DNA from: an uncultured Chloroflexia bacterium
Lineage (GTDB): Bacteria > Chloroflexota > Anaerolineae > CG2-30-64-16
DNA: 64,000 bases
Reading direction: 5' to 3'
Assembly: GCA_963774265.1 (NCBI GenBank)
Contig: CAVZDU010000001.1
Coordinates: 640,001 to 704,000 of the forward strand
Shown: in pieces, positions 1 through 64,000 of the stretch
Numbering within the stretch: position 1 is the first letter of the stretch
Layout of the letters: each line of letters starts with the position of its first letter
The notes under the pieces: generated by a model
What the model was told of the DNA's origin: nothing
Seen by the model: only the letters and a program-made list of their open reading frames with translations
Databases searched by the model: none
Program-made: the position numbers and the translations under genes

Positions 1-7
1 GCTGATC

Positions 8-709
8 GTGTGGCAGTTGCTGAGTTGGCTCCTGCGCACCGAGACGTTCCCGGGTCCGTGGGCGACCGCCCAGGCGTTCGTGGCCGCAATCCCGCGCGGC
101 CTGGCGCGGCACTTTTTGGTGAGCGGCTATCGCGTGATAGCGGGCATCGCCCTCGCCATGCTGGCGGGAGTGCCCTCGGGACTCATGCTAGGCCAAAGTC
201 CGGCGCTCAACCGTTTCTTCTCGCCCATCCTCTACATCACCTACCCCATCCCCAAGATCGTGTTCCTGCCCGTGATCCTCTTACTGTTCGGCATCGGCGA
301 CACGAGCAAAATCGTCATCATCTTCCTGATCCTGTTCTTCCAGATCTTGGTGGTCGTGCGTGACCAGGCGGCCGCGCTGCGGCCCGAGCTGATCTACTCG
401 GTCCGTTCGCTCGGTGCGGGCCGCCGGGCCCTTTTCCGGTTCGTCTACCTGCCCGCCACAGTGCCTGCCGCGCTCACTGCCCTGCGCGTGAGTATCGGTA
501 CAGCCGTGGCGGTGCTTTTCTTTGCCGAGACGTTTGCGACCACGGCCGGCCTCGGCTACTATATCATCGTTGACAGTTGGGGCCGGTTGGCCTATGCGGA
601 CATGTATGCTGGCGTCGCGGCCCTGAGCTTGTTGGGCTTGTTGCTCTATTTTTTGGTCGATCGAGTGGAGCGGTGGTTGGCTCCGTGGATGTTCCTGACT
701 GACGCGTAG
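8..709 (+). CDS. ABC transporter permease, NitT/TauT/SsuC family (probably 5'-truncated by the window edge)
   Basis: Hydrophobic protein with YPIPKIVFLP and EAA-like SVRSLGAGRRALFRFVYLPA motifs. Confidence 0.85.
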   Translation: MWQLLSWLLRTETFPGPWATAQAFVAAIPRGLARHFLVSGYRVIAGIALAMLAGVPSGLMLGQSPALNRFFSPILYITYPIPKIVFLPVILLLFGIGDTSKIVIIFLILFFQILVVVRDQAAALRPELIYSVRSLGAGRRALFRFVYLPATVPAALTALRVSIGTAVAVLFFAETFATTAGLGYYIIVDSWGRLAYADMYAGVAALSLLGLLLYFLVDRVERWLAPWMFLTDA

Positions 710-1438
710 ATGGGTGAGACTGTGGCTGATCCGAATACGGTCCTGCCTCCTCCTGAGGAGAAACGCTCGTACGTCCGGCAGATGTTTACGGATATCGCGC
801 CTCGGTACGACTTGATGAACCGTTTGATGACGTTTGGCCGCGACCAGGTGTGGCGGCGGACCGTCGTGCGGCTCTGCAACTTGCCGCGTGGCGGCAGGCT
901 CCTCGATGTCGCGACCGGCACCGGTGACATCGGTTACGAGGCGCTCAAACAGGACGCGACGACCCGCGTGGTGGGCATGGACCTGACGCGTGAAATGATG
1001 GTGCGGGGACGGGGTAAGGTGGCCGGCTTATCGTTCCCGTTTGCCGAGGGTGACGCCCTTGCGCTGCCCTTCGGCGATGACATGTTTGACGCGGCCACAT
1101 CGGGCTTCATGATGCGCAATGTGACCGACATCCGTCGTGCATTTCAGGAGCAGATGCGTGTGGTCAAGCCAGGCGGTCGCGTGATCTGTCTGGAGATCAC
1201 CTTGCCGAACACGCCGGTGTTTGGCGCGTTGTTTCGCCTCTATTTCTTCAAGATCGTGCCATTCGTCGGTGGGATCATCAGTGGTCAGCGGTCCGCCTAC
1301 ACTTACCTTCCGCATTCGGCGCTCAAATTTCCGCGGCCGGCTGAGCTTGCGCGTATCATGACGTCAGCCGGGCTGCGCGACGTGCGTTACCGCCTCGCCA
1401 TGTTGGGCACGGTAGCGGTGCACTGGGGGACCAAATGA
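710..1438 (+). CDS. ubiE: Menaquinone/ubiquinone methyltransferase UbiE/MenG
   Basis: MFTDIAPRYDLMNRLMTFG, LDVATGTGD and RVVKPGG motifs. Confidence 0.9.
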   Translation: MGETVADPNTVLPPPEEKRSYVRQMFTDIAPRYDLMNRLMTFGRDQVWRRTVVRLCNLPRGGRLLDVATGTGDIGYEALKQDATTRVVGMDLTREMMVRGRGKVAGLSFPFAEGDALALPFGDDMFDAATSGFMMRNVTDIRRAFQEQMRVVKPGGRVICLEITLPNTPVFGALFRLYFFKIVPFVGGIISGQRSAYTYLPHSALKFPRPAELARIMTSAGLRDVRYRLAMLGTVAVHWGTK

Positions 1439-2028
1439 AGCGCTTGATTATCGCCATGTCCGGTGCGTCCGGCCAGATCTACGGCATCCGGCTCCTCGAA
1501 GTACTCAAGGAGGCGCCGGAGATCGAGACGCATCTGGTGATGAGCCAGGCCGCGCGCATGACGATCGTCCAGGAGACCGACTACGATCCGCGTGATGTCG
1601 AGGCGCTTGCCACCGTCTCCTATCGGCCGGGTGACATCGGCGCGGCCATCGCCAGCGGTTCGTATGAGACCGCGGGAATGATCGTCGCGCCTTGCAGCAT
1701 CAAGAGCCTGTCTTCGATTGCGAATAGCATTGGGGATGATCTCATCACCCGCGCCGCCGATGTGCAGATGAAGGAGGGCCGGCCCGTGGTGCTCATGGTG
1801 CGCGAGACGCCGCTGCACCTGGGACATTTGGAGCAGATGGCCCAGGCCGCGCGTATCGGTTACATCATTTTTCCCCCTGTTCCCGCCTTTTACGGCCGCC
1901 CCAAAACGCTGGATGACCTGGTCAATGGCACCGTTGGCCGGGTCCTGGCACGCATCGGGTTCGACAATGACCTCTACACCCGTTGGCTCGGCATGCGAGA
2001 AGCCTCAAAGCAAATATTTCATAGTTGA
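1435..2028 (+). CDS. ubiX: Flavin prenyltransferase UbiX
   Basis: IAMSGASG, IASGS, APCSIKSL, RAADV, RETPL and PAFY motifs; ATGA overlap with ubiE. Confidence 0.93.
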   Translation: MKRLIIAMSGASGQIYGIRLLEVLKEAPEIETHLVMSQAARMTIVQETDYDPRDVEALATVSYRPGDIGAAIASGSYETAGMIVAPCSIKSLSSIANSIGDDLITRAADVQMKEGRPVVLMVRETPLHLGHLEQMAQAARIGYIIFPPVPAFYGRPKTLDDLVNGTVGRVLARIGFDNDLYTRWLGMREASKQIFHS

Positions 2029-2053
2029 CAATCTCCTCATTATCCAGTATATA
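2025..2053 (+). promoter_or_regulatory. Sigma70-type promoter for the 2119 gene
   Basis: TTGACA (2025-2030), 17 nt spacer, TATATA in an AT-rich patch. Confidence 0.55.
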
Positions 2054-2118
2054 GTATATAACTTTCGCCGAAATCGTTGCGAAGGAGACCTCATAACGCG
2101 CATGCGGAGGGTATCGCC

Positions 2119-3354
2119 ATGGCAACACGGAACAGTGGAAAATCCAGTGCAGGCCGCAACGGCGTCGGCAGCCCGGCCAGCGTCACCCCGGTTAGCGAAG
2201 CACAGGTCGACATCGATGCAGAGCTTGCAGCATTATTGGAAAGTGAGACGATTGCAGCGGAAACACCTGAACACGGCGCCCTCCCGAAGGACGAGAAGGT
2301 CCCTGCGGTGGGTGCGACGGGAGCAGACGATGTGCGAGACGTCAGGGCCCCCTTCGGGAGTCAGGCCGTTTCCTCCTCCGGCGCTGGCAGCTATCTCTCA
2401 ACGCTGCCGGAACGTCCGTTGCCGGTCACGCGGCGTTTTGGAGCCATTATTATGGACGCACCCGTGCGATCGACGAGCGGTACAGAGATCGCAACCGGCC
2501 TCCCCGACCCCCGGACGGTGCCGCCGGGGCCTGGCAAGGAGACAGAGGAGAACACTCCCCTGCCTGCCGTCGTCATCCGCACTGAGGACCAGAAGTCGAG
2601 CGTCATCAAGCGGCTGGACACGGTGCGCGATACGGAATGGCAGCGGAAATTCCACGCGCAGATCGACCAGCTCTACAAGCAGCTATCTGAGGAATACAGC
2701 ACACCGCCGGATATCGCCCAGAAGTTGCTGGGCATGCTCCGCGAGGCGCGTCAGTTGATGATCGATACGCCCGAGGAGTTTGGCAATGCGGAGTACCGGG
2801 TGATGCAGGTGGCAACCTCGATCGCACGCCGCCGTCAGAGCCGCAGCCAGGCTCGTTTCTTTGGTCCCTGGTTGTTCCTGTATCTGTCGTTTTGGCTTGC
2901 GGTTTTCGTCGCCGGGTTGCTGTTCGCCAACCAGGTGACCGACTATGTGCGCCTGTGGAGCCGGATTTCCGAGCCGCAGTTAGCAAATCTGGACCCCATC
3001 TTCAATACGATGCTCTGGGGCGGCATCGGCGGTGTAGTTGGCGCTATGTACGCGTTGTGGTACCACATCGCGGACCGGCAAGACTTCGACAAGCACTACA
3101 GCATGTGGTATCACGTGCAGCCACTGATGGGGTTGGTGCTCGGCGCGATCACCTTCCTGATTCTGGCAGGTGGGTTCCTGGTCGTCCAGGTCAACCTGGC
3201 AGATGCCAACGCCAGCACCGGCGCACGCCTCATCCCCTACCTGGTCGCAGTGCTTGCCGGGTTCAAGCAGGATTTCGTCTACGAACAGCTTGAGCGCGTC
3301 GTTTCGATTTTCGCGCCCGGCTCGGCAAAGACGGAGTCTTCGGAAATGAAGTAA
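2119..3354 (+). CDS. Hypothetical membrane protein: disordered N-terminus, helical middle, about 4 C-terminal TM helices
   Basis: GGAGG upstream of ATG 2119; TM segments containing WGGIGG, WYHVQPLMG and LAGF. Confidence 0.75.
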   Translation: MATRNSGKSSAGRNGVGSPASVTPVSEAQVDIDAELAALLESETIAAETPEHGALPKDEKVPAVGATGADDVRDVRAPFGSQAVSSSGAGSYLSTLPERPLPVTRRFGAIIMDAPVRSTSGTEIATGLPDPRTVPPGPGKETEENTPLPAVVIRTEDQKSSVIKRLDTVRDTEWQRKFHAQIDQLYKQLSEEYSTPPDIAQKLLGMLREARQLMIDTPEEFGNAEYRVMQVATSIARRRQSRSQARFFGPWLFLYLSFWLAVFVAGLLFANQVTDYVRLWSRISEPQLANLDPIFNTMLWGGIGGVVGAMYALWYHIADRQDFDKHYSMWYHVQPLMGLVLGAITFLILAGGFLVVQVNLADANASTGARLIPYLVAVLAGFKQDFVYEQLERVVSIFAPGSAKTESSEMK

Positions 3355-3359
3355 CTCCT

Positions 3360-3431
3360 ACCACGAAGACATCAAGACACCAAGTCCACCAAGAAGTCCA
3401 GTGGTGCTTCGTGTCCTGGAGTCTTCGTGGT
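3360..3431. repeat. Intergenic inverted repeat (REP-like or bidirectional terminator)
   Basis: ACCACGAAGAC (3360-3370) and GTCTTCGTGGT (3421-3431) with further imperfect inner pairing, between convergent genes. Confidence 0.6.
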
Positions 3432-3802
3432 TAATCCTCGTCCCAGATGACCTCGGTCACGGAATACGCGGGTGCGCAAGTGACGATGAGCACCAGGTCC
3501 TCCGGTCCATCGGCCCACACCTTGTGCCGCTGCCCGGGCCGAATAATGACCGTGTCCCCTGGCTGTACAGCCCGCGTCTCGTCGTCCACGCGAATCCGGC
3601 CCGCGCCCGATCGCACGAAATACACCTCATCCGCCACAGTGTGGTGGTGTTCGACGGTCGACATGCCGGCCGGGTGGGTGATGATCGCCAGGCTGTGGCT
3701 GTTCAGCCCGGTGCTCCGGCCGCCTACTTCTCGTATGCGCGCCCCATCCGCGCCGACAAACTCGGGCACGTCCGCCTGGCTTCGAAATACACCCGCGCTC
3801 AT
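3431..3802 (-). CDS. Cupin domain protein
   Basis: [16 protein letters not shown] and PGQRHKV cupin motifs; start overlaps the murA stop. Confidence 0.85.
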
Positions 3803-5085
3803 ATCTGCACACGTGTTATCTGCGCGCCCAGCGCCTGGAGCTTGTGGTCGATGTCCTGATAACCCCGGTCGATCTGGCCCACGTTGGCGATGGTGCTCTC
3901 TCCGCGAGCCGCCAGAGCGGCGATCAACAGGGCCATCCCCGCGCGGATGTCGGGGCTGGAAAGCTCCTGACCATGCAGCGGTGATGGGCCGACAATGACC
4001 GCCCGGTGCGGGTCGCACAGGATGATTTTTGCACCCATGCCGATGAGCTTATCCACGAAGTAGAGCCTGCTCTCGAACATCTTCTCGTGCAACAGAATGG
4101 TGCCGTGCGCCTGGGTGGCCACGATGAGAGCGATGCTCATCAGGTCCGCGGGGAACTGCGGCCACGGTGCGTCGTCGATCTTGGGCACCGCGCCACCCAG
4201 GTCCTCGCGGATCGACAGGTCCTGCTCGTCTGCGACAATGAGGGTGTCACCCTCAACGCGCAAGCGCACCCCCAGCCGCTCCCGGAACGTCCAGTTGATC
4301 ATGCGCATGTGCTCCGGCACAATGCCATGTATGCGGATCTCGCCGCGCGTGACTGCACCCAGGCCGAGGAAGCTGCCCACCTCGAGGTAATCGGGTGAAA
4401 TGGTGAAGTCGCCGCCGCCCAGCCGGTCCACACCGTGGATGATGATGGCGTTCGTGCCTACGCCATCGATGTGGGCGCCGATGCAGTTGAGCATGTTGCA
4501 CAGGTCCTGCACATGTGGTTCACACGCCGCGTTGCGGATGATCGTAACACCCTTGGCCAGCACAGCCGCCATGACTGCATTCTCGGTGCCGGTGACGCTG
4601 GCCTCATCCAGCATGATGTCTGCCCCGAGCAGGCCACCGGGCGCGCGCATGGTGAAGTCCTTGGTATTGAAGTCGACTTCGGCGCCCAGCGACTGCAGCG
4701 CCAGCATGTGCGTGTCGACCCGGCGTCTGCCGATGCGGTCACCGCCGGGGATTGGCAAGACGGCCTGCCCGAACCTCCCGAGCAGCGGCCCGGCCAGAAG
4801 CATCGAGCCGCGGATTTGTTGAAACAGCTCGGGCCTCGGCCGTTCAAACCGCGCATTTTCCGCGCACAGACGCACCGTTGCGCCTTCGTCTTTCACCGTC
4901 ACGCCCATGTCCGCAAGCAACTGGAGCATGGTGCCCACGTCGCCGATGCGCGGCACGTTCCGCAGGATAACTTCACCTTCGGTCAGGAACACGGCGGCCA
5001 GGAGAGGCAGGGCCGCGTTCTTGTTGCCTGCCGGCGTCACGTCGCCGGCCAGGGGATGTCCGCCCTCGATGACGAATTTCTCCAT
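3799..5085 (-). CDS. murA: UDP-N-acetylglucosamine 1-carboxyvinyltransferase (Asp at the Cys115 position)
   Basis: [41 protein letters not shown] and IDRGY motifs. Confidence 0.95.
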
Positions 5086-5096
5086 GGGTTGCTCCT

Positions 5097-5870
5097 TTAG
5101 CTGATCCACAATCTAAGCTGCGCACCGGCGCGTACACCGAGGAGCTGGGCTGCATTGCCTTCACGGACGGCGATCTCCGCGGTGCCGTTGCTGCTGATGA
5201 CGAAGAGTAGTTCCCCGGGTTCTGTCGTGGCGTAGGCCTGGCTGGGCCCTGAGATGCGTTCGCCGCCCACCTCGCAGGTCCAGATCGCATCGCCGAACCA
5301 GCTGGCTGGGATATTGCTGATCAGGTTGCCGAAGCGGTCTACGTGGATGACGTGTCCATGAATCTCGCCGTTCCCCAATCGGCCGGCCATCAGCCGTGGA
5401 CGGCGCACAGGGTCATCGATGCGTGTGCCAAGCTGCGCCGGGCCCACGCCACGAGCTCGATGTGCGGCGACAGGCGCGAAGATGTCGCGGCCGTGAAATG
5501 TACGGCTGATCTCAGGCAGCCAGAAAGCGGATCGATCGAGCGCCCAGGCCTGCGCGCCGGGTTCGTTCAGGACAAACGAGAAGATGCCGTTGTCGGGCCC
5601 GACAAAGGACGCTCGCGCTATGGTGACCAGCAGGGGGCGCCGATCGCTTCCAACGCCCGGGTCCACGATGACCAGGTGCACTGTGCCGTCCGGAAAGAAG
5701 GGGACCGCGCTCCTGAGCGTGTACGCGGCCTCATCGATGTCTTGCGGGGGGATGTCGTGGCCCAAGTCCACCAGTTGCGCGTCGGGCGCGATGCCGAGAA
5801 TGACGCCCTTCATGATGCCCACGTAAGGGTCCAGCAGACCGAAGTCACTCGTCAGGGTGATGATCGTCAT
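5097..5870 (-). CDS. SAM hydroxide adenosyltransferase / chlorinase-like protein (DUF62)
   Basis: [30 protein letters not shown] and HVDRFGNL motifs. Confidence 0.9.
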
Positions 5871-5882
5871 AGCTTAAACAGG

Positions 5883-5911
5883 ATTATACCATTTCGTTTT
5901 TGCGTCGTCAA
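5883..5911 (-). promoter_or_regulatory. Sigma70 promoter for the DUF62-murA-cupin operon
   Basis: Minus strand TTGACG, 17 nt spacer, TATAAT preceded by TGn. Confidence 0.7.
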
Positions 5912-6015
5912 TCCGCCATTTCTGAGCCTCCGGATCAAACATGCGTGCTATCCCGGGGCCGATAAAGCGCAGCCGAAGTTTAAGAAATCACAGGAGTTAT
6001 GGTAAAATAGTTCGG

Positions 6016-7138
6016 ATGAAAGCTAGAGCGATTCCGCGCACCGGTATTATCGATGCAATGGCAACAGGCCTGAACGAAGCCGCGCGGCGGCCATGGCTGT
6101 GGATTGTACCGTTCCTGGTGGACCTGGCCCTGTGGCTGGCGCCGAAGTTTTCGATTGCTGTGTTGACCGAGCAACTGATGTCGGCTTGGAAAGCGATGTT
6201 GCCGCTGGTCTATACCGCGGATCAAATGGCTCGCGTCCAAGAGGGCATCGACTTGGTGCAGACGGGTATGATCGAGGTGGGCAAGAGCATCAACCTGGGC
6301 GCTGTGTTGACAGCCGGCTGGCTTGCGCCGCCGAGTGCACTGGCCTCGATGCAGTCCACGCGCTGATTTGTTGATCAGCGACGCGGTGCTTGCTCCGCTC
6401 AGTTTGGGATTCCAGGTCAAGCCCCTCGATCCCTCACCATGGCAGGGCAACGCGCTTCAGGTCGGTTCGGTTCTCGGCGTCGTCGCTATTGTCATTGTGC
6501 TGTGGATCATCGGCCACCTCTTGACGGCGCTGTATTTTCGCATCATCGCACACAGCCAGCCAAGGGGACAGACGGCCGAGGCGTACGGCGCGTTACCTGC
6601 ATCCCGGCAGCCGGTGGCGGAAAGCCAGAGGAGATTGCTCGACGGTTGGCTGCCTTTGGCCGGTCGTTTTGCAGTCGTAAGCCTGTTTGCCTCGGTTGTG
6701 ACGTTTTTCTTGCGGATCCCGTTGGCGCTGGTCACGGCGTTGGCGGTTTTCTCGAACAGCGCCGTCGCGCAGGTCCTGTTCATGCTGACGGGTGGCATCA
6801 CCTTGTGGTTGACTACGTGGTTTTTGAGTGCGCTATACTTTGTCGGCGATGCCCTGGCCTTCGAACATCAGCCCTTGTCGGTCAGTCTGGCGCAGAGTCT
6901 CATCCTGGCGCGGAGCAATGGTTTCAGGGTGTTGGCCCTGGCGACGGTGGTTAATCTGTTGATGCTTGGGGCACGCGGAGTGTGGGGACTCGTTGGCAGC
7001 AACCCCGCCGGCGCGGTGTTGGCGATCATCATCAACAGTTACCTTGCGACGGCCATGGTCATCGGTATTTATGCCTATTATAAGGACATCCGCCGGCACT
7101 GGCAGGCTGCCCAGGTGAGCCGGCAGGTAAGCAAGTAA
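6016..7138 (+). CDS. Hypothetical integral membrane protein (one frameshift near 6360, likely sequencing error)
   Basis: ORFs 5941-6366 and 6323-7138 join into one multi-TM protein; TGnTAAAAT lies just upstream of ATG 6016. Confidence 0.7.
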
Positions 7139-7159
7139 GGAAAATCCAGGAGTTCTAAC

Positions 7160-9179
<2,020 letters not shown>

Positions 9180-9388
9180 TAGACCTGACTCCCTGCCCCA
9201 CCCCTCCTCCATCACCGGCCTGTATTCGGTCCACAAGCACCAGTGTCATGAAGAGTGAAATGATCTGGCAAGCGTCTCGTTAGCGAGCTCGCCGATCAGC
9301 CTGAACGACTACCCTAAGCGTTGGGCTGGCCACGCAGCTACACCAACATGACGCATGTCATAGCCAAGCCCGTGGAGCAGTAGTATAA

Positions 9389-9408
9389 ATATGCAGTAAT
9401 CTCTATAT
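9389..9408 (+). promoter_or_regulatory. Putative ArsR operator/promoter
   Basis: Imperfect dyad ATATGCAG-TAAT-CTCTATAT in an AT-rich patch directly upstream of arsR. Confidence 0.45.
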
Positions 9409-9422
9409 AGAGGGCTCCGCAT

Positions 9423-9773
9423 ATGGATACATATCACAACCAGGCCAAATTGCTGAAGCTGCTGGCGCATCCCATGCGCCTGCAAATTCTTAGACAGGTG
9501 CGCCGCTCGGACGAGTGCGTCTGTCACCTGTCAGCCGTCCTCGACAAGCCCCAACCCTACGTTTCCCAACAGCTCGCCATCCTGCGCGAAGCCGGTCTGA
9601 TCGTCGACCACAGAGACGGCACCAACGTTTTCTACGGGCTGGACGGCGGGAGCTGCGCGCAAATGCTTAACGAAGTCCTCAGCGCACTGTTCGTCGATGA
9701 TGGGACTGACCTGTCACCCGTACACGAGCGGGTCGCGGGCTGCTGTTGTCCCAAGTGCCTCGCTGAGTCTTGA
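9423..9773 (+). CDS. arsR: ArsR/SmtB family repressor
   Basis: LAHPMRLQIL, ECVCHL and VSQQLAILREAGL motifs; C-terminal CCCPKC. Confidence 0.9.
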   Translation: MDTYHNQAKLLKLLAHPMRLQILRQVRRSDECVCHLSAVLDKPQPYVSQQLAILREAGLIVDHRDGTNVFYGLDGGSCAQMLNEVLSALFVDDGTDLSPVHERVAGCCCPKCLAES

Positions 9774-9836
9774 TCGCCTGGCATCCGTATGATGTCAGCT
9801 CTCACCATTCTGTTTATACCCAAGGAGATTTCACCC

Positions 9837-10097
9837 ATGGCCCTGCACATCAAAATCCTCGGTGGCGGCTGCGCCAACTGCGACCGGCTCGCGCAGAACA
9901 CCAAACAGGCCGTCGCCCAACTGGGCGTTGAGGCCACCTTCGAGAAGAGCGGCGACTACGCGGAATACGAGCGCTACGGACTGCTCGCTACGCCCGGGCT
10001 CGTCGCGAACGACCGGCTTCTCAGTGGCGGCCGCGTGCCCTCGCCGGCGCAAATCGTCACGCTCCTGGCCAACGTCCTAGCCGCTGAAACGGAATAG
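9837..10097 (+). CDS. Small thioredoxin-family redox-active disulfide protein (MTH895-like)
   Basis: IKILGGGCANC and TPGLV motifs; AAGGAG RBS. Confidence 0.88.
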   Translation: MALHIKILGGGCANCDRLAQNTKQAVAQLGVEATFEKSGDYAEYERYGLLATPGLVANDRLLSGGRVPSPAQIVTLLANVLAAETE

Positions 10098-10133
10098 ACG
10101 CACTCATTTAGACAGACAAGGAGATTCTTTCCC

Positions 10134-11282
10134 ATGTCGCACTCCGCTGAAGCCACCATTGCCCCTGTCGCACCAAAACGACTCTCGACGCTGGATCGTT
10201 TCCTGACCCTGTGGATTTTCCTCGCAATGGCCGTCGGCGTCGCCATCGGCTACCTGATTCCCGGCGTGGAAGCCTTCATCAATCGCTTCCAGGTCGGCTC
10301 CACCAACATCCCGATCGCCATCGGTCTGATCCTGATGATGTACCCGCCCTTCGCCAAGGTGAAGTATGAGCGGCTGCCCGAGGTCTTTCGCAACGTCAAG
10401 GTGCTGGGCATCTCGCTGCTGCAGAACTGGATCATCGGCCCGATCCTTATGTTCGTGTTGGCCATTGTTTTCCTGCGCAACTTCCCTGAATACATGATCG
10501 GCCTCATCCTGATCGGCCTGGCCCGCTGCATCGCGATGGTCATCGTCTGGAATGAGCTGGCCAAGGGTGACACCGAATACGCGGCCGGGCTCGTGGCGTT
10601 CAACAGCGTGTTCCAGGTGCTCTTCTACAGCGTCTATGCGTACATCTTTATCACCGTGCTGCCGCAAGCGCTCGGCCTGGAGAGCGCAGTGGTCAAGATC
10701 AGCATCGGCGAACTGGCCAAGACCGTCTTTATCTACCTGGGAATCCCCATGATCGCCGGTTTCGCCTCGCGCTTCTTCCTGCTGCGCGTGAAGGGACGGG
10801 AATGGTACGAGAAGAAGTTCATTCCGCGCATCAGCCCACTCACGCTGATCGCCCTGCTGTTCACGATCCTGGTGATGTTCAGCCTGAAGGGCAATCTGAT
10901 CGTGCAGCTCCCGTTGGATGTGGTGCGTATCGCGATCCCGTTGGTGATCTACTTCGTGATCATGTTCCTGGTCAGCTTCTGGATCGGCCACCGTGCGGGC
11001 GCGGACTACCGCATGACCACCACCATGGCCTTCACAGCGGCCAGCAACAACTTTGAACTTGCGATTGCTGTGGCAGTCGCCGTATTCGGCATCGGATCGG
11101 GCGTGGCGTTCGCTGCGGTCATCGGTCCGCTGATCGAGGTGCCGGTGATGATCGGGCTGGTCAACGTCGCGTTCGCGCTCCAGCGGCGGTGGTTCAAGCA
11201 TGAGCTGGTCACTGCACCCACGGGTCTGGTCGCTGCGGCTGAAGAGGCCTGCCTGCCACCGGTCAAGGCTAAGGGCTCTTGA
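10134..11282 (+). CDS. acr3: Arsenite efflux transporter Acr3
   Basis: [37 protein letters not shown] and GPLIEVP motifs. Confidence 0.96.
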
Positions 11283-11293
11283 AAACAAGTCCT

Positions 11294-11326
11294 ACGTGCC
11301 TGGCGTTTCGCAAACGCCAGGCACGT
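11294..11326. repeat. Perfect hairpin after acr3 (REP-like or terminator)
   Basis: ACGTGCCTGGCGTTT-CGC-AAACGCCAGGCACGT, 15 bp stem. Confidence 0.7.
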
Positions 11327-11340
11327 GAGCGAGGTTGAGC

Positions 11341-11621
11341 ATGCCGAGCACCGTGGGCCTGGGCCAGGCCATCCGAGAGGCGGCAGCCGGCCAGTATGTC
11401 ACTGCCCCCTGGCGCTGGACTTCGCGTCGGTGAGCAACGTGGCGCCCCACACACCCGACATGGCCGCCGAGATGCTGTGGGGCGGTGCGGCCTGGGCAGC
11501 CAGCTTCCCGGATCGTGCTGTGTCCTTGATCGGGTTCGCTGACGGATGGAAATCGAGTACGCTCGCCGTGGCGGAGCTCCCGAGGCTTCAATCCCGACCT
11601 GCGAGGAGTGCATCATGCTGA
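11341..11621 (+). CDS. Possible small hypothetical protein (needs one frameshift)
   Basis: GAGG then ATG 11341 reads MPSTVGLGQAIREAAAGQYVTAP and joins the frame LALDFASVSNV...; no recognisable motif. Confidence 0.3.
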
Positions 11622-12160
11622 TTGAGCACTATGATGTGGAAATCTTCACGCCGCCCTGCGAGCCGGGCGCAGAACGTTTCTCAGCGCGCGCCCGATTGCT
11701 GATCGACATCTCGGAGGCGCTACCCTATCTCAATGCCACGTTGCGTGGGGCAGTGTACACCCAAGCGGCCGCCGCGCTGACCTGGAAGAAGGGCGGCCAC
11801 AACATCGCCTTCCACGCCTACGAGATCGCCACCAGCAACGTGGAAGACCGCGACGCGGCCATCGCCGAGCTCGAGGGCCTGGTGGACCTGGTCAATCGCA
11901 CGTGGGAGCGCCGCGCCGAGATCACGCCCGACCACGCCCTGCACCAGAGACCCACGGCTATGGCACTGTACAAGCTGCTGCCGGGCACCAATTGCCGGCT
12001 ATGCGGCCAGCCCTCTTGCTGGAACTTTGGCCTGAAGTTAGCCGCGGCTCAGGTCGAGCTGGCCACGTGCCCGCCGCTGGGTGAGCCGGCCTACGCCGAA
12101 CGGCTGGCCGCGTTGGTGGCGCTGCTCGTGCCAATGCCGGCCATCGGGCCCCGGGACTAA
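11615..12160 (+). CDS. (Fe-S)-binding protein with a C-terminal putative 4Fe-4S domain (PF04060-like), copy 1
   Basis: LPGTNCRLCGQPSCWNF...CPPL; N-terminal PPCEPG. Confidence 0.85.
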   Translation: MLIEHYDVEIFTPPCEPGAERFSARARLLIDISEALPYLNATLRGAVYTQAAAALTWKKGGHNIAFHAYEIATSNVEDRDAAIAELEGLVDLVNRTWERRAEITPDHALHQRPTAMALYKLLPGTNCRLCGQPSCWNFGLKLAAAQVELATCPPLGEPAYAERLAALVALLVPMPAIGPRD

Positions 12161-12200
12161 CATCACAGGTCGAGAAAGGCTCACGACAGAGGTAAGCATC

Positions 12201-13137
12201 ATGCCAGCACATGAAGACAGCACCATTGGTCGGCGTTTTCTCATCTCTATCGGCGTCACCATCGCCATTCTCATCGTCGAAATCATCGGCGGCTACTGGA
12301 CGGGCAGCCTGGCGTTGCTCTCAGATGCGGCCCACGTCTTCATGGACGTCTTCGCGCTGGTTCTGAGCTACCTCGCACTACGGCTCTCCGCGTTGCCCGC
12401 CGACGACCGCCACACCTACGGCTTCCACCGCCTGGAAGTGCTTGGCCGCGCTCGTCAACGGTATCACACTCGGTGCGATCGCCATCGGCATCTTCTCCGA
12501 ATCCTGGCAGCGCTGGCAAAACCCGCAGCCGGTAAAAAGCCTTGAGATGCTGGTCATCGCCGCCATCGGCCTGATCTGCAATCTGATCGTGATCTTCGTA
12601 CTCGGCGGCCACGGCCACCATCGCGAGGCGCACGACCATGAACACGAGCGCGAGGATCTGAACGTCCGCAGCGCGTTCCTGCATGTTGTCGGCGACGCGG
12701 TCTCTTCGGTGGGCGTCATCTTGGCAGCAGGCATCATCTGGACCACCGGCTGGCAATGGGTTGACCCCCTGGTCAGCGTGCTCATCGGGGTTCTGATCCT
12801 GATCAGTTCCTGGCGCGTGCTCAGAGGCTCCCTGCACATCCTGGTTGAGGGGGTCCCCGAAGGGCTGTCACTGGCGAAAATCAGCCAAAGCATGGCCGAG
12901 GCGCCCGGCGTGCAGGACGTGCACGATCTGCACGTCTGGAATCTGTGCTCAGGGCATATTGCCCTGAGCGCCCACGTCGTCGTAAGTGATCAAAGCCTGG
13001 GCCAGGCGCAGACCTTGCTGGACGATCTCATAAGCCACCTGAAGGCCGGCTTTGGCATTGAGCACACCACCATCCAGTTCGAATGCGCCAGTTGCGGGCA
13101 TGGTCGCATGGTCTGCGGCAACGGCAATCATTCGTAA
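12201..13137 (+). CDS. czcD: Cation diffusion facilitator, CzcD/ZitB-like (frameshift near 12442)
   Basis: SLALLSDAAHVFMD, HTYGFHRLE, His-rich loop, SAFLHVVGD, HDLHVW and HTTIQFE motifs. Confidence 0.9.
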
Positions 13138-13199
13138 CCGGGAGGATTCATAGTATGACCGGGCTCATAGCACGACTTGCATATCCGAAGGAGATCGCA

Positions 13200-13651
13200 G
13201 TGAGCAGCGAATTTCTTGAAACCACAGTTGATAAATTCATCTTCCGCGTGAAGGTCGGCTACCTCTACAGCGAGGCCGGCGTCTGGGTAGCCTATGAGTC
13301 GGCGCAGGGCACGGCCCGCGTCGGCCTAACCGACTTTCGCCAGCAGGCCAGCGGCGATGTCGCGTTCGTGGAGCTGCCCGCAGTCGGCGCCCAAGCTGGA
13401 GGCCGGCGACGATCTGGCCAACATCGAGACCATCAAGGTCGACCTGGCCGTGCCTGCGCCGCTCAGCGGCGAGGTTGTGGCCGTCAACGAGGCGTTGGGC
13501 GACGCACCGCGAGCTGATCAACCAGGAGCCGTACGGCGCGGGCTGGTTGGTCGAGCTGAAGCCGGAACACTGGCCGGTCGAGGGCTTGCTGGATGCGCCC
13601 GCGTACCTGGCCGTGATGCAGGCGCAAGCCGAAGCGGAGGCGGCCAAATGA
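13200..13651 (+). CDS. GcvH-like lipoyl-carrier protein (frameshifts near 13390 and 13510)
   Basis: Reconstructed ARVGLTDFRQQASGDVAFVELP...IETIKVDLAVPAPLSGEVVAVN...ELINQEPYGAGWLVEL; lipoyl Lys present in ETIK. Confidence 0.88.
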
Positions 13652-14063
13652 GCGAGCGCGTGATCATTGTGCCGTGCAGCGGCATCGGCAAGACGTATGG
13701 CACGGTGACGCGCGAGGCGGCCTATCTGGTGACCGAGGAGCTGCGGCCAGAGACAACCACCATCGTGCCGCTCTCGCTGCTGGTGCTGGGCGACGAAGAG
13801 GCGCGGGCGGCCGTGCAGGACGCCCGGGTGATCACCATGGATGGCTGCAAGCTGGCCTGCGCCACGCTCAACGTGCGCCAGGCGGGCGGCGACGGTAGCC
13901 AAGGAGTTCACCGTGCTGGACTTCTTCCGGCGCAACAAAGCCCTGAAGCCCCAGGGCATCAGCCGAGCTGAACGACGGCGGCCAAGCCCTGGCCCGCGCG
14001 CTGGCGGACGAAGTCGCCCAAACAGCCGATGAATTGATCGCGGGAGGCGTTGAACATGCCTAA
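13648..14063 (+). CDS. DGC-domain putative zinc-binding protein 1 (frameshifts near 13890 and 13960)
   Basis: IIVPCSGIGK and ITMDGCKLACA; ATGA overlap with the GcvH-like gene. Confidence 0.82.
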
Positions 14064-14802
14064 TCTACCGCAACGCAAAGTCGGCATCGTGGCCTGCTCG
14101 GGCGAGGAGTTGCCGGCGGGCACCGTCACCCGCCTGGCCGCGCTCAAGGTGCTGGAGGAGCTGCGGCCCAGCGAGACCGTCACCATCTGCCTGCCGCTCT
14201 TCCTGGCCGGCGGCGAAGGGGATCGCGCCTTCGCCAAGTTCTACCCCACCATCGCCGTGGACGGCTGCGAGAAGCGCTGCGCGGCGCGCGCCACCGAGCT
14301 GTACAGCAACAAGCCGGCGGCCAGCATCGTGGTGGACGACATCCTGGCGCAGCACAACCTGCCGGCGCCACAGGGGCTGCGCCGGCTGTCGCCGGAGAGC
14401 CAGCCCGTCGTGGACGCCCTGGCCGACGCGATCGCCGCCGAAGTCGATCATCTGATGGCCGTGCGCTGGAGCCGGACCGAGGGCGCGATCCTGGAGGCGG
14501 CGCCCGCGGCCCAGGAAGCTGTCAGCACCTCGGCCTGCGCCTGCGGCTCGGGCATCCCGGTGACCACTGTGCAAGTGGCCGGCCGCGCGGTGCAAATCAT
14601 GGCCCTGGAGCCGATCCTGGAGCTGGCCTACAACCAGGGCTTGCGCGCCGATGGCGCCCTGCCCAGCCGGTACCGCCAGATCCTGCAGACCGTGCAGGTC
14701 TACAACACCGTGCCGGCCGGCGAGGAAGACCAGTACGCGCAGGCGCTTGATCTGGCCTGGCACGCCTACTGCGAGCAGCGCGAGGCGCAGAATCATGGCT
14801 AA
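14056..14802 (+). CDS. DGC-domain putative zinc-binding protein 2 with an extra C-terminal CxC domain
   Basis: IVACSGEE, TICLP and VDGCEKRCA, then SACACGSGIP and a helical domain. Confidence 0.85.
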   Translation: MPNLPQRKVGIVACSGEELPAGTVTRLAALKVLEELRPSETVTICLPLFLAGGEGDRAFAKFYPTIAVDGCEKRCAARATELYSNKPAASIVVDDILAQHNLPAPQGLRRLSPESQPVVDALADAIAAEVDHLMAVRWSRTEGAILEAAPAAQEAVSTSACACGSGIPVTTVQVAGRAVQIMALEPILELAYNQGLRADGALPSRYRQILQTVQVYNTVPAGEEDQYAQALDLAWHAYCEQREAQNHG

Positions 14803-15254
14803 GACCGCAACCTACACCACCGAAGTCACCTGGCGCGGGCGATCACTGGGGCCATATCGTGATGGGCAACGGCCCGCAGATGGCCTTTTCCGCGCCGCCC
14901 GACGCCTACGGCCAGGCCGGCGTGTTGACCCCCGAGGATGCCTTCGTCGCGGCGGCCAACACCTGCGTCATGATGATGTTCCTCTGGGCCTGCGAGCGGT
15001 TCAAGATCGACCTGGTGGACTACCGCTGCCGCACCGAGGGCACCAAGAAGATCGAGCTGGATCGCACCGAGATCTTCACCCACCTGCGTTTCTGGCCCGA
15101 GATCACCGTGCGGGCCGATGCCGACGGGGACGCGGCCAGCACCGAGAAGCGCGTGCGCAAGGCGCTGGCCTCGGCGCAGAAGTACAGCCTGGTGGCCAAC
15201 TCGGTCAAGAGCGAGATCAGCATCGAACCACAGATCACGGTGCAGGAAAAGTAG
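14795..15254 (+). CDS. OsmC/Ohr-family protein (frameshift near the 5' end)
   Basis: YTTEVTW, FSAPP, TPEDAFVAAANTC and AQKYSLVANSVKSEI. Confidence 0.8.
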
Positions 15255-15258
15255 TATC

Positions 15259-15405
15259 ATGTTGAGCATCAAAGTATTGGGGCCCGGTTGCGCGAACTGT
15301 TTCATTATGGAAGGCCTCGCGACGGCTGCCGTGCAAGTCCTGACAGACCAGCTTGAGCAATTCGCTCTGGGAGGAAGACCGTGTCCAAGGTATCAGTGGT
15401 GCTAG
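15259..15405 (+). pseudogene. Truncated second MTH895-like thioredoxin
   Basis: MLSIKVLGPGCANC matches the 9837 gene but the TP-motif C-terminal half is absent. Confidence 0.6.
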
Positions 15406-15554
15406 ATGACCAGGAACAGCAGGAGCTGCAGATGATCCTGACCGATGGGGATGGTGTGGCTGCGCTCCGCTACCTGAAGGAAGTGCTCTGGACCCAGGTG
15501 CAAGCGGTGCGCCGCAAAGAGTTGCGCAGCCACCTGGAAGCAGGCCGGTCGTAG
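15381..15554 (+). CDS. Small 57-aa hypothetical protein (absent from the ORF track)
   Basis: GGAGG then GTG; reads VSKVSVVLDDQEQQELQMILTDGDGVAALRYLKEVLWTQVQAVRRKELRSHLEAGRS with good codon usage. Confidence 0.7.
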   Translation: MSKVSVVLDDQEQQELQMILTDGDGVAALRYLKEVLWTQVQAVRRKELRSHLEAGRS

Positions 15555-15689
15555 GAACGGGACGCTTCGTGATTCAATTTGCCGAGTCTATCCGCAAGAA
15601 TCACCGGACGATCATTATCGTCGTCGTAAGCACCCCAGGCAGATGACGTAGCTTCTACACCGCTGACCTGTGCATGGACTGCGAGGAAA

Positions 15690-16369
15690 ATGGCCACAAC
15701 TGAGGGCAGCTTGACCTTCAGGATCGATGAGGCAGGACGGCTGGAGTTCCCCACCTGCGGGGGCTGCCTGCGGGCACGAGGGGTTTTCCGATGTCCCTGA
15801 CCACCGAGCATCTTGTGGGTGCGATCAGCTTGATTCGCTCCCTGCCTTGCCTGGCCGATCCCGGTAAGATCATCGTCATCGGCGAAACTGACGCGCCTCT
15901 GGACGGTGTGCTGCCGCTCCTGAACGCGATCCTGCCCAACGTCGTCAGCTACCATCCGTTCAGCGGCGTGATGACCCTGCGCCGGCGGCCCGGGCTAATC
16001 ACGCTCTACCCGGACAAGGTGATGATCACGCAGGTGGCGGACGTCGAAGAGGGACTGGCCCTGCTGGCGGCCGTGCGCGATCTGCTCAACCGTACCTGGG
16101 CCCGTCGGGATGAGATCCAACCCAGGCCGCAAGGACGCCGTGTGCCGCGACCGCTGGACGTTTATGAGCTGCTGCCGCGCACCAATTGCCGGGCGTGCGG
16201 CGAGGCGACCTGCATGGCCTTCGCGTTCGGCCTGCTGGAGGGCCGCCATCAGCCGGAGGAGTGCCCATCCTTGGCCGATCCGGCCTACATCGCGCAGCGC
16301 CGGGCGCTGGCCGATATGCTGTCCGATGCGGGGGACAGCGCAGCCGGGCCAAACCTAAACGCGCTGTGA
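15690..16369 (+). CDS. (Fe-S)-binding protein, copy 2; probably starts at 15690 with a Cys-containing N-extension (frameshifted), core ORF 15791-16369
   Basis: LPCLADPGK and LPRTNCRACGEATCMAFAF...CPSL; upstream GAGG plus ATG reads MATTEGSLTFRIDEAGRLEFPTCGGC. Confidence 0.8.
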
Positions 16370-16540
16370 AAACGAGCCGTGCCAACGTGTCGGGCAGGAC
16401 TACAAGGAAATCACTCGACCCTCGCTCACGAACGCGCAGGCAGAGATTGCGCAAGGCGCTCGAATGCAGCGGACAGGCACACAATGTGCTCCCGCTACTG
16501 TCTTCCGAGGGTCCGCTTCGCCAGGAAAGGAGCCAGCACG

Positions 16541-17210
16541 ATGTCAGTGATCACTGTTTCCAGAGAATTCGGCAGTGTGGGCGATGACTTCGGTGAGAGA
16601 ATCGCCCAAGCGTTGGGGTACCACTGCGTATGCAAGGAGGAAATTGTTGCCCTGCTCAGCCAGTACGGCATGGTTGAGTTCGATCGGGAGTATGAAACCC
16701 GACCGGGTTTTTGGGAAGGTCTCAATTCGCTTCGCGATCAGCGCCGCAGCGAAATGGTGGGCATGCTCAACCAGGTTGTGCAAGCTGTGGCGCAGCATGG
16801 CAACGTGGTGATCCAGGGGCGCAGCGGTTTTGCGGTCTTAGCGGACTATGCCGATGTGCTTCATGTGCGGTTGCAGGCGCCTCTTACGGTTCGGATCGAG
16901 CGCGTGGCGGCGCAGCAGGAGATGACAGCCGAGCAGGCAGCGGCGGTCGTGAAAGAGCGCGATCGGGTGCGGACGGCTTTTGTGGAGAACTTCTACGGCG
17001 TGCCGTGGGGCGCCATCCATGCCTTTGATCTGGTTATCGACACCGGCAAGATTTCTCCCGACCTCGGCAAGACCTGGGTGGTCGACGCGGCGAAAGCATC
17101 AGCACACAGTCCAGCAACACGGCAAACCGTCTACCCGCTCGATAGAGGTGGATGCCGTCTTGGCGAAGGCGGTTTCCGAGGTGCTTCACTGCACGGCGAC
17201 GCATAGCTAA
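16541..17210 (+). CDS. Cytidylate kinase-like family protein (frameshift near the 3' end)
   Basis: VITVSREFGSVG, GNVVIQGRS, HVRLQAP and FDLVIDT motifs. Confidence 0.85.
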
Positions 17211-17484
17211 CAACGCCGGCAGCGGTGTTTTTTGCACACACACTTCAGCGCCGGTTGAACCAATAACTCACCGGATTGGTTAGAATTGCCTGAGCGGAGG
17301 GTTGAGATCACCGTTGCGCCCGTTGACCGCCATCCTGATTGACGCGCTGCGCGCTGTGCCGGGCCTGCCTCCCGAAATCGCGAGACTGCAGGCGAATGAT
17401 GTGCGCTGCCAGACTGTTGTCGCCCTGACGCCGGCCTCATGGTTTAGGAAGAGGTAGATGCGCCTGGCAAGGAGGTGTACCGAG

Positions 17485-17915
17485 ATGGCTAAGAAGCGCG
17501 TGCTGTTTTTATGCACCGGCAATTCCTGCTCGTTCCCAGATGGCTGAGGCCATCGTCAATGTCCGGCTGGGCGAATCATGGGAAGCCTATAGTGCGGGCA
17601 CCCAGCCGGCCGGGTATGTTCACCCGCTGGCCGTGCGCGTCTTGCGTGAGATCGGTATTCGAGCATGAAGGACGCTCCAAGCGTGCGGACGAATTCCGGG
17701 ACATGCCGTTCGATCTGGTCGTGACCGTCTGCGACGATGCCGCCGAGAACTGCCCGGTGTGGCTGGGAAGGGGGCGGCGGGTGCACCTCGGCTTTCCTGA
17801 TCCCGCAAAGGCGACGGGGAGTGAGGAAGAGGTGCTGGTCGTCTTCCGCCAGGTGCGCGACGATATTGCGGTGCGGATGAACGAGCTGCTTTCGCGTGAG
17901 AATCTGGGGACTTGA
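17485..17915 (+). CDS. arsC: Thioredoxin-coupled arsenate reductase, LMW-PTP fold (two frameshifts)
   Basis: AAGGAGG RBS; [11 protein letters not shown](R)[22 protein letters not shown] and FPDP motifs. Confidence 0.9.
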
Positions 17916-17951
17916 CAAATCACGACTTATATCGTATATATACGATATAAG
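17912..17951 (+). promoter_or_regulatory. Promoter with a perfect 26-bp palindromic operator upstream of the second arsR
   Basis: TTGACA (17912), 17 nt spacer, TATATA; overlapped by CTTATATCGTATATATACGATATAAG (17926-17951). Confidence 0.85.
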
Positions 17952-17952
17952 G

Positions 17953-18366
17953 ATGGTGGTGAGATGGAGGTCATCGCATTGCAGGGACCGGCGGAGCGCA
18001 ACCGACGAAGCGCGCCTGGTGCAGATGCTGAAGGCGCTGGGTAATCCGGTTCGTTTTCGCATCATGCAGACGCTGGCCGAGCGCCAGGTGTGCATCACGC
18101 AGGAGATTGTCGAAACGACGCCGCTCGCACAGTCCACGGTCAGTCAGCATCTAAAGGTGCTGCGCGAGGCCGGGCTGATCGAGGGCGAGTTCGAAGGACC
18201 CGCGACCTGCTACTGCCTGAGCGAGACGGGCGTGCGCTGGCTGAAGGAACAGATCGAGAGCTGGCTGCCCGGATGCTGTCAGCCAGGCTCGCGGTTTGAG
18301 CCGGTTGAGATCGAGCCGGCGCGTGGCGGAGGTGACCAGGACGCCGCACGTGACTGCTGTGACTGA
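17953..18366 (+). CDS. arsR: Second ArsR/SmtB family repressor (start uncertain)
   Basis: LKALGNPVRFRI, QSTVSQHLKVLREAGL and CYC motifs; C-terminal CC pairs. Confidence 0.88.
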   Translation: MVVRWRSSHCRDRRSATDEARLVQMLKALGNPVRFRIMQTLAERQVCITQEIVETTPLAQSTVSQHLKVLREAGLIEGEFEGPATCYCLSETGVRWLKEQIESWLPGCCQPGSRFEPVEIEPARGGGDQDAARDCCD

Positions 18367-18390
18367 GAGGCGTCTCTTTTTTGCGGTTGA

Positions 18391-18410
18391 TCATCGTAAT
18401 TTTACGATGA
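18391..18410 (+). promoter_or_regulatory. Second copy of the ATCGTA-N4-TACGAT operator
   Basis: TCATCGTAATTTTACGATGA, about 30 nt upstream of the methyltransferase start. Confidence 0.75.
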
Positions 18411-18440
18411 AATTCGATTCAGAATCATGGAGAGTGTAGG

Positions 18441-19881
18441 ATGAGCATGACTCAGGCATCGGCCGAGTATTTCGAGCGGGTGGCGGGCGAGTGGGACAGC
18501 CTGCGGACCGGTTATTTTGGGGAGGCCGTGCGCGACGCGGCGATCGCACGGGCGTACCTGCGGCCAGAGATGGTCGTGGCGGACGTCGGTTCGGGCACGG
18601 GGTTCATGGCTGCGGGTCTCGCGCCGCTGGTTGCGAAAGTATATGCGGTCGACGGCTCGGCCGCCATGCTGGAGGTCGGCCGGCAGAATCTGGGCGGCTT
18701 CGGCAACGTCGAGCAACGGCTGGCCGACGGCGCGCGCGTTGCCGTTCGACGACGCGAGTCTCGACGCGGTCTTCGCGAACATGTATCTGCATCACTGCCC
18801 TGACCCCCAGGCGGCCATCGTTGAAATGGTGCGTGTGCTGAAACCCGGCGGCCGGCTGGTGATCACGGACCTGGATCAGCACGAGCATGCCTGGATGCGC
18901 GAGGAGATGGCCGACTCTGGCTAGGCTTCGAGCGCGGCAGCGTGAAGGACTGGCTGCGGGCGGCGGGCCTGGTGAACGTGATCGTCGATCGGCACCGGCG
19001 AGTCCTGCAGCTCGACCTCGCAGAGCGATCCCGCAGCGGACGCGGCGGCCGACATCAGCATCTTCGTGGCGACGGGCAGCCGCCGGGTGAGCGGCGCGAC
19101 GCGACGCCGTGCAGTCCAGCTACGGTGCGCTGGCGGTCAACGGCGGCTGCTGCGGCTCGCGGCTGCGGTCGCAGAGCAGTTGCTGCTCGCCGTCATCGAA
19201 TGCGATGGAGCTGGTCGAGGCCGGACACGGCCGGATGTGGTCCTGTGGGATACGGGATACACTGCCGAGCAGATCGCCCTGGTGCCTGCGGAAGCTGCGA
19301 ACCTGTCTTTGGGCTGCGGGAACCCGACCGCGATGGCTTCACTGCGGCCGGGCGAGACGGTCCTGGACATCGGCAGCGGCGCGGGGATCGACGCCTTCTA
19401 TCGCCGCCCGGCGTGTGGGCGAGCAGGGCCGGGTGATCGGGCTGGACATGACGCCGTCCATGATCGAGCGCGCGCGGCGATCCGCGGAAGCAGCCGGGCT
19501 GACGCAGGTGGACTTCCGGTTGGGACAGGCGGAAGCGATGCCGGTGGAAGACGGTATCGTGGACGTGATCCTGTCGAACTGCGTTATCAACCTGGTGGAG
19601 GACAAGGGCCGGGTCTTCGAAGAAGCCTATCGGGTGTTGAAGCCGGGCGGCCGGTTGAGCATCAGTGACATGGTGACCGCCGGGCCGCTGCCCATGAGCT
19701 TGCGGAGCGATCCACAGATGTGGGCAGGGTGCATCAACGGTGCGCTGCCCGGAGCGCGAGTATCTGGACCTGGTGCGGCAGGCGGGCTTCGTTGACGTTG
19801 TAGGGCAAGCGAAGCTTGAGTGGGGGTGAGCTGGCGGGCGTGGAGGTCTACAGCCTGGCCCTGTCAGCCAGAAAAGCATAA
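18441..19881 (+). CDS. arsM: Two-domain methyltransferase: class I SAM methyltransferase fused to arsenite methyltransferase (multiple frameshifts)
   Basis: N-domain [16 protein letters not shown] and RVLKPGG; C-domain [26 protein letters not shown] and WAGCINGAL. Confidence 0.82.
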
Positions 19882-20013
19882 CCCGCGCGGGGCTCCAGGC
19901 CTGGAGTGCCCGTCCGACGGTGAACCGACCAGATACTACGGCAGCGCCCCATGAACGGGACTGGAATGCGCGTTGGACGCCCCAGCCCCATTGATCGGGC
20001 GCTGCCTGTACCC

Positions 20014-20042
20014 TTGACAAGTCATGGTAGTCACACTAAAAT
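20014..20042 (+). promoter_or_regulatory. Sigma70 promoter
   Basis: TTGACA, 17 nt spacer, TAAAAT. Confidence 0.7.
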
Positions 20043-20160
20043 CCGTGATAGAAAGCGCGATGGCATTGCGGCGTCCCCACATGACAGCACCACCTCGCGC
20101 TCTTTCCTCAGTATGCGATCACGAGAGCAGCCCAACACACCACAATGAGGGTTGTGCCAG

Positions 20161-22491
20161 ATGACACAGGCCGAATTCCGCACCGCCAGGATCGTCGTGC
20201 TGATCCTGTATCTGGCGGTCGCAACCGCGTACAGCCTCGTGAACCCGGCCTTTGAGAGCCCGGATGAGCTGCTTCACTTCGACTATGTTGAATCGCTGTT
20301 GCGTACAGGCCACCTGCCGGTTGCGGTCCTTGGAACTGGTCCGCGTGAAGCGATGCTCACCGAACACTTCCAGGCGCCTCTGTATTACGCTGGCGGTGCG
20401 CTCCTCACAGCCTGGCTTCCGCCGGGACGCCCGGCGTCCGAGGTGATCGAGCGCAACCCGTTCTGGGCATGGCGCATCGGTGAGGTCGGCGTTGACAACA
20501 AGAGCCAGTTTCTTCACGGCCCCGAGCAGGACTTCCCCTGGGTTGGCCTCTGGCTGAGGCTGCACTTGCTCCGGTTCCTTTCGATCCTCGTGGGACTGAT
20601 CGCCGTCTGGCAGACAGGCGAATTTGCTCTCCTGCTTTGGCCGCGGCGTTATGAAACTGCACTGCTGGCGACAGGATTCGTTGCTCTCCTGCCGCAGTTC
20701 GTTTACCTGTCCAGCTCCGTCACCAATGATGTCGCGGTTGTGGCTCTCAGCGCTCTCTCCGCGGTGGCGCTCGGACGACTCCTGCGTTCGCTCTCCCGGA
20801 AATCCATCGATGCGCGCGGCGCGCTCTGGTTAGGACTCCTCTTGGGCTGTGGGGTCCTGGCCGAAGTCAGCCTGTTGTCAGCGGGCGCCGTGGCTTTGGG
20901 CATCTTGTTTCTGTATCTGTTCGTCAACAGGCGTTCGACACCCCGCCCATCGTGGAGCAACCTGGGCCTGGCGGGACTGACCGCAGGGGCCATCGCTGTT
21001 CCGTACCTTGTGCGCAACTGGCTGGTCTACGGAGAGGCCACGGGTCTCAGGCGAATGGACGAAATCTGGGGCCGCAGGGAGCCGCCCCTGACGCTGCAGG
21101 AAACGTTGCGGGAGGTGCCCAACATGTGGACCTCCTTCTGGGGTCGCTTTGGTTACGGACAGATACCGGTCCCAAATGCGATCTACCTGGCCTGTCTGAT
21201 CGTGACCGTGATCGCGCTGGTTGGGCTGACCCTGGGCATGGTCGGACAGGCCCGCACGCTCTCGCTCTCTTCAAAATGGCCGCAGGCCATCCCGTGGCGC
21301 GACGGCAGGATCTGGCTGTTTGTTTATGCCGTCCTGCTGGCGATAACATTAATTGTCGCGCTCCTCAGGTACGCCGGGATCAGCCCGACGGGGTCATTTG
21401 GCCGTGAGTCATTCGCGGCCCTGCCGGCTGATGCAGTCCTGCTCGCCGCGGGTTGGACCGAAGTCGTCGCCGCTGCCCGACGGCGGGCTGTTGCACTATC
21501 TGTGTCATTCCTGATGCTCGTATTCAGCCTCTGGACGCTGGTGGCCATCCTGCGGCCCGCCTATGTGCTGCCCACGCGGGCGTTCGCGACTTCGGGCGGG
21601 CCGATCACTCCGCCTTCGGCGCAAGCCGGCTTGCGCCTGGGCGATGTGGCGACCCTGAGCAAGGTCACGCTCCTCAACCCGACCCTTGCGCCGGGTGAAG
21701 ATGCCCTGGTGGAAGTCGAATGGTTGCCGCTGCGAAGGACAGCTACGCCTTTGATCTTTTTCGCGCGCCTGGTGAGCCCGGACAACAAGCTGCTGGGCGA
21801 CAGGGATTCTTATCCCGGCTTGGGCCGGATCAGCACGACCTTCTGGAAACCTGGCGAGGTCTTCACGGATATCTATCGAGTGCCCGTGGACGAGAACGCG
21901 GCGCGCGAGGCTTCACCGGCGCAGGTCCGGGTGTGGGTAGGTCTCTACGATCGGGCGGCAGATACGATCCTGCCGGCTGTGGACTGGCCGTCAGGTAATT
22001 CAGTCGCCGGGATTGTGGCAGAGGGCAGGTTGCCCGCGGATCGAAGGCAGGGGGACAAGGAGCCAAGCCCCGCACCGGCCAGGTTCGGGGATAACCTTGA
22101 ATTGTCCGCCGCGCATTTCCCCGCCACCTTGCAGCCGGGCGCCACCGTGCCGATCACACTGGAATGGACTGTCTTGAACCCACCCCCGTACGACTGCAAG
22201 CTGTTCATCCACCTGGCGCCAATAGATCAGGTCAGGTCAGTGGCGCAGGTCGATGAGCCAATCATGCGAGACCGCTATCCGAGACGTCTGTGGGCCTCAG
22301 GAGAGAAACTCGAGGACACCCATCGGATCGATATCCCGGCAACGCTGGCGCCAGGGACCTACCGGTTCCTGGTCGGGATCTACCGCGAGGAGCCAGGATG
22401 GCCGCGCTTGCCCGTAATGACCGCGGCCGGCCGTGTGCCGGAAGACGCCTACGTGCTGGGCACCGTGCAGGTAGTTGGCGCACCGCGGTGA
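20161..22491 (+). CDS. GT-C fold membrane glycosyltransferase-like protein (DUF2142/PMT-like) with C-terminal beta domains
   Basis: ESPDELLHFDY, QAPLYY, VTND and SFWGRFG motifs; many TM segments. Confidence 0.75.
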   Translation: MTQAEFRTARIVVLILYLAVATAYSLVNPAFESPDELLHFDYVESLLRTGHLPVAVLGTGPREAMLTEHFQAPLYYAGGALLTAWLPPGRPASEVIERNPFWAWRIGEVGVDNKSQFLHGPEQDFPWVGLWLRLHLLRFLSILVGLIAVWQTGEFALLLWPRRYETALLATGFVALLPQFVYLSSSVTNDVAVVALSALSAVALGRLLRSLSRKSIDARGALWLGLLLGCGVLAEVSLLSAGAVALGILFLYLFVNRRSTPRPSWSNLGLAGLTAGAIAVPYLVRNWLVYGEATGLRRMDEIWGRREPPLTLQETLREVPNMWTSFWGRFGYGQIPVPNAIYLACLIVTVIALVGLTLGMVGQARTLSLSSKWPQAIPWRDGRIWLFVYAVLLAITLIVALLRYAGISPTGSFGRESFAALPADAVLLAAGWTEVVAAARRRAVALSVSFLMLVFSLWTLVAILRPAYVLPTRAFATSGGPITPPSAQAGLRLGDVATLSKVTLLNPTLAPGEDALVEVEWLPLRRTATPLIFFARLVSPDNKLLGDRDSYPGLGRISTTFWKPGEVFTDIYRVPVDENAAREASPAQVRVWVGLYDRAADTILPAVDWPSGNSVAGIVAEGRLPADRRQGDKEPSPAPARFGDNLELSAAHFPATLQPGATVPITLEWTVLNPPPYDCKLFIHLAPIDQVRSVAQVDEPIMRDRYPRRLWASGEKLEDTHRIDIPATLAPGTYRFLVGIYREEPGWPRLPVMTAAGRVPEDAYVLGTVQVVGAPR

Positions 22492-22511
22492 GCTTCTCAG
22501 TGGTCGCCGCG

Positions 22512-22545
22512 AACCTGCAACCTGCAACCCGTAACCTGCAACCGT
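22512..22545 (+). repeat. Short tandem heptamer repeat AACCTGC, about 5 units
   Basis: AACCTGC AACCTGC AACCCGT AACCTGC AACCGT. Confidence 0.7.
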
Positions 22546-22554
22546 AGGTAAACC

Positions 22555-23886
22555 ATGCCCATCAATCCGCTCCAGCACATCGCCATGCTCAGCGTCCACA
22601 CCTGTCCCCTCGCCACCCTGGGCGGCAAGGAGACGGGTGGCATGAACGTCTACGTGCGCGAGCTCGCGCGGGAGTTAGGAAACCGCGGGCTCGCCGTGGA
22701 CGTGTTCACGCGCTCCCAGGATGAAAACATCAAGCGCATCAGCACGCGGCTCGGCAATGCAGTGCGCGTCATCCACCTGCCAGCCGGTCCGGAGCGGCCT
22801 TACAACAAGAACGAAATCTACAACCACCTGCCCGAGTTCGTCGATGGTGTGCGCCGTTTCGCCGCCGTGGAGGGCATCACCTACGATGTCCTCCACAGCC
22901 ATTACTGGCTCTCGGGCCTCGCGGCGCATGACCTGCGCGAATCGTGGGGCGCGCCCATCGTCCACATGTTTCACACCCTGGCCGAGCTGAAGAACCAGGT
23001 CGCTGCGACCCCGGCTGAGTTGGAGCCGCCCTTGCGCAGCGGATGCGAAGGGGAGATCATGCGCTTTGCCGACGCCATCATCGCGGCCACGACCCTGGAA
23101 CGGGATCAGATGGCTGGCCTTTATGGCGCCGACCCCGCCAGCATTCACATCGTACCGCCTGGCGTCGACCTGGATTTGTTCCGGCCCATCCCATGCAAGG
23201 AGGCGCGCGCTGCCATCGGCATCCCACCCGAGCACCAGATGGTCCTCTTCGTCGGTCGCATCCAGCCGATCAAGGGGATCGACACATTGATTCGCGCGCT
23301 GGCGGTGTTGCTGCGCAAGGAGCCGCACCTTGCTGGCAAGCTGTGCGTGGTCATCATCGGCGGCGCGGGCGATCCCGCGGCGGACGGCGAGTTGGCGCGG
23401 CTCCAGGCGTTGGAGCAGGAGCTCGGCATCGACGACCTCGTCACCTTCCTGGGCTCGCGCGACCAGGACACCCTGGTTAACTACTACAACGCGGCCATGA
23501 TCGTGGTCGTTCCATCGCACTACGAGTCATTCGGCATGGTCGCACTGGAGGCGATGGCCTGCGGCACGCCGGTGATTGCGTCGGACGTCGGCGGGCTGTC
23601 GCTCAACATCGCCGATGGGTTCAACGGTTACCTGGTGCCCAAGGGCGATGTGGGCGAGCTGGCCTACAAGATGGAGTTGCTGCTGGAGCACGACACGCTG
23701 CGCAGCCAGTTGGGCAGTCAGGCGTGCCAGTGGGCTCAGCGTTTCTCCTGGCAGACCATCGCCGACGAGACCCTCGCGGTCTACGCCCATGCGATGGGGC
23801 GGCCCGAGTCGGACCTCAGCCCCTATCTGTCTGCGCGCAGGGGTGGGCAGGCGCAGCTGCCGGACGTGGAGCGCGAATGTCCCTGA
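22555..23886 (+). CDS. GT4 glycosyltransferase, MshA-like
   Basis: SVHTCPL...GGMNVYV, HSHYWLSG, FHTLA, FVGRIQPIKG and ESFGMVALEAMACGTPV motifs. Confidence 0.88.
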   Translation: MPINPLQHIAMLSVHTCPLATLGGKETGGMNVYVRELARELGNRGLAVDVFTRSQDENIKRISTRLGNAVRVIHLPAGPERPYNKNEIYNHLPEFVDGVRRFAAVEGITYDVLHSHYWLSGLAAHDLRESWGAPIVHMFHTLAELKNQVAATPAELEPPLRSGCEGEIMRFADAIIAATTLERDQMAGLYGADPASIHIVPPGVDLDLFRPIPCKEARAAIGIPPEHQMVLFVGRIQPIKGIDTLIRALAVLLRKEPHLAGKLCVVIIGGAGDPAADGELARLQALEQELGIDDLVTFLGSRDQDTLVNYYNAAMIVVVPSHYESFGMVALEAMACGTPVIASDVGGLSLNIADGFNGYLVPKGDVGELAYKMELLLEHDTLRSQLGSQACQWAQRFSWQTIADETLAVYAHAMGRPESDLSPYLSARRGGQAQLPDVERECP

Positions 23887-24527
23887 AAGCGGTGATCTTC
23901 GATTTTGGGGGTGTGTTGGTCCGCACCCGCAGCCAGGACCTGCGGTCGCGGTGGGAGCATCGGCTGGGACTGGCCCCCGGGGAAGCCTCTGACATTGTCT
24001 TCGGCGGCGAAAGCGGCATGGCCGCCCAGCACGGCCACATCACAGATGAGAGGCACTGGCGCTGGGTCGCGCAGCGGCTGGACTTGGGCCCCGAGGACCT
24101 CGCCGCGTTTCGGCACGACTTCTTTGCGGAGGACAGCCTCGACACGGAACTGCTGGCCTACGTAGATCGCCTGCACGGCGCGGGATATCACCTCGGCCTG
24201 CTCAGCAACATGGCCGACAACGCTCGGGTGATTTTCGGCGAGAAGTACGAGATCCTGTCCCACTTCGACAGTGTGACGATCTCATCCGAGGAAGGGATCA
24301 TGAAACCTGACGCGGCTATTTTTGAGATCGCGTTGGCGCGTGCGGGGGTCGACCCTGGCGAGGCGGTCTTTGTGGATGATTTCGTGGCCAATGTTGAAGG
24401 CGCACGCCGGGTGGGGATGCTGGGCATCCACTTCCGGGACACGAAGCAGGCGGTGGCCGAGCTGGCTGCGCTGACCGGGGTAGATTTCCAGGGTGTCCTG
24501 CGCCGCTACGACACAAGCCGCTGTTGA
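23877..24527 (+). CDS. HAD-superfamily phosphatase
   Basis: AVIFDFGGVL, LLSN, MKPD and FVDD motifs; overlaps the GT4 stop. Confidence 0.88.
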   Translation: MSLKAVIFDFGGVLVRTRSQDLRSRWEHRLGLAPGEASDIVFGGESGMAAQHGHITDERHWRWVAQRLDLGPEDLAAFRHDFFAEDSLDTELLAYVDRLHGAGYHLGLLSNMADNARVIFGEKYEILSHFDSVTISSEEGIMKPDAAIFEIALARAGVDPGEAVFVDDFVANVEGARRVGMLGIHFRDTKQAVAELAALTGVDFQGVLRRYDTSRC

Positions 24528-25159
24528 TTCGTGGCTGGCGAACGTCCCGGGCCTGCTCCCCTGCGTTTGCGCCAGTTGATCAAAAAACGACGCACGAAGC
24601 CAAGCCGGGCCAGCAGTCCCAATCCGATGATCCCGCCCCAGATCAGCGGCTCCCGTATGTCGGATTTCACCGCCCACGCATAGTGGACGATGACCAGTCC
24701 GCCTGCTCCGTACACCAGGCGGTGCAGCGTCCGCCACGCCTTGCCCAGCCGCTTCTGCCAGCCCTTTGTAGACGTCAGGGCCAACGGCATGAGGATCAGC
24801 AGGGCCGCCAAACCCACGAAGATGTATCTTTTGCCTGCCACGTCGGCCCACAGGAGCCTGAGGTTGAGGCCATAATCCAGCCCGATGAACGTCAGGAAGT
24901 GCAGGGCCGCGTAACCGAACGCGTACAGTCCCAGCGGCCGCCGCCAGCGCACGGGGCGCGCCCAGCCGGTGATCGTATTGAGCGGCGTGCACCACAGCGA
25001 GAGCACCAGCAGGATCAAGGCGGCCTTTCCCGTGCGTTGCTCGATATCCTGGATAGGATTGACCGACAGCCGCCCCGTGGCCGCGTCAAACAATAGCCAC
25101 GCGATCGGGATGAGCGCAGCCGCATGGATCACTGCCTGCCAAACCCGGACCTTGCGCAT
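24506..25159 (-). CDS. msrQ: Methionine sulfoxide reductase heme-binding subunit
   Basis: RRPLGLYAFGYAALH, LALTS and WRTLHRLVY motifs. Confidence 0.92.
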   Translation of the reverse strand: MRKVRVWQAVIHAAALIPIAWLLFDAATGRLSVNPIQDIEQRTGKAALILLVLSLWCTPLNTITGWARPVRWRRPLGLYAFGYAALHFLTFIGLDYGLNLRLLWADVAGKRYIFVGLAALLILMPLALTSTKGWQKRLGKAWRTLHRLVYGAGGLVIVHYAWAVKSDIREPLIWGGIIGLGLLARLGFVRRFLINWRKRRGAGPGRSPATNQQRLVS

Positions 25160-26160
25160 CAGTAGTTGGCCTGCAGGTCCATCCCCGTGTACAGGCTCGC
25201 CACCTGTTCGGTGTAGCCGTTGAACATCAGCGTCTCGCGGCGCCCACCCTCTCCGATGCGTCGCTCGGACGCCTGCGACCAGCGCGGATGCGCTACATCG
25301 GGATTGACGTTGGCATAGAAGCCATATTCGTTCGGAGCCGCAGTCATCCATAACGATCTGGGCATTTCGGCAACAAGGTCGATCTTGACAATGGATTTAA
25401 TGCTCTTGAACCCATACTTCCACGGGACGACCAGGCGAATCGGCGCACCGTTTTGTGGAAGCAGCACCTTCCCATAGAGTCCCACCGACAAGATCGCGAG
25501 ATCATTCATCGCCTCATCGAGGCGTAAGCCCTCGACGTAGGGCCATTGATACCACCCGGACCGTTGGCCGGGCATGCGCTCGGCGTCGAGCAGCGTCTCA
25601 AAGCGTACGTACTTCGCGTCGCCGGTCGGCTCGACCTCCTTGAGCAGCTTTGCCAGCGGGAAGCCCAGCCACGGGATGACCATCGACCACGCTTCCACGC
25701 AACGCAGCCGGTAAATCCGTTCCTCGGGTGTGAACCTGCCCATCAGGTCCTCGACGGCATAGGTCTTGGGCTTATTGACCAGTCCGCCCACTGCCAGCGT
25801 CCACGGCGACGTCACGAAGCCGGTGGCGTTTTTCGCAGGGTCGTCTTTGCCCATGCCGAACTCGTAGAAGTTGTTGTAGGTGGTCACCGCCTCGTACGAA
25901 GTGAGGCCGTCGCCCAACTCGTCTTTAGCGCTGCTCGCCTTTGGCTCAGCCTGGGGGAGAGGCGTCGAGCCCTCCGTAGGAAGTGGTGTGTTGCTGTTGC
26001 GCGTCGCTGCTGCGGCTGACGTAGCGGCAGGCTGTGGTGGAGCACACCCACTCAAAGCCAGCGCGCCGGCTGCCATGGCTGCACCTTTCATGAACTGCCG
26101 CCGGTTCAGAAAAACCCATTCGGGGGTGATCTCGGATGATGGAATAACCGGTAACTTCAT
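25159..26160 (-). CDS. msrP: Methionine sulfoxide reductase molybdo-catalytic subunit (Tat signal, possible lipoprotein)
   Basis: [30 protein letters not shown] and [10 protein letters not shown] motifs. Confidence 0.95.
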
Positions 26161-26213
26161 ATCATTGCACTCCTTGCCATTATGTATCATAAGCTACGAT
26201 AATGAATCCTGCC

Positions 26214-26251
26214 TTAAGAGAGTATTACGGGCACGTTAGGCGGTCTGTAAG
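26214..26251 (-). promoter_or_regulatory. Four direct repeats at 11-bp period upstream of msrP (OmpR-type binding site candidate)
   Basis: TTAAG 26214, TTACG 26225, TTAGG 26236, GTAAG 26247. Confidence 0.5.
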
Positions 26252-26310
26252 CCACTTCCCCCCAATGGCGACAGGTTCCGTGTGGTAGAATGGCGGGCGG
26301 GGGTGACAAC

Positions 26311-27285
26311 GTGCGCAAATGGTTCGGTTGGCTCATCGGAGCTGCGATCGGCGGGGGCGCGGGACTGGCGCTTTACGCGCATCGCGTGGAACACGCGCGC
26401 GTCTCACTCGATCGCTTCACGGTTACCATCGACAAGCCAGGCATACCCGTGGCGGGGCTGACCATCCTCCACCTCTCTGACTTTCACTTCCGCGCTGTCG
26501 ATTCTGTGCAGGAGGTGCGTCTTGCCAGGCTCCGGGCGCTGCTCGCCGGCGAACACTACGATATCGTGGCCTTCACGGGCGACCTCATCCATGACCGCGC
26601 CGGCGCCATGCGTGCATTAGTCTTTCTGGCCGAATTGCAGCCCTCGCTCGGCGCGTTCTCGGTGCCCGGCAATCGTGACTACTGGGAGTCGAGCTTCAAG
26701 GCAGTCTTTGCCACACCCGATGAACGCCGGGGCCTGTCGACTGGGGGCCGGTTGCGTCTGACAGTTCGCAAAATACGGCGGACGCTGCGCATGTTTGCTG
26801 GCAACCAGCGTGCCGCCCTGCGGTTTCGCGCCAATGATGTCCTGGCGATGCACGAGGCGCTCCGGCTACAAGGGGTCGAACCGCTCGTCAACAGGGCCGT
26901 GAACATTATCGGAAAGGGCTGTGATCTGTGGCTGGCTGGCGTTGACGATCTCACGCAGGGTCAGCCCGACCTGGTTTCGGCCCTTGCTCCTGTGCCGCCA
27001 AACGCGCCGCTCGTGCTCCTGGCCCACAATCCCGATATCTGGTTGGACGAAAGTGCCCGGCGCGTCGATCTGATCTTATCCGGGCACACGCACGGGGGGC
27101 AACTCCGGCTCCCGATTTTGGGCGCGTGGTATCGGCAGGGCACGCACCTCAGCCGGCGCCAGGCGGCTGGATGGTTCGAAGGGGATGGTAGGCGCATGTT
27201 TGTGAGTCGCGGCCTGGGCGAAAGCTTTCCGTTTAGGCTGGGCGCGCAGCCCCAGGCAGCGTTGATCCGGCTCGTACGGGCGTAA
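26311..27285 (+). CDS. Metallophosphoesterase (YkuE-like), copy 1
   Basis: HLSDFH, TGDL, PGNRD, LAHNPD and SGHTHGGQ motifs; N-terminal TM. Confidence 0.88.
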   Translation: MRKWFGWLIGAAIGGGAGLALYAHRVEHARVSLDRFTVTIDKPGIPVAGLTILHLSDFHFRAVDSVQEVRLARLRALLAGEHYDIVAFTGDLIHDRAGAMRALVFLAELQPSLGAFSVPGNRDYWESSFKAVFATPDERRGLSTGGRLRLTVRKIRRTLRMFAGNQRAALRFRANDVLAMHEALRLQGVEPLVNRAVNIIGKGCDLWLAGVDDLTQGQPDLVSALAPVPPNAPLVLLAHNPDIWLDESARRVDLILSGHTHGGQLRLPILGAWYRQGTHLSRRQAAGWFEGDGRRMFVSRGLGESFPFRLGAQPQAALIRLVRA

Positions 27286-27297
27286 CGGGGAAATCTC

Positions 27298-28281
27298 TTG
27301 AAACGTTGGATTCTTGGCGGCCTCCTGGGAGCCATCAGCGCGGGCGGCATGGCCCTTCTTTATGCGATGACGGTCGAGCGCGAACGCGTTCAACTGGATC
27401 GATTCACCGTGCGGTTGGATTCGAAGCGCCTGCCGCCGAATGGGCTCACGATCCTGCACTTGTCGGACTTCCATTTCAAGGCGGATGGCCGGGTTCAGGC
27501 GCGCAAAGTCGCCCATCTGCAAACACTGCTGGCACGCGAGCACTTCGACGTAGTCGCACTGACCGGCGACCTCATCCACGACATCGGCGGGCTGCCCGGG
27601 GCGATGGCCTTGATCGAATCGCTATGTCCGTGTTTGGGGCTCTATTTCGTGCCGGGCAATCATGATTACGCCGAGTATACGCCTTGGGGCGTGTTCGGTC
27701 ACACGTGGCGCGAGAACGCTCAGGGGGATGCGAGCGCGCGCGACCTGCGGCACGCAATTAGCGCGTTGCTGGACTTCGTCGGCAAAGTAGCTCGTAACGA
27801 CCTGGTTCGCATGCCGGTGTGCTTCAATGACGTGCCCGCCATGCTGGAGGCGTTGTCAACCTTGGGTGTCCAACCGCTGGTAAACACATCGACGCGGCTG
27901 TCGGTTGATGGCGTGGATGTCTGGTTCGCCGGCGTGGACGATGAGTTGGAAGGTCAGTCCGACCTGGCCGCGGCCCTGGGGGACATCCCGCTGGCCGCAC
28001 CCCTGGTGCTGCTGGCGCACAACCCGGACATTTGGCTCCAGGACGGCGTGGATCGGGCGGACCTCGTCTTATCCGGCCACACGCACGGAGGACAGATCCA
28101 GCTGCCGATTATAGGGGCCGTCCATACGCAGGGCACGCACCTGCGGCGCAGTCAGCCCGCCGGCTGGTTTGAGCGCGGGCGATCCAGGATGTTCGTGAGC
28201 CGTGGACTGGGGGAGAGCATTCCGCTTCGCTTTCGAGCGCGTCCGCAGGTGGCCCTGATGCACTTGATAGGCTCAAAGTAA
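27298..28281 (+). CDS. Metallophosphoesterase (YkuE-like), copy 2
   Basis: HLSDFH, TGDL, PGNHD, LAHNPD and SGHTHGGQ motifs. Confidence 0.9.
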   Translation: MKRWILGGLLGAISAGGMALLYAMTVERERVQLDRFTVRLDSKRLPPNGLTILHLSDFHFKADGRVQARKVAHLQTLLAREHFDVVALTGDLIHDIGGLPGAMALIESLCPCLGLYFVPGNHDYAEYTPWGVFGHTWRENAQGDASARDLRHAISALLDFVGKVARNDLVRMPVCFNDVPAMLEALSTLGVQPLVNTSTRLSVDGVDVWFAGVDDELEGQSDLAAALGDIPLAAPLVLLAHNPDIWLQDGVDRADLVLSGHTHGGQIQLPIIGAVHTQGTHLRRSQPAGWFERGRSRMFVSRGLGESIPLRFRARPQVALMHLIGSK

Positions 28282-28321
28282 CGACTTCAGTCTCCCTCGT
28301 TTCAGCAACTGAAGTCGTTAC
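28278..28321. repeat. 14-bp inverted repeat between convergent genes (REP-like or terminator)
   Basis: GTAACGACTTCAGT and ACTGAAGTCGTTAC. Confidence 0.7.
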
Positions 28322-28360
28322 GATATGACCAAGTAGTCCTGTAGCGGACGCCTGTCAGGG

Positions 28361-30142
28361 TCACGCGTCCTCAGACCGCCAGAGCGCGGGTGGCCGCTCG
28401 TAGACCAGCCCTCGCTTGGTGTCCATCACGATATGCATTCCATCCTCGAATGGGCCGATCCCCTCGGTAACGCCCACTACGGCCGGGAGGCCCATCTCCA
28501 GTGCAATCAACCGGCAGTGTGAGTTAGCGCCGGTGTCTGCTGTGATCAGCCCTGCCGAACGATGTAAGGCTGGCAGGAATGTGCGATCCGTTCGGTCCGT
28601 GACAATGATCTCATCCGGCTCGATCGCGATATCGGAGGGCACAGGCGAGGCCAATCGCCGCACCCGTCCGATCACCTTGCGGTCGCCCAGGCCCAGGCCA
28701 TGGGCCAGGATGCACTCGATCAAGTGGATCTTCATCAGGTTGGTGGTCCCGCCGCCACCCTCGACCGATCCGCCGGTTACCACCAGCACATCACCCTCTC
28801 TGACATAACCGGCTTTCTGGGCCGCCTCCACCGCGTCAGCAATGACCGCATCTGTGTTCGCGCCCCGGTGCGAGAGGAGAGGATAGACGCCCCAGAAGAG
28901 CACAAGCTCACGCTGTGCAAAGGGATTGGGCGTAACGGCAATGATAGGGCAGGGCGGCCGGAACCGCGATACCGAACGGGCCGTTGAGCCGGATACTGTC
29001 GGCGTAATGATGGCTGCCGCGCTCAGGTCCAGGGCCGTTTCAACTGATGCGTGTGACACCGCCTCGGCGAATGTGCGTCCGGCTTTGGCCGAGAATTCCT
29101 TGTGGCTCACCTTGAATTGCGCCGCCTCCGCTTCCTGGGCAATGCGCACCATCGTTTGCACGGCCTGCAGGGGATACTTGCCCGATGCGGTCTCGCCCGA
29201 CAACATGATCGCATCGGATCCGTCCAATATCGCGTTCGCGACGTCGGAGGCCTCTGCACGCGTGGGCCGCGGGTTGCGGATCATAGAATCCAGCATCTGT
29301 GTGGCAGTGATGACCGGTTTGCCGACCGCGTTGCATTTAGCAATGATCGTCTTCTGCAGCATGGGCACGGCCTCAGGCGATATTTCGATGCCCAGGTCCC
29401 CGCGCGCGACCATGATGCCGTCCGATGCAGTGATAATCTCGTCGATATTATTGATCGCCTCGGGTTTTTCGATCTTTGAGATTACAGGGGTCTGACGACC
29501 GAAGGCCGACAGTTGGCGGATGTTGGCTTTGAGTTCCCAGACTTCTTGGGCCGAGCGGACGAATGACAGCGCGATCCAGTCGATTCCCTGGTCGATGGCA
29601 AATGCCAGGTTCTCCCGGTCTTTGTCGGTGATGGCTGGAATGCTGAGCGCCGCGCGGGGAAGATTGAGGCCCTTGTTCGAGTTGAGCACTCCGTCGACAC
29701 TCACGCGAGTGATGATCTCGGTCCCCTGCACCTCCGTAACGACGACCTCCAGCAGTCCGTCGTCAATGAGAATGCGGTCGCCCGCAGCCACGACCTTCGG
29801 CAGGTGCTCGTACTGCACTGGCACGCGACCGGGTTCGCCGACGATGTCGTCCGTCGTCATCACCAACGTCTCGCCTGCTTTGAGGGGAACGCCTCCATCC
29901 TGCATTTTGCCGACTCTTAGCTTTGGCCCCTGGAGGTCACCCAAAATGGCCACCGCTTTATCGGCTTGTGCAGCGGCCTCTCGAATTCGCTGGATCGACT
30001 CGGCATGCGTAGCCTGGTCGCCGTGCGAAAAATTGATCCGGGCCACATCCATGCCTGCCCGAATGAGCTGGGCTAGCTGCTCTGGTTCCCGGCTGGCAGG
30101 TCCGATCGTGCAAACGATTTTTGTGCGCAAGAGTGACAGCAT
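28361..30142 (-). CDS. pyk: Pyruvate kinase with a C-terminal PEP-utilising mobile domain
   Basis: TKIVCTIGPAS, ARINFSHG, DLQGPK, MVARGDLG, TATQML and MLSGETA motifs. Confidence 0.97.
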   Translation of the reverse strand: MLSLLRTKIVCTIGPASREPEQLAQLIRAGMDVARINFSHGDQATHAESIQRIREAAAQADKAVAILGDLQGPKLRVGKMQDGGVPLKAGETLVMTTDDIVGEPGRVPVQYEHLPKVVAAGDRILIDDGLLEVVVTEVQGTEIITRVSVDGVLNSNKGLNLPRAALSIPAITDKDRENLAFAIDQGIDWIALSFVRSAQEVWELKANIRQLSAFGRQTPVISKIEKPEAINNIDEIITASDGIMVARGDLGIEISPEAVPMLQKTIIAKCNAVGKPVITATQMLDSMIRNPRPTRAEASDVANAILDGSDAIMLSGETASGKYPLQAVQTMVRIAQEAEAAQFKVSHKEFSAKAGRTFAEAVSHASVETALDLSAAAIITPTVSGSTARSVSRFRPPCPIIAVTPNPFAQRELVLFWGVYPLLSHRGANTDAVIADAVEAAQKAGYVREGDVLVVTGGSVEGGGGTTNLMKIHLIECILAHGLGLGDRKVIGRVRRLASPVPSDIAIEPDEIIVTDRTDRTFLPALHRSAGLITADTGANSHCRLIALEMGLPAVVGVTEGIGPFEDGMHIVMDTKRGLVYERPPALWRSEDA

Positions 30143-30162
30143 TCTTCCTTCTCCTTATACAT

Positions 30163-31179
30163 TCACGACTGCTGATCTGTTTGCCCTTCTGATGCCTCAG
30201 CGGATGGAGGTGGGGGGGACGGCGGAGGAGGCTCGGGTGACTCCGTCGCAGCATCCACTGCAGCACTGATTGCGCGTGCGATCATCTTCACAAAACGGCT
30301 CAGGCTGCGGCCGCCGAATTTGTCGGCCAGATCCGCAGCAACCTCCCGATCCGGGGGCATCTCGCCGTAGCGCTCCTTGAGTCGTTCCCGGTGGTACGCA
30401 ACCCAGAGATATAGGTCCGCTTCCGTTCGTTGAGGAAATCCCTTCAGGCCCCCGCTCTCTTCGATGCCTTGAATGACGGGTAAGTACACAGTGTCGTACC
30501 AACTTGCCGCGGCCTCTGCCAGCGTCGGTTCGCGACCCCATTGCAACCCTAAATAGTAACGGTGGACCTCGATGTGCTCTAGCAGGATGCTGTACCGCCC
30601 CGGCTCCGTGAGCTCGATTTTCTGCTCTGGTCGGGTATCGTCGAGTTGCGTCTGTCTCAAAAACTGCGCATATTCGACCTTGATGATCAGGTTGTCGACA
30701 TCTGTCTCCGGTGTCAGCGGGACTACGATCGGTATTTCCGTCACGCGTGCCTCAATCAAATCCAGTCCATTGGCGTGCGCGACAGACACCCGGTGGTTGC
30801 CATCCCGGACGAAATAGACCTCGCCGATCTGGTACACATCGATCGGCGGCAGGTTGCGTAGTTCGTTCATCGCGACATCAAGACGCTTCCAACGCTCGGC
30901 GTTCGCGCCTTCGAGAGGGAGGAACGCCCGATCGAAATCGTGATAACGGCCAACGCTGCCGATAATGCGCGAAATCTCGATTATCTGGGTGCCCCGATCG
31001 ATCTCGGACCGTCCGCGCATGAGTTCGTGCACCTGATCGAATGACAACAGCGTCTCGTCAGGCTTCTGACTGAACAAACGCAACAAATGCCTGATCAGCG
31101 ACCTTGATTCCGCACGCTGGTATCTTTCAGCCGCGAGCGCCGCTGAGTAAGGCAGTGTACGCGAAAGCTCATCATCCAT
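30163..31179 (-). CDS. ParB/Srx-like N-terminal domain plus DUF4032-like domain protein
   Basis: IIGSVGRYHDFDRAFLP, PPIDVYQIG, DGNHRVSVA, HIEVHRYY and RTEADLYLW motifs. Confidence 0.7.
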   Translation of the reverse strand: MDDELSRTLPYSAALAAERYQRAESRSLIRHLLRLFSQKPDETLLSFDQVHELMRGRSEIDRGTQIIEISRIIGSVGRYHDFDRAFLPLEGANAERWKRLDVAMNELRNLPPIDVYQIGEVYFVRDGNHRVSVAHANGLDLIEARVTEIPIVVPLTPETDVDNLIIKVEYAQFLRQTQLDDTRPEQKIELTEPGRYSILLEHIEVHRYYLGLQWGREPTLAEAAASWYDTVYLPVIQGIEESGGLKGFPQRTEADLYLWVAYHRERLKERYGEMPPDREVAADLADKFGGRSLSRFVKMIARAISAAVDAATESPEPPPPSPPPPSAEASEGQTDQQS

Positions 31180-31215
31180 AATACATGACTCTCTTCCCAA
31201 GTGGGACGGTCTTTT

Positions 31216-31950
31216 CTACAGCCCCAGGTGATGAAGGAAGTAGGGCATCTGTCGCCGCCACCAGGGCCAGTCGTGACTGACATCGTGACCCCACACGTCG
31301 ATCCACAATGGCACACCCTTGGCGTCCAGAATACTCTTCAGCGCACTGGCGTCGGCCAGCATATCTTCATCCCACGGGCCCTGTCCGGCGCAGATGATGA
31401 TATGGCTGCTTCGGTAAAGCTCAAGGAACCACGGGTCGGATAGGTCCCGAAGATAAGAGAGCGGAGTGTTGAAGTAGATGTTTTCGTCCGCCGCATCGCC
31501 GACGAACATGCGCAGTTGCAGGAGCCCACTGAGGCAGATCAGCGTGTCGAAGACGTCGGGATGGCGAAAGAAGAAGTTCGCACAGTGGTAACCGCCCATA
31601 CTGCAGCCGGTGGTGCCGAATCTCCCGTCCCAGCCGCGATTGCGGATGAAGGGTGCTACCTCCTCGACGATGTACCGGTCATAATCGTTATGGCGGCGGG
31701 CACGCTCGCCGGGAGGTGCGTTCCAGTTACACCAGGATTCATTGTCGATGCTGTCGACGGTCACAAGCGTCACGCGGCCGGCATCGATGGATGGCCGGCA
31801 GGCCTCGACCATTCCGAAGTCCTCGTACTCAAAGAACCTGCCACCTTGGGTCGGAAAGACGACGATCGGCTTGCCCCCGTGCCCATAGACTTTCAATTCC
31901 ATGTCGTGACCGAGGCTCGGGCTCCACCACTTGTGGTATTCGATGTTCAT
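31216..31950 (-). CDS. Alpha/beta-hydrolase, putative esterase
   Basis: YGHGGKP, GCSMGG nucleophile motif and HDWPWW. Confidence 0.88.
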   Translation of the reverse strand: MNIEYHKWWSPSLGHDMELKVYGHGGKPIVVFPTQGGRFFEYEDFGMVEACRPSIDAGRVTLVTVDSIDNESWCNWNAPPGERARRHNDYDRYIVEEVAPFIRNRGWDGRFGTTGCSMGGYHCANFFFRHPDVFDTLICLSGLLQLRMFVGDAADENIYFNTPLSYLRDLSDPWFLELYRSSHIIICAGQGPWDEDMLADASALKSILDAKGVPLWIDVWGHDVSHDWPWWRRQMPYFLHHLGL

Positions 31951-33107
31951 GCCGTCTCCAGAATGAAGTGAGCCGCCGCGAGCATTTCGTCGCAGTCGGG
32001 CGTGCGGAGGATGTATGCGTAATCGCCCATCGCCAGGCTGAACACGCCAGGGATGGGTTCATGTTGGATCACCAGCGGATTGAATGCAGCCATGATCTCA
32101 TCGTGGCTGTGGATGTAAGTCTTGTGGAATTTACGGCCCACGTAACAACAGTGGTACTTACGGGAGTAGTGATCGATGAAGCGGTTGTTCATAACGACGT
32201 TGGCCCATCCCCAGTACAGGTCTACATCGCATGCGTAGTTGTACATGTCGAGGATCGGACCGCCCGGCGGCCTGACATTGACCTCCAGCGCGACGAGCTC
32301 ACCATTCGGTTTGCGGAAGAACTCCAGGTGAAAGAAACGCTCTCGTAGGTCAAGCCCCTTGAGGATGCGACGGCCGGCCTCCTCCAGGTCGACCGGGATC
32401 TCGCGGTGCGTGTAGAAGTAGATGTCTTGGTCTTCGTTGACGGTCTCCATAACGCCGCGGCTGTATTGGAGCGAGCCGAAAAAGACGGGATTGCCGTCCT
32501 GGTCGGTCAGGCCGTCGAAGGTGCAGATGATGCCTTGGACGAATTCTTCCAACAGGTACTCGACCGGGGGCTTTGTGGCGAAGAAGCGTTCGAGGTCTGC
32601 CAGGTTGTCAAGGCGGAACGTGTTCGCAGCCCCGACGCCGACGTCGGGTTTAGCAACCACGGGAAAACCCGTCTCTGCGATCAGGGTGCGGGCTTCACCA
32701 AGGTTCTGGCAGATCGCCCCTTTGGCCCTTGGGACGCCCATGCGCTGGTACGCGGCTTTCATCAGCGACTTATGCTTGAACTGCGCCATTTCCGCAAGGC
32801 GCGGTCCCCACACATTGAAGTCTGTGCGGAGACGGCCTTCGGTCTCCATCCAGTACTCCGTGTGGGAATCCAGGCGTGTAATCTTGCCGAAGCGGTGGGT
32901 GAAGTAGCCGCAGGCGCGCAGCAAATCGTCGTAATTGTGCATGTCGCCCACCCGGTAGTAGTCCGCCAGGTGTGCGCGCAGCTCTGGCCGTAGGACATCG
33001 TACGTTTCATCGCCTAATCCCAGCACGTTGGCGCCCAGACGCGCCAGATTCACGCAGAAGAGATAGTAGTTAGGCGGAAAGTTCGGAGACAGGTACACGC
33101 AGTTCAT
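31947..33107 (-). CDS. ATP-grasp domain protein
   Basis: PVVAKPDVGVGA, LEEFV, FFHLEFF and LEVNVRPPGG motifs. Confidence 0.88.
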   Translation of the reverse strand: MNCVYLSPNFPPNYYLFCVNLARLGANVLGLGDETYDVLRPELRAHLADYYRVGDMHNYDDLLRACGYFTHRFGKITRLDSHTEYWMETEGRLRTDFNVWGPRLAEMAQFKHKSLMKAAYQRMGVPRAKGAICQNLGEARTLIAETGFPVVAKPDVGVGAANTFRLDNLADLERFFATKPPVEYLLEEFVQGIICTFDGLTDQDGNPVFFGSLQYSRGVMETVNEDQDIYFYTHREIPVDLEEAGRRILKGLDLRERFFHLEFFRKPNGELVALEVNVRPPGGPILDMYNYACDVDLYWGWANVVMNNRFIDHYSRKYHCCYVGRKFHKTYIHSHDEIMAAFNPLVIQHEPIPGVFSLAMGDYAYILRTPDCDEMLAAAHFILETA

Positions 33108-33224
33108 ATCCCCTCCCGGGGTGCAGCGCGGTCAATCAGTCAGTCGGAGAATGAGAGGATTGTAACGTTCTTGCGTTCTCATGTCAACGCACCTCGTTCG
33201 CTTGAGAGCATGTATAATGGGCCG

Positions 33225-33911
33225 ATGCAGATGACACCATACGACACCACCGATGTGCAAGCTTGGGCCGCCGCGATTTATGACCGGCTTCTCGTCGCCT
33301 ACGGTGAGCCGTCTTGGCGTGCGTTCTATGCGCCGATGGACGAGCTGGTTCTGACGTTCCTGAGCCAGAATACCAGTGATCTGAACTCCGGGCGCGCATT
33401 TCAAGCGTTGAGGACGCGCTTCCCCGATTGGCAGGCGGTGATCGATGCGCCGGTGGAGGAGCTAGCGGAGGCGATCCGTTCGGGAGGCTTGGCGTACCAG
33501 AAGGCCCCGCGCATACAGAAGGCATTGCGACGCATCTTGGAGGAACGCGGGGACTTCAACATCGATTTCCTGGCAGATTTTCCGGTTGCCGAGGCCACAC
33601 GCTGGCTGACGTCATTCGATGGCATCGGGCATAAGACCGCATCGATCGTGATGCTGTTTTGTTTCGGTAAGGCAGCGTTTCCTGTGGACACGCACGTCGG
33701 CCGCGTGACGCGGCGTTTGGGATTAGCTGCACCTAAGGACACGGAGGAGAAGATTAAGGGACTGTGGGAGCGAATGGCGCCCCCCGAGTGGTACTATCCG
33801 CTGCATCTGAACCTGATTCGCCACGGTCGGGAGGTATGTCACGCCTCCCGACCCGAGTGTGGACGCTGTGTGCTGAGTGACCTCTGTCGCTATGAGGCGA
33901 AGAGGGACTGA
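33225..33911 (+). CDS. nth: Endonuclease III family DNA glycosylase
   Basis: LSQNTSD, GIGHKTA, FPVDTHV and C-x6-C-x2-C-x5-C cluster motif; TATAAT 6 nt before the ATG. Confidence 0.9.
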   Translation: MQMTPYDTTDVQAWAAAIYDRLLVAYGEPSWRAFYAPMDELVLTFLSQNTSDLNSGRAFQALRTRFPDWQAVIDAPVEELAEAIRSGGLAYQKAPRIQKALRRILEERGDFNIDFLADFPVAEATRWLTSFDGIGHKTASIVMLFCFGKAAFPVDTHVGRVTRRLGLAAPKDTEEKIKGLWERMAPPEWYYPLHLNLIRHGREVCHASRPECGRCVLSDLCRYEAKRD

Positions 33912-34076
33912 GGAACAATCCTTCCCGGTCGCACAGATATGTCAACAAGAACGAAAAATCGAACCTTTACAGATTCCTGCTTTTGGGGTAAAATCCGCAA
34001 CACGGCGCGAGCCATCCCACTTGCCAGCGGTGTCCTCGCCCCACTGGAAATACACACGAGTGCCAACGGAGACGCC

Positions 34077-35570
34077 ATGCATCGGAACTACATCGCCGGC
34101 CAGTGGGTCCAGGCGGTGTCTGGCGAAACTTTCACGTCAACCAATCCGGCGAACGGACAGTTGATCGGTGAGGCGCCCAAGGGTGGGCGCGAAGATGTGG
34201 AACGAGCGGTTGCGGCGGCGGTGGAAGCATTTCCCAAATGGCGAAAAGTTCCGGCGCCCAAACGTGGGGAGATTCTTTTTCGAGTGGGCCGCCTGTTGGA
34301 AGACAACAAGGAGCGCTTGGCCCAACTCTTGACAAAGGAAATGGGCAAGGTGATCGCCGAAGCGCGCGGCGACGTCCAGGAGGCCATTGACATGGCCTAT
34401 TACATGGGCGGCGAGGGCCGGCGGCTGTTTGGCTACACAGCGCCTGTTGAGCTGCCCAACAAATTCGGAATGGCGCTGCGAGACCCTGTCGGTGTGGTTG
34501 CTGTTGTCACCCCGTGGAACTTTCCCATCGCGATTCCTAGCTGGAAGATCCTGCCCGCGCTGATTGCTGGCAATACAGTTGTTTTTAAACCGGCATCGGA
34601 TACCCCGATCCTGGCGATCGAGTTTGTACGTCTCTTCGAGGAGGCGGGGCTGCCATCTGGCGTGTTGAACATCGTGACCGGCCCCGGGGGTGCGGTCGGA
34701 GAGGCGCTGGTTTCGCACCACGCGGTCAAAGTGGTGTCTTTCACCGGCAGCACCGAAGCGGGCAAGCGCGTGTCTGCACTGGCCGCTCCCACCTTGAAAA
34801 AGGTCTGTTTGGAGCTCGGCGGCAAGAACGCCATCATCGTGATGGACGACGCCAACCTGGATCTGGCTGTGGATGGCATCCTGTGGTCCGCGTTCGGTAC
34901 TGCGGGACAGCGCTGCACTGCCTGCTCGCGGGTCATCGTTCAGAAGGGCGCGCACAAGGCGCTGATCGACCTGTTGGTGGCCCGCACCGAGAAACTCCAG
35001 GTAGGCGATGGTTTGCTGGAGGCCACCGATGTGGGCCCGATCATCAGCCGTCGCGCGCTTGAGGGCATCCACAACTATGTGGAGATCGGCCAGGCCGAAG
35101 GGGCGGTGCGTGTAACCGGCGGCAAGATCCTGGCCGACGGGGAACTGGCCAGGGGTAACTTTTACGCGCCGACGATCTTCGACGATGTGCTGCCAAACAT
35201 GCGGTTAGCCCAGGAAGAGATCTTCGGGCCGGTGCTCAGCGTGATTGAGGCGAAGGACCTGCCCGACGCAATTCGCATCAATAACGAAACGCCGTATGGT
35301 CTATCCAGCTCGATCTTCACCGCCCACGTCAATGCGGCATTCGAAGCTATCCGCGACTTGAGCACGGGGATCGTCTATATCAACGCTGGCACCATCGGTG
35401 CAGAGATCCAATTCCCCTTCGGTGGCACGCGCGGAACCGGCAACGGTCACCGCGAGGCCGGCCAGGCCGCGTTTGAGGTGTTCACCGAGTGGAAGTCAGT
35501 GTACGTCGATTACAGCGGCCGCCTCCAACGGGCGCAGATTGATACGGATAACCTGGTCGATATGGCGTGA
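34077..35570 (+). CDS. Aldehyde dehydrogenase family protein
   Basis: TPWNFP, FTGS, LELGGKN, GQRCT and EEIFGPV motifs. Confidence 0.95.
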   Translation: MHRNYIAGQWVQAVSGETFTSTNPANGQLIGEAPKGGREDVERAVAAAVEAFPKWRKVPAPKRGEILFRVGRLLEDNKERLAQLLTKEMGKVIAEARGDVQEAIDMAYYMGGEGRRLFGYTAPVELPNKFGMALRDPVGVVAVVTPWNFPIAIPSWKILPALIAGNTVVFKPASDTPILAIEFVRLFEEAGLPSGVLNIVTGPGGAVGEALVSHHAVKVVSFTGSTEAGKRVSALAAPTLKKVCLELGGKNAIIVMDDANLDLAVDGILWSAFGTAGQRCTACSRVIVQKGAHKALIDLLVARTEKLQVGDGLLEATDVGPIISRRALEGIHNYVEIGQAEGAVRVTGGKILADGELARGNFYAPTIFDDVLPNMRLAQEEIFGPVLSVIEAKDLPDAIRINNETPYGLSSSIFTAHVNAAFEAIRDLSTGIVYINAGTIGAEIQFPFGGTRGTGNGHREAGQAAFEVFTEWKSVYVDYSGRLQRAQIDTDNLVDMA

Positions 35571-35586
35571 TCTAAGGAGACCATTC

Positions 35587-35808
35587 ATGACTGATGTGCC
35601 GACCCCGACCGTGATGCGTGACGCGGAATACCGCCAGCTCAAGCAGATTACGATTCGGGAAGATGATGACATTGCGAAAGTCAATGAGCTATTGGCTGAT
35701 GGCTGGCGCGTCCTGAGTATAGGGCAACGGAGCGACGCGACAGTGTACGTTTTGGGCCGGACGGAAGAGAAGCAAAGGTCGCGCACGGGATTTTTGCCCG
35801 CCAATTGA
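35587..35808 (+). CDS. Small hypothetical protein (73 aa)
   Basis: AAGGAG RBS; VNELLADGWRV motif. Confidence 0.7.
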   Translation: MTDVPTPTVMRDAEYRQLKQITIREDDDIAKVNELLADGWRVLSIGQRSDATVYVLGRTEEKQRSRTGFLPAN

Positions 35809-35847
35809 CGCTCTCATTACACACTTGCGCCGCGGTGCGGTGAGGAA

Positions 35848-36513
35848 GTGGCTCTTATGAAGATTGATGACGCCGCGATGCGGATAGAAAATGACCTGCC
35901 CGAAGAGCTGAAGAAAAGCGTCTTTTTGACCACGGTCGACAATGTCTACAATTGGGGCCGTGCCCGTTCCATGTGGCCGATGATGTTCGGCCTGGCCTGC
36001 TGCGCCATCGAGATGATCGCAGTGCAGGCCGCGCGCTTCGATCTGAGCCGCTTTGGCATGGAGATCATGCGCGCCTCGCCGCGACAGGCCGACCTGATGA
36101 TTGTCTCCGGCACGGTCACCAAAAAGATGATGCCCAACATCGTGCGCCTCTACAACCAGATGGCCGAGCCCAAATACGTGCTGGCCATGGGCGCATGTGC
36201 GACATCGGGCGGTCCTTTCAAAGAGGGTTACAACGTCGTCTCCGGCGTCGACAAGTTCGTCCCGGTTGACGTTTATGTGCCTGGCTGCCCGCCCACACCC
36301 GAGGCGTTGCTGTATGGGGTCATGCAGGTGCACAAGAAGGTGTTCCGGCAGTCGGTCAAGACGGCGCCCTGGTACCGCAAAGACGAGCTTAACGAGCCAC
36401 TGCCCGTGCCCGTGTTGGGGCCGGATTTGTATAACCCGAAGGACCGCGAGGCGCTGAAGAAGCTGGCCGACCAGCGCACCAGTCCTGTGGACGCGGCCCG
36501 TGAGCAGGCGTGA
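35848..36513 (+). CDS. nuoB: NADH:quinone oxidoreductase subunit B
   Basis: [27 protein letters not shown] and VPGCPPTPE motifs. Confidence 0.95.
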
Positions 36514-36525
36514 GGGAGACGTGTA

Positions 36526-38267
36526 ATGACTGCACCCGTTGAGACCGTGATGCAAACCCTCCCGTACAATGATGCCATCCCTGGCGCGGTCCTGGAACAG
36601 GTCAAGACCGGCCTGGTTGTGGCGCCGGATCGTGTTACGGAGTTGGCGCGTTATCTGCGCGACCAGCAAGGCTATGACTACTGCTCGATGGTGACGAGTG
36701 TTGATTGGCCGCAGTACTTCGAAGTGGTGTATTACCTGTTTGGCGTGGCCCAGCCCAAGGACGCGCTCGTGCTCCGCGTCCGGCTGACCGACAAGGCCAA
36801 CCCCGTCATGCCTTCGCTGACGTCCAATTTGGCCCGGCGCAGACTTCCAGGAACGCGAAGTCTACGACATGATGGGGATTCGCTTCGAGGGACACCCCAA
36901 TCTGCGGCGCATTCTCCTTTGGGACGGGTTTGAAGGCTATCCCCTGCGTAAGGATTACAAGGAATCGTACTACGAGGAGGATTTCAAGCCTTTCAAGAGC
37001 CGGCATCCCGATGGTCACCACGCTTGGGCCGAAGACCGCGTACCCTGGAAAGACAACGTGAGCTATCCGGTAGACTGGGATCCGGATCTGTGGACCTCCC
37101 CCCAGGTGGAATACCGTCGGATCATGGGCGTGGACAAACTCGCCAGGAATGGTGCGGATATCCGCACCGAGCGCATCCTGGTCAATATGGGGCCCCAGCA
37201 CCCCACGACGCATGGCGTGTTCCGTATGATCATCGCGATCGAAGGCGAGAACGTAGTGGGGCTGGAGCCGGAGATAGGCTACCTGCACCGCTGCCACGAG
37301 AAGATCGGCGAGCGCAACACCTACGTCATGAATATCCCCTTTACCGACCGCTTGGATTACATCAGTTCCATGTCCAACAACCTGGGCTACGTGTTGGCGG
37401 TGGAGAAACTGATGGGTCTTCAGGTCCCGGAACGGGCTGAGTATCTCCGCATTATCATGGCGGAGTTCACCCGGATCATCAGCCACTTCATCGCGGTGGG
37501 CTTCCTGTTCAACGATCTGGGCGCGTATTTCACGCCCGCCCTCTATGGTATGCGAGAGCGCGAGCTGATCCTCGACCTCTTCGAGGGGGTCGCGGGCAGC
37601 CGGATGATGTGCAACTACATGCGCTTTGGTGGCGTCGCGGGTGATCTGCCCGAGGGTTGGATCGAGCGTGCGCGCGAACTGGTGTGGAACCGCCTGCCCC
37701 GCGTGATGGGGGACTTCGAGAATCTGCTTTCAGGCAACGAGATCTTCCTGACCCGCACCCGGGGAACTGGCGTGCTCACCAGGGAGGAAGCCATCGCCTA
37801 CAGCATGGCGGGACCGATGTTGCGCGCCTCGGGTGTGCCGTACGATCTTCGTAAGGTTGCGCCATACTCGATCTACGACCGTTTTGAGTTTGATGTGTGT
37901 AGCAGACCAGAGGGCGACGTATGGGCCCGCTTCCGTGTTCGCATGGACGAGATCTACCAGAGTCTGCGCATCCTGAAGCAAGCCATCGAGCAACTGCCCG
38001 AGGGTCCGATCATGCCCCCGGGCAAGAAGCAGCACCAGGTTCGGGTGCCGGCGGGCGAGGCCTACTCGCGCGATCGAAGGACCAAAGGGCGAACTCGGCT
38101 TTTTCGTTGTGTCTGATGGCAAGCCCAACCCATACCGTTACCATGTTCGCGCCCCAACCTTTATCAACTTGACCAGCCTCGAGAAGATGACCATCGGCCA
38201 CAAGATTGCCGACGCCGTGGTGATTCTCGGTGCAATCGACATCGTGCTGGGCGAAGTGGATCGGTAG
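36526..38267 (+). CDS. nuoCD: NADH:quinone oxidoreductase subunit C/D fusion (frameshifts near 36825 and 38070)
   Basis: [35 protein letters not shown] and C-terminal DIVLGEVDR. Confidence 0.9.
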
Positions 38268-38276
38268 GAGGCAACC

Positions 38277-39393
38277 ATGTTTGGATCCGGGGTGCTCAAG
38301 GGCCTGGGCGTCACGCTCAAAGAGTTCTTGGCGACTTATATCGACGACATCAAGCAGATCCCCAGCCGGTATTCTGGCGGCAAGGAAGTGATCGATCAGA
38401 GCAAGGTCGGGGAGCAGGAGGGTCTGTTCACGATCCAGTACCCGGAAGAGCGGCGCAAGTTGCCCGAGCGCTTCCGGTACATCCCCATGCTGCTCTACGA
38501 GACCAACGCTGAGACGGGGGTCAAAGAGGACCGCTGCACCGCGTGCGGCATCTGCGCCAAGGTCTGCCCGCCGCAATGTATCTGGATCGTGCGCGACAAG
38601 GACGAGAACGGCAAACCGATCACTCGGCCGGCTGAATTCTATATTGATTCGTCGATCTGCATGAACTGCGGCCTGTGTGCGGAGTTCTGCCCGTTCGACG
38701 CGATCAAGATGAACCATGACTTCGAGATTGCGGCATATAAACGGATGCCGCATCTGGTCTTCGATCTCGAAGAACTCAGCGTGCCGGTCAGCTACTATGC
38801 CGCGTATCCGGCCTACCGACTACGCAGACGAGGAGGCGGCCCGGAAGGCTAAGGAGAGCGAAAAGGCGGCAGCAAAGCCAGCGAAACCCGCTGCAACAGC
38901 GGCAGCGCCGGCCGCGGTGCGCGAGACGCCCGCTGCTCCGCCCCCCCCTGCGGTCATCGAACTGGTGCCTGCAGCACCTGCCAGGCGGACTCCCGAAGAG
39001 ATCGAGCGCCTGAAGGCCGAGGCTGCGGCCCGACGCGCCGCCAAGGCCGAGGGTGACGAGGCTGCGACAACGGCGGCCGCACCTGCGGCTGCACCTGCAG
39101 CTGCGCCTGCAGGCGAAGCTCCTGCTGGCGTCGGTGGCAAGCGGTCACCTGAAGAGATCGAGCGCTTGAAGGCCGAGGCGGCCGCTCGCCGCGCAGCGAA
39201 GGCCGCTGGCGAAGCACCGCCTGCAGCCGAGACCGCACCTGCGCCTGAACCCGCTGCCCCACCGCCACCATCGCCAACACCGGCAGCCTCAGCGGGCCGC
39301 AACCGTTCACCCGAGGAAATCGAGCGGTTGAAAGCCGAAGCGGCCGCACGGCACGCGGCCAAGGCTGCCCAGGGCGGTGATGAACAGAAGTAG
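38277..39393 (+). CDS. nuoI: NADH:quinone oxidoreductase subunit I with a long Ala/Pro-rich repetitive C-terminus (frameshift near 38800)
   Basis: TIQYPEE and two CxxCxxCxxxCP motifs; three R[ST][14 protein letters not shown][RH]AAKA repeats. Confidence 0.85.
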
Positions 39394-39434
39394 TCTGGGC
39401 GAGAGCCCATGACGGTTGGATAAGGAGTGATTGG

Positions 39435-39902
39435 ATGGCAACTGCCGCACTGATCATCGCAATTTTGGCGCTGCTCGTCGCCTTTCTTGCCTTTCAGCGG
39501 GTCCGTGGCCTGCAGGAACGGCTAGAGCGCACGACGAGCCAGCTTTTTGAGTTACGAAATACCGTCAGCGCCACAAGTGAAGCGCTGGAGAGCCGCCTGA
39601 CCGATGTGCGTCTGGGCTTGCGCCGTCAGAGCGGCGAAACGATCTTCAACCCCGCGATGACGATCGCTGAAGCGATGAGTGTGCATCCGCGCGTCTCTGA
39701 GGTATTGGCGAGTTTCCAGCTGGGCGGCTGCTCGCATTGCGCTGTGAGCGACGTGGATACCATCCAGGGCGCGTGCCAGACATACGGCATCGACCAGGCC
39801 GCGTTGATGGACGCCCTTAACGGACTGGTATTAGGCAGCAGTGGCGGCGCGGCCGGACCCGCGGGTAGTGGCAAGATTTCAAATGTGAAGGTGAGTTTCT
39901 AA
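39435..39902 (+). CDS. Membrane-anchored coiled-coil protein with a DUF1858-like C-terminal domain
   Basis: N-terminal TM; [11 protein letters not shown]...GGCSHC...ACQTYGID. Confidence 0.7.
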
Positions 39903-39908
39903 GATTCG

Positions 39909-40280
39909 ATGTATCCAAAAGCAGAGCTTCTATTCCCACCAAGGCTGATCCCAGTCCTGAAGAACCTGCGCGGTCCGGAGTGGGCCGCGCTCGTCGATCG
40001 CGTGGCGAAACTACCGGAGACGGAACCGGACAGCCTGGCGTTTTCACTGATGATGATCCGCCTTGATGGCTGCGTGAAATGCCATGAGGGCAGCTTCAAG
40101 TACATGCGCGGTTGCCACCTGTGTGCGACGCAAACGGTCATGCAGTTCAAAGGGACCGACAATGACCTGGTTCTGCTCTATCTCAAAGCCCGGCGCGACA
40201 TCGATTCGTATCTTTCGGGTGAGCCGGTTATGGAAGACGACGTGCCAGAGGTGCTGACCGAAGAACCCGATCAGATATAG
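39909..40280 (+). CDS. Hypothetical protein with two CxxC motifs
   Basis: GCVKC and GCHLC. Confidence 0.75.
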
Positions 40281-40288
40281 GACGCATC

Positions 40289-41582
40289 ATGAGAATTGCA
40301 ATCGTCGGCGCAGGTATGGCTGGCCTGGCAGCTGCATACGACCTGAACAAGGCAGGTCACGAGGTCACTGTCTACGAGGCTGCTCCGGAGGTGGGCGGCC
40401 TCGCTTCTGGTTTTAAGGCCCCCCATTGGGATTGGACCCTTGAGAAGTTCTATCACCACTGGTTTGCGGGGGATAAGGACATGCTCGGCCTGATCGCTGA
40501 GCTCGGCTGGAGCGACAAGGTTATCTTCCGCCGGCCATACACCGTCGTGCTGCTACAATGGCAAGTTCCAGGCCTTGGACTCTTATGTCGAGGCGGTCAA
40601 GTTCACTCTGCGCAACTTCGGCGTGGTTGACCTCGTCCGATTTGGGTTGGTCGGCGTTTATCTCAAATTGACGTCTGACTGGCGGCCCCTGGAACGAGTG
40701 ACGGCGGATTCCTGGCTGCGCAAGTGGGTCGGTCCGCGTATCTACAACGCGATCTGGCGGCCGATGCTCGTCGGCAAGTTCGGCGAAGAAAATCTGAACG
40801 TTGTCAACATGGCCTGGTTCTGGGCGCGCATCAAGGCGCGCACGACTCGGCTTGGGACGTTCGCCGGCGGGTTCCAGCCGTTCCTCGACATGTTTGCAGA
40901 GGATCTTCGGCGTCGGAATGTCGACATCCGCCTGAAGTCGCCGATCACGGGTATCCGCAAGCAGGACGACGGCCTCCGGGTTGAAACCGCGGGTGGGGCG
41001 GAGACATACGATGCGGTCATTTCCACCAGTTCACCTGCGCTCATGGCGAAGCTCGCGCCCGATCTCCCCGACAGTTACTCGGCTGCCCTGCGTAATCTCA
41101 AGTCGATGGGTGCGGTGGTGCTTGTCGTCACGCTCGACCGCTCCCTCTCCCCGTACTACTGGCATAACCTGCCCAAAGAGGCCGGTTTTCCATTCCTGGC
41201 CCTGGTGGAGCACACCAACTTCATGGACCGGGAGCACTATGGCGGCGATCACATCATCTACTGCGGCGACTACCTGCAGCCGGATCACGAGTACTTCTCG
41301 CTGAGCAGGGATCAGCTCCTCGATCGATTCCTGCCCGCATTTCAGCGCGTCAATCCCGATTTCGATCGCAGCTGGGTCAGGGATGCATGGCTTTGGAAGA
41401 CACCCTACGCTCAGCCGGTGCCTCCCCTCAATCACTCGCAAAACATACCGCCATTACGCACACCCGTGCCGGGCCTCTACTTTGCCAGCATGAGCCAGGT
41501 GTACCCGTGGGATCGCGGCACGAATTATGCCGTGGAGATCGGGCGACGCGTCGCGCGAATGGTGTTGGAAGATTTCGCATAA
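40289..41582 (+). CDS. FAD-dependent oxidoreductase, amine oxidase/HemY-like (frameshift near 40550)
   Basis: [24 protein letters not shown] and YPWDRGTN motifs. Confidence 0.85.
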
Positions 41583-41596
41583 GAAACGGAGACGAA

Positions 41597-42697
41597 ATGC
41601 TTTTCGGAAAGTCGAAAGACGTCACCTCTGACATGGTGCTCGGTGCACTCAAGCGCGTACAGGAGCCCGAGTTGCACCAAGACCTGGTGACGCTCAGTAT
41701 GGTGAAGGATATCCAGATGCAAGACGGCGACGTGACCTTTACCGTCACGTTGACGACTCCGGCTTGCCCTTTGAAATCGCAGATCGAGAGTGAAGCGAAG
41801 GCTGCAGTCCTGCAAGTCCCCGGCGTGAAGAACGTCACGGTGAAGTTTGACGCACAGGTGCGAGCGGATCATCGCATCAACTCCAAGCTGGACGTTCCGA
41901 TCAAGAACATCATCGCGGTGGCCAGCGGTAAGGGCGGCGTGGGCAAGACCACGATCGCGGCCAACCTGGCTGTGGCCTTGGCCCAGATGGGCGCCAAGGT
42001 CGGCATCCTTGATGCGGATATCTATGGCCCGAACGTGCCTATCGTCATGGGCGTCAACCACTTGGATGATGTCCAGTCGGATCAGATGGTGCCGCCCTAC
42101 GCGCACGGCATCCAGGTCATGTCCATCGGCTTCCTGGTGCCCGACGGCGAGGCGTTGGTCTGGCGCGGGCCGATGCTGCACAAGGCCATCGGGCAGTTGC
42201 TCACCGACGTCGCCTGGGGCGATCCCCAGGGGAAGACGCCGGACGAGCGGGAGCTCGACTATCTGATTGTGGATCTGCCCCCGGGAACGGGCGATGCGCA
42301 GATGAGCCTGGCCCAACTCGTGCCGCTGACGGGTGCGGTGATCGTGACCACGCCCCAGAATGTGGCCCTGGCCGACGCGACCCGCGGCATCACCGCCTTC
42401 AACCGGCTCGAAGTGCCTGTGCTTGGCTTGATTGAGAACATGGCTGGCGACGTGTTTGGCGTAGGCGGCGGTGAAACGGCTGCGAACAAGCTCAACATCC
42501 CGTTTTTGGGCCGTGTGAACCTGGCATCCGTTGTCCGCGAGAGCGGTGACAACGGTGAACCCGTCGTTGCCTGCTGCCCGGATACGGAACAGGCCGCAGT
42601 TTTCCGGCTGATCGCCCAACGAATTGCGGCGACCGTCAGCGTCCTGAACGCGCAGCGTCCTGCTGCACCGCGCACACCGATTAAGCTCGAACTTTAG
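41597..42697 (+). CDS. mrp: Mrp/ApbC Fe-S cluster carrier ATPase
   Basis: [36 protein letters not shown] and VTTPQ motifs. Confidence 0.93.
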
Positions 42698-42794
42698 GAT
42701 GGTGACCGTTTAGCGACTGAGGACACAGTGGGCTCGGAGCTTCCAGGACCTCCGGGCCCTAATTCCTGAAGTCTCTTGCAAAGGAGCAGAGGAA

Positions 42795-44957
42795 ATGGAA
42801 CACGCATCGCTTTGTCCTCCCGACGTACCTTGCCACTTGAGCTGGTGGAACATCCCCGTTCCCCTCCGCATCGTCTTCTTCGTTATCATCGGTCTGACCC
42901 TGGCTTTGATGATCTGGGGCATCGGTCGTCGCATTCAGTTGTGGCGCCGCGGCCTGGCGGAGTTCGGCCTGGACCGCCCGCTCGAACGGCTGGGCCGGAC
43001 GATCAAGTACGGCATTGCGCAGACCAGGGTTTTGCGCCAACGCTATCCTGGCGTGTTCCACTTCGCCATATTCTGGGGCATGGTGCTGCTTTTCATTGGT
43101 ACGGTCTTGGGGGCAGCGGACACCGATATTTTTGAGCTGATCTTTAAGACAAAGCTCCTCTATGGCAACTTGTACTTTTTCTACAAGGTCGTGCTCGATC
43201 TGGCCGCGTTGGGGGTGCTGATCGGCCTCGGCATGGCCATGTGGCGGCGTTATGTCATCCGACCTGCACGGCTGAACATCGACTGGCGCTTCAACCTCAC
43301 CCTGCCGCTGCTCGGCTTCATCATCCTGACCGGCCTCTTCATCGGTGCACTCCGGCTGGCGGTGCAAAATCCTGCATGGGGCCAAGCGCAGGTGATCGCC
43401 TATCCGCTGAGTTTCCTGTTCCGCGGCGGTGACGAACAGGCGCTTCTGATCGCACATCGAGTGATATGGATCGTGCACTTCCTTGCGGTCGGGGCATTTT
43501 TCGTCACCCTGCCCTTCACCAACTTGTTCCACATCTTCAGCTCGCCGGCCAACATCTTTGTTGCGCCGTTCCGCAACAAGGGCGCGTTGTGGCCGATCAA
43601 GGACCTGGAGCAGGCGGAACGACTCGGCGCGGCCAAGTTGACGGATTTTCCGCAGCCTCGCCTGGTGAACTTCGACGCCTGCACGGAGTGCGGCCGCTGT
43701 CAGGATGTGTGCCCCGCGTACGCCGCAAAGCAACCATTGAACCCGAAGTACGTCATCCTGGACCTGCGCAACTACATGACCGAGGTCAGCCCGGAGCTGC
43801 GCGCGCTGCCGCCTGCCAAGCGGCTCGCGGCCAGTGGCGCTGGCGCCCAGGCCGCGCCGGCTGCCTCCTCGAACGGTGACGGCGCGGACCAGCGAAGCAG
43901 TCCGGCGGATAAGAGCAACGGTCGCAAGATGGTGGGCGACATCATCAAGCACGAGACGCTGTGGGCGTGCACGACCTGCTTCCATTGCGTGTACGAGTGT
44001 CCGGTCCTCATCGAGCACGTCGACGCGATCGTGGATATGCGCCGATACCTGGCCCTGATGGAGGGCGACATCCCATCCAGCCTCGCGACCACGCTGACCA
44101 ACATCGAGCGTGCGGGGAATCCGTGGAAACAGTCCAAACGCAAGCGCGCGGCCTGGACGCAGGCGTTGGACTTCGAGGTGCCCATCATGGCAAACGTCGG
44201 CGAGGTGGACGTTCTGTGGTGGGTGGGCTGCGCGGGGTCCTATGATCCGCGCAACCAGAAAGTCAGCCGGGCGATGGCGACGATCCTGCACGAGGCGGGC
44301 GTCAACTACGCCATCCTGGGCGAGGAAGAGACCTGCAACGGCGACCAGGCGCGGCGCGCGGGCAATGAGTACCTGTTCCAGCAGTTAGCCGGGCAGAACA
44401 TTGAGACGCTGAATCAGTACAAGTTCAAGACCATCGTCACGCAGTGCCCCCATTGCTACAACGTGCTGCTGAACGAGTACCCGCAGCTGGGCGGAAAATA
44501 CAACGTGGTGCACCACTCGCAGTTCATCCAGAAGCTGTTGGCTGACGGCGCCATCCGCGTGCGCCGGGAGGCCGGCAGCGGTGAATCCCTGACCTACCAC
44601 GATCCATGTTACCTGGGTCGCTACAACGACGTATACGACGCGGGGCGCGAAGTGGTGACCGCCGGTGGCAAGTCGCTGGTCGAGATGGCGCGCTCGCGCG
44701 ACATGGCGATGTGCTGCGGCGGAGGCGGGGCGCGGGTCTGGATGGAGGACGAGGGCAAAGTGCGCATCAACTACAACCGCATGGGCCAGATCCTCGAAAC
44801 CGGGCAGGCGGAGGTGGCGGTGGCTTGCCCATTCTGTATGATCATGCTCGAGGATGCGCGTGGCGCGATGGACGTGGAGCAGGTCCAGATCCGTGACATC
44901 GCGGAGATCGTCGCCGAGAATCTGATCATCCAACCACGCGAACAGATCAACGCTTGA
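42795..44957 (+). CDS. FadF-like membrane Fe-S oxidoreductase (TM domain, 2x4Fe-4S, CCG domains)
   Basis: CTECGRCQDVCP, CTTCFHCVYECP, WVGC, YHDPCYLGR, CCGGGG and ACPFC motifs. Confidence 0.9.
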   Translation: MEHASLCPPDVPCHLSWWNIPVPLRIVFFVIIGLTLALMIWGIGRRIQLWRRGLAEFGLDRPLERLGRTIKYGIAQTRVLRQRYPGVFHFAIFWGMVLLFIGTVLGAADTDIFELIFKTKLLYGNLYFFYKVVLDLAALGVLIGLGMAMWRRYVIRPARLNIDWRFNLTLPLLGFIILTGLFIGALRLAVQNPAWGQAQVIAYPLSFLFRGGDEQALLIAHRVIWIVHFLAVGAFFVTLPFTNLFHIFSSPANIFVAPFRNKGALWPIKDLEQAERLGAAKLTDFPQPRLVNFDACTECGRCQDVCPAYAAKQPLNPKYVILDLRNYMTEVSPELRALPPAKRLAASGAGAQAAPAASSNGDGADQRSSPADKSNGRKMVGDIIKHETLWACTTCFHCVYECPVLIEHVDAIVDMRRYLALMEGDIPSSLATTLTNIERAGNPWKQSKRKRAAWTQALDFEVPIMANVGEVDVLWWVGCAGSYDPRNQKVSRAMATILHEAGVNYAILGEEETCNGDQARRAGNEYLFQQLAGQNIETLNQYKFKTIVTQCPHCYNVLLNEYPQLGGKYNVVHHSQFIQKLLADGAIRVRREAGSGESLTYHDPCYLGRYNDVYDAGREVVTAGGKSLVEMARSRDMAMCCGGGGARVWMEDEGKVRINYNRMGQILETGQAEVAVACPFCMIMLEDARGAMDVEQVQIRDIAEIVAENLIIQPREQINA

Positions 44958-45212
44958 GGACGCCGGTCGAAACCGGCGCCTGTTGGAGGATGAAGAACAT
45001 CTGACCACGCTCGCCACGCGCGGGTACGAACGGTGGGCAGCAAACTGGACGACACGTTGCTGCTCACGGCTGCCTGGTTTCATGACGGCCTCGGCTCGCG
45101 CTTTGCGGGACGCGGGCAAAAGAAAAAGTGTCGCCATTCTTCAACGCGCGCTGGGTGAACCCGGTCCGGGAAAATGAAGCTGTCTTGGCCAGTTCCAACT
45201 CCGAGGGACAGT

Positions 45213-47056
45213 TTAGAGTCGCAACCCAAACCCATATGGGTATAGCGGCGCCTCCGAATCGTAGGGTAAATCAGCTTTCTGGGCTCGCACGGCTGCCATC
45301 GACGCGGGCAGTTCGAAGGGGAGCTTGCCTTGCGGATATGCTCTCCCAAAGATCACATCCAGCACCGCAGCGTCGCTGGCGCCGTAGTCGGCGAGCAGAA
45401 CCTGGCTGGCCTCGCTGATTTCAGGGATGACCGCGGGGCGATCCAGGTAGATCACCACGATTGTCGGCGCCGTGCGCAGCAGGGCCAGGATCTCCCCCAA
45501 CTCCGTCCCCTTGAAGTCCAGGTCGCCGTGATGGAAACCCCGGGCAAACGGGTTCTTAGTCTCCACGGGATACCAGGGCGTCTGCAGACGCAGGACCGCG
45601 AAATCGGCCTCTCCTGGCGTGGCGACCACCTCGCCATAGCCTGCTGCGACGGACGCATCCAGGTTCTTGACGAACAGCTTCGGCCGGCCCCTCAGCGGGA
45701 GGGTCGGGCCGGCATTCTTCAGTAGCGTCATGGCCCGGCGCTGGCTGGCCGCGCCGGCCGCGTGGGAGGCCGCCGGGCCGAACGCCTCCGGCACGGCAAG
45801 GGGGTCCACAAAGGGGTCCTCGAACAGGCCCAGCTGGAACTTCTGGCGCAGCAGCCGCCGCACCGAGCGGTCGATGCGCGCCTCGGACACCAGGCCGCCT
45901 TCCACCAGTTCCACCACCAGCTCCGGCCGGCTCTCCCCGCCGAATTGATCGACCCCCGCTTCCAGCGCCTTGAGCACCCGTTCGGCCTCGCTGAGGTGTT
46001 CCACGCCCCACGCCCGCGCGGGCCAGATGGTTTCGGGGAGGTGGGCATCCGTGATCAGGCCCCAGTCCGTGCATACCACGCCGTCGTACCCGTATTTCTC
46101 GCGCAGCAGGCCCGTAATGATCGCCTTGTTGAAGGACATGGCGACGTTCTCGTCGGTCTGGTCCATCGGCACGCCGTAGTAGGGCATGATGGACGCAGTG
46201 CCTGCCGCGATTGCAGCCTCAAAAGGGATGAGGTGGTAGGCGAAGTTGTTGCCTGGGTAGATCTGGCCGCGATGGAACTCGAAGTGCGGATCCAGTCCCT
46301 CGTTCTGCGGGCCGCCGCCCGGGAAATGCTTGGTCATGCACGCGACGCTGTTAGGGCCGAGCCGAGTGCCCTGAAAGCCTTCGATGTAGGCTACGGCCAA
46401 GCGCGGCGGTGAGCTGGGCGTCCTCTCCGAAGGTGCCACTGATGCGCGCCCAGCGCGGCTCGGTCGCGAGGTCGATCTGGGGATGGAGCGCCACCCGAAT
46501 CCCCACCGCCAGGTATTCCTGCCGGACGATGTCGGCGAAGCTGCCGGACCAGATCGACGTCCCCGATCGCACCGAAGCCCAGCGTCTCGCACCACTGCGA
46601 GAAGTCGGTGGCGGCCATCGCGAAGATATTGTGGCTGAAGTGGTTGCGCGGATCGGAGGCGATCGTCACTGGGATGCCCAGCCGGGTGCTTTCGGCGAAC
46701 CGCTGGAGGTTGTTGTTCCAGGTTGCCACTGCCTGCGCGCTCGGAATCTCCCAGAGGTTGAAGTGGGTCATCTGCTGGTCGACCATCTGGGTCATGGCGC
46801 TTCGACCTGCAAGCCCCGGGGCGCCGGGCCGCTCCTCGATGGAGCCATCCTCGTTGACGATCGCGCCGTTGATGAAGAGGTGCCCCGCTTTCTCTGCGAG
46901 CGTCATCTGGCTCAGCAGATCCTCAACCCGGGCTGCGATGGGCTGGCGTGGGTCTTCGTAGACGTCCAGCCGGCCGTTCTTGTTGAGGTCACGAAAGGGG
47001 ATCCCGTCCTCTGACGACAACAAAGTGGATTGTTGGGCGTTGGTTCCTGCGGTCAT
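45213..47056 (-). CDS. GH3 beta-glucosidase (frameshifts near 46400 and 46540)
   Basis: RLGIP, SDPRN, EPRWAR, KHFPGGG, IMPYY, TDWG and GKLPF motifs. Confidence 0.9.
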
Positions 47057-47138
47057 CCTACCTCCGTGTTGGTCAGCTCATGATGAGCCATAGTGTAGCT
47101 GCCTGCAGCCCGTCCTGCAAGGCTGGCGGTCAAGCACG

Positions 47139-48953
47139 CTAGCGTAAGTTTTGTGCAATCAGAGCCGGAGTCATGGAAATCGGCTCGAAATGACAACTTT
47201 GGAAGAGCGGCAGGCTGAGCTGGACGACCCAGCTGCCGACCTGAATGATGCGACCGGCATGGAGACTATCATCCGAGAACCTTAACAAGCAACCGTTGGG
47301 TAGCCACTGGACACTGGCAGGCGTGTGAGCAGCAACCTGGACCAGCGTTTTGATGCTCGCTGTGACCGGTACGAGCCACTGGTTAGGCACTTGTCCGCAG
47401 TCATGGCACAACCAATGGGCGGCCCAGCGCAGGAAGTTGGCCGCAAAGGCGGCGAACTGTTCTTGCAGCCAGAGCGCCGGTAGGGAACGCACCTTGAGAT
47501 GGTGCATCTGGAACACGCCCTTACCTTCCTTGATGCCCGCCTCGACCGTCTGGCGACCATTGTAGAAGGCAAACCAGCCACCCAGATCTTTGGTGACAGC
47601 GTCCGACCCGAAGTGTAGGAGCGCGCCGTACCGCTCGGTCTTGCCTGTATAGAAGTGCTCAAGGGCAACATCGACCGGGTAGGGGTTGCCCTTGAAGAGC
47701 ACGCCAGACCAGGCGATCATCTCGGCATTGGCACCTACGCGCACCCAGGGCGTCGTATCCTCGATCCTATGCAGCAAACTGGCCTTGACCTTCTGACTGT
47801 AGGGTCGGGTGTAGACCTCGTAGCCCAGTTCGATCAAGCGGGCGACGTTTTCCCAGGTGCCGAACCCGGCATCCAATCGAAAGACGGCATGGATGGGGGC
47901 CGGATTGGCAGCATTCTCCCGGTTGAAGTCGTCAAGCCGCTGGCCTAAGGTCCGCTCCATAGCCCGCAAGGCCGCGAACCGCACCTGCTCACGCGCGACG
48001 CTACGCTGAGCCTGCAGAAAGCGCTGCTGCTGGCGCTGCAAGCGGCGTTCGCAGGCGGCGAGATGCGCCTGAGCCTGTGCCAGACGGCAATGCGGTCGCC
48101 CCTTGCGCTGCGCGGCCTGCTCGCTGGCGGCCATCAGGCCAGTCAAGGCGGCATTCGCCTGACCTACCTGCTCGCTGCGAGCCTGCATCAACGCCTGTGC
48201 TGCGCTGAACGCCTGGCAGCGTTGCTGAAGGCGCTGCTCAACCAGCGCCCGCTCTTGGCTCACGGCGTGCAGGCGCTGGCCCAGTAATTCGGTACGCCGT
48301 CGGGGACGCACCCCGGTCTGGCCTTCTGCAGCCAGCACCATCTCTTCGGCTACTTGACAGGAAAGCACGTTGCCCGGATGCGGCTTGACTGAGAGCCACA
48401 GTCGACCATAGGTCGGGCTCTTTAGGCTGACGACAGCCGCTTGGTAGCCGAGGCGTACCGCATCGTCCATGTGGCCAAAGGCAGCCCCGGGGTAGCTCGT
48501 GCTGGTATTGGAGACGGGTCGGCCGGTAAGATCGCCGTCGTAAATGAGCCGGCCCTCCTGGAGCAGCGCCTGCGCCACCTGATCGTCAATGAAGGGATGG
48601 CTGATTTGGCTTAAGGCAGCGGCGATCCGTTCCGCTTCCGGTTGAGTGAGCGCCTGTAAGGTCCGCCCAACGCCACTGTAGTCGGCCCAGCCGTCCTGCT
48701 GCCAGGCAGTCGCCACAACCAGGTCTTGGTCCAACGGCCGCGCATCGCGACTGATGTCCTCGAGATGCGGCAGGCCAGCCAGAATCGCCACCAGGAACTC
48801 GACCACCTTGGTTTGTGGCTGATGCGTGCGGGTCTTCTGATGCAGAGATGCCGCCATCAGGACCTGAATGAGCCCGAGATGCTGGGCGTACTGGCCCAGA
48901 AGTACCAAGAGCGCATGCTCCGTATGGCTCGGTTGAGTGGCGACTTCACGCAT
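47139..48953 (-). CDS. DDE transposase, 604 aa, with a coiled-coil insertion
   Basis: IYDGDLTG, FRLDAGFG and FYNGRQTVEAGIKEGK motifs; AAGGAGG RBS; no frameshift. Confidence 0.88.
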   Translation of the reverse strand: MREVATQPSHTEHALLVLLGQYAQHLGLIQVLMAASLHQKTRTHQPQTKVVEFLVAILAGLPHLEDISRDARPLDQDLVVATAWQQDGWADYSGVGRTLQALTQPEAERIAAALSQISHPFIDDQVAQALLQEGRLIYDGDLTGRPVSNTSTSYPGAAFGHMDDAVRLGYQAAVVSLKSPTYGRLWLSVKPHPGNVLSCQVAEEMVLAAEGQTGVRPRRRTELLGQRLHAVSQERALVEQRLQQRCQAFSAAQALMQARSEQVGQANAALTGLMAASEQAAQRKGRPHCRLAQAQAHLAACERRLQRQQQRFLQAQRSVAREQVRFAALRAMERTLGQRLDDFNRENAANPAPIHAVFRLDAGFGTWENVARLIELGYEVYTRPYSQKVKASLLHRIEDTTPWVRVGANAEMIAWSGVLFKGNPYPVDVALEHFYTGKTERYGALLHFGSDAVTKDLGGWFAFYNGRQTVEAGIKEGKGVFQMHHLKVRSLPALWLQEQFAAFAANFLRWAAHWLCHDCGQVPNQWLVPVTASIKTLVQVAAHTPASVQWLPNGCLLRFSDDSLHAGRIIQVGSWVVQLSLPLFQSCHFEPISMTPALIAQNLR

Positions 48954-49078
48954 GGCGGATTCCTCCTTAACTGAGCGGAGATTCGCCCCGAGCATAACGG
49001 TTGCCTGTCGATTATAAAAGTTCGAATTTCGGGCCGTTTTCTATGATTCGACCGCTGATTGCACAAAACCTGCGCTAG
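47139..49078 (-). mobile_element. Insertion sequence, IS1380-like, with terminal inverted repeats and CTAG at both ends
   Basis: CTAGCGTAAGTTTTGTGCAATCAG (47139-47162) and the reverse complement of 49055-49078 match at 22 of 24 positions. Confidence 0.9.
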
Positions 49079-49259
49079 CGTAGGTCGCAGCTGTAAGATT
49101 TCGCGTTTTTCGACTATGCCCACTGGTATGCTGGCGCTGATGAACAACGCGACTGAGGGCTTCTGGCGATTCGGACCGGGATTCTATGCTTGTCGTCCGC
49201 CTCAAGGGGTGCTAAAATCTCATTCAATGACTGAGCGGAGTGTTGATAGAGGTGAAGCC

Positions 49260-49572
49260 ATGACAAATACCTGGAAACAGGCTCAGGTTAACATCGGGCA
49301 ACTGATCGTGGCATCGCCTGAAATCCGGGGCAACCGGGCGCGTATTGCCGGCACGGGTGTCACGGTGCAACGCGTGGTCGGATGGTATAAGCTCGGCCTG
49401 ACGCCGGAAGAGATCAGCGATCGCGTCGGCCACCTGAACCTGGCGCAGGTGCATGCGGCGCTCGCCTACTATCATGCGAATCGCGAGCAGGTGGAGGCCC
49501 GAACTTGCGGCCGAGGAGGCCGAAGACGACCAGGCAGAGCAGGCCTTCCTCGCGCGCCGGCGGGCAGCCTGA
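49260..49572 (+). CDS. DUF433 antitoxin (one frameshift near 49500)
   Basis: PEIRGNRARIAGTGVTV and LAQVHAALAYY motifs. Confidence 0.85.
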
Positions 49573-49928
49573 TGTTTCAGCTCTACGTCGACGAAGACTC
49601 CGGGGATCGGAACCTGGTGCAGGCGCTCCGGGCGCGCGGGGTGGACGTGATCACGGCCCAGGAGGCCGGCATGATTGAGCGGACCGACGACGAGCATCTG
49701 CAGTTTGCCACGACCCGAGATCGTGTCCTCTACAGCTTCAACCGTGGCGACTTCCTGCGCCTTCACTCGCAGTACCTTGCAGAAGGCAAAGACCATGCGG
49801 GCATGCTGCTCGCGCGCCAGCAGCATTACTCGGTGGGTGAGCAGATGCGGAGGGTGCTCAAGGTCATGGCGCTCAAATCCGCGGCCGACATGCGCAACTG
49901 CGTCGAGTTCCTCAGCGCCTGGGGCTGA
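49572..49928 (+). CDS. DUF5615 PIN-like toxin
   Basis: LYVDED, DDEHL, RVLYSFNRGDF and HAGM motifs; TGATG coupling to the antitoxin. Confidence 0.85.
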   Translation: MFQLYVDEDSGDRNLVQALRARGVDVITAQEAGMIERTDDEHLQFATTRDRVLYSFNRGDFLRLHSQYLAEGKDHAGMLLARQQHYSVGEQMRRVLKVMALKSAADMRNCVEFLSAWG

Positions 49929-49939
49929 TCCGCTCTGAT

Positions 49940-50123
49940 ACTTCCCTGAAGCGTGAGCTGGCCAACCGGTTTGTCGACCACATGTTGGACAGACTGATGA
50001 AGCGTGCTCTCGTAGAAGTTGAGCGTATTCTGAGCGTGCCGTCGGCCTCACGCTGCCGCAAGAGCATCTCTATCGTTTCAGTTATGGTTAGCATTTTGCG
50101 GTCCCTGCCATAAACTTAGCCAT
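49940..50123 (-). pseudogene. Probable remnant of a tyrosine-recombinase N-terminal (SAM-like) domain
   Basis: AAGGAGGT RBS; with frame correction reads MLTITETIEMLLRQREADGxAQNTLNFYESTLHQSVQHVVDKPVGQLT; no catalytic domain follows. Confidence 0.45.
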
Positions 50124-50237
50124 GAGATACCTCCTTCATACTAAGAACAGGCGGCATTCCAGTCCGTACGAAAACGGCAAAGCGAGTTACAGACGCTTTG
50201 CGCTCTTTGCTTTAAGCTCCTCAGTGGAGGACGCGCC

Positions 50238-51268
50238 ATGCCCGCACTGACTGCTCAGCAGTTCGTCACTCGTGACCACGCCGCATCCCTTACCGTCGAG
50301 CAGCTGCTCGACATGTACGAGGTGATGCTGCTCGCGCGCAAGCTCGACGAGCGTATGTGGGTGCTGCACCGCCAGGGGAAGGTCGCCTTTCACATCTCCG
50401 GCATGGGCCAGGAGGCCTGCCAGGTCGGCGCTGCGTTCGCGATGGAGCGCGGCAAGGACTGGCTGCACCCGTATTACCGGGATATGGCCTTTGTCCTGGC
50501 CCTCGGGATGACCGCCGCGCCACCTCATGCTGGCGCTGTTCGGCAAGGCTGAGGACCCCAGCTCCGGCGGCCGCCAGATGCCTTCGCACTTCGGCTACGC
50601 TCCCTCGCCGCATCGTCTCCGGTTCCAGCCCGGTGGCGACCCAGATGCCCCAGGCCGCGGGCATTGCCTTTGCAGCGAAGCTGCGCGGGCTGGATGAGGT
50701 GGTTGTCGTCACCCTGGGCGAGGGCAGCACCAGCCAGGGCGACTTTCACGAGGCGCTCAACTGGGCCGGCATCCACTGCCTGCCGCTCATCACCCTGGTG
50801 GAGAACAACCAGTACGCCATCTCCGTGCCCCTGGAGAAGCAGATGCCCGTACCGAACGTGGCCGACCGCGGCGATGCGTACGGGATGCCGGGCGTGATGT
50901 ACGACGGCAACGACATCTTCGAGAGCTACAACGTCACGCGCGAGGCGGTTCTGCGTGCCCGCCACGGCGAGGGTGCGACCTTGCTCGAGGCGAAGACCTA
51001 TCGCCCCACGCCTCATTCCTCCGATGATGATGACCGCTCTTATCGGAGCCGCGACGAGGTGGAAATGTGGAAGAAGCGAGACCCGATCCTCGGCATGGAG
51101 AAGGTCTTGCGCAGCCGAGGAATCCTGGACGACGCGGAGGCCCAGCGCATCCGTGATCGGGTGGGGGCCAAGGTGGACGATGCAACCGAATACGCCCAAC
51201 GCGCGCCCTATCCTCGCGCCGAAGACGCGCTGCACCCGGTGTTCGGAGCGCTGCTCCATGCCGATTAG
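50238..51268 (+). CDS. bkdA1: 2-oxoacid (likely branched-chain) dehydrogenase E1 alpha (frameshifted)
   Basis: GQEACQVG, PYYRD, GEGSTSQGDFHE, ENNQYAIS and PHSSDDD motifs. Confidence 0.9.
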
Positions 51269-52242
51269 GACCGACATCGAGGCGCTGCGCGAGACAATGG
51301 CCGCAGAGATGCGCCGGGATCCCGCGATCATCATCACCGGCGAGGACGTCGGCCAGCGCGGCGGCGTGTTCCGAGCCACTGAAGGGCTGTACGCCGAGTT
51401 TGGGCCCAGCCGGGTCATCGATAGCCCTCTTTCCGAGCTGTCCATCGTCGGCGTCGGCATCGGCATGGCGCTCAACGGCATCCGGCCTATCTGCGAGATC
51501 CAGTTCGCCGACTTCATCCATCCGGCCTTCAATCAGATCGTCAACGAAGCCGCGAAGATGCGCTATCGCTCCAACGCGACCTTCAGCGTGCCGATGGTCA
51601 TCCGCGCGCCCTATGGCGGCGGCGTCAGCGGCGCGCTTTATCATTCGCAATCGATCGAGGCGTTCTTCTGCCACGTGCCGGGCCTGTACGTCCTTGCGCC
51701 CAGCACGCCGTACGACACCGCCGGCCTCTTGCGCGCCGCACTGCGCAGCCCCGATCCGGTGCTCTTTCTGGAGCACAAGAAGCTGTACCGCTCGATCAAG
51801 GGTGAGGTGCCAGACGGTGAGTTCCTCGTGCCGATCGGCAAGGCCGATGTGAAGCGCGCGGGCGACGACCTGACGATCATCTGCTATGGCTTGATGCTGC
51901 ACGAATCGCTGAAGGCCGCGGAGACCCTGGCTCGTGAGGACATCTCGGTCGAGGTGATCGACCTGCGCACGCTCTCTCCGCTGGACAAGACCGCCATATT
52001 GACCTCGGTCAAGAAGACCGGCAAGGTCCTGATCGTCCATGAGGACAACCTGACCGGCGGCCTGGGTGGGGAGATCGCCGCGATCATCGCGGAGGAGGCC
52101 TTCGAGTATCTGGACGGGCCGATCACGCGTGCTCGCCGGGCCGGATGTTCCGGCCATGCCCTTCAGCCATCCGATGCAGGACTTCTTCATGCCCAACGCC
52201 GAGAAGATCGCCGCGGCCGCACGGTCGCTCGCGGCCTATTAG
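51258..52242 (+). CDS. bkdA2: 2-oxoacid dehydrogenase E1 beta (frameshift near the 3' end)
   Basis: GEDVGQRGGVF, EIQFADF, YHSQS, FLEHK and IDLRTL motifs. Confidence 0.92.
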
Positions 52243-52251
52243 GAGCCCATC

Positions 52252-53874
52252 ATGCCAACCCAGGTCGTTATGCCCAAGCTCGGTGAGTCGGTTGTCGAAG
52301 GCACCGTCGGTCGTTGGCTGATCCAGGAAGGGCCAGCCTGTCAAGGAGTACGAGCCCTTGCTCGCGGTGACGACGGACAAGGTCGACACCGAGATGCCCG
52401 CGCCTGCGACCGGCATCCTTCTGAAGATCTACGTGGCCGAAGGTCAGACCGTGGCCGCCGGCGCACTCCTGGCGGAGATCGGGGCGGACGGTGAACAGCC
52501 CGCAGGCGGTGTGGGGACCGCGGGTGACCATGGTGGCGGCGCCCCCGCATCCGCAGGGAAGGCGCAGCCAGTTGGCAGGGTCAGTGCCTCCCCCCTGGCG
52601 CAACGCCTGGCCGCGGAACACGGGATTGATCTGGCGGATGTGCCTGTTGTGGCCCCAGGCGGGAGAGTCACCAGGGAGGATGTGGAGGCCTTCCTCGCAG
52701 CGACCGGCTCGGCCGAGGAGGCCGATCTGAGGGCTTCCGGCCCGCGCAGCCTTGGCTTTATCTCGCCAGCCGTCGGGCGTCTGGCCGCCGAGCTCAGTGT
52801 GGACCTTGCCCAGGTGGTGGGCACGGGTGCCGGTGGGCGGATCACGAAGAAGGACGTCCTGGCTTACGTGGCGGCGCCTGCGCCGCGCGACGGAGAACCG
52901 TTGGGCCGCCCTTCGGCGGTCGAGGGCCTTCCTCCCTGGGAGCGCCCTGGCTCAGGAGATCTGTTCAAGCCTACCGAGGAGATAGGGGGTCGGGAGCCGT
53001 CTCCAGTGCTGCGCAGCGCACCGACCCCGGCGCTGGATTCTGAGCTGGTGCCCATGTCCGTGATCCGCCGCAGCATCGCGAAGCACATGGTGGTCAGCAA
53101 GCAGACCTCGCCGCACGTGACCACGGTCATGGAGGCCGATCTGACGCGCGTGGTGCAGGCGCGTGAGCGGCTCGCGGCGAATTCGAGCGCCAGGGTGTCC
53201 GCCTCACCTTCACGCCCTTCTTCGTCCAGGCGATCGTCGCCGGGCTGAAGGCCGTGCCTGAGGCAAACAGCACCTTCACGCGAGGACGCGCTGCTGGTTC
53301 ACCGGCGCATTCACCTCGGCATGGCGGTGGCGATCGCCGATGGGTCTGATCGTGCCGGTGATTCGCGACGCCGACGAGAAGAGTCTGCTGGGGCTGGCGC
53401 GGGCGGTCAACGATCTGGCGGAACGCGCACGGACGAAGCAGCTCGCGCCCGACGACGTGCAGGGCGGCACGTTCACGCTGACCAACCACGGCACGGCCGG
53501 CAGTCTGCTTCGCCACGCCGATCATCAACCAACCGCAGGCGGGCATCCTGGGCGTAGGCGCCATCCAGAAACGCGCGGTGGTGCTCACCAAGGGGCATCC
53601 GCTTCTGCCCGACGCCGAGGACGCCATCGCCATCCGGCCCATGGTCTATCTGAGCTTCACCTTCGATCATCGCGTGCTCGACGGCCGTAGCGCCGATGCG
53701 TTTCTGGCCGCAGTCGAGGCGTTTCTGGAGAACCTCCAGGGATCCGGGAGCGATGCTGGCGGCCCGCTCTATTCGAAACTCCGACCTACTGTTGTTTCGT
53801 TGCACAAAGCGGGCGGGCCTGCTACACTGCGATACCGTAATTGCGTTTACACATTCGCCGCAAAAGGAGCTTGA
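52252..53874 (+). CDS. bkdB: Dihydrolipoamide acyltransferase E2 (several frameshifts; true stop may be earlier)
   Basis: MPKLGESV, TDKVDTE lipoyl motif, two peripheral subunit-binding domains, GGTFTLTN and FDHRVLDG. Confidence 0.88.
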
Positions 53875-53880
53875 TCGACT

Positions 53881-55297
53881 ATGGCTGATGCCACTTCATA
53901 TGATGTCATCGTCATTGGCGGCGGGCCGGGCGGCTATGTGGCCGCCATCCGAGCCGCGCAGTTGGGCCAAAAGGTGGCCTGCGTCGAGCGCGAGAGCCTG
54001 GGCGGCGTCTGTCTGAACTGGGGCTGCATCCCCACCAAGTCGCTGTTGCGCAACGCCGAGCTCGCAAGCATCCTGACGAACGAGAGCAAGGAGTTCGGCT
54101 TCAGCTTCGACAACCTGAAGCTGGACTATGCTGTCGCGCAGAAGCGCAGCCGCCAGGTCTCCGACCGGCTGGTCAAAGGCGTCGGCTTCCTCTTCCGCAA
54201 GAACAACGTGACGCATGTGCAGGGCACGGCGACGCTGACCGGCACAAAACCAGGTGACGGTCGAACCGGCCGGCCAGGTGCTCGAGGCCAAGACGATCAT
54301 CATCGCCACCGGCGCGCGGCCGCGCTCTCTGCCCGGCATGACCATCGACGGGCAGAAGATCATCACCTACCGCCAGGCGTTGGAGCTGACGACGGTTGCC
54401 CCCAAGCGGCTGGTGGTCGTCGGCGCGGGCGCCATCGGCATGGAATTCGCCTACGTCTTCCGCTCTTACGGCGCGGAAGTGACCATGATCGAGATGCTGC
54501 CCCACGTCCTGCCGCTGGAAGATGAGGAAACCGCGGCCGAGGTCGCAAGGCGTTCAAGAAGCAGGGCATCAAGATGCTGGTCAACACCAAGCACCGAGGG
54601 CGTCGAGGCGACCGGCGCCGGTGTCACCGTGCGCGTGAAGGATCAGGCCACCAGCCAGGGCCAGACCCTCGAGGCCGACGTGGTGCTGGTCGCGATCGGC
54701 GTGCAGGCCAACACCGACGGCATCGGGCTGGAGGCAGCCGGCGTGCAGACGGACAAGCGCGGCTTCATCCCAGTGGACGAGTACATGCGGACCAACGTCC
54801 CCGGCGTCTACGCCATCGGCGACGTGACGGGCAAGCTGATGCTGGCGCATGTCGCCAGCGCGCAGGGCATCGTCGCCGCCGAGCACCTCGCCGGCCACGA
54901 AACCCGGCCGCTGCGCGACGCCGACTACGTGTTCATGCCGCGCTGCACCTACTGCAAGCCGCAGGTGGCCAGCCTGGGCTACACCGAGGCGCAGGCGAAG
55001 GAGAAGGGCTACGAGATCAAGGTCGGCAAGTTCCCCTTCATCGCCAACGGCAAGGCGCTGGGCCTGAACGAGAAGGAAGGCTTCGTCAAGATCATCGCCG
55101 ACGCGAAGTACGGCGAAATCCTGGGCGCGCACCTGGTCGGCCCCGAAGTCACCGAGCTGCTGCCCGAGCTGGCCCTGGCGCGCACATGGGAGCTGACGAC
55201 GGAAGAGATTGCCCGCACGGTCCATGCGCACCCGACCCTCTCGGAGGCGTTGATGGAGGCCGCGCACGCGGTGCAGGGTCAGGCAATCCATATCTAG
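53881..55297 (+). CDS. lpdA: Dihydrolipoamide dehydrogenase (frameshifted)
   Basis: [28 protein letters not shown] and HAHPTLSE motifs. Confidence 0.93.
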
Positions 55298-55381
55298 TTC
55301 CTTGCGACGGCCTCTGCCAGATGCTATACTGCGAGGAGATAGGACCGGCTGCGTCAAGCAGCCGGTGTAAATGAGTGAGTC

Positions 55382-56374
55382 ATGCAAGGTAAGGTAACAT
55401 TCGATCCGATCCCCCAGGAGCTGCAAGAGGTTAGTAAGCCGCGTAATGCACCGAAGCGTGCGCGGCTTGTCGAGCGGCCCGAAACGCCTGAGGCGACCGC
55501 TGGCCGGCGGCCTGACTGGCTCCGGGTCAAGCTCAGCCAAAACGACAGCTATTGGGAGATCAAGAAACTGATGCGCGGGCAGACCCTGCACACGGTATGT
55601 GAAGAGGCGTTCTGCCCGAATCTGGGGGAGTGTTGGAGCCGCGGCACCGCCACCTTCCTCCTCATGGGAGACATCTGCACTCGCTCGTGCAAGTTCTGCA
55701 ACGTCAAGAGCGGTAAGCCGCTGCCGCTCGACGAGGACGAGCCGCGCCGCATCGCGGAGTCGGTCCACCACATGGCGCTGCGCCACGTGGTGCTCACCAG
55801 CGTCGATCGCGACGATCAGCCCGATGGCGGCGCGCACATCTTCGCCAACACCATTCGGGAGATTCGCGGGTTCTTGCCCAACTGCACCATCGAAGTGCTG
55901 ATTCCTGACTTCAAGGCCGACCCCGATGCGCTGCGCCTGGTCATGGACGCGCATCCCGAGATTCTGAACCACAATACCGAGACGGTTCCGCGCCTATCGC
56001 GCACCGTTCGTCCGCAGGCGCGGCCTGAGCGCAGCCTGGCCGTCCTGCGGATGGCCAAGGAGATGGACCCCGCCGCGCTCACCAAGAGCGGTGTGATGGT
56101 GGGCCTGGGCGAGACGTGGGATGAGCTGTTGGAGGTGATGGACGAGCTGCGCACGGTGGATGTGGACATTCTGACGATTGGCCAGTACCTGCAGCCCACC
56201 AAGGACCACCTGCCCATCGAGCGATACTACCATCCCGATGAGTTTGATCAGTTGGCCGAGGAAGCCTACAGTCGTGGTTTCAAATGGGTTGAATCTGCAC
56301 CGCTCGTGCGCTCTTCGTATCATGCCGACGGTCAGGCGCGGATCATTCCGCCGCGCAATCCGGCCTCCTCCTGA
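55382..56374 (+). CDS. lipA: Lipoyl synthase
   Basis: [22 protein letters not shown] and VRSSYHA motifs. Confidence 0.96.
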
Positions 56375-56396
56375 TTGACCCATAGATTGGAAGCCC

Positions 56397-57524
56397 ATGC
56401 AGATCCTCGCCGTCGACATCGGCACCGGCACCCAGGATATCCTGCTCTTCGATAGCGAGCGGACGCCTGAGAATTGCCTCAAACTGGTCATGCCCTCGCC
56501 CACGCTCCGGCTGAGCCAGCAGGTGCGTGCGGCGACTGCGGCGCGCGTGCCCCTCCTGATCACCGGTATCCTGATGGGCGGTGGCCCCGTTTCGTGGGCT
56601 GTCGAGGCTCACCATCGCGCCGGCCTGCCGATCCTCGCCACTCCCGACGCGGCGCGGACCTTCAATGACGACCTTGACGCAGTACAGGCCGACTTGGGCG
56701 TCGAGCTTGTCGACGACGCCGAGGCGGCCCGTCTCCTGGTGCGGAACAGCCACGCGCACATCGAGTTTCGCGATTTTGACTACGCGTCGATCCATCGGGC
56801 CTTCGGCGCCTTTGGCCTGAGCTTGCAGCCTGATGCGGTCGCGCTGGCTGTGTTCGACCATGGCAACGCGCCCCCGCACATCAGTGACCGCCAGTTCCGC
56901 ATGGATTATCTGGCCGAACGCCTCCGTCGCGACCGCCGTCTGAGCGCGCTGGCCTTTCGCGGAGATGCAGTTCCCACCGACATGACGCGCCTGGTCGCGC
57001 TGGCAGACACCGCGCAGGCCGACACCGGCGTTCCCGTCGTGGTCATGGACACGGCGCCCGCGGCGGTGCTTGGTGCGCTGGAAGATCCCGTTGTCGCCGC
57101 GCAGCCCGCCCCGATCGTCGTCAACATAGGCAATTTCCATACGCTCGCCTTCCAGTTCGCCCGGGGCAACTTCCTGCGCTTGTTCGAGCATCACACGGGA
57201 GAGCTGACCCAGGGCGAATTGGTGGCGTGGCTGCGTGCGCTGGCCGATGGCTCAATCCGCCACGAAGCGGTCTTCGACAACAAAGGCCACGGCGCGTTAG
57301 TGTTGGACGACGAACCCCAGGCGATGACGCATGTGGCAGTCGTCGGACCGCGGCGTGCGCTCCTGCGTGATGCAGGCCTGCCCGTCTACTTCGCGGTGCC
57401 GCATGGCGATCAGATGCTTGCCGGCTGCTTTGGCTTGCTGCGTGCCTGCGCAGATGTCGAGCCGTCCTGGCGCGAACCGATCGAGGCTTCTCTCGGTGGG
57501 AAGATCCACCGGAGCCTGTGGTAA
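56397..57524 (+). CDS. DUF1786 family protein (ASKHA-like fold)
   Basis: LAVDIGTGTQD, PSPT, MGGGP, FDHG, SDR, NIGNFHT, FEHHT and PHGDQMLAGCFGL motifs. Confidence 0.82.
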   Translation: MQILAVDIGTGTQDILLFDSERTPENCLKLVMPSPTLRLSQQVRAATAARVPLLITGILMGGGPVSWAVEAHHRAGLPILATPDAARTFNDDLDAVQADLGVELVDDAEAARLLVRNSHAHIEFRDFDYASIHRAFGAFGLSLQPDAVALAVFDHGNAPPHISDRQFRMDYLAERLRRDRRLSALAFRGDAVPTDMTRLVALADTAQADTGVPVVVMDTAPAAVLGALEDPVVAAQPAPIVVNIGNFHTLAFQFARGNFLRLFEHHTGELTQGELVAWLRALADGSIRHEAVFDNKGHGALVLDDEPQAMTHVAVVGPRRALLRDAGLPVYFAVPHGDQMLAGCFGLLRACADVEPSWREPIEASLGGKIHRSLW

Positions 57525-58030
57525 CGAATTCTGGGGAGGTTGCATTGGCGGATCCCGACACGATCAAAGCGATCATGCGCATGTTTAACTACGGCCTGTT
57601 CGTCGCCACCTGTTCGGGCGATGAGGGGCCGCGTGCTGCGACGGTGAGTTGGGCCGGCCAGGTCTCATTCGAGCCCAAGCAGATTGCTGTCGCGATGCGA
57701 AAGGGAACGAGCATCTGTGAGGGCGTGCAAAAGTGCGGCAGATTCGGCCTCCACGTAGTGGGCGAAAACCAGCCGGAGTTCGCACGTGCATTCTTCAAGG
57801 TGTCGCAGACCGGCCCGACTGAAATCGCGGGCTTTCGTTATTCGGTTTCACCCACTGGCGTCCCGATCCTCGGCGCGGCGACTGCGTGGCTGGAGTGCGA
57901 GGTGGTGGAACAAGCCGGCCATTCAGGCGATCATGTGGTCTTCATCGCTGCGGTGGTCGAGGGTGATATCCAGGCGCCGGGCATTCGGTCTCTGGCCTTG
58001 CGCGATACAGTGTGGCATTACGGAGGATAG
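57518..58030 (+). CDS. Flavin reductase family protein, copy 1
   Basis: YGLFV, QVSFEP, WLECEV, GDH and WHYGG motifs. Confidence 0.88.
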   Translation: MVTNSGEVALADPDTIKAIMRMFNYGLFVATCSGDEGPRAATVSWAGQVSFEPKQIAVAMRKGTSICEGVQKCGRFGLHVVGENQPEFARAFFKVSQTGPTEIAGFRYSVSPTGVPILGAATAWLECEVVEQAGHSGDHVVFIAAVVEGDIQAPGIRSLALRDTVWHYGG

Positions 58031-58082
58031 GGTGTAGGGGCGAAAAACACCTCACCCTACGCTTTCCAATGAGGAGGTGGTG

Positions 58083-58589
58083 ATGGCGCCGGAGATCCCC
58101 ATCGACGTGCGCGCGGAAGCGTTGCACCTCTTGTCGAACGGCGTTTACGTCTTGACCGCGGCAGTTACTGACGTGGTTCACGCGGCGACCGTCACGTGGG
58201 CCAGCCAGGTTTCGTTTCAGCCCGCGCTCGTAGTGGTCGCGCTGCGGCGCAACTCCTATTTGGCGCAGGCAGTGCGAAAAGCGCACCGTTTTGCACTGAA
58301 TGTCATGGCTGACGATCAGCAGGAGAACGTGGTCCGCTACTTCGAACACTACACCGGCCCCCTGGAAGGTGTACGTGGCTCTGAATCGCCCTTCCGCCTG
58401 ACCTTGGGCAAGTGTCCCTTGCTGACCGATGGATTGGGGTGGCTGGAGTGCAAGCTCGTGGCGGAGCCCCCCTCGCCCGGCGACCATGCGCTCATGCTGG
58501 GCGAAGTGACTGGTGCGGGTATCCGGCGTGAGGGCCGGCCAATGGTGTTGCGAGACACCCCATGGTCGTATGGTGGGTTGCGAGAATGA
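58083..58589 (+). CDS. Flavin reductase family protein, copy 2
   Basis: GVYVL, QVSFQP, WLECK, GDH and WSYGG motifs. Confidence 0.88.
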   Translation: MAPEIPIDVRAEALHLLSNGVYVLTAAVTDVVHAATVTWASQVSFQPALVVVALRRNSYLAQAVRKAHRFALNVMADDQQENVVRYFEHYTGPLEGVRGSESPFRLTLGKCPLLTDGLGWLECKLVAEPPSPGDHALMLGEVTGAGIRREGRPMVLRDTPWSYGGLRE

Positions 58590-58604
58590 GGACAGGGTAA
58601 CATC

Positions 58605-59801
58605 ATGACCTTACCCAACTTCCGTGCCGAGGCGGAGATCCTGGCCGCGCAACTAACTGCCTGGCGTCGCGATTTGCACGCGCACCCCGAACTGGCCTTC
58701 GAGGAGCACCGCACCGCAGGCATCGTGGCGGCCATATTGGGTGAGCTTGACTGCGAGGTACGAACCGGGGTGGGTCAGACAGGCGTGATCGGCCTCATCT
58801 CGGGCGGGAAACCCGGGCCCACGGTCATGCTGCGCGTCGACATGGACGCGCTGCCGATCAGCGAGATCAGTGAGGCGCCCTATGTCTCGCAGGTCGCAGG
58901 CGTGATGCACGCGTGCGGCCACGACGGCCATATTGCCATCGGACTGGGTGCAGCGACCCTGCTGGCGCGCCACGCTGCAGAGTTGCCCGGCCAGGTCCTC
59001 CTGCTCTTCCAGCCTGCAGAGGAGGGCCTGGGGGGCTCACGCGCGGTGATCGCCGACCGCGCGCTCGAGAACCCCTCGCCCGCGGCCGCGTTCGGATTGC
59101 ACCTGTGGAACACCATGCCGCTGGGCCGCGTGGTCGCACAGGCCGGCCCAATCATGGCCGCATCCGATGTGCTGCGCATCGTCATCCACGGCAAGGGCGG
59201 TCACGGCGCACTGCCCCACGAAGCAGTGGACGCGATTGCGGTCAGTGGCCAGGTATTATCTGCACTTCACACGATCGTCAGTCGCAATGTGGACCCCCAG
59301 GAGACGGCTGTGCTGACGATTGGTACGGTGCATGGCGGCGCCAAGTACAATGTGATTGCGGAGACGGTGGAAATGCAGGGCACGATCCGGACGTTTTCCG
59401 CCACGGTGCGTGAAACCGTCGTGACCCGTCTCAGGGTGCTGTTGGATGGAGTGACTGCCGGCTTTGGGGCTCGCTACACCCTGGAGATCCTGGATGTAAC
59501 GCGCGCGGTGATCAACGATCAGGCAATGGCGGAAATCGCGCGTAAATCAGCGATCCAGGTGGTGGGCGCCACGAATGTCGTCTGGCGGCCGCCGTTTATG
59601 GTGTCTGAAGACTTTTCTGAGTACGCAGAGCGCATGCCCGCGTGTTTCATGTTGCTGGGATCGGGCAATCCGGGTCTGGGGCTTTCGGCGCCCCATCACA
59701 GCCCGCGCTTCGACTTCGATGAAGATGCGCTGCCCTTGGGCGCCGCCTTATTGGCTGCAGTGGCGGCCAGATTCTTGCACGAGAGTGCGGCCAAGGGCTG
59801 A
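58605..59801 (+). CDS. M20 family amidohydrolase
   Basis: HAHPELAFEE, RVDMDALP, MHACGHDGH, FQPAEE, SEDF and HHSPRF motifs. Confidence 0.93.
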   Translation: MTLPNFRAEAEILAAQLTAWRRDLHAHPELAFEEHRTAGIVAAILGELDCEVRTGVGQTGVIGLISGGKPGPTVMLRVDMDALPISEISEAPYVSQVAGVMHACGHDGHIAIGLGAATLLARHAAELPGQVLLLFQPAEEGLGGSRAVIADRALENPSPAAAFGLHLWNTMPLGRVVAQAGPIMAASDVLRIVIHGKGGHGALPHEAVDAIAVSGQVLSALHTIVSRNVDPQETAVLTIGTVHGGAKYNVIAETVEMQGTIRTFSATVRETVVTRLRVLLDGVTAGFGARYTLEILDVTRAVINDQAMAEIARKSAIQVVGATNVVWRPPFMVSEDFSEYAERMPACFMLLGSGNPGLGLSAPHHSPRFDFDEDALPLGAALLAAVAARFLHESAAKG

Positions 59802-59849
59802 ACTGGTATCCTCAAGGGGGTTGTCCGCTAGTCCGCAGACTTAAAAATC

Positions 59850-59879
59850 GACGCCGCAGACAACGCTGTCTGCGGCGTC
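59850..59879. terminator. Hairpin between convergent genes
   Basis: GACGCCGCAGACA-ACGC-TGTCTGCGGCGTC, 13 bp stem. Confidence 0.7.
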
Positions 59880-59898
59880 TCGCAGTATTACGGCAGGA

Positions 59899-62022
59899 TC
59901 AGTCTTGCGGCCGCCTGGCCAGCGTCACCACAACCGTTTCCTCTTTTCCGTCGCGCAGGATGGTCAGTGTCAGGTCGTCCCCGGCCTGCTTAGCCTGGAC
60001 CACTTTCGTCAATGCGTCCATCGTCGCCACATCCTGGCCATCCGCGGCCACGATGAGGTCCGCATCCACCATGCGCCCTCTTCCGAGCCCCAGGCCCAGG
60101 CCAGCGCCTTTCAAGCCCGCTTTGGCCGCGGGGCTGTTGTCGGCGACGCTCAGGATCATGACGCCGCTCTGGTCGCCCCAGCCCATCATCTGCGCCATCT
60201 CGGCTGAGACAGAGACACCGTTGACGCCCAGCCATGCGCCGTCCTCAGCGGGCGCAGTCCGCGCCTCGGGCGTCACCTTGCTTTTTGGCTCCTCAGGGGT
60301 CGTCCGCGGTTGGGCAGGCTGTGCACCCTGCCCCGTCCCGGGCCGGATCGCCAGTTCCGCGGTCACGGTCTCTTCTTTACCGTCGCGCAGGATTGTCACC
60401 TCGATCTTGTCGCCGGCCTTCTTTGCCTGCACCGCGTTGACCAGTTCCTCGATGGTGGTGATCGTCTCGCCATCGACCGCAGTGATTACATCGCCACCGG
60501 CCATCAGCTGTTGCCCGTTCAGGTCAAGCGGCTGGTCGCTCCCGCGCAGGCCAGCCTGAGCTGCCGGGCTGTCCTCCACCACTTCGGCCACCAGCACACC
60601 GGCCTGCTCGCCCAGGTCCATCGCCTCAGCCATCGCAGGCGTTAACGTCATGCCGGTCACGCCCAGGTAGACGGTTCCTGTCCTCGGCGCGGTCTCTACC
60701 TCCGGCGTCGCTTCGGTTCGCGGCGTCACCGCGGTCTCGGTCTCGCTCGGCCGCGCGGCCAGCGTCACCGTCACGAACTGGACAACGCCGCTGCGCAGGA
60801 TGCTCAGATTGACCTTTTGGCCCACCCGGCCCTGGCGCGCCAGATACGTCGTCAGATCTTCAAAATCTCGGACCGTTTGGCCCTCGATTGCGGTGATCAC
60901 GTCGCCGCCAACTACCGTGTCGATGCCATCAATCTGCACCGCCTTAGTGGAACCCTCCAGCCCGGCCTTGGCCGCCGGGCTTCCCTCGGTCACTTCGGCC
61001 ACCAGCGCGCCGCGTGTGGTCGTGGGCAAGCCCATCGCCTCAGCGACTGCTGAGGTCAAGGTGCCGCCCCGGATGCCGATGTATGGGTGCTCGAACTTGC
61101 CGTTGAGGATCAACTCGGGCACGACCTTCTGCACGATGACAGACGGCACCGCAAAGCCGACGCCCGCAGAACTGCGCGTCGATGATTCGATCGCGGTGGG
61201 CACGCCGACCAGCCGGCCGGACATATCGAGCAGCGCACCACCCGAGTTGCCCGGATTAACCGACGCGTCCGTCTGGATGATGTCCGGGATGCTGTACGAG
61301 CCGCCCGTGGATAGCAGGGTGCTATTCACGGGGAGCGTGCGGCCCAACGCGCTCACAATACCGAAGGACATCGACCCTTCCAGGCCAAAAGGATTGCCGA
61401 TGGCGACAACAAACTGGCCCACCTTCAGTTGGGTCGAATCGCCCACGGTCAGGGGTTGGAGGTTGGTCGCCTTCTTCGGGTCCACTTTTATCACGGCCAA
61501 ATCGCTGTTCGCATCGCCGCCTACAAGCTCGGCAGGCACGGTCAGGCCGTCGGCGAAGGTGACCGAGATGCGGGTGGCGCCATCGACCAAATGGTTATTG
61601 GTCACGATGTGGCCTTGCTTATCCCACACAAAGCCCGATCCCAACCCCTCGGCGCCGAACCCTTTCGGCAAATCGGGTAATTGGGGTATGTCGAGGCCTT
61701 CCGGGACATCCGGCAGCATGGGCAGTGCATTAGTCTTGCCCATTACGACATTAACGTTCACGACTGAGGGTGAGACCGCCTCGTACAGGTTCGAGAGGGC
61801 GTTCTGCAGATCCAGGATCCCCGCGGGCACGTCCAGTATGACGGGCGCCGCCGGCTGTGTGCTCGTGACGGCCGTGATCGGTGTCGGGGTGGCCTCCGCC
61901 TGCGCGACCGGCGCAACGCTGCGGCCCAGGCTGAGGGTGCCGGACACAGCTCCGGGCAAGGCCGCGCAACCGCTCAAGCTCACCACGACGATGAGCGACA
62001 GCATCAGCATGACTTTCTTCAT
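59899..62022 (-). CDS. htrA: HtrA/DegP serine protease lipoprotein with three PDZ domains
   Basis: LSGC lipobox, TNNH, DLAVIK and NPGNSGG; three PDZ repeats ending T/SILRxG. Confidence 0.92.
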   Translation of the reverse strand: MKKVMLMLSLIVVVSLSGCAALPGAVSGTLSLGRSVAPVAQAEATPTPITAVTSTQPAAPVILDVPAGILDLQNALSNLYEAVSPSVVNVNVVMGKTNALPMLPDVPEGLDIPQLPDLPKGFGAEGLGSGFVWDKQGHIVTNNHLVDGATRISVTFADGLTVPAELVGGDANSDLAVIKVDPKKATNLQPLTVGDSTQLKVGQFVVAIGNPFGLEGSMSFGIVSALGRTLPVNSTLLSTGGSYSIPDIIQTDASVNPGNSGGALLDMSGRLVGVPTAIESSTRSSAGVGFAVPSVIVQKVVPELILNGKFEHPYIGIRGGTLTSAVAEAMGLPTTTRGALVAEVTEGSPAAKAGLEGSTKAVQIDGIDTVVGGDVITAIEGQTVRDFEDLTTYLARQGRVGQKVNLSILRSGVVQFVTVTLAARPSETETAVTPRTEATPEVETAPRTGTVYLGVTGMTLTPAMAEAMDLGEQAGVLVAEVVEDSPAAQAGLRGSDQPLDLNGQQLMAGGDVITAVDGETITTIEELVNAVQAKKAGDKIEVTILRDGKEETVTAELAIRPGTGQGAQPAQPRTTPEEPKSKVTPEARTAPAEDGAWLGVNGVSVSAEMAQMMGWGDQSGVMILSVADNSPAAKAGLKGAGLGLGLGRGRMVDADLIVAADGQDVATMDALTKVVQAKQAGDDLTLTILRDGKEETVVVTLARRPQD

Positions 62023-62106
62023 CTTACCTCCACATCAGGGGTCACACTCGCGCCGTTTACACGGCAAGCAAATACCTTAGGCGGCATTGGCCGTCTATTT
62101 GCGCCA

Positions 62107-62171
62107 ATTATAGCCCCAAGGCGCGAAAATAGCTTTAAAGGTCTGTAAGGGATAGCTTAAAGGAAGATTAA
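62107..62171 (-). promoter_or_regulatory. htrA promoter: TATAAT plus phased TAA repeats over the -35 region
   Basis: Minus-strand TATAAT at 62107-62112; TAA cores at 62136, 62146, 62158 and 62169. Confidence 0.5.
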
Positions 62172-62381
62172 CACCGGAGCCTTAACGCGCGAGCACCGAG
62201 GCTGCCCTTACCTCGGTGCTCATCAAAAGGAGGAGAAGGAGAGAACTCTTTTTTTCATCTCTCGTGCGATAGTGTAACATGACTGAGCGTACAATACTGG
62301 ACGTTACCCCCATGAAATAGATACTTCTTTTTAACGTTAACCCTACGCTTACCCTACGATTATCATACGGAGGCCTTGCAG

Positions 62382-62834
62382 ATGAGCGCGGATGACGGAC
62401 AAAATTGCGACGTGGAGATTCTGGAACCAGGAGACTATGCGGACATTCTGGCGTTGTGGGGCCGTGCGGGGCTGCCTGCACGCCCCGAAGGCCGCGATGC
62501 GCCGGAAGCTTTTCGACGTCAACAGGAATCCGGCCTCCAGCGCAGCCTGGGAATCCGGGTGGATGGTCAGCTCGTGGCCGTGGTCATCCTCACGCACGAT
62601 GGCCGCAAAGGCTGGATCAACCGGCTCGCCGTAGACCCGGCGTATCGCCATCGCGGTTACGCCAGCCAACTGGTTGCAGCCAGTGAACGTTGGTTCACCG
62701 ACGAGAACGGCATAGAGGTGATTGCAGCGCTGATTCATGCACATAACGGCGCCTCGCGGATGCTGTTCGACGCGCTGGGCTATGAAGTGACCGATGTGGT
62801 CTACGTGCGCAAGTTGGCTCGGCCAGGCGCGTGA
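62382..62834 (+). CDS. GNAT acetyltransferase
   Basis: THDGRKGWINRLAVDPAYRHRGYA and NGASRMLF motifs. Confidence 0.88.
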   Translation: MSADDGQNCDVEILEPGDYADILALWGRAGLPARPEGRDAPEAFRRQQESGLQRSLGIRVDGQLVAVVILTHDGRKGWINRLAVDPAYRHRGYASQLVAASERWFTDENGIEVIAALIHAHNGASRMLFDALGYEVTDVVYVRKLARPGA

Positions 62835-62939
62835 CGTGTGCAACTAAACCGTGAGCGCTGCGTAGAGTAGGGTGAAAGAGGCGAGCACCGGCCCACCATG
62901 GCCCCCGCATAGCTCGCCAACATGGAGGGAGATTTCACC

Positions 62940-63131
62940 ATGGAAGGCAAGAAGCTCTATCGCAGCAAGACTGACAAGATGATCGCCGGCGTATGCGGCG
63001 GATTGGCCCAGTATTTCGGCGTCGATACGACGCTGGTCCGACTGATCTTCGCCCTGTTAGTTTTCTTCGGCGTGGGTTCGGGCCTTGTGCTCTACATCGT
63101 TCTGGCCATCGTGATGCCGCTGGAACCGTAG
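62940..63131 (+). CDS. pspC: PspC domain protein
   Basis: [25 protein letters not shown] motif. Confidence 0.92.
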
Positions 63132-63141
63132 GGAGGTGTAC

Positions 63142-63672
63142 ATGAATTCCTCGCAACGGTCTGCCTTGGGCGGTGGGCTGGTCCTGATCCTGATCGGTGC
63201 GCTGCTCCTGGTGGGCCAGCTCGTCCCCGGCGTTTGGTCGTGGCTTGATGCTTTTAGCTGGCCCCTCATCATCGTCGGCGTTGGCGTGCTCCTGTTGATC
63301 ATCGGCGTGCTGACGAATACGCCCGGCATGGCAGTTCCCGCTTGTATCGTCGGCGGGATTGGACTGCTGCTGTACTGGCAAAACCGCACGGGCGACTGGG
63401 GCAGTTGGGCCTATGCCTGGTCGTTGATCCCCGGCTTTGTCGGCATCGGAACGATCGTCATGGGGTTGTGGGAACGCAAGGGATCTGAAGTGCGCGGCGG
63501 GTTGTGGCTGGTGCTGATCAGCGCGATCATGTTCGTCGTCTTCGGCTCCTTCCTGGGTGGCCTGTTCGGCGGCAGCCTGGGGTTCATAGGCCGATGGTGG
63601 CCGGTGCTGTTGATCCTTGTCGGGGTGCTAAGCCTGGTCGACCACCTCGTCAAGGCCCGGCGTGCGGCGTGA
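63142..63672 (+). CDS. LiaF/DUF5668-like membrane protein
   Basis: Repeated GLVLILIG...WPLIIV and WWPVLLILVG TM hairpins. Confidence 0.75.
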   Translation: MNSSQRSALGGGLVLILIGALLLVGQLVPGVWSWLDAFSWPLIIVGVGVLLLIIGVLTNTPGMAVPACIVGGIGLLLYWQNRTGDWGSWAYAWSLIPGFVGIGTIVMGLWERKGSEVRGGLWLVLISAIMFVVFGSFLGGLFGGSLGFIGRWWPVLLILVGVLSLVDHLVKARRAA

Positions 63673-63684
63673 GGAGATCCGAAC

Positions 63685-64000
63685 ATGCGAAATGGTTCCG
63701 CTTTTTGGGCGATTGTCCTGATCGGGGGCGGCTGCCTGCTTCTGCTGGATAACTTCGGTCTGTTCAGTGGTTTGCGGTTCGGTATCTGGAACCTGATATG
63801 GCCGCTCTTTCTGATCCTGTTGGGCCTTTGGTTCATCTCGCGCATCTTCTGGCGCCCGGCGCCGACTGAGGCCGAGCATGTGAGCGTGCCTTTGGAAGGC
63901 GCAAGTCGCGCGGCGGTGGAATTGTCGCACGGGGCTGGTCAGTTGTCCCTGTCCGCGGGCGCGGATTCCGAGGTGCTAATGGCAGGCGACTTCGGTGGTG
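63685..64000 (+). CDS. LiaF-like membrane protein with a C-terminal beta domain (truncated by the window end)
   Basis: GAGGAG RBS; FWAIVLI...LLDNFG...IWPLFLILLG then HGAGQLSL. Confidence 0.7.
   Translation, partial: MRNGSAFWAIVLIGGGCLLLLDNFGLFSGLRFGIWNLIWPLFLILLGLWFISRIFWRPAPTEAEHVSVPLEGASRAAVELSHGAGQLSLSAGADSEVLMAGDFGG

What the first reader, a model, noticed from the sequence alone, without database searches (positions are those of the whole stretch)
13200..15254. Candidate undescribed lipoyl-relay module: GcvH-like carrier, two DGC proteins and OsmC inside an arsenic island
Seen: four genes with overlapping stop/start codons. They encode a GcvH-like protein that keeps the lipoyl Lys (ETIK), two different DGC zinc-binding proteins and an OsmC/Ohr-family protein. 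No gcvP or gcvT is present in the window, and the module lies between arsR-trx-acr3-czcD and arsC-arsR-arsM. Established: arsenite poisons cells by binding dihydrolipoamide dithiols; Ohr/OsmC peroxidases are reduced by lipoylated proteins; stand-alone GcvH-like proteins (GcvH-L, LbpA) act as carriers in other systems. Inference: the module is a lipoyl-based arsenite or metal sink, or a thiol-redox relay. The lipoyl arm could capture As(III) or reduce OsmC, the DGC proteins could hand the metal(loid) to Acr3, ArsM or CzcD, and LipA/LpdA (encoded elsewhere in this window) could load and recycle the arm. I know of no characterised system with this gene set.
Basis: partly seen in the sequence, partly recalled or inferred. 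Interest (0 to 1): 0.85.

Follow-up and report, generated by a model that had tools for sequence, protein, structure and literature searches.

The report
Conserved lipoyl-carrier thiol cassette beside arsenic genes
Four overlapping genes for a spare lipoyl-carrier protein, two cysteine-rich proteins of unknown function and an unusual OsmC-type protein form a widely conserved, undescribed cassette that often sits inside arsenic-resistance operons and probably protects the cell's thiols.

Summary
Confirmed. Window 13200-15254 holds four genes with overlapping stop/start codons: a GcvH-like lipoyl carrier, two DGC (PF08859) proteins and an atypical OsmC-like protein. Five single-base insertions break three of them. 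The single-copy gyrB of this window is broken the same way and all relatives are in frame, so I read them as assembly errors.

The cassette is conserved. All four genes occur in 69 of 70 genome loci and 36 of 38 metagenome loci with enough flank. The lipoyl Lys is kept in 74 of 74.

A special ArsR (CVCH plus CxCPxC) usually precedes it and an MTH895/ArsE-type thioredoxin follows. Where a cassette genome has acr3, the two are adjacent in 15 of 23. Yet 42 of 65 cassette genomes show no acr3, and acr3 is no commoner with the cassette (35%) than without (33%). Other frequent neighbours are AhpD-like CMD, CcdA/DsbD, TauE and FeS proteins.

Best reading: a lipoyl-thiol redox cassette under a metal(loid)/thiol-stress regulator, often recruited into ars operons. 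It pairs an H protein with OsmC, as known in Trichomonas, plus DGC partners of unknown role. An As(III) sink or relay remains possible but untested. Ten paper searches found no description of it.

The parts
13200..13651 (+). GcvH-like lipoyl carrier, read in three frames because of two single-base insertions (near 13396 and 13510). The lipoyl Lys codon is at 13435-13437.
   Evidence: Pfam GCV_H in three pieces. Insertions seen against 5 homologues. Ortholog profile against solved GcvH 1onl, E 7.3e-35. Lys kept in 74 of 74.
13648..14063 (+). DGC1, a short DGC-domain protein (about 137 aa in relatives), read in three frames because of insertions near 13891 and 13963.
   Evidence: Pfam DGC 44.4 bits. 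Insertions. Three conserved Cys (C10, C67, C71 of the L005 ortholog) in 99% of 76.
14056..14802 (+). DGC2, intact, 248 aa: an N-terminal DGC domain plus a C-terminal domain of about 100 aa with an invariant CxC.
   Evidence: Pfam DGC 57.2 bits. C14, C45, C71, C75, C161 and C163 conserved (99-100% of 80; 79-80 of 80). AlphaFold2 model pLDDT 89.7.
14795..15254 (+). OsmC-like protein, read in two frames because of one insertion near 14836.
   Evidence: Pfam OsmC 46.3 bits. Insertion. Closest solved relative Ta0195 (2onf), E 1.5e-9. C57 and C78 conserved. The usual second Cys is an invariant Ser.
15259..15405 (+). Remnant of the MTH895/ArsE-type thioredoxin-like gene that follows the cassette in relatives. 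Only 15259-15341 is homologous. About 1.76 kb present in L005 and L006 is missing here.
   Evidence: blastn of window 15200-16400 against L005, L006 and L009. The relatives' gene reaches TIGR00412 at 81.5 bits, cut-off 62.
9423..9773 (+). ArsR/SmtB-family regulator of the cassette-linked subtype (ECVCHL motif and a C-terminal CCCPKC).
   Evidence: NCBIfam HTH_metalloreg 77 bits. The same subtype lies upstream of the cassette in relatives: CVCH in 47 of 50 and CxCPxC in 45 of 50.
9837..10097 (+). Thioredoxin-like protein (Thioredoxin_3, CxxC).
   Evidence: Pfam PF13192 76.2 bits.
10134..11282 (+). Acr3 arsenite efflux permease, the only copy found in this genome.
   Evidence: Pfam SBF 209 bits. 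TIGR00832 at 461.8 bits, above its cut-off. tblastn finds a single hit in the genome.
11615..12160 (+). FeS-domain protein 1: an N-terminal part with no family match plus a C-terminal PF04060 domain.
   Evidence: Pfam FeS 31.3 bits. This or its paralogue lies near the cassette in 18 of 42 loci.
12198..13137 (+). CDF/CzcD-type cation efflux gene, read in two frames.
   Evidence: ORFs 12081-12545 and 12442-13137. Pfam Cation_efflux and ZT_dimer.
15791..16369 (+). FeS-domain protein 2, a paralogue of FeS-domain protein 1.
   Evidence: Pfam FeS 47.6 bits. 34% identical to the first copy.
17511..19795 (+). ArsC-like (broken frame), a second ArsR, and a methyltransferase region that includes the ArsM-like part.
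   Evidence: ORFs. NCBIfam ArsR. Pfam methyltransferase domains. Homologues of these pieces lie beside the cassette in L005, L006, L020 and L029.

Best explanation
The four genes are the core of a conserved accessory operon of Anaerolineae-type Chloroflexota: arsR-type regulator, gcvH-like, DGC1, DGC2, osmC-like, MTH895/ArsE-type thioredoxin. I read it as a thiol and lipoyl redox-defence cassette switched on by a thiol-reactive metal(loid) such as As(III).

Proposed steps (only the gene content, conservation and context are shown; every step is inferred):
1. The regulator, with a CVCH site and a C-terminal CxCPxC site, releases the operon when its cysteines are occupied.
2. The extra GcvH paralogue is lipoylated by the housekeeping enzymes.
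3. Its dihydrolipoyl arm reduces the OsmC-like protein. That protein keeps the peroxidatic Cys and the Glu ten residues before it but lacks the usual resolving Cys, so the arm itself would resolve the oxidised Cys. This is peroxide detoxification as in the H protein/L protein/OsmC system of Trichomonas and in lipoyl-dependent Ohr.
4. The two cysteine-rich DGC paralogues, the partners most tightly linked to the carrier, together with the thioredoxin-like protein (and in many relatives AhpD-like CMD and CcdA/DsbD proteins), exchange reducing equivalents with the arm or keep it free of bound metalloid.

The cassette often sits in ars operons because arsenite attacks exactly such dithiols and provokes peroxide stress. 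In this window the breaks are sequencing or assembly errors, so the genes are most likely intact in the cell.
For: Conserved unit:
- All four genes occur at constant spacing in 69 of 70 genome loci and 36 of 38 metagenome loci.

Residues:
- Lipoyl Lys kept in 74 of 74 and 62 of 63.
- OsmC-like E47 and C57 invariant and C78 conserved; DGC cysteines conserved; Trx CxxC in 98% of 62.

Extra paralogue:
- The ortholog scores below the NCBIfam GcvH cut-offs (102.3 against 117).
- 5 of 5 cassette genomes have another, higher-scoring GcvH elsewhere.
- The window's genome has its gcvP, gcvT and GcvH on contig C2.

Regulator:
- An ArsR-family hit lies within 10 kb in 42 of 42 fully flanked loci, and directly upstream in 40 of 64.
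- The upstream regulators carry CVCH in 47 of 50 and CxCPxC in 45 of 50.

Redox neighbourhood:
- I scanned 300 same-strand ORFs just downstream of the cassette, in 62 of the 77 loci with at least 6.5 kb of downstream flank (300 of 375 ORFs).
- The commonest families were Thioredoxin_3 53, CMD/AhpD-like 19, SBF/Acr3 18, FeS 16, HTH_5 14, TauE 11, DsbD_TM 6 and LMWPc 6.

Arsenic link:
- Acr3, ArsC or ArsM lie within about 10 kb in 20 of 42 loci and 17 of 25.
- Acr3 is adjacent in 15 of 23 cassette genomes that have one.
- The window's genome has one acr3 in 5.5 Mb.

Precedents:
- Lipoyl groups reduce Ohr and OsmC (PMC5384416, passages).
- OsmC receives electrons from lipoate via the L and H proteins (PMC7946386, passage).
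- Lipoate on E2p powers AhpD (PMC12995895, passages).

Errors, not decay:
- All five breaks are +1 insertions absent from five homologues.
- Single-copy gyrB is split into three frames in the same way.
Against: - No Lpd and, as a rule, no lipoate ligase is encoded with the cassette. LplA-B_cat appeared once in the first tally of 150 downstream ORFs and is not among the 25 families listed for the second 150.
- The OsmC-like protein lacks the canonical resolving Cys. Single-Cys mutants of an Ohr were inactive (PMC5384416).
- OsmC is missing from L070 and from L150 and L151, while GcvH and both DGC genes remain. The carrier's obligate partner therefore looks like the DGC pair, whose function is unknown.
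- The DGC fold gave no functional lead.
- 22 of 42 fully flanked loci have no ars gene within 10 kb.
- 42 of 65 cassette genomes show no acr3, and acr3 is as common without the cassette (112 of 335) as with it (23 of 65).
- The effector of this ArsR subtype is not known.
- No expression or phenotype data exist.
Confidence: 0.45

Rival explanations
1. One reading: an arsenite sink or relay. The reduced lipoyl arm captures As(III). The DGC proteins (three conserved Cys in DGC1; four plus a CxC in DGC2) take it over and deliver it to Acr3, much as ArsD serves ArsA.
For: - acr3 follows the cassette within about 3 kb in 10 of 42 loci and 14 of 28.
- acr3 is adjacent in 15 of 23 genomes that have both.
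- Three-Cys and CxC sets are invariant. Such sets suit As(III); that is recalled chemistry, not tested here.
- GcvH, DGC1 and DGC2 are the most tightly linked trio: GcvH in 75 of 75 and DGC1 in 76 of 76; 49 of 49 and 61 of 61.
- A DGC gene also sits in an arsR-arsP-arsE operon of P. mercurii (bioRxiv 10.1101/2022.10.17.512643, passage).
Against: - 42 of 65 cassette genomes show no acr3 with TIGR00832, and there is no genome-level enrichment.
- A sink that binds one As per protein is costly.
- It does not explain the OsmC-like protein, or the CMD, CcdA and TauE neighbours.
- No binding data exist.
Confidence: 0.15
2. A thiol, peroxide or reactive-sulfur stress cassette with no special tie to arsenic. 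The ArsR/SmtB-type regulator senses another signal (another metal, disulfide or persulfide stress), and ars genes are merely frequent neighbours in stress islands.
For: - 22 of 42 loci lack ars genes within 10 kb.
- acr3 is equally frequent with and without the cassette.
- The neighbours are mostly general thiol-redox genes: Thioredoxin_3, CMD, DsbD_TM, TauE, PIG-L.
- The second-best NCBIfam hit of the regulator is the sulfite-sensing BigR (E 5.1e-15, below its cut-off).
Against: - When acr3 is present it is next to the cassette in 15 of 23 genomes, far above the roughly 0.4% expected for one gene in a 5.5 Mb genome and a 21 kb span.
- The downstream thioredoxin belongs to the MTH895/ArsE family.
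- ArsC, ArsM and ArsP_1 also recur nearby.
Confidence: 0.22
3. A new thiol-driven reductase for pentavalent arsenic (arsenate or methylarsenate). The DGC pair is the enzyme. The lipoyl carrier and the ArsE-type thioredoxin are its electron donors, and Acr3 exports the product.
For: - Many arsR-cassette-trx-acr3 strings have no ArsC hit within the flanks, for example L035, L056, L066, L071 and L072.
- The DGC domain has a flavodoxin-like three-layer fold with Cys at strand ends.
- A solved arsenate reductase (2l17) is among the matches, but only at Z 6.7, rmsd 3.0 over 101 residues, amid many unrelated folds.
Against: - Profile comparison of DGC1 and the DGC2 N-domain with the loci's LMW-PTP ArsC gives probabilities of 0.7% and 22.6%.
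- ArsC is present beside the cassette in this window and in 16 of 42 loci.
- The OsmC-like partner is unexplained.
Confidence: 0.08
4. The module is dead in this genome: the five frameshifts are real and three of the four genes are pseudogenes.
For: - Five frame breaks in 2055 bases.
- The thioredoxin gene that follows the cassette in relatives is truncated, and about 1.76 kb is missing.
- No run holding this exact strain was found; the best held 17% of the sampled words. The bases therefore could not be checked in reads.
Against: - All five are +1 insertions, the same kind that splits single-copy gyrB into three frames and breaks Lpd, CzcD and ArsC.
- There are no stop codons or deletions inside the restored frames.
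- Genome completeness is only 84% despite just 10 contigs.
- Relatives' contigs lack a base at or near four of the five sites.
Confidence: 0.1

Closest known systems
H protein / L protein / OsmC peroxide detoxification in Trichomonas vaginalis hydrogenosomes (Nyvltova et al. 2016, seen only as cited in PMC7946386 and PMC5384416)
   Same: A glycine-cleavage H protein working without P and T proteins, paired with an OsmC-family protein. The lipoyl arm is the electron donor.
   Different: No L protein (Lpd) is encoded with the cassette. The OsmC-like protein here lacks the usual resolving Cys. Two DGC proteins and a thioredoxin-like protein are added, and the unit is under an ArsR-type regulator and often sits in ars operons.
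Lipoyl-dependent Ohr/OsmC peroxidases of bacteria (PMC5384416, passages)
   Same: OsmC fold, the peroxidatic Cys with a Glu ten residues before it, and lipoylated proteins as reductants.
   Different: Those enzymes use lipoyl groups of the 2-oxoacid dehydrogenases and have two catalytic Cys. Here the carrier is dedicated, and the second Cys is an invariant Ser, with another Cys (C78) conserved instead.
AhpC/AhpD/DlaT/Lpd system of Mycobacterium tuberculosis (PMC12995895, passages)
   Same: Reduced lipoate on a carrier domain powers a thioredoxin-like CxxC protein (AhpD, CMD family) for peroxide defence. CMD-family genes follow the cassette in 19 of the 300 downstream ORFs scanned.
   Different: The lipoyl domain there is part of E2p. 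No AhpC was seen among the listed families, and this window has no CMD gene beside the cassette.
GcvH-L of Staphylococcus aureus (PMC12440151, abstract in the search listing and passages) and LbpA of the sulfur-oxidising sHdr system (recalled; PMC10332631 seen only in the listing)
   Same: Extra GcvH paralogues with the lipoyl Lys, encoded away from gcvP/gcvT in stress or redox operons.
   Different: Their partners (SirTM and macrodomain; sHdr, DsrE and TusA) are absent here, and no DGC or OsmC genes are reported with them. The ortholog scores far below the NCBIfam models for other GcvH-like families: TIGR03077 59.1 against 144, and NF045810 33.3 against 150.
ars operons with accessory redox genes, including arsR5-arsP-arsE-DGC of Pseudodesulfovibrio mercurii ND132 (bioRxiv 10.1101/2022.10.17.512643, passage)
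   Same: ArsR-type regulator, a PF13192/ArsE-type thioredoxin-like protein and a PF08859 DGC protein in one string with an arsenical pump.
   Different: No GcvH-like or OsmC-like gene is mentioned there, and the DGC protein is called of unknown function. The pump is ArsP rather than Acr3.

Membership tests
Glycine cleavage H protein (GcvH; PF01597, TIGR00527) | Sequence family and fold of the lipoyl-bearing H protein | tested here: met
   Pfam GCV_H in all three pieces. The ortholog profile hits solved GcvH 1onl at E 7.3e-35 over 127 residues.
Glycine cleavage H protein (GcvH; PF01597, TIGR00527) | Lipoyl-lysine in the E-[ST]-x-K hairpin | tested here: met
   ETIK in the window. The Lys is kept in 74 of 74 and 62 of 63, and aligns with ESVK of 1onl.
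Glycine cleavage H protein (GcvH; PF01597, TIGR00527) | Score above the curated equivalog cut-off | tested here: not met
   The L005 ortholog scores 102.3 against cut-off 117 (NF002270) and 96.1 against 115.85 (TIGR00527).
Glycine cleavage H protein (GcvH; PF01597, TIGR00527) | Works with the P and T proteins (genomic partnership) | tested here: not met
   gcvT matches lie only on contigs C2 and C10 and gcvP only on C2, where both sit next to a higher-scoring GcvH. 5 of 5 cassette genomes have another GcvH elsewhere.
Glycine cleavage H protein (GcvH; PF01597, TIGR00527) | Lipoylated in the cell | not testable with these tools
   Needs an anti-lipoate blot or mass spectrometry.
OsmC/Ohr thiol peroxidases (PF02566) | OsmC fold or family match | tested here: met
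   Pfam OsmC 46.3 bits, cut-off 27.5. Solved relatives 2onf at E 1.5e-9 and 2d7v at E 1.9e-7.
OsmC/Ohr thiol peroxidases (PF02566) | Peroxidatic Cys with the catalytic Glu upstream | tested here: met
   E47 and C57 are invariant in 36 sequences. C57 aligns with the Cys of Ta0195 and VCA0330. That the spacing of ten equals Glu51/Cys61 of Xylella Ohr is recalled in part; only Glu51 is named in the PMC5962072 abstract.
OsmC/Ohr thiol peroxidases (PF02566) | Resolving Cys in the C-terminal part | tested here: not met
   The position aligned with the Cys of Ta0195 (KYC) and VCA0330 (ENC) is Ser (KYS), invariant in 36 sequences. Another Cys, C78, is conserved in 99% of 74.
OsmC/Ohr thiol peroxidases (PF02566) | Catalytic Arg | not tested
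   No alignment with a characterised Ohr or OsmC was good enough: 6mjn scored E 0.21.
DGC domain proteins (PF08859) | Pfam match above the gathering score | tested here: met
   44.4 and 57.2 bits, cut-off 27. The two are paralogues (hhalign probability 99.8%).
DGC domain proteins (PF08859) | Four conserved cysteines thought to hold zinc (as described in the passage read) | tested here: inconclusive
   DGC2 keeps all four (C14, C45, C71, C75) in 99-100% of 80 sequences. DGC1 keeps three (C10, C67, C71), and the second position is not conserved. Metal content is unknown.
MTH895/ArsE thioredoxin-like proteins (TIGR00412, PF13192) | Score above the cut-off, and a CxxC motif | tested here: met
   The L014 downstream gene scores 81.5 bits, cut-off 62. 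CxxC is kept in 98% of 62. In this window the upstream copy (9837-10097) is whole and the downstream copy is truncated.
Arsenic resistance (ars) operon accessory genes | Same gene string as an ArsR regulator and an arsenite pump | tested here: met
   In this window arsR-trx-acr3-FeS-czcD precedes the cassette on the same strand. In relatives acr3 lies within about 10 kb in 13 of 42 and 15 of 25 loci.
Arsenic resistance (ars) operon accessory genes | Occurs together with arsenic pumps at the genome level | tested here: not met
   Acr3 (TIGR00832, E <= 1e-30) is found in 23 of 65 cassette genomes against 112 of 335 genomes without the cassette in the same class sample. ArsB was not searched.
Arsenic resistance (ars) operon accessory genes | Induced by arsenic, or changes arsenic tolerance | not testable with these tools
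   Needs expression or resistance assays.

The most novel reading that the evidence does not exclude
The dedicated lipoyl carrier and the two DGC proteins form a new kind of arsenic-handling machine. The DGC pair (a family with no known function and no solved relative) would bind As(III) on its three-Cys and CxC sites. Using the lipoyl arm and the ArsE-type thioredoxin, it would either pass arsenite to the pump or reduce pentavalent (organo)arsenicals. The enzyme for the second activity is, as far as I recall, still not identified.
Probability: 0.15. Interest if true: 0.9.

Novelty: new variant of a known kind. Interest (0 to 1): 0.6.

Why it matters
Lipoyl groups are the classic cellular target of arsenite, and lipoylated proteins are known donors for Ohr/OsmC and AhpD peroxide defence.

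Here a spare lipoyl carrier is hard-wired to two proteins of an uncharacterised family, an unusual OsmC and an ArsE-type thioredoxin. The string is under a cysteine-rich ArsR and often sits directly before acr3. It occurs in 65 of 400 sampled genomes of the class and in at least 544 stretches of the species-level genome collection.

Working it out would give the DGC family (PF08859) a function. It would show what dedicated H-protein paralogues do in bacteria. It would also test whether cells protect or exploit lipoyl dithiols under metalloid stress.

If the bold reading holds, it would add a new component to arsenic biochemistry. If not, it is still a common, unannotated antioxidant module of a major wastewater and sediment lineage.

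Tried and rejected
Structure route:
- The profiles of DGC2 and DGC1 found no solved relative.
- The whole-DGC2 model gave no Foldseek match at E <= 0.001. With VIA-align it gave only generic three-layer folds: best 3pu6, Z 8.8, rmsd 2.9, 114 aligned, on residues 7-135.
- The C-terminal domain folded alone (pLDDT 77.8) matched nothing clear. The Foldseek best was TbiB1 at E 0.24. The VIA best was Z 5.4.
- No fold could therefore be assigned. That is not evidence of a new fold.

ESM Atlas: no usable hit for either half of DGC2.

Complex prediction: DGC1 + DGC2 + two OsmC-like chains + the GcvH-like partner. The verdict was 'no answer'. Runs scored 0.53, 0.64 and 0.61. Controls with the partner replaced scored 0.00 and 0.00. 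The control with DGC2 replaced scored 0.66. I count it neither for nor against binding.

Other searches:
- tblastn of DGC2 against the plasmid collection found no match.
- Homology of DGC to LMW-PTP ArsC was rejected (hhalign 0.7% and 22.6%).
- No sequencing run held more than 17% of the words of the stretch, so the five inserted bases could not be checked in reads of the same strain.
- The contigs laid are relatives (85-99% alike). Their presence in two RNA libraries does not show transcription.

Papers: all ten searches found no description of this gene set. Gene tables in supplements of arsenic or Chloroflexota genome papers may mention it.

Slip: the query 'TrxL2' in the script was cut in the wrong frame and is void. 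The thioredoxin counts rest on 'TrxL1' and on the TrxL profile.

Not done:
- ArsB was not searched.
- No test of whether cassette genomes lack ArsC.
- No family tree.
- The adjacency count of 15 of 23 was read by eye from the tables.

Full report
WHAT IS THERE. Window 13200-15254 (+ strand) holds four genes. Pfam finds GCV_H in three consecutive frames (profile positions 3-44, 38-82, 82-120). It finds DGC in 13648-13899 and in 14056-14799, and OsmC in 14859-15251. The stop and start codons overlap: ATGA at 13648; the ATG at 14056 against the TAA at 14061; the ATG at 14795 against the TAA at 14800. The lipoyl Lys of ETIK is encoded at 13435-13437. Upstream on the same strand lie an ArsR, a Thioredoxin_3 protein, Acr3, an FeS-domain protein and a CDF/CzcD. 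Downstream lie a second FeS-domain protein, a CMP-kinase-like gene, ArsC, a second ArsR and methyltransferases. gcvT and gcvP are not in the window. They lie on contigs C2 and C10, next to a higher-scoring GcvH. They close an E1-E1-E2-Lpd-LipA cluster at 50357-56371, about 39 kb from the module.

THE BROKEN FRAMES. I aligned the window to five homologues that are all in frame. The window has exactly five extra single bases, near 13396, 13510, 13891, 13963 and 14836, and each moves the frame by +1. It also has one in-frame 9-base insertion at 14664. The genome's only gyrB (window 7160-9090) is split into three frames in the same way. Lpd, CzcD and ArsC are also split. The assembly has 10 contigs but only 84% completeness. 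Contigs of relatives from four public runs lack a base at or near four of the five sites. I conclude, at about 0.85-0.9, that these are sequencing or assembly errors. No run with this very strain was found, so this is not proven. One difference may be real. After 15341 the window lacks about 1.76 kb that L005 and L006 have, which truncates the thioredoxin-like gene that normally follows the cassette. In L005 the missing stretch also holds a DsbD_TM (CcdA-like) gene. L003, another close relative, additionally has a thioredoxin-domain gene there.

HOW WIDESPREAD.
- The intact DGC2 has more than 5,840 relatives of the same length in the protein collection and 444 representatives at 50% clustering.
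- A scan of one genome per species found 544 confirmed stretches. The best 80 are nearly all labelled Anaerolineae or other Chloroflexota.
- In those 80 loci the four genes stand in the same order and spacing in 69 of the 70 that have enough flank. The exception, L070, lacks OsmC.
- An independent scan of metagenome contigs, started from distant relatives (41-48% identical to its query), gave all four genes in 36 of 38. L150 and L151 lack OsmC.
- The distribution is patchy. DGC2 was found in 65 of 400 other genomes of the class (33 of 273 high-quality genomes) and in 8 of 400 across the phylum, one of these matching only the C-terminal domain. It was not found in the one other genome of the same genus (89% complete). 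That pattern fits an accessory, mobile unit.

WHAT IS CONSERVED IN THE PROTEINS.
- Carrier: the lipoyl Lys is kept in 74 of 74 and 62 of 63. There is a conserved N-terminal extension of about 15 residues. The profile hits solved GcvH at E 7.3e-35. The ortholog still scores below NCBI's GcvH cut-offs. Each of five cassette genomes has another, better GcvH elsewhere.
- DGC1: three conserved Cys.
- DGC2: four Cys in the DGC domain plus an invariant CxC in a C-terminal domain of about 100 residues. That domain also occurs alone as small ORFs. The two DGC domains are paralogues (hhalign probability 99.8%).
- OsmC-like protein: closest to Ta0195 and VCA0330. It keeps E47 and C57. The usual second Cys is an invariant Ser, and another Cys, C78, is conserved.
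- Downstream thioredoxin-like protein: keeps CxxC and belongs to the MTH895/ArsE family.

NEIGHBOURHOOD.
- Regulator: an ArsR-family gene lies within 10 kb in 42 of 42 fully flanked loci. It lies directly upstream in 40 of 64 and in 19 of 26 metagenome loci. These regulators form a subtype with CVCH (47 of 50) and a C-terminal CxCPxC (45 of 50). The window's ArsR at 9423 is of this subtype.
- Thioredoxin: the thioredoxin-like gene follows in 56 of 63 and 25 of 37.
- Unbiased tally: I ran Pfam on 300 same-strand ORFs just downstream, from 62 of the 77 loci with at least 6.5 kb of downstream flank (300 of 375 ORFs). It gave Thioredoxin_3 53, CMD (AhpD-like) 19, SBF/Acr3 18, FeS 16, HTH_5 14, TauE 11, DsbD_TM 6, LMWPc 6, FmdE 6, radical SAM 6, PIG-L 5 and ArsP_1 2. 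LplA-B_cat appeared once in the first tally.
- ars genes: Acr3, ArsC or ArsM lie within about 10 kb in 20 of 42 and 17 of 25 loci.
- Genome level: 23 of the 65 cassette genomes have an Acr3 match. In 15 of these 23 it lies on the same contig within 10 kb of DGC2, mostly within 2 kb (read). Several of the other eight have the cassette at a contig end. The window's genome has a single acr3 in 5.5 Mb, so chance adjacency is about 0.4%.
- Against an arsenic-only role: 42 of 65 cassette genomes show no acr3. Acr3 is as frequent in genomes without the cassette (112 of 335) as with it (23 of 65).

WHAT IT MOST LIKELY DOES. The proteins share one theme: reactive dithiols. These are a lipoyl arm, two Cys-cluster proteins, an OsmC-type Cys protein and a CxxC thioredoxin. 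In relatives there are often also AhpD-like CxxC proteins and CcdA-type thiol transporters. The whole is under a Cys-rich metalloregulator.

Three published systems work this way:
- Lipoyl groups reduce Ohr and OsmC (PMC5384416, passages).
- OsmC of Trichomonas hydrogenosomes receives electrons from lipoate via the L and H proteins of an otherwise incomplete glycine cleavage system (PMC7946386, passage).
- Lipoate on E2p powers AhpD in M. tuberculosis (PMC12995895, passages).

I therefore read the carrier and the OsmC-like protein as a lipoyl-dependent peroxide or thiol-repair pair. I read the DGC pair and the thioredoxin-like protein as the carrier's redox or metalloid-exchange partners, and the whole as a defence switched on by thiol-reactive metal(loid)s. 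This reading explains why the cassette is so often built into arsR...acr3 strings, and why it also thrives without them. Only the gene content, conservation and context are shown. Every mechanistic step is inference (confidence 0.45).

A point against a pure peroxidase reading: GcvH and both DGC genes are never separated (75 of 75, 76 of 76, 49 of 49 and 61 of 61), while OsmC is sometimes lost. The DGC pair is thus the carrier's closest partner.

RIVALS.
It does not fit the many acr3-free genomes or the OsmC, CMD and CcdA partners.
- A stress cassette unrelated to arsenic (0.22) fits the genome-level numbers but not the 15 of 23 adjacency.
- A new reductase for pentavalent arsenicals (0.08) is attractive but has no homology support.
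- Decay of the module in this genome (0.1) is discussed above.

KNOWN OR NEW. Ten full-text searches found no description of the gene set. The only mention of PF08859 is a preprint that lists a DGC gene of unknown function in an arsR-arsP-arsE operon. The H-protein/OsmC pairing and dedicated GcvH paralogues are known kinds. The DGC partners, the altered OsmC, the regulator subtype and the link to acr3 are new. I file it as a new variant of a known kind. If the DGC proteins turn out to handle arsenic, it could be more than that.

LIMITS.
- There are no expression, lipoylation, binding or phenotype data.
- Structure searches gave no functional lead.
- The complex job gave no verdict.
- ArsB was not searched.
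- Related genomes are not independent samples.
- Supplementary files and most subscription journals could not be searched.

Noticed in passing
window 11615-12160 and 15791-16369: Two paralogous proteins (34% identical). Each has an N-terminal part of about 110 residues with no family match, plus a C-terminal PF04060 'putative Fe-S cluster' domain like the start of CdhE and RnfB. One or both lie within 10 kb of the cassette in 18 of 42 genome loci and 8 of 25 metagenome loci. They may be electron donors of the system.
   Followed up: partly
window 15259-15778, against L005:9559-11840: The thioredoxin-like gene after the cassette is cut after about 27 codons, and roughly 1.76 kb present in L005 and L006 is missing. 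In L005 the missing stretch holds the rest of that gene and a DsbD_TM/CcdA-like gene. A 57-aa ORF (15381-15554), also present in L009, sits at the junction.
   Followed up: partly
window 7160-9090: The genome's only gyrB is split into three frames by two +1 shifts. Lpd (53896-55294), CzcD (12198-13137) and ArsC (about 17511-17915) are also split. The assembly carries frequent single-base insertions, which probably depress its completeness score (84%).
   Followed up: yes
G015:C530:17400-17642 and G388:C37:47373-47603: The C-terminal CxC domain of DGC2 also occurs as a stand-alone ORF of about 95-105 aa, once just downstream of a cassette and once in a genome with no other DGC match.
   Followed up: no
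L003:4995-5753 and other loci: CMD (AhpD-like) proteins follow the OsmC-like gene in 19 of the 300 downstream ORFs scanned. In L003 the 253-aa ORF also carries a thioredoxin-like tblastn hit in its first part, which suggests a Trx-CMD fusion.
   Followed up: partly
L010:11648-12541, L031:1970-2803, L010:12754-13509: In some loci PIG-L family deacetylases and TauE-type exporters follow the cassette. As I recall, the PIG-L family includes the mycothiol and bacillithiol deacetylases. This hints at a link to low-molecular-weight thiol metabolism.
   Followed up: no
window 14664-14672: DGC2 of the window has an in-frame 9-base insertion (Ser-Arg-Tyr) absent from five close homologues, in a variable loop of the C-terminal domain.
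   Followed up: no
window 50357-56371: A complete 2-oxoacid dehydrogenase cluster (E1 alpha, E1 beta, E2 with lipoyl domain, Lpd, LipA), followed by a DUF1786 gene.
   Followed up: partly
window 20152-22491: A 779-aa ORF with many hydrophobic stretches and no Pfam match at E <= 0.001, directly after the methyltransferase region.
   Followed up: no
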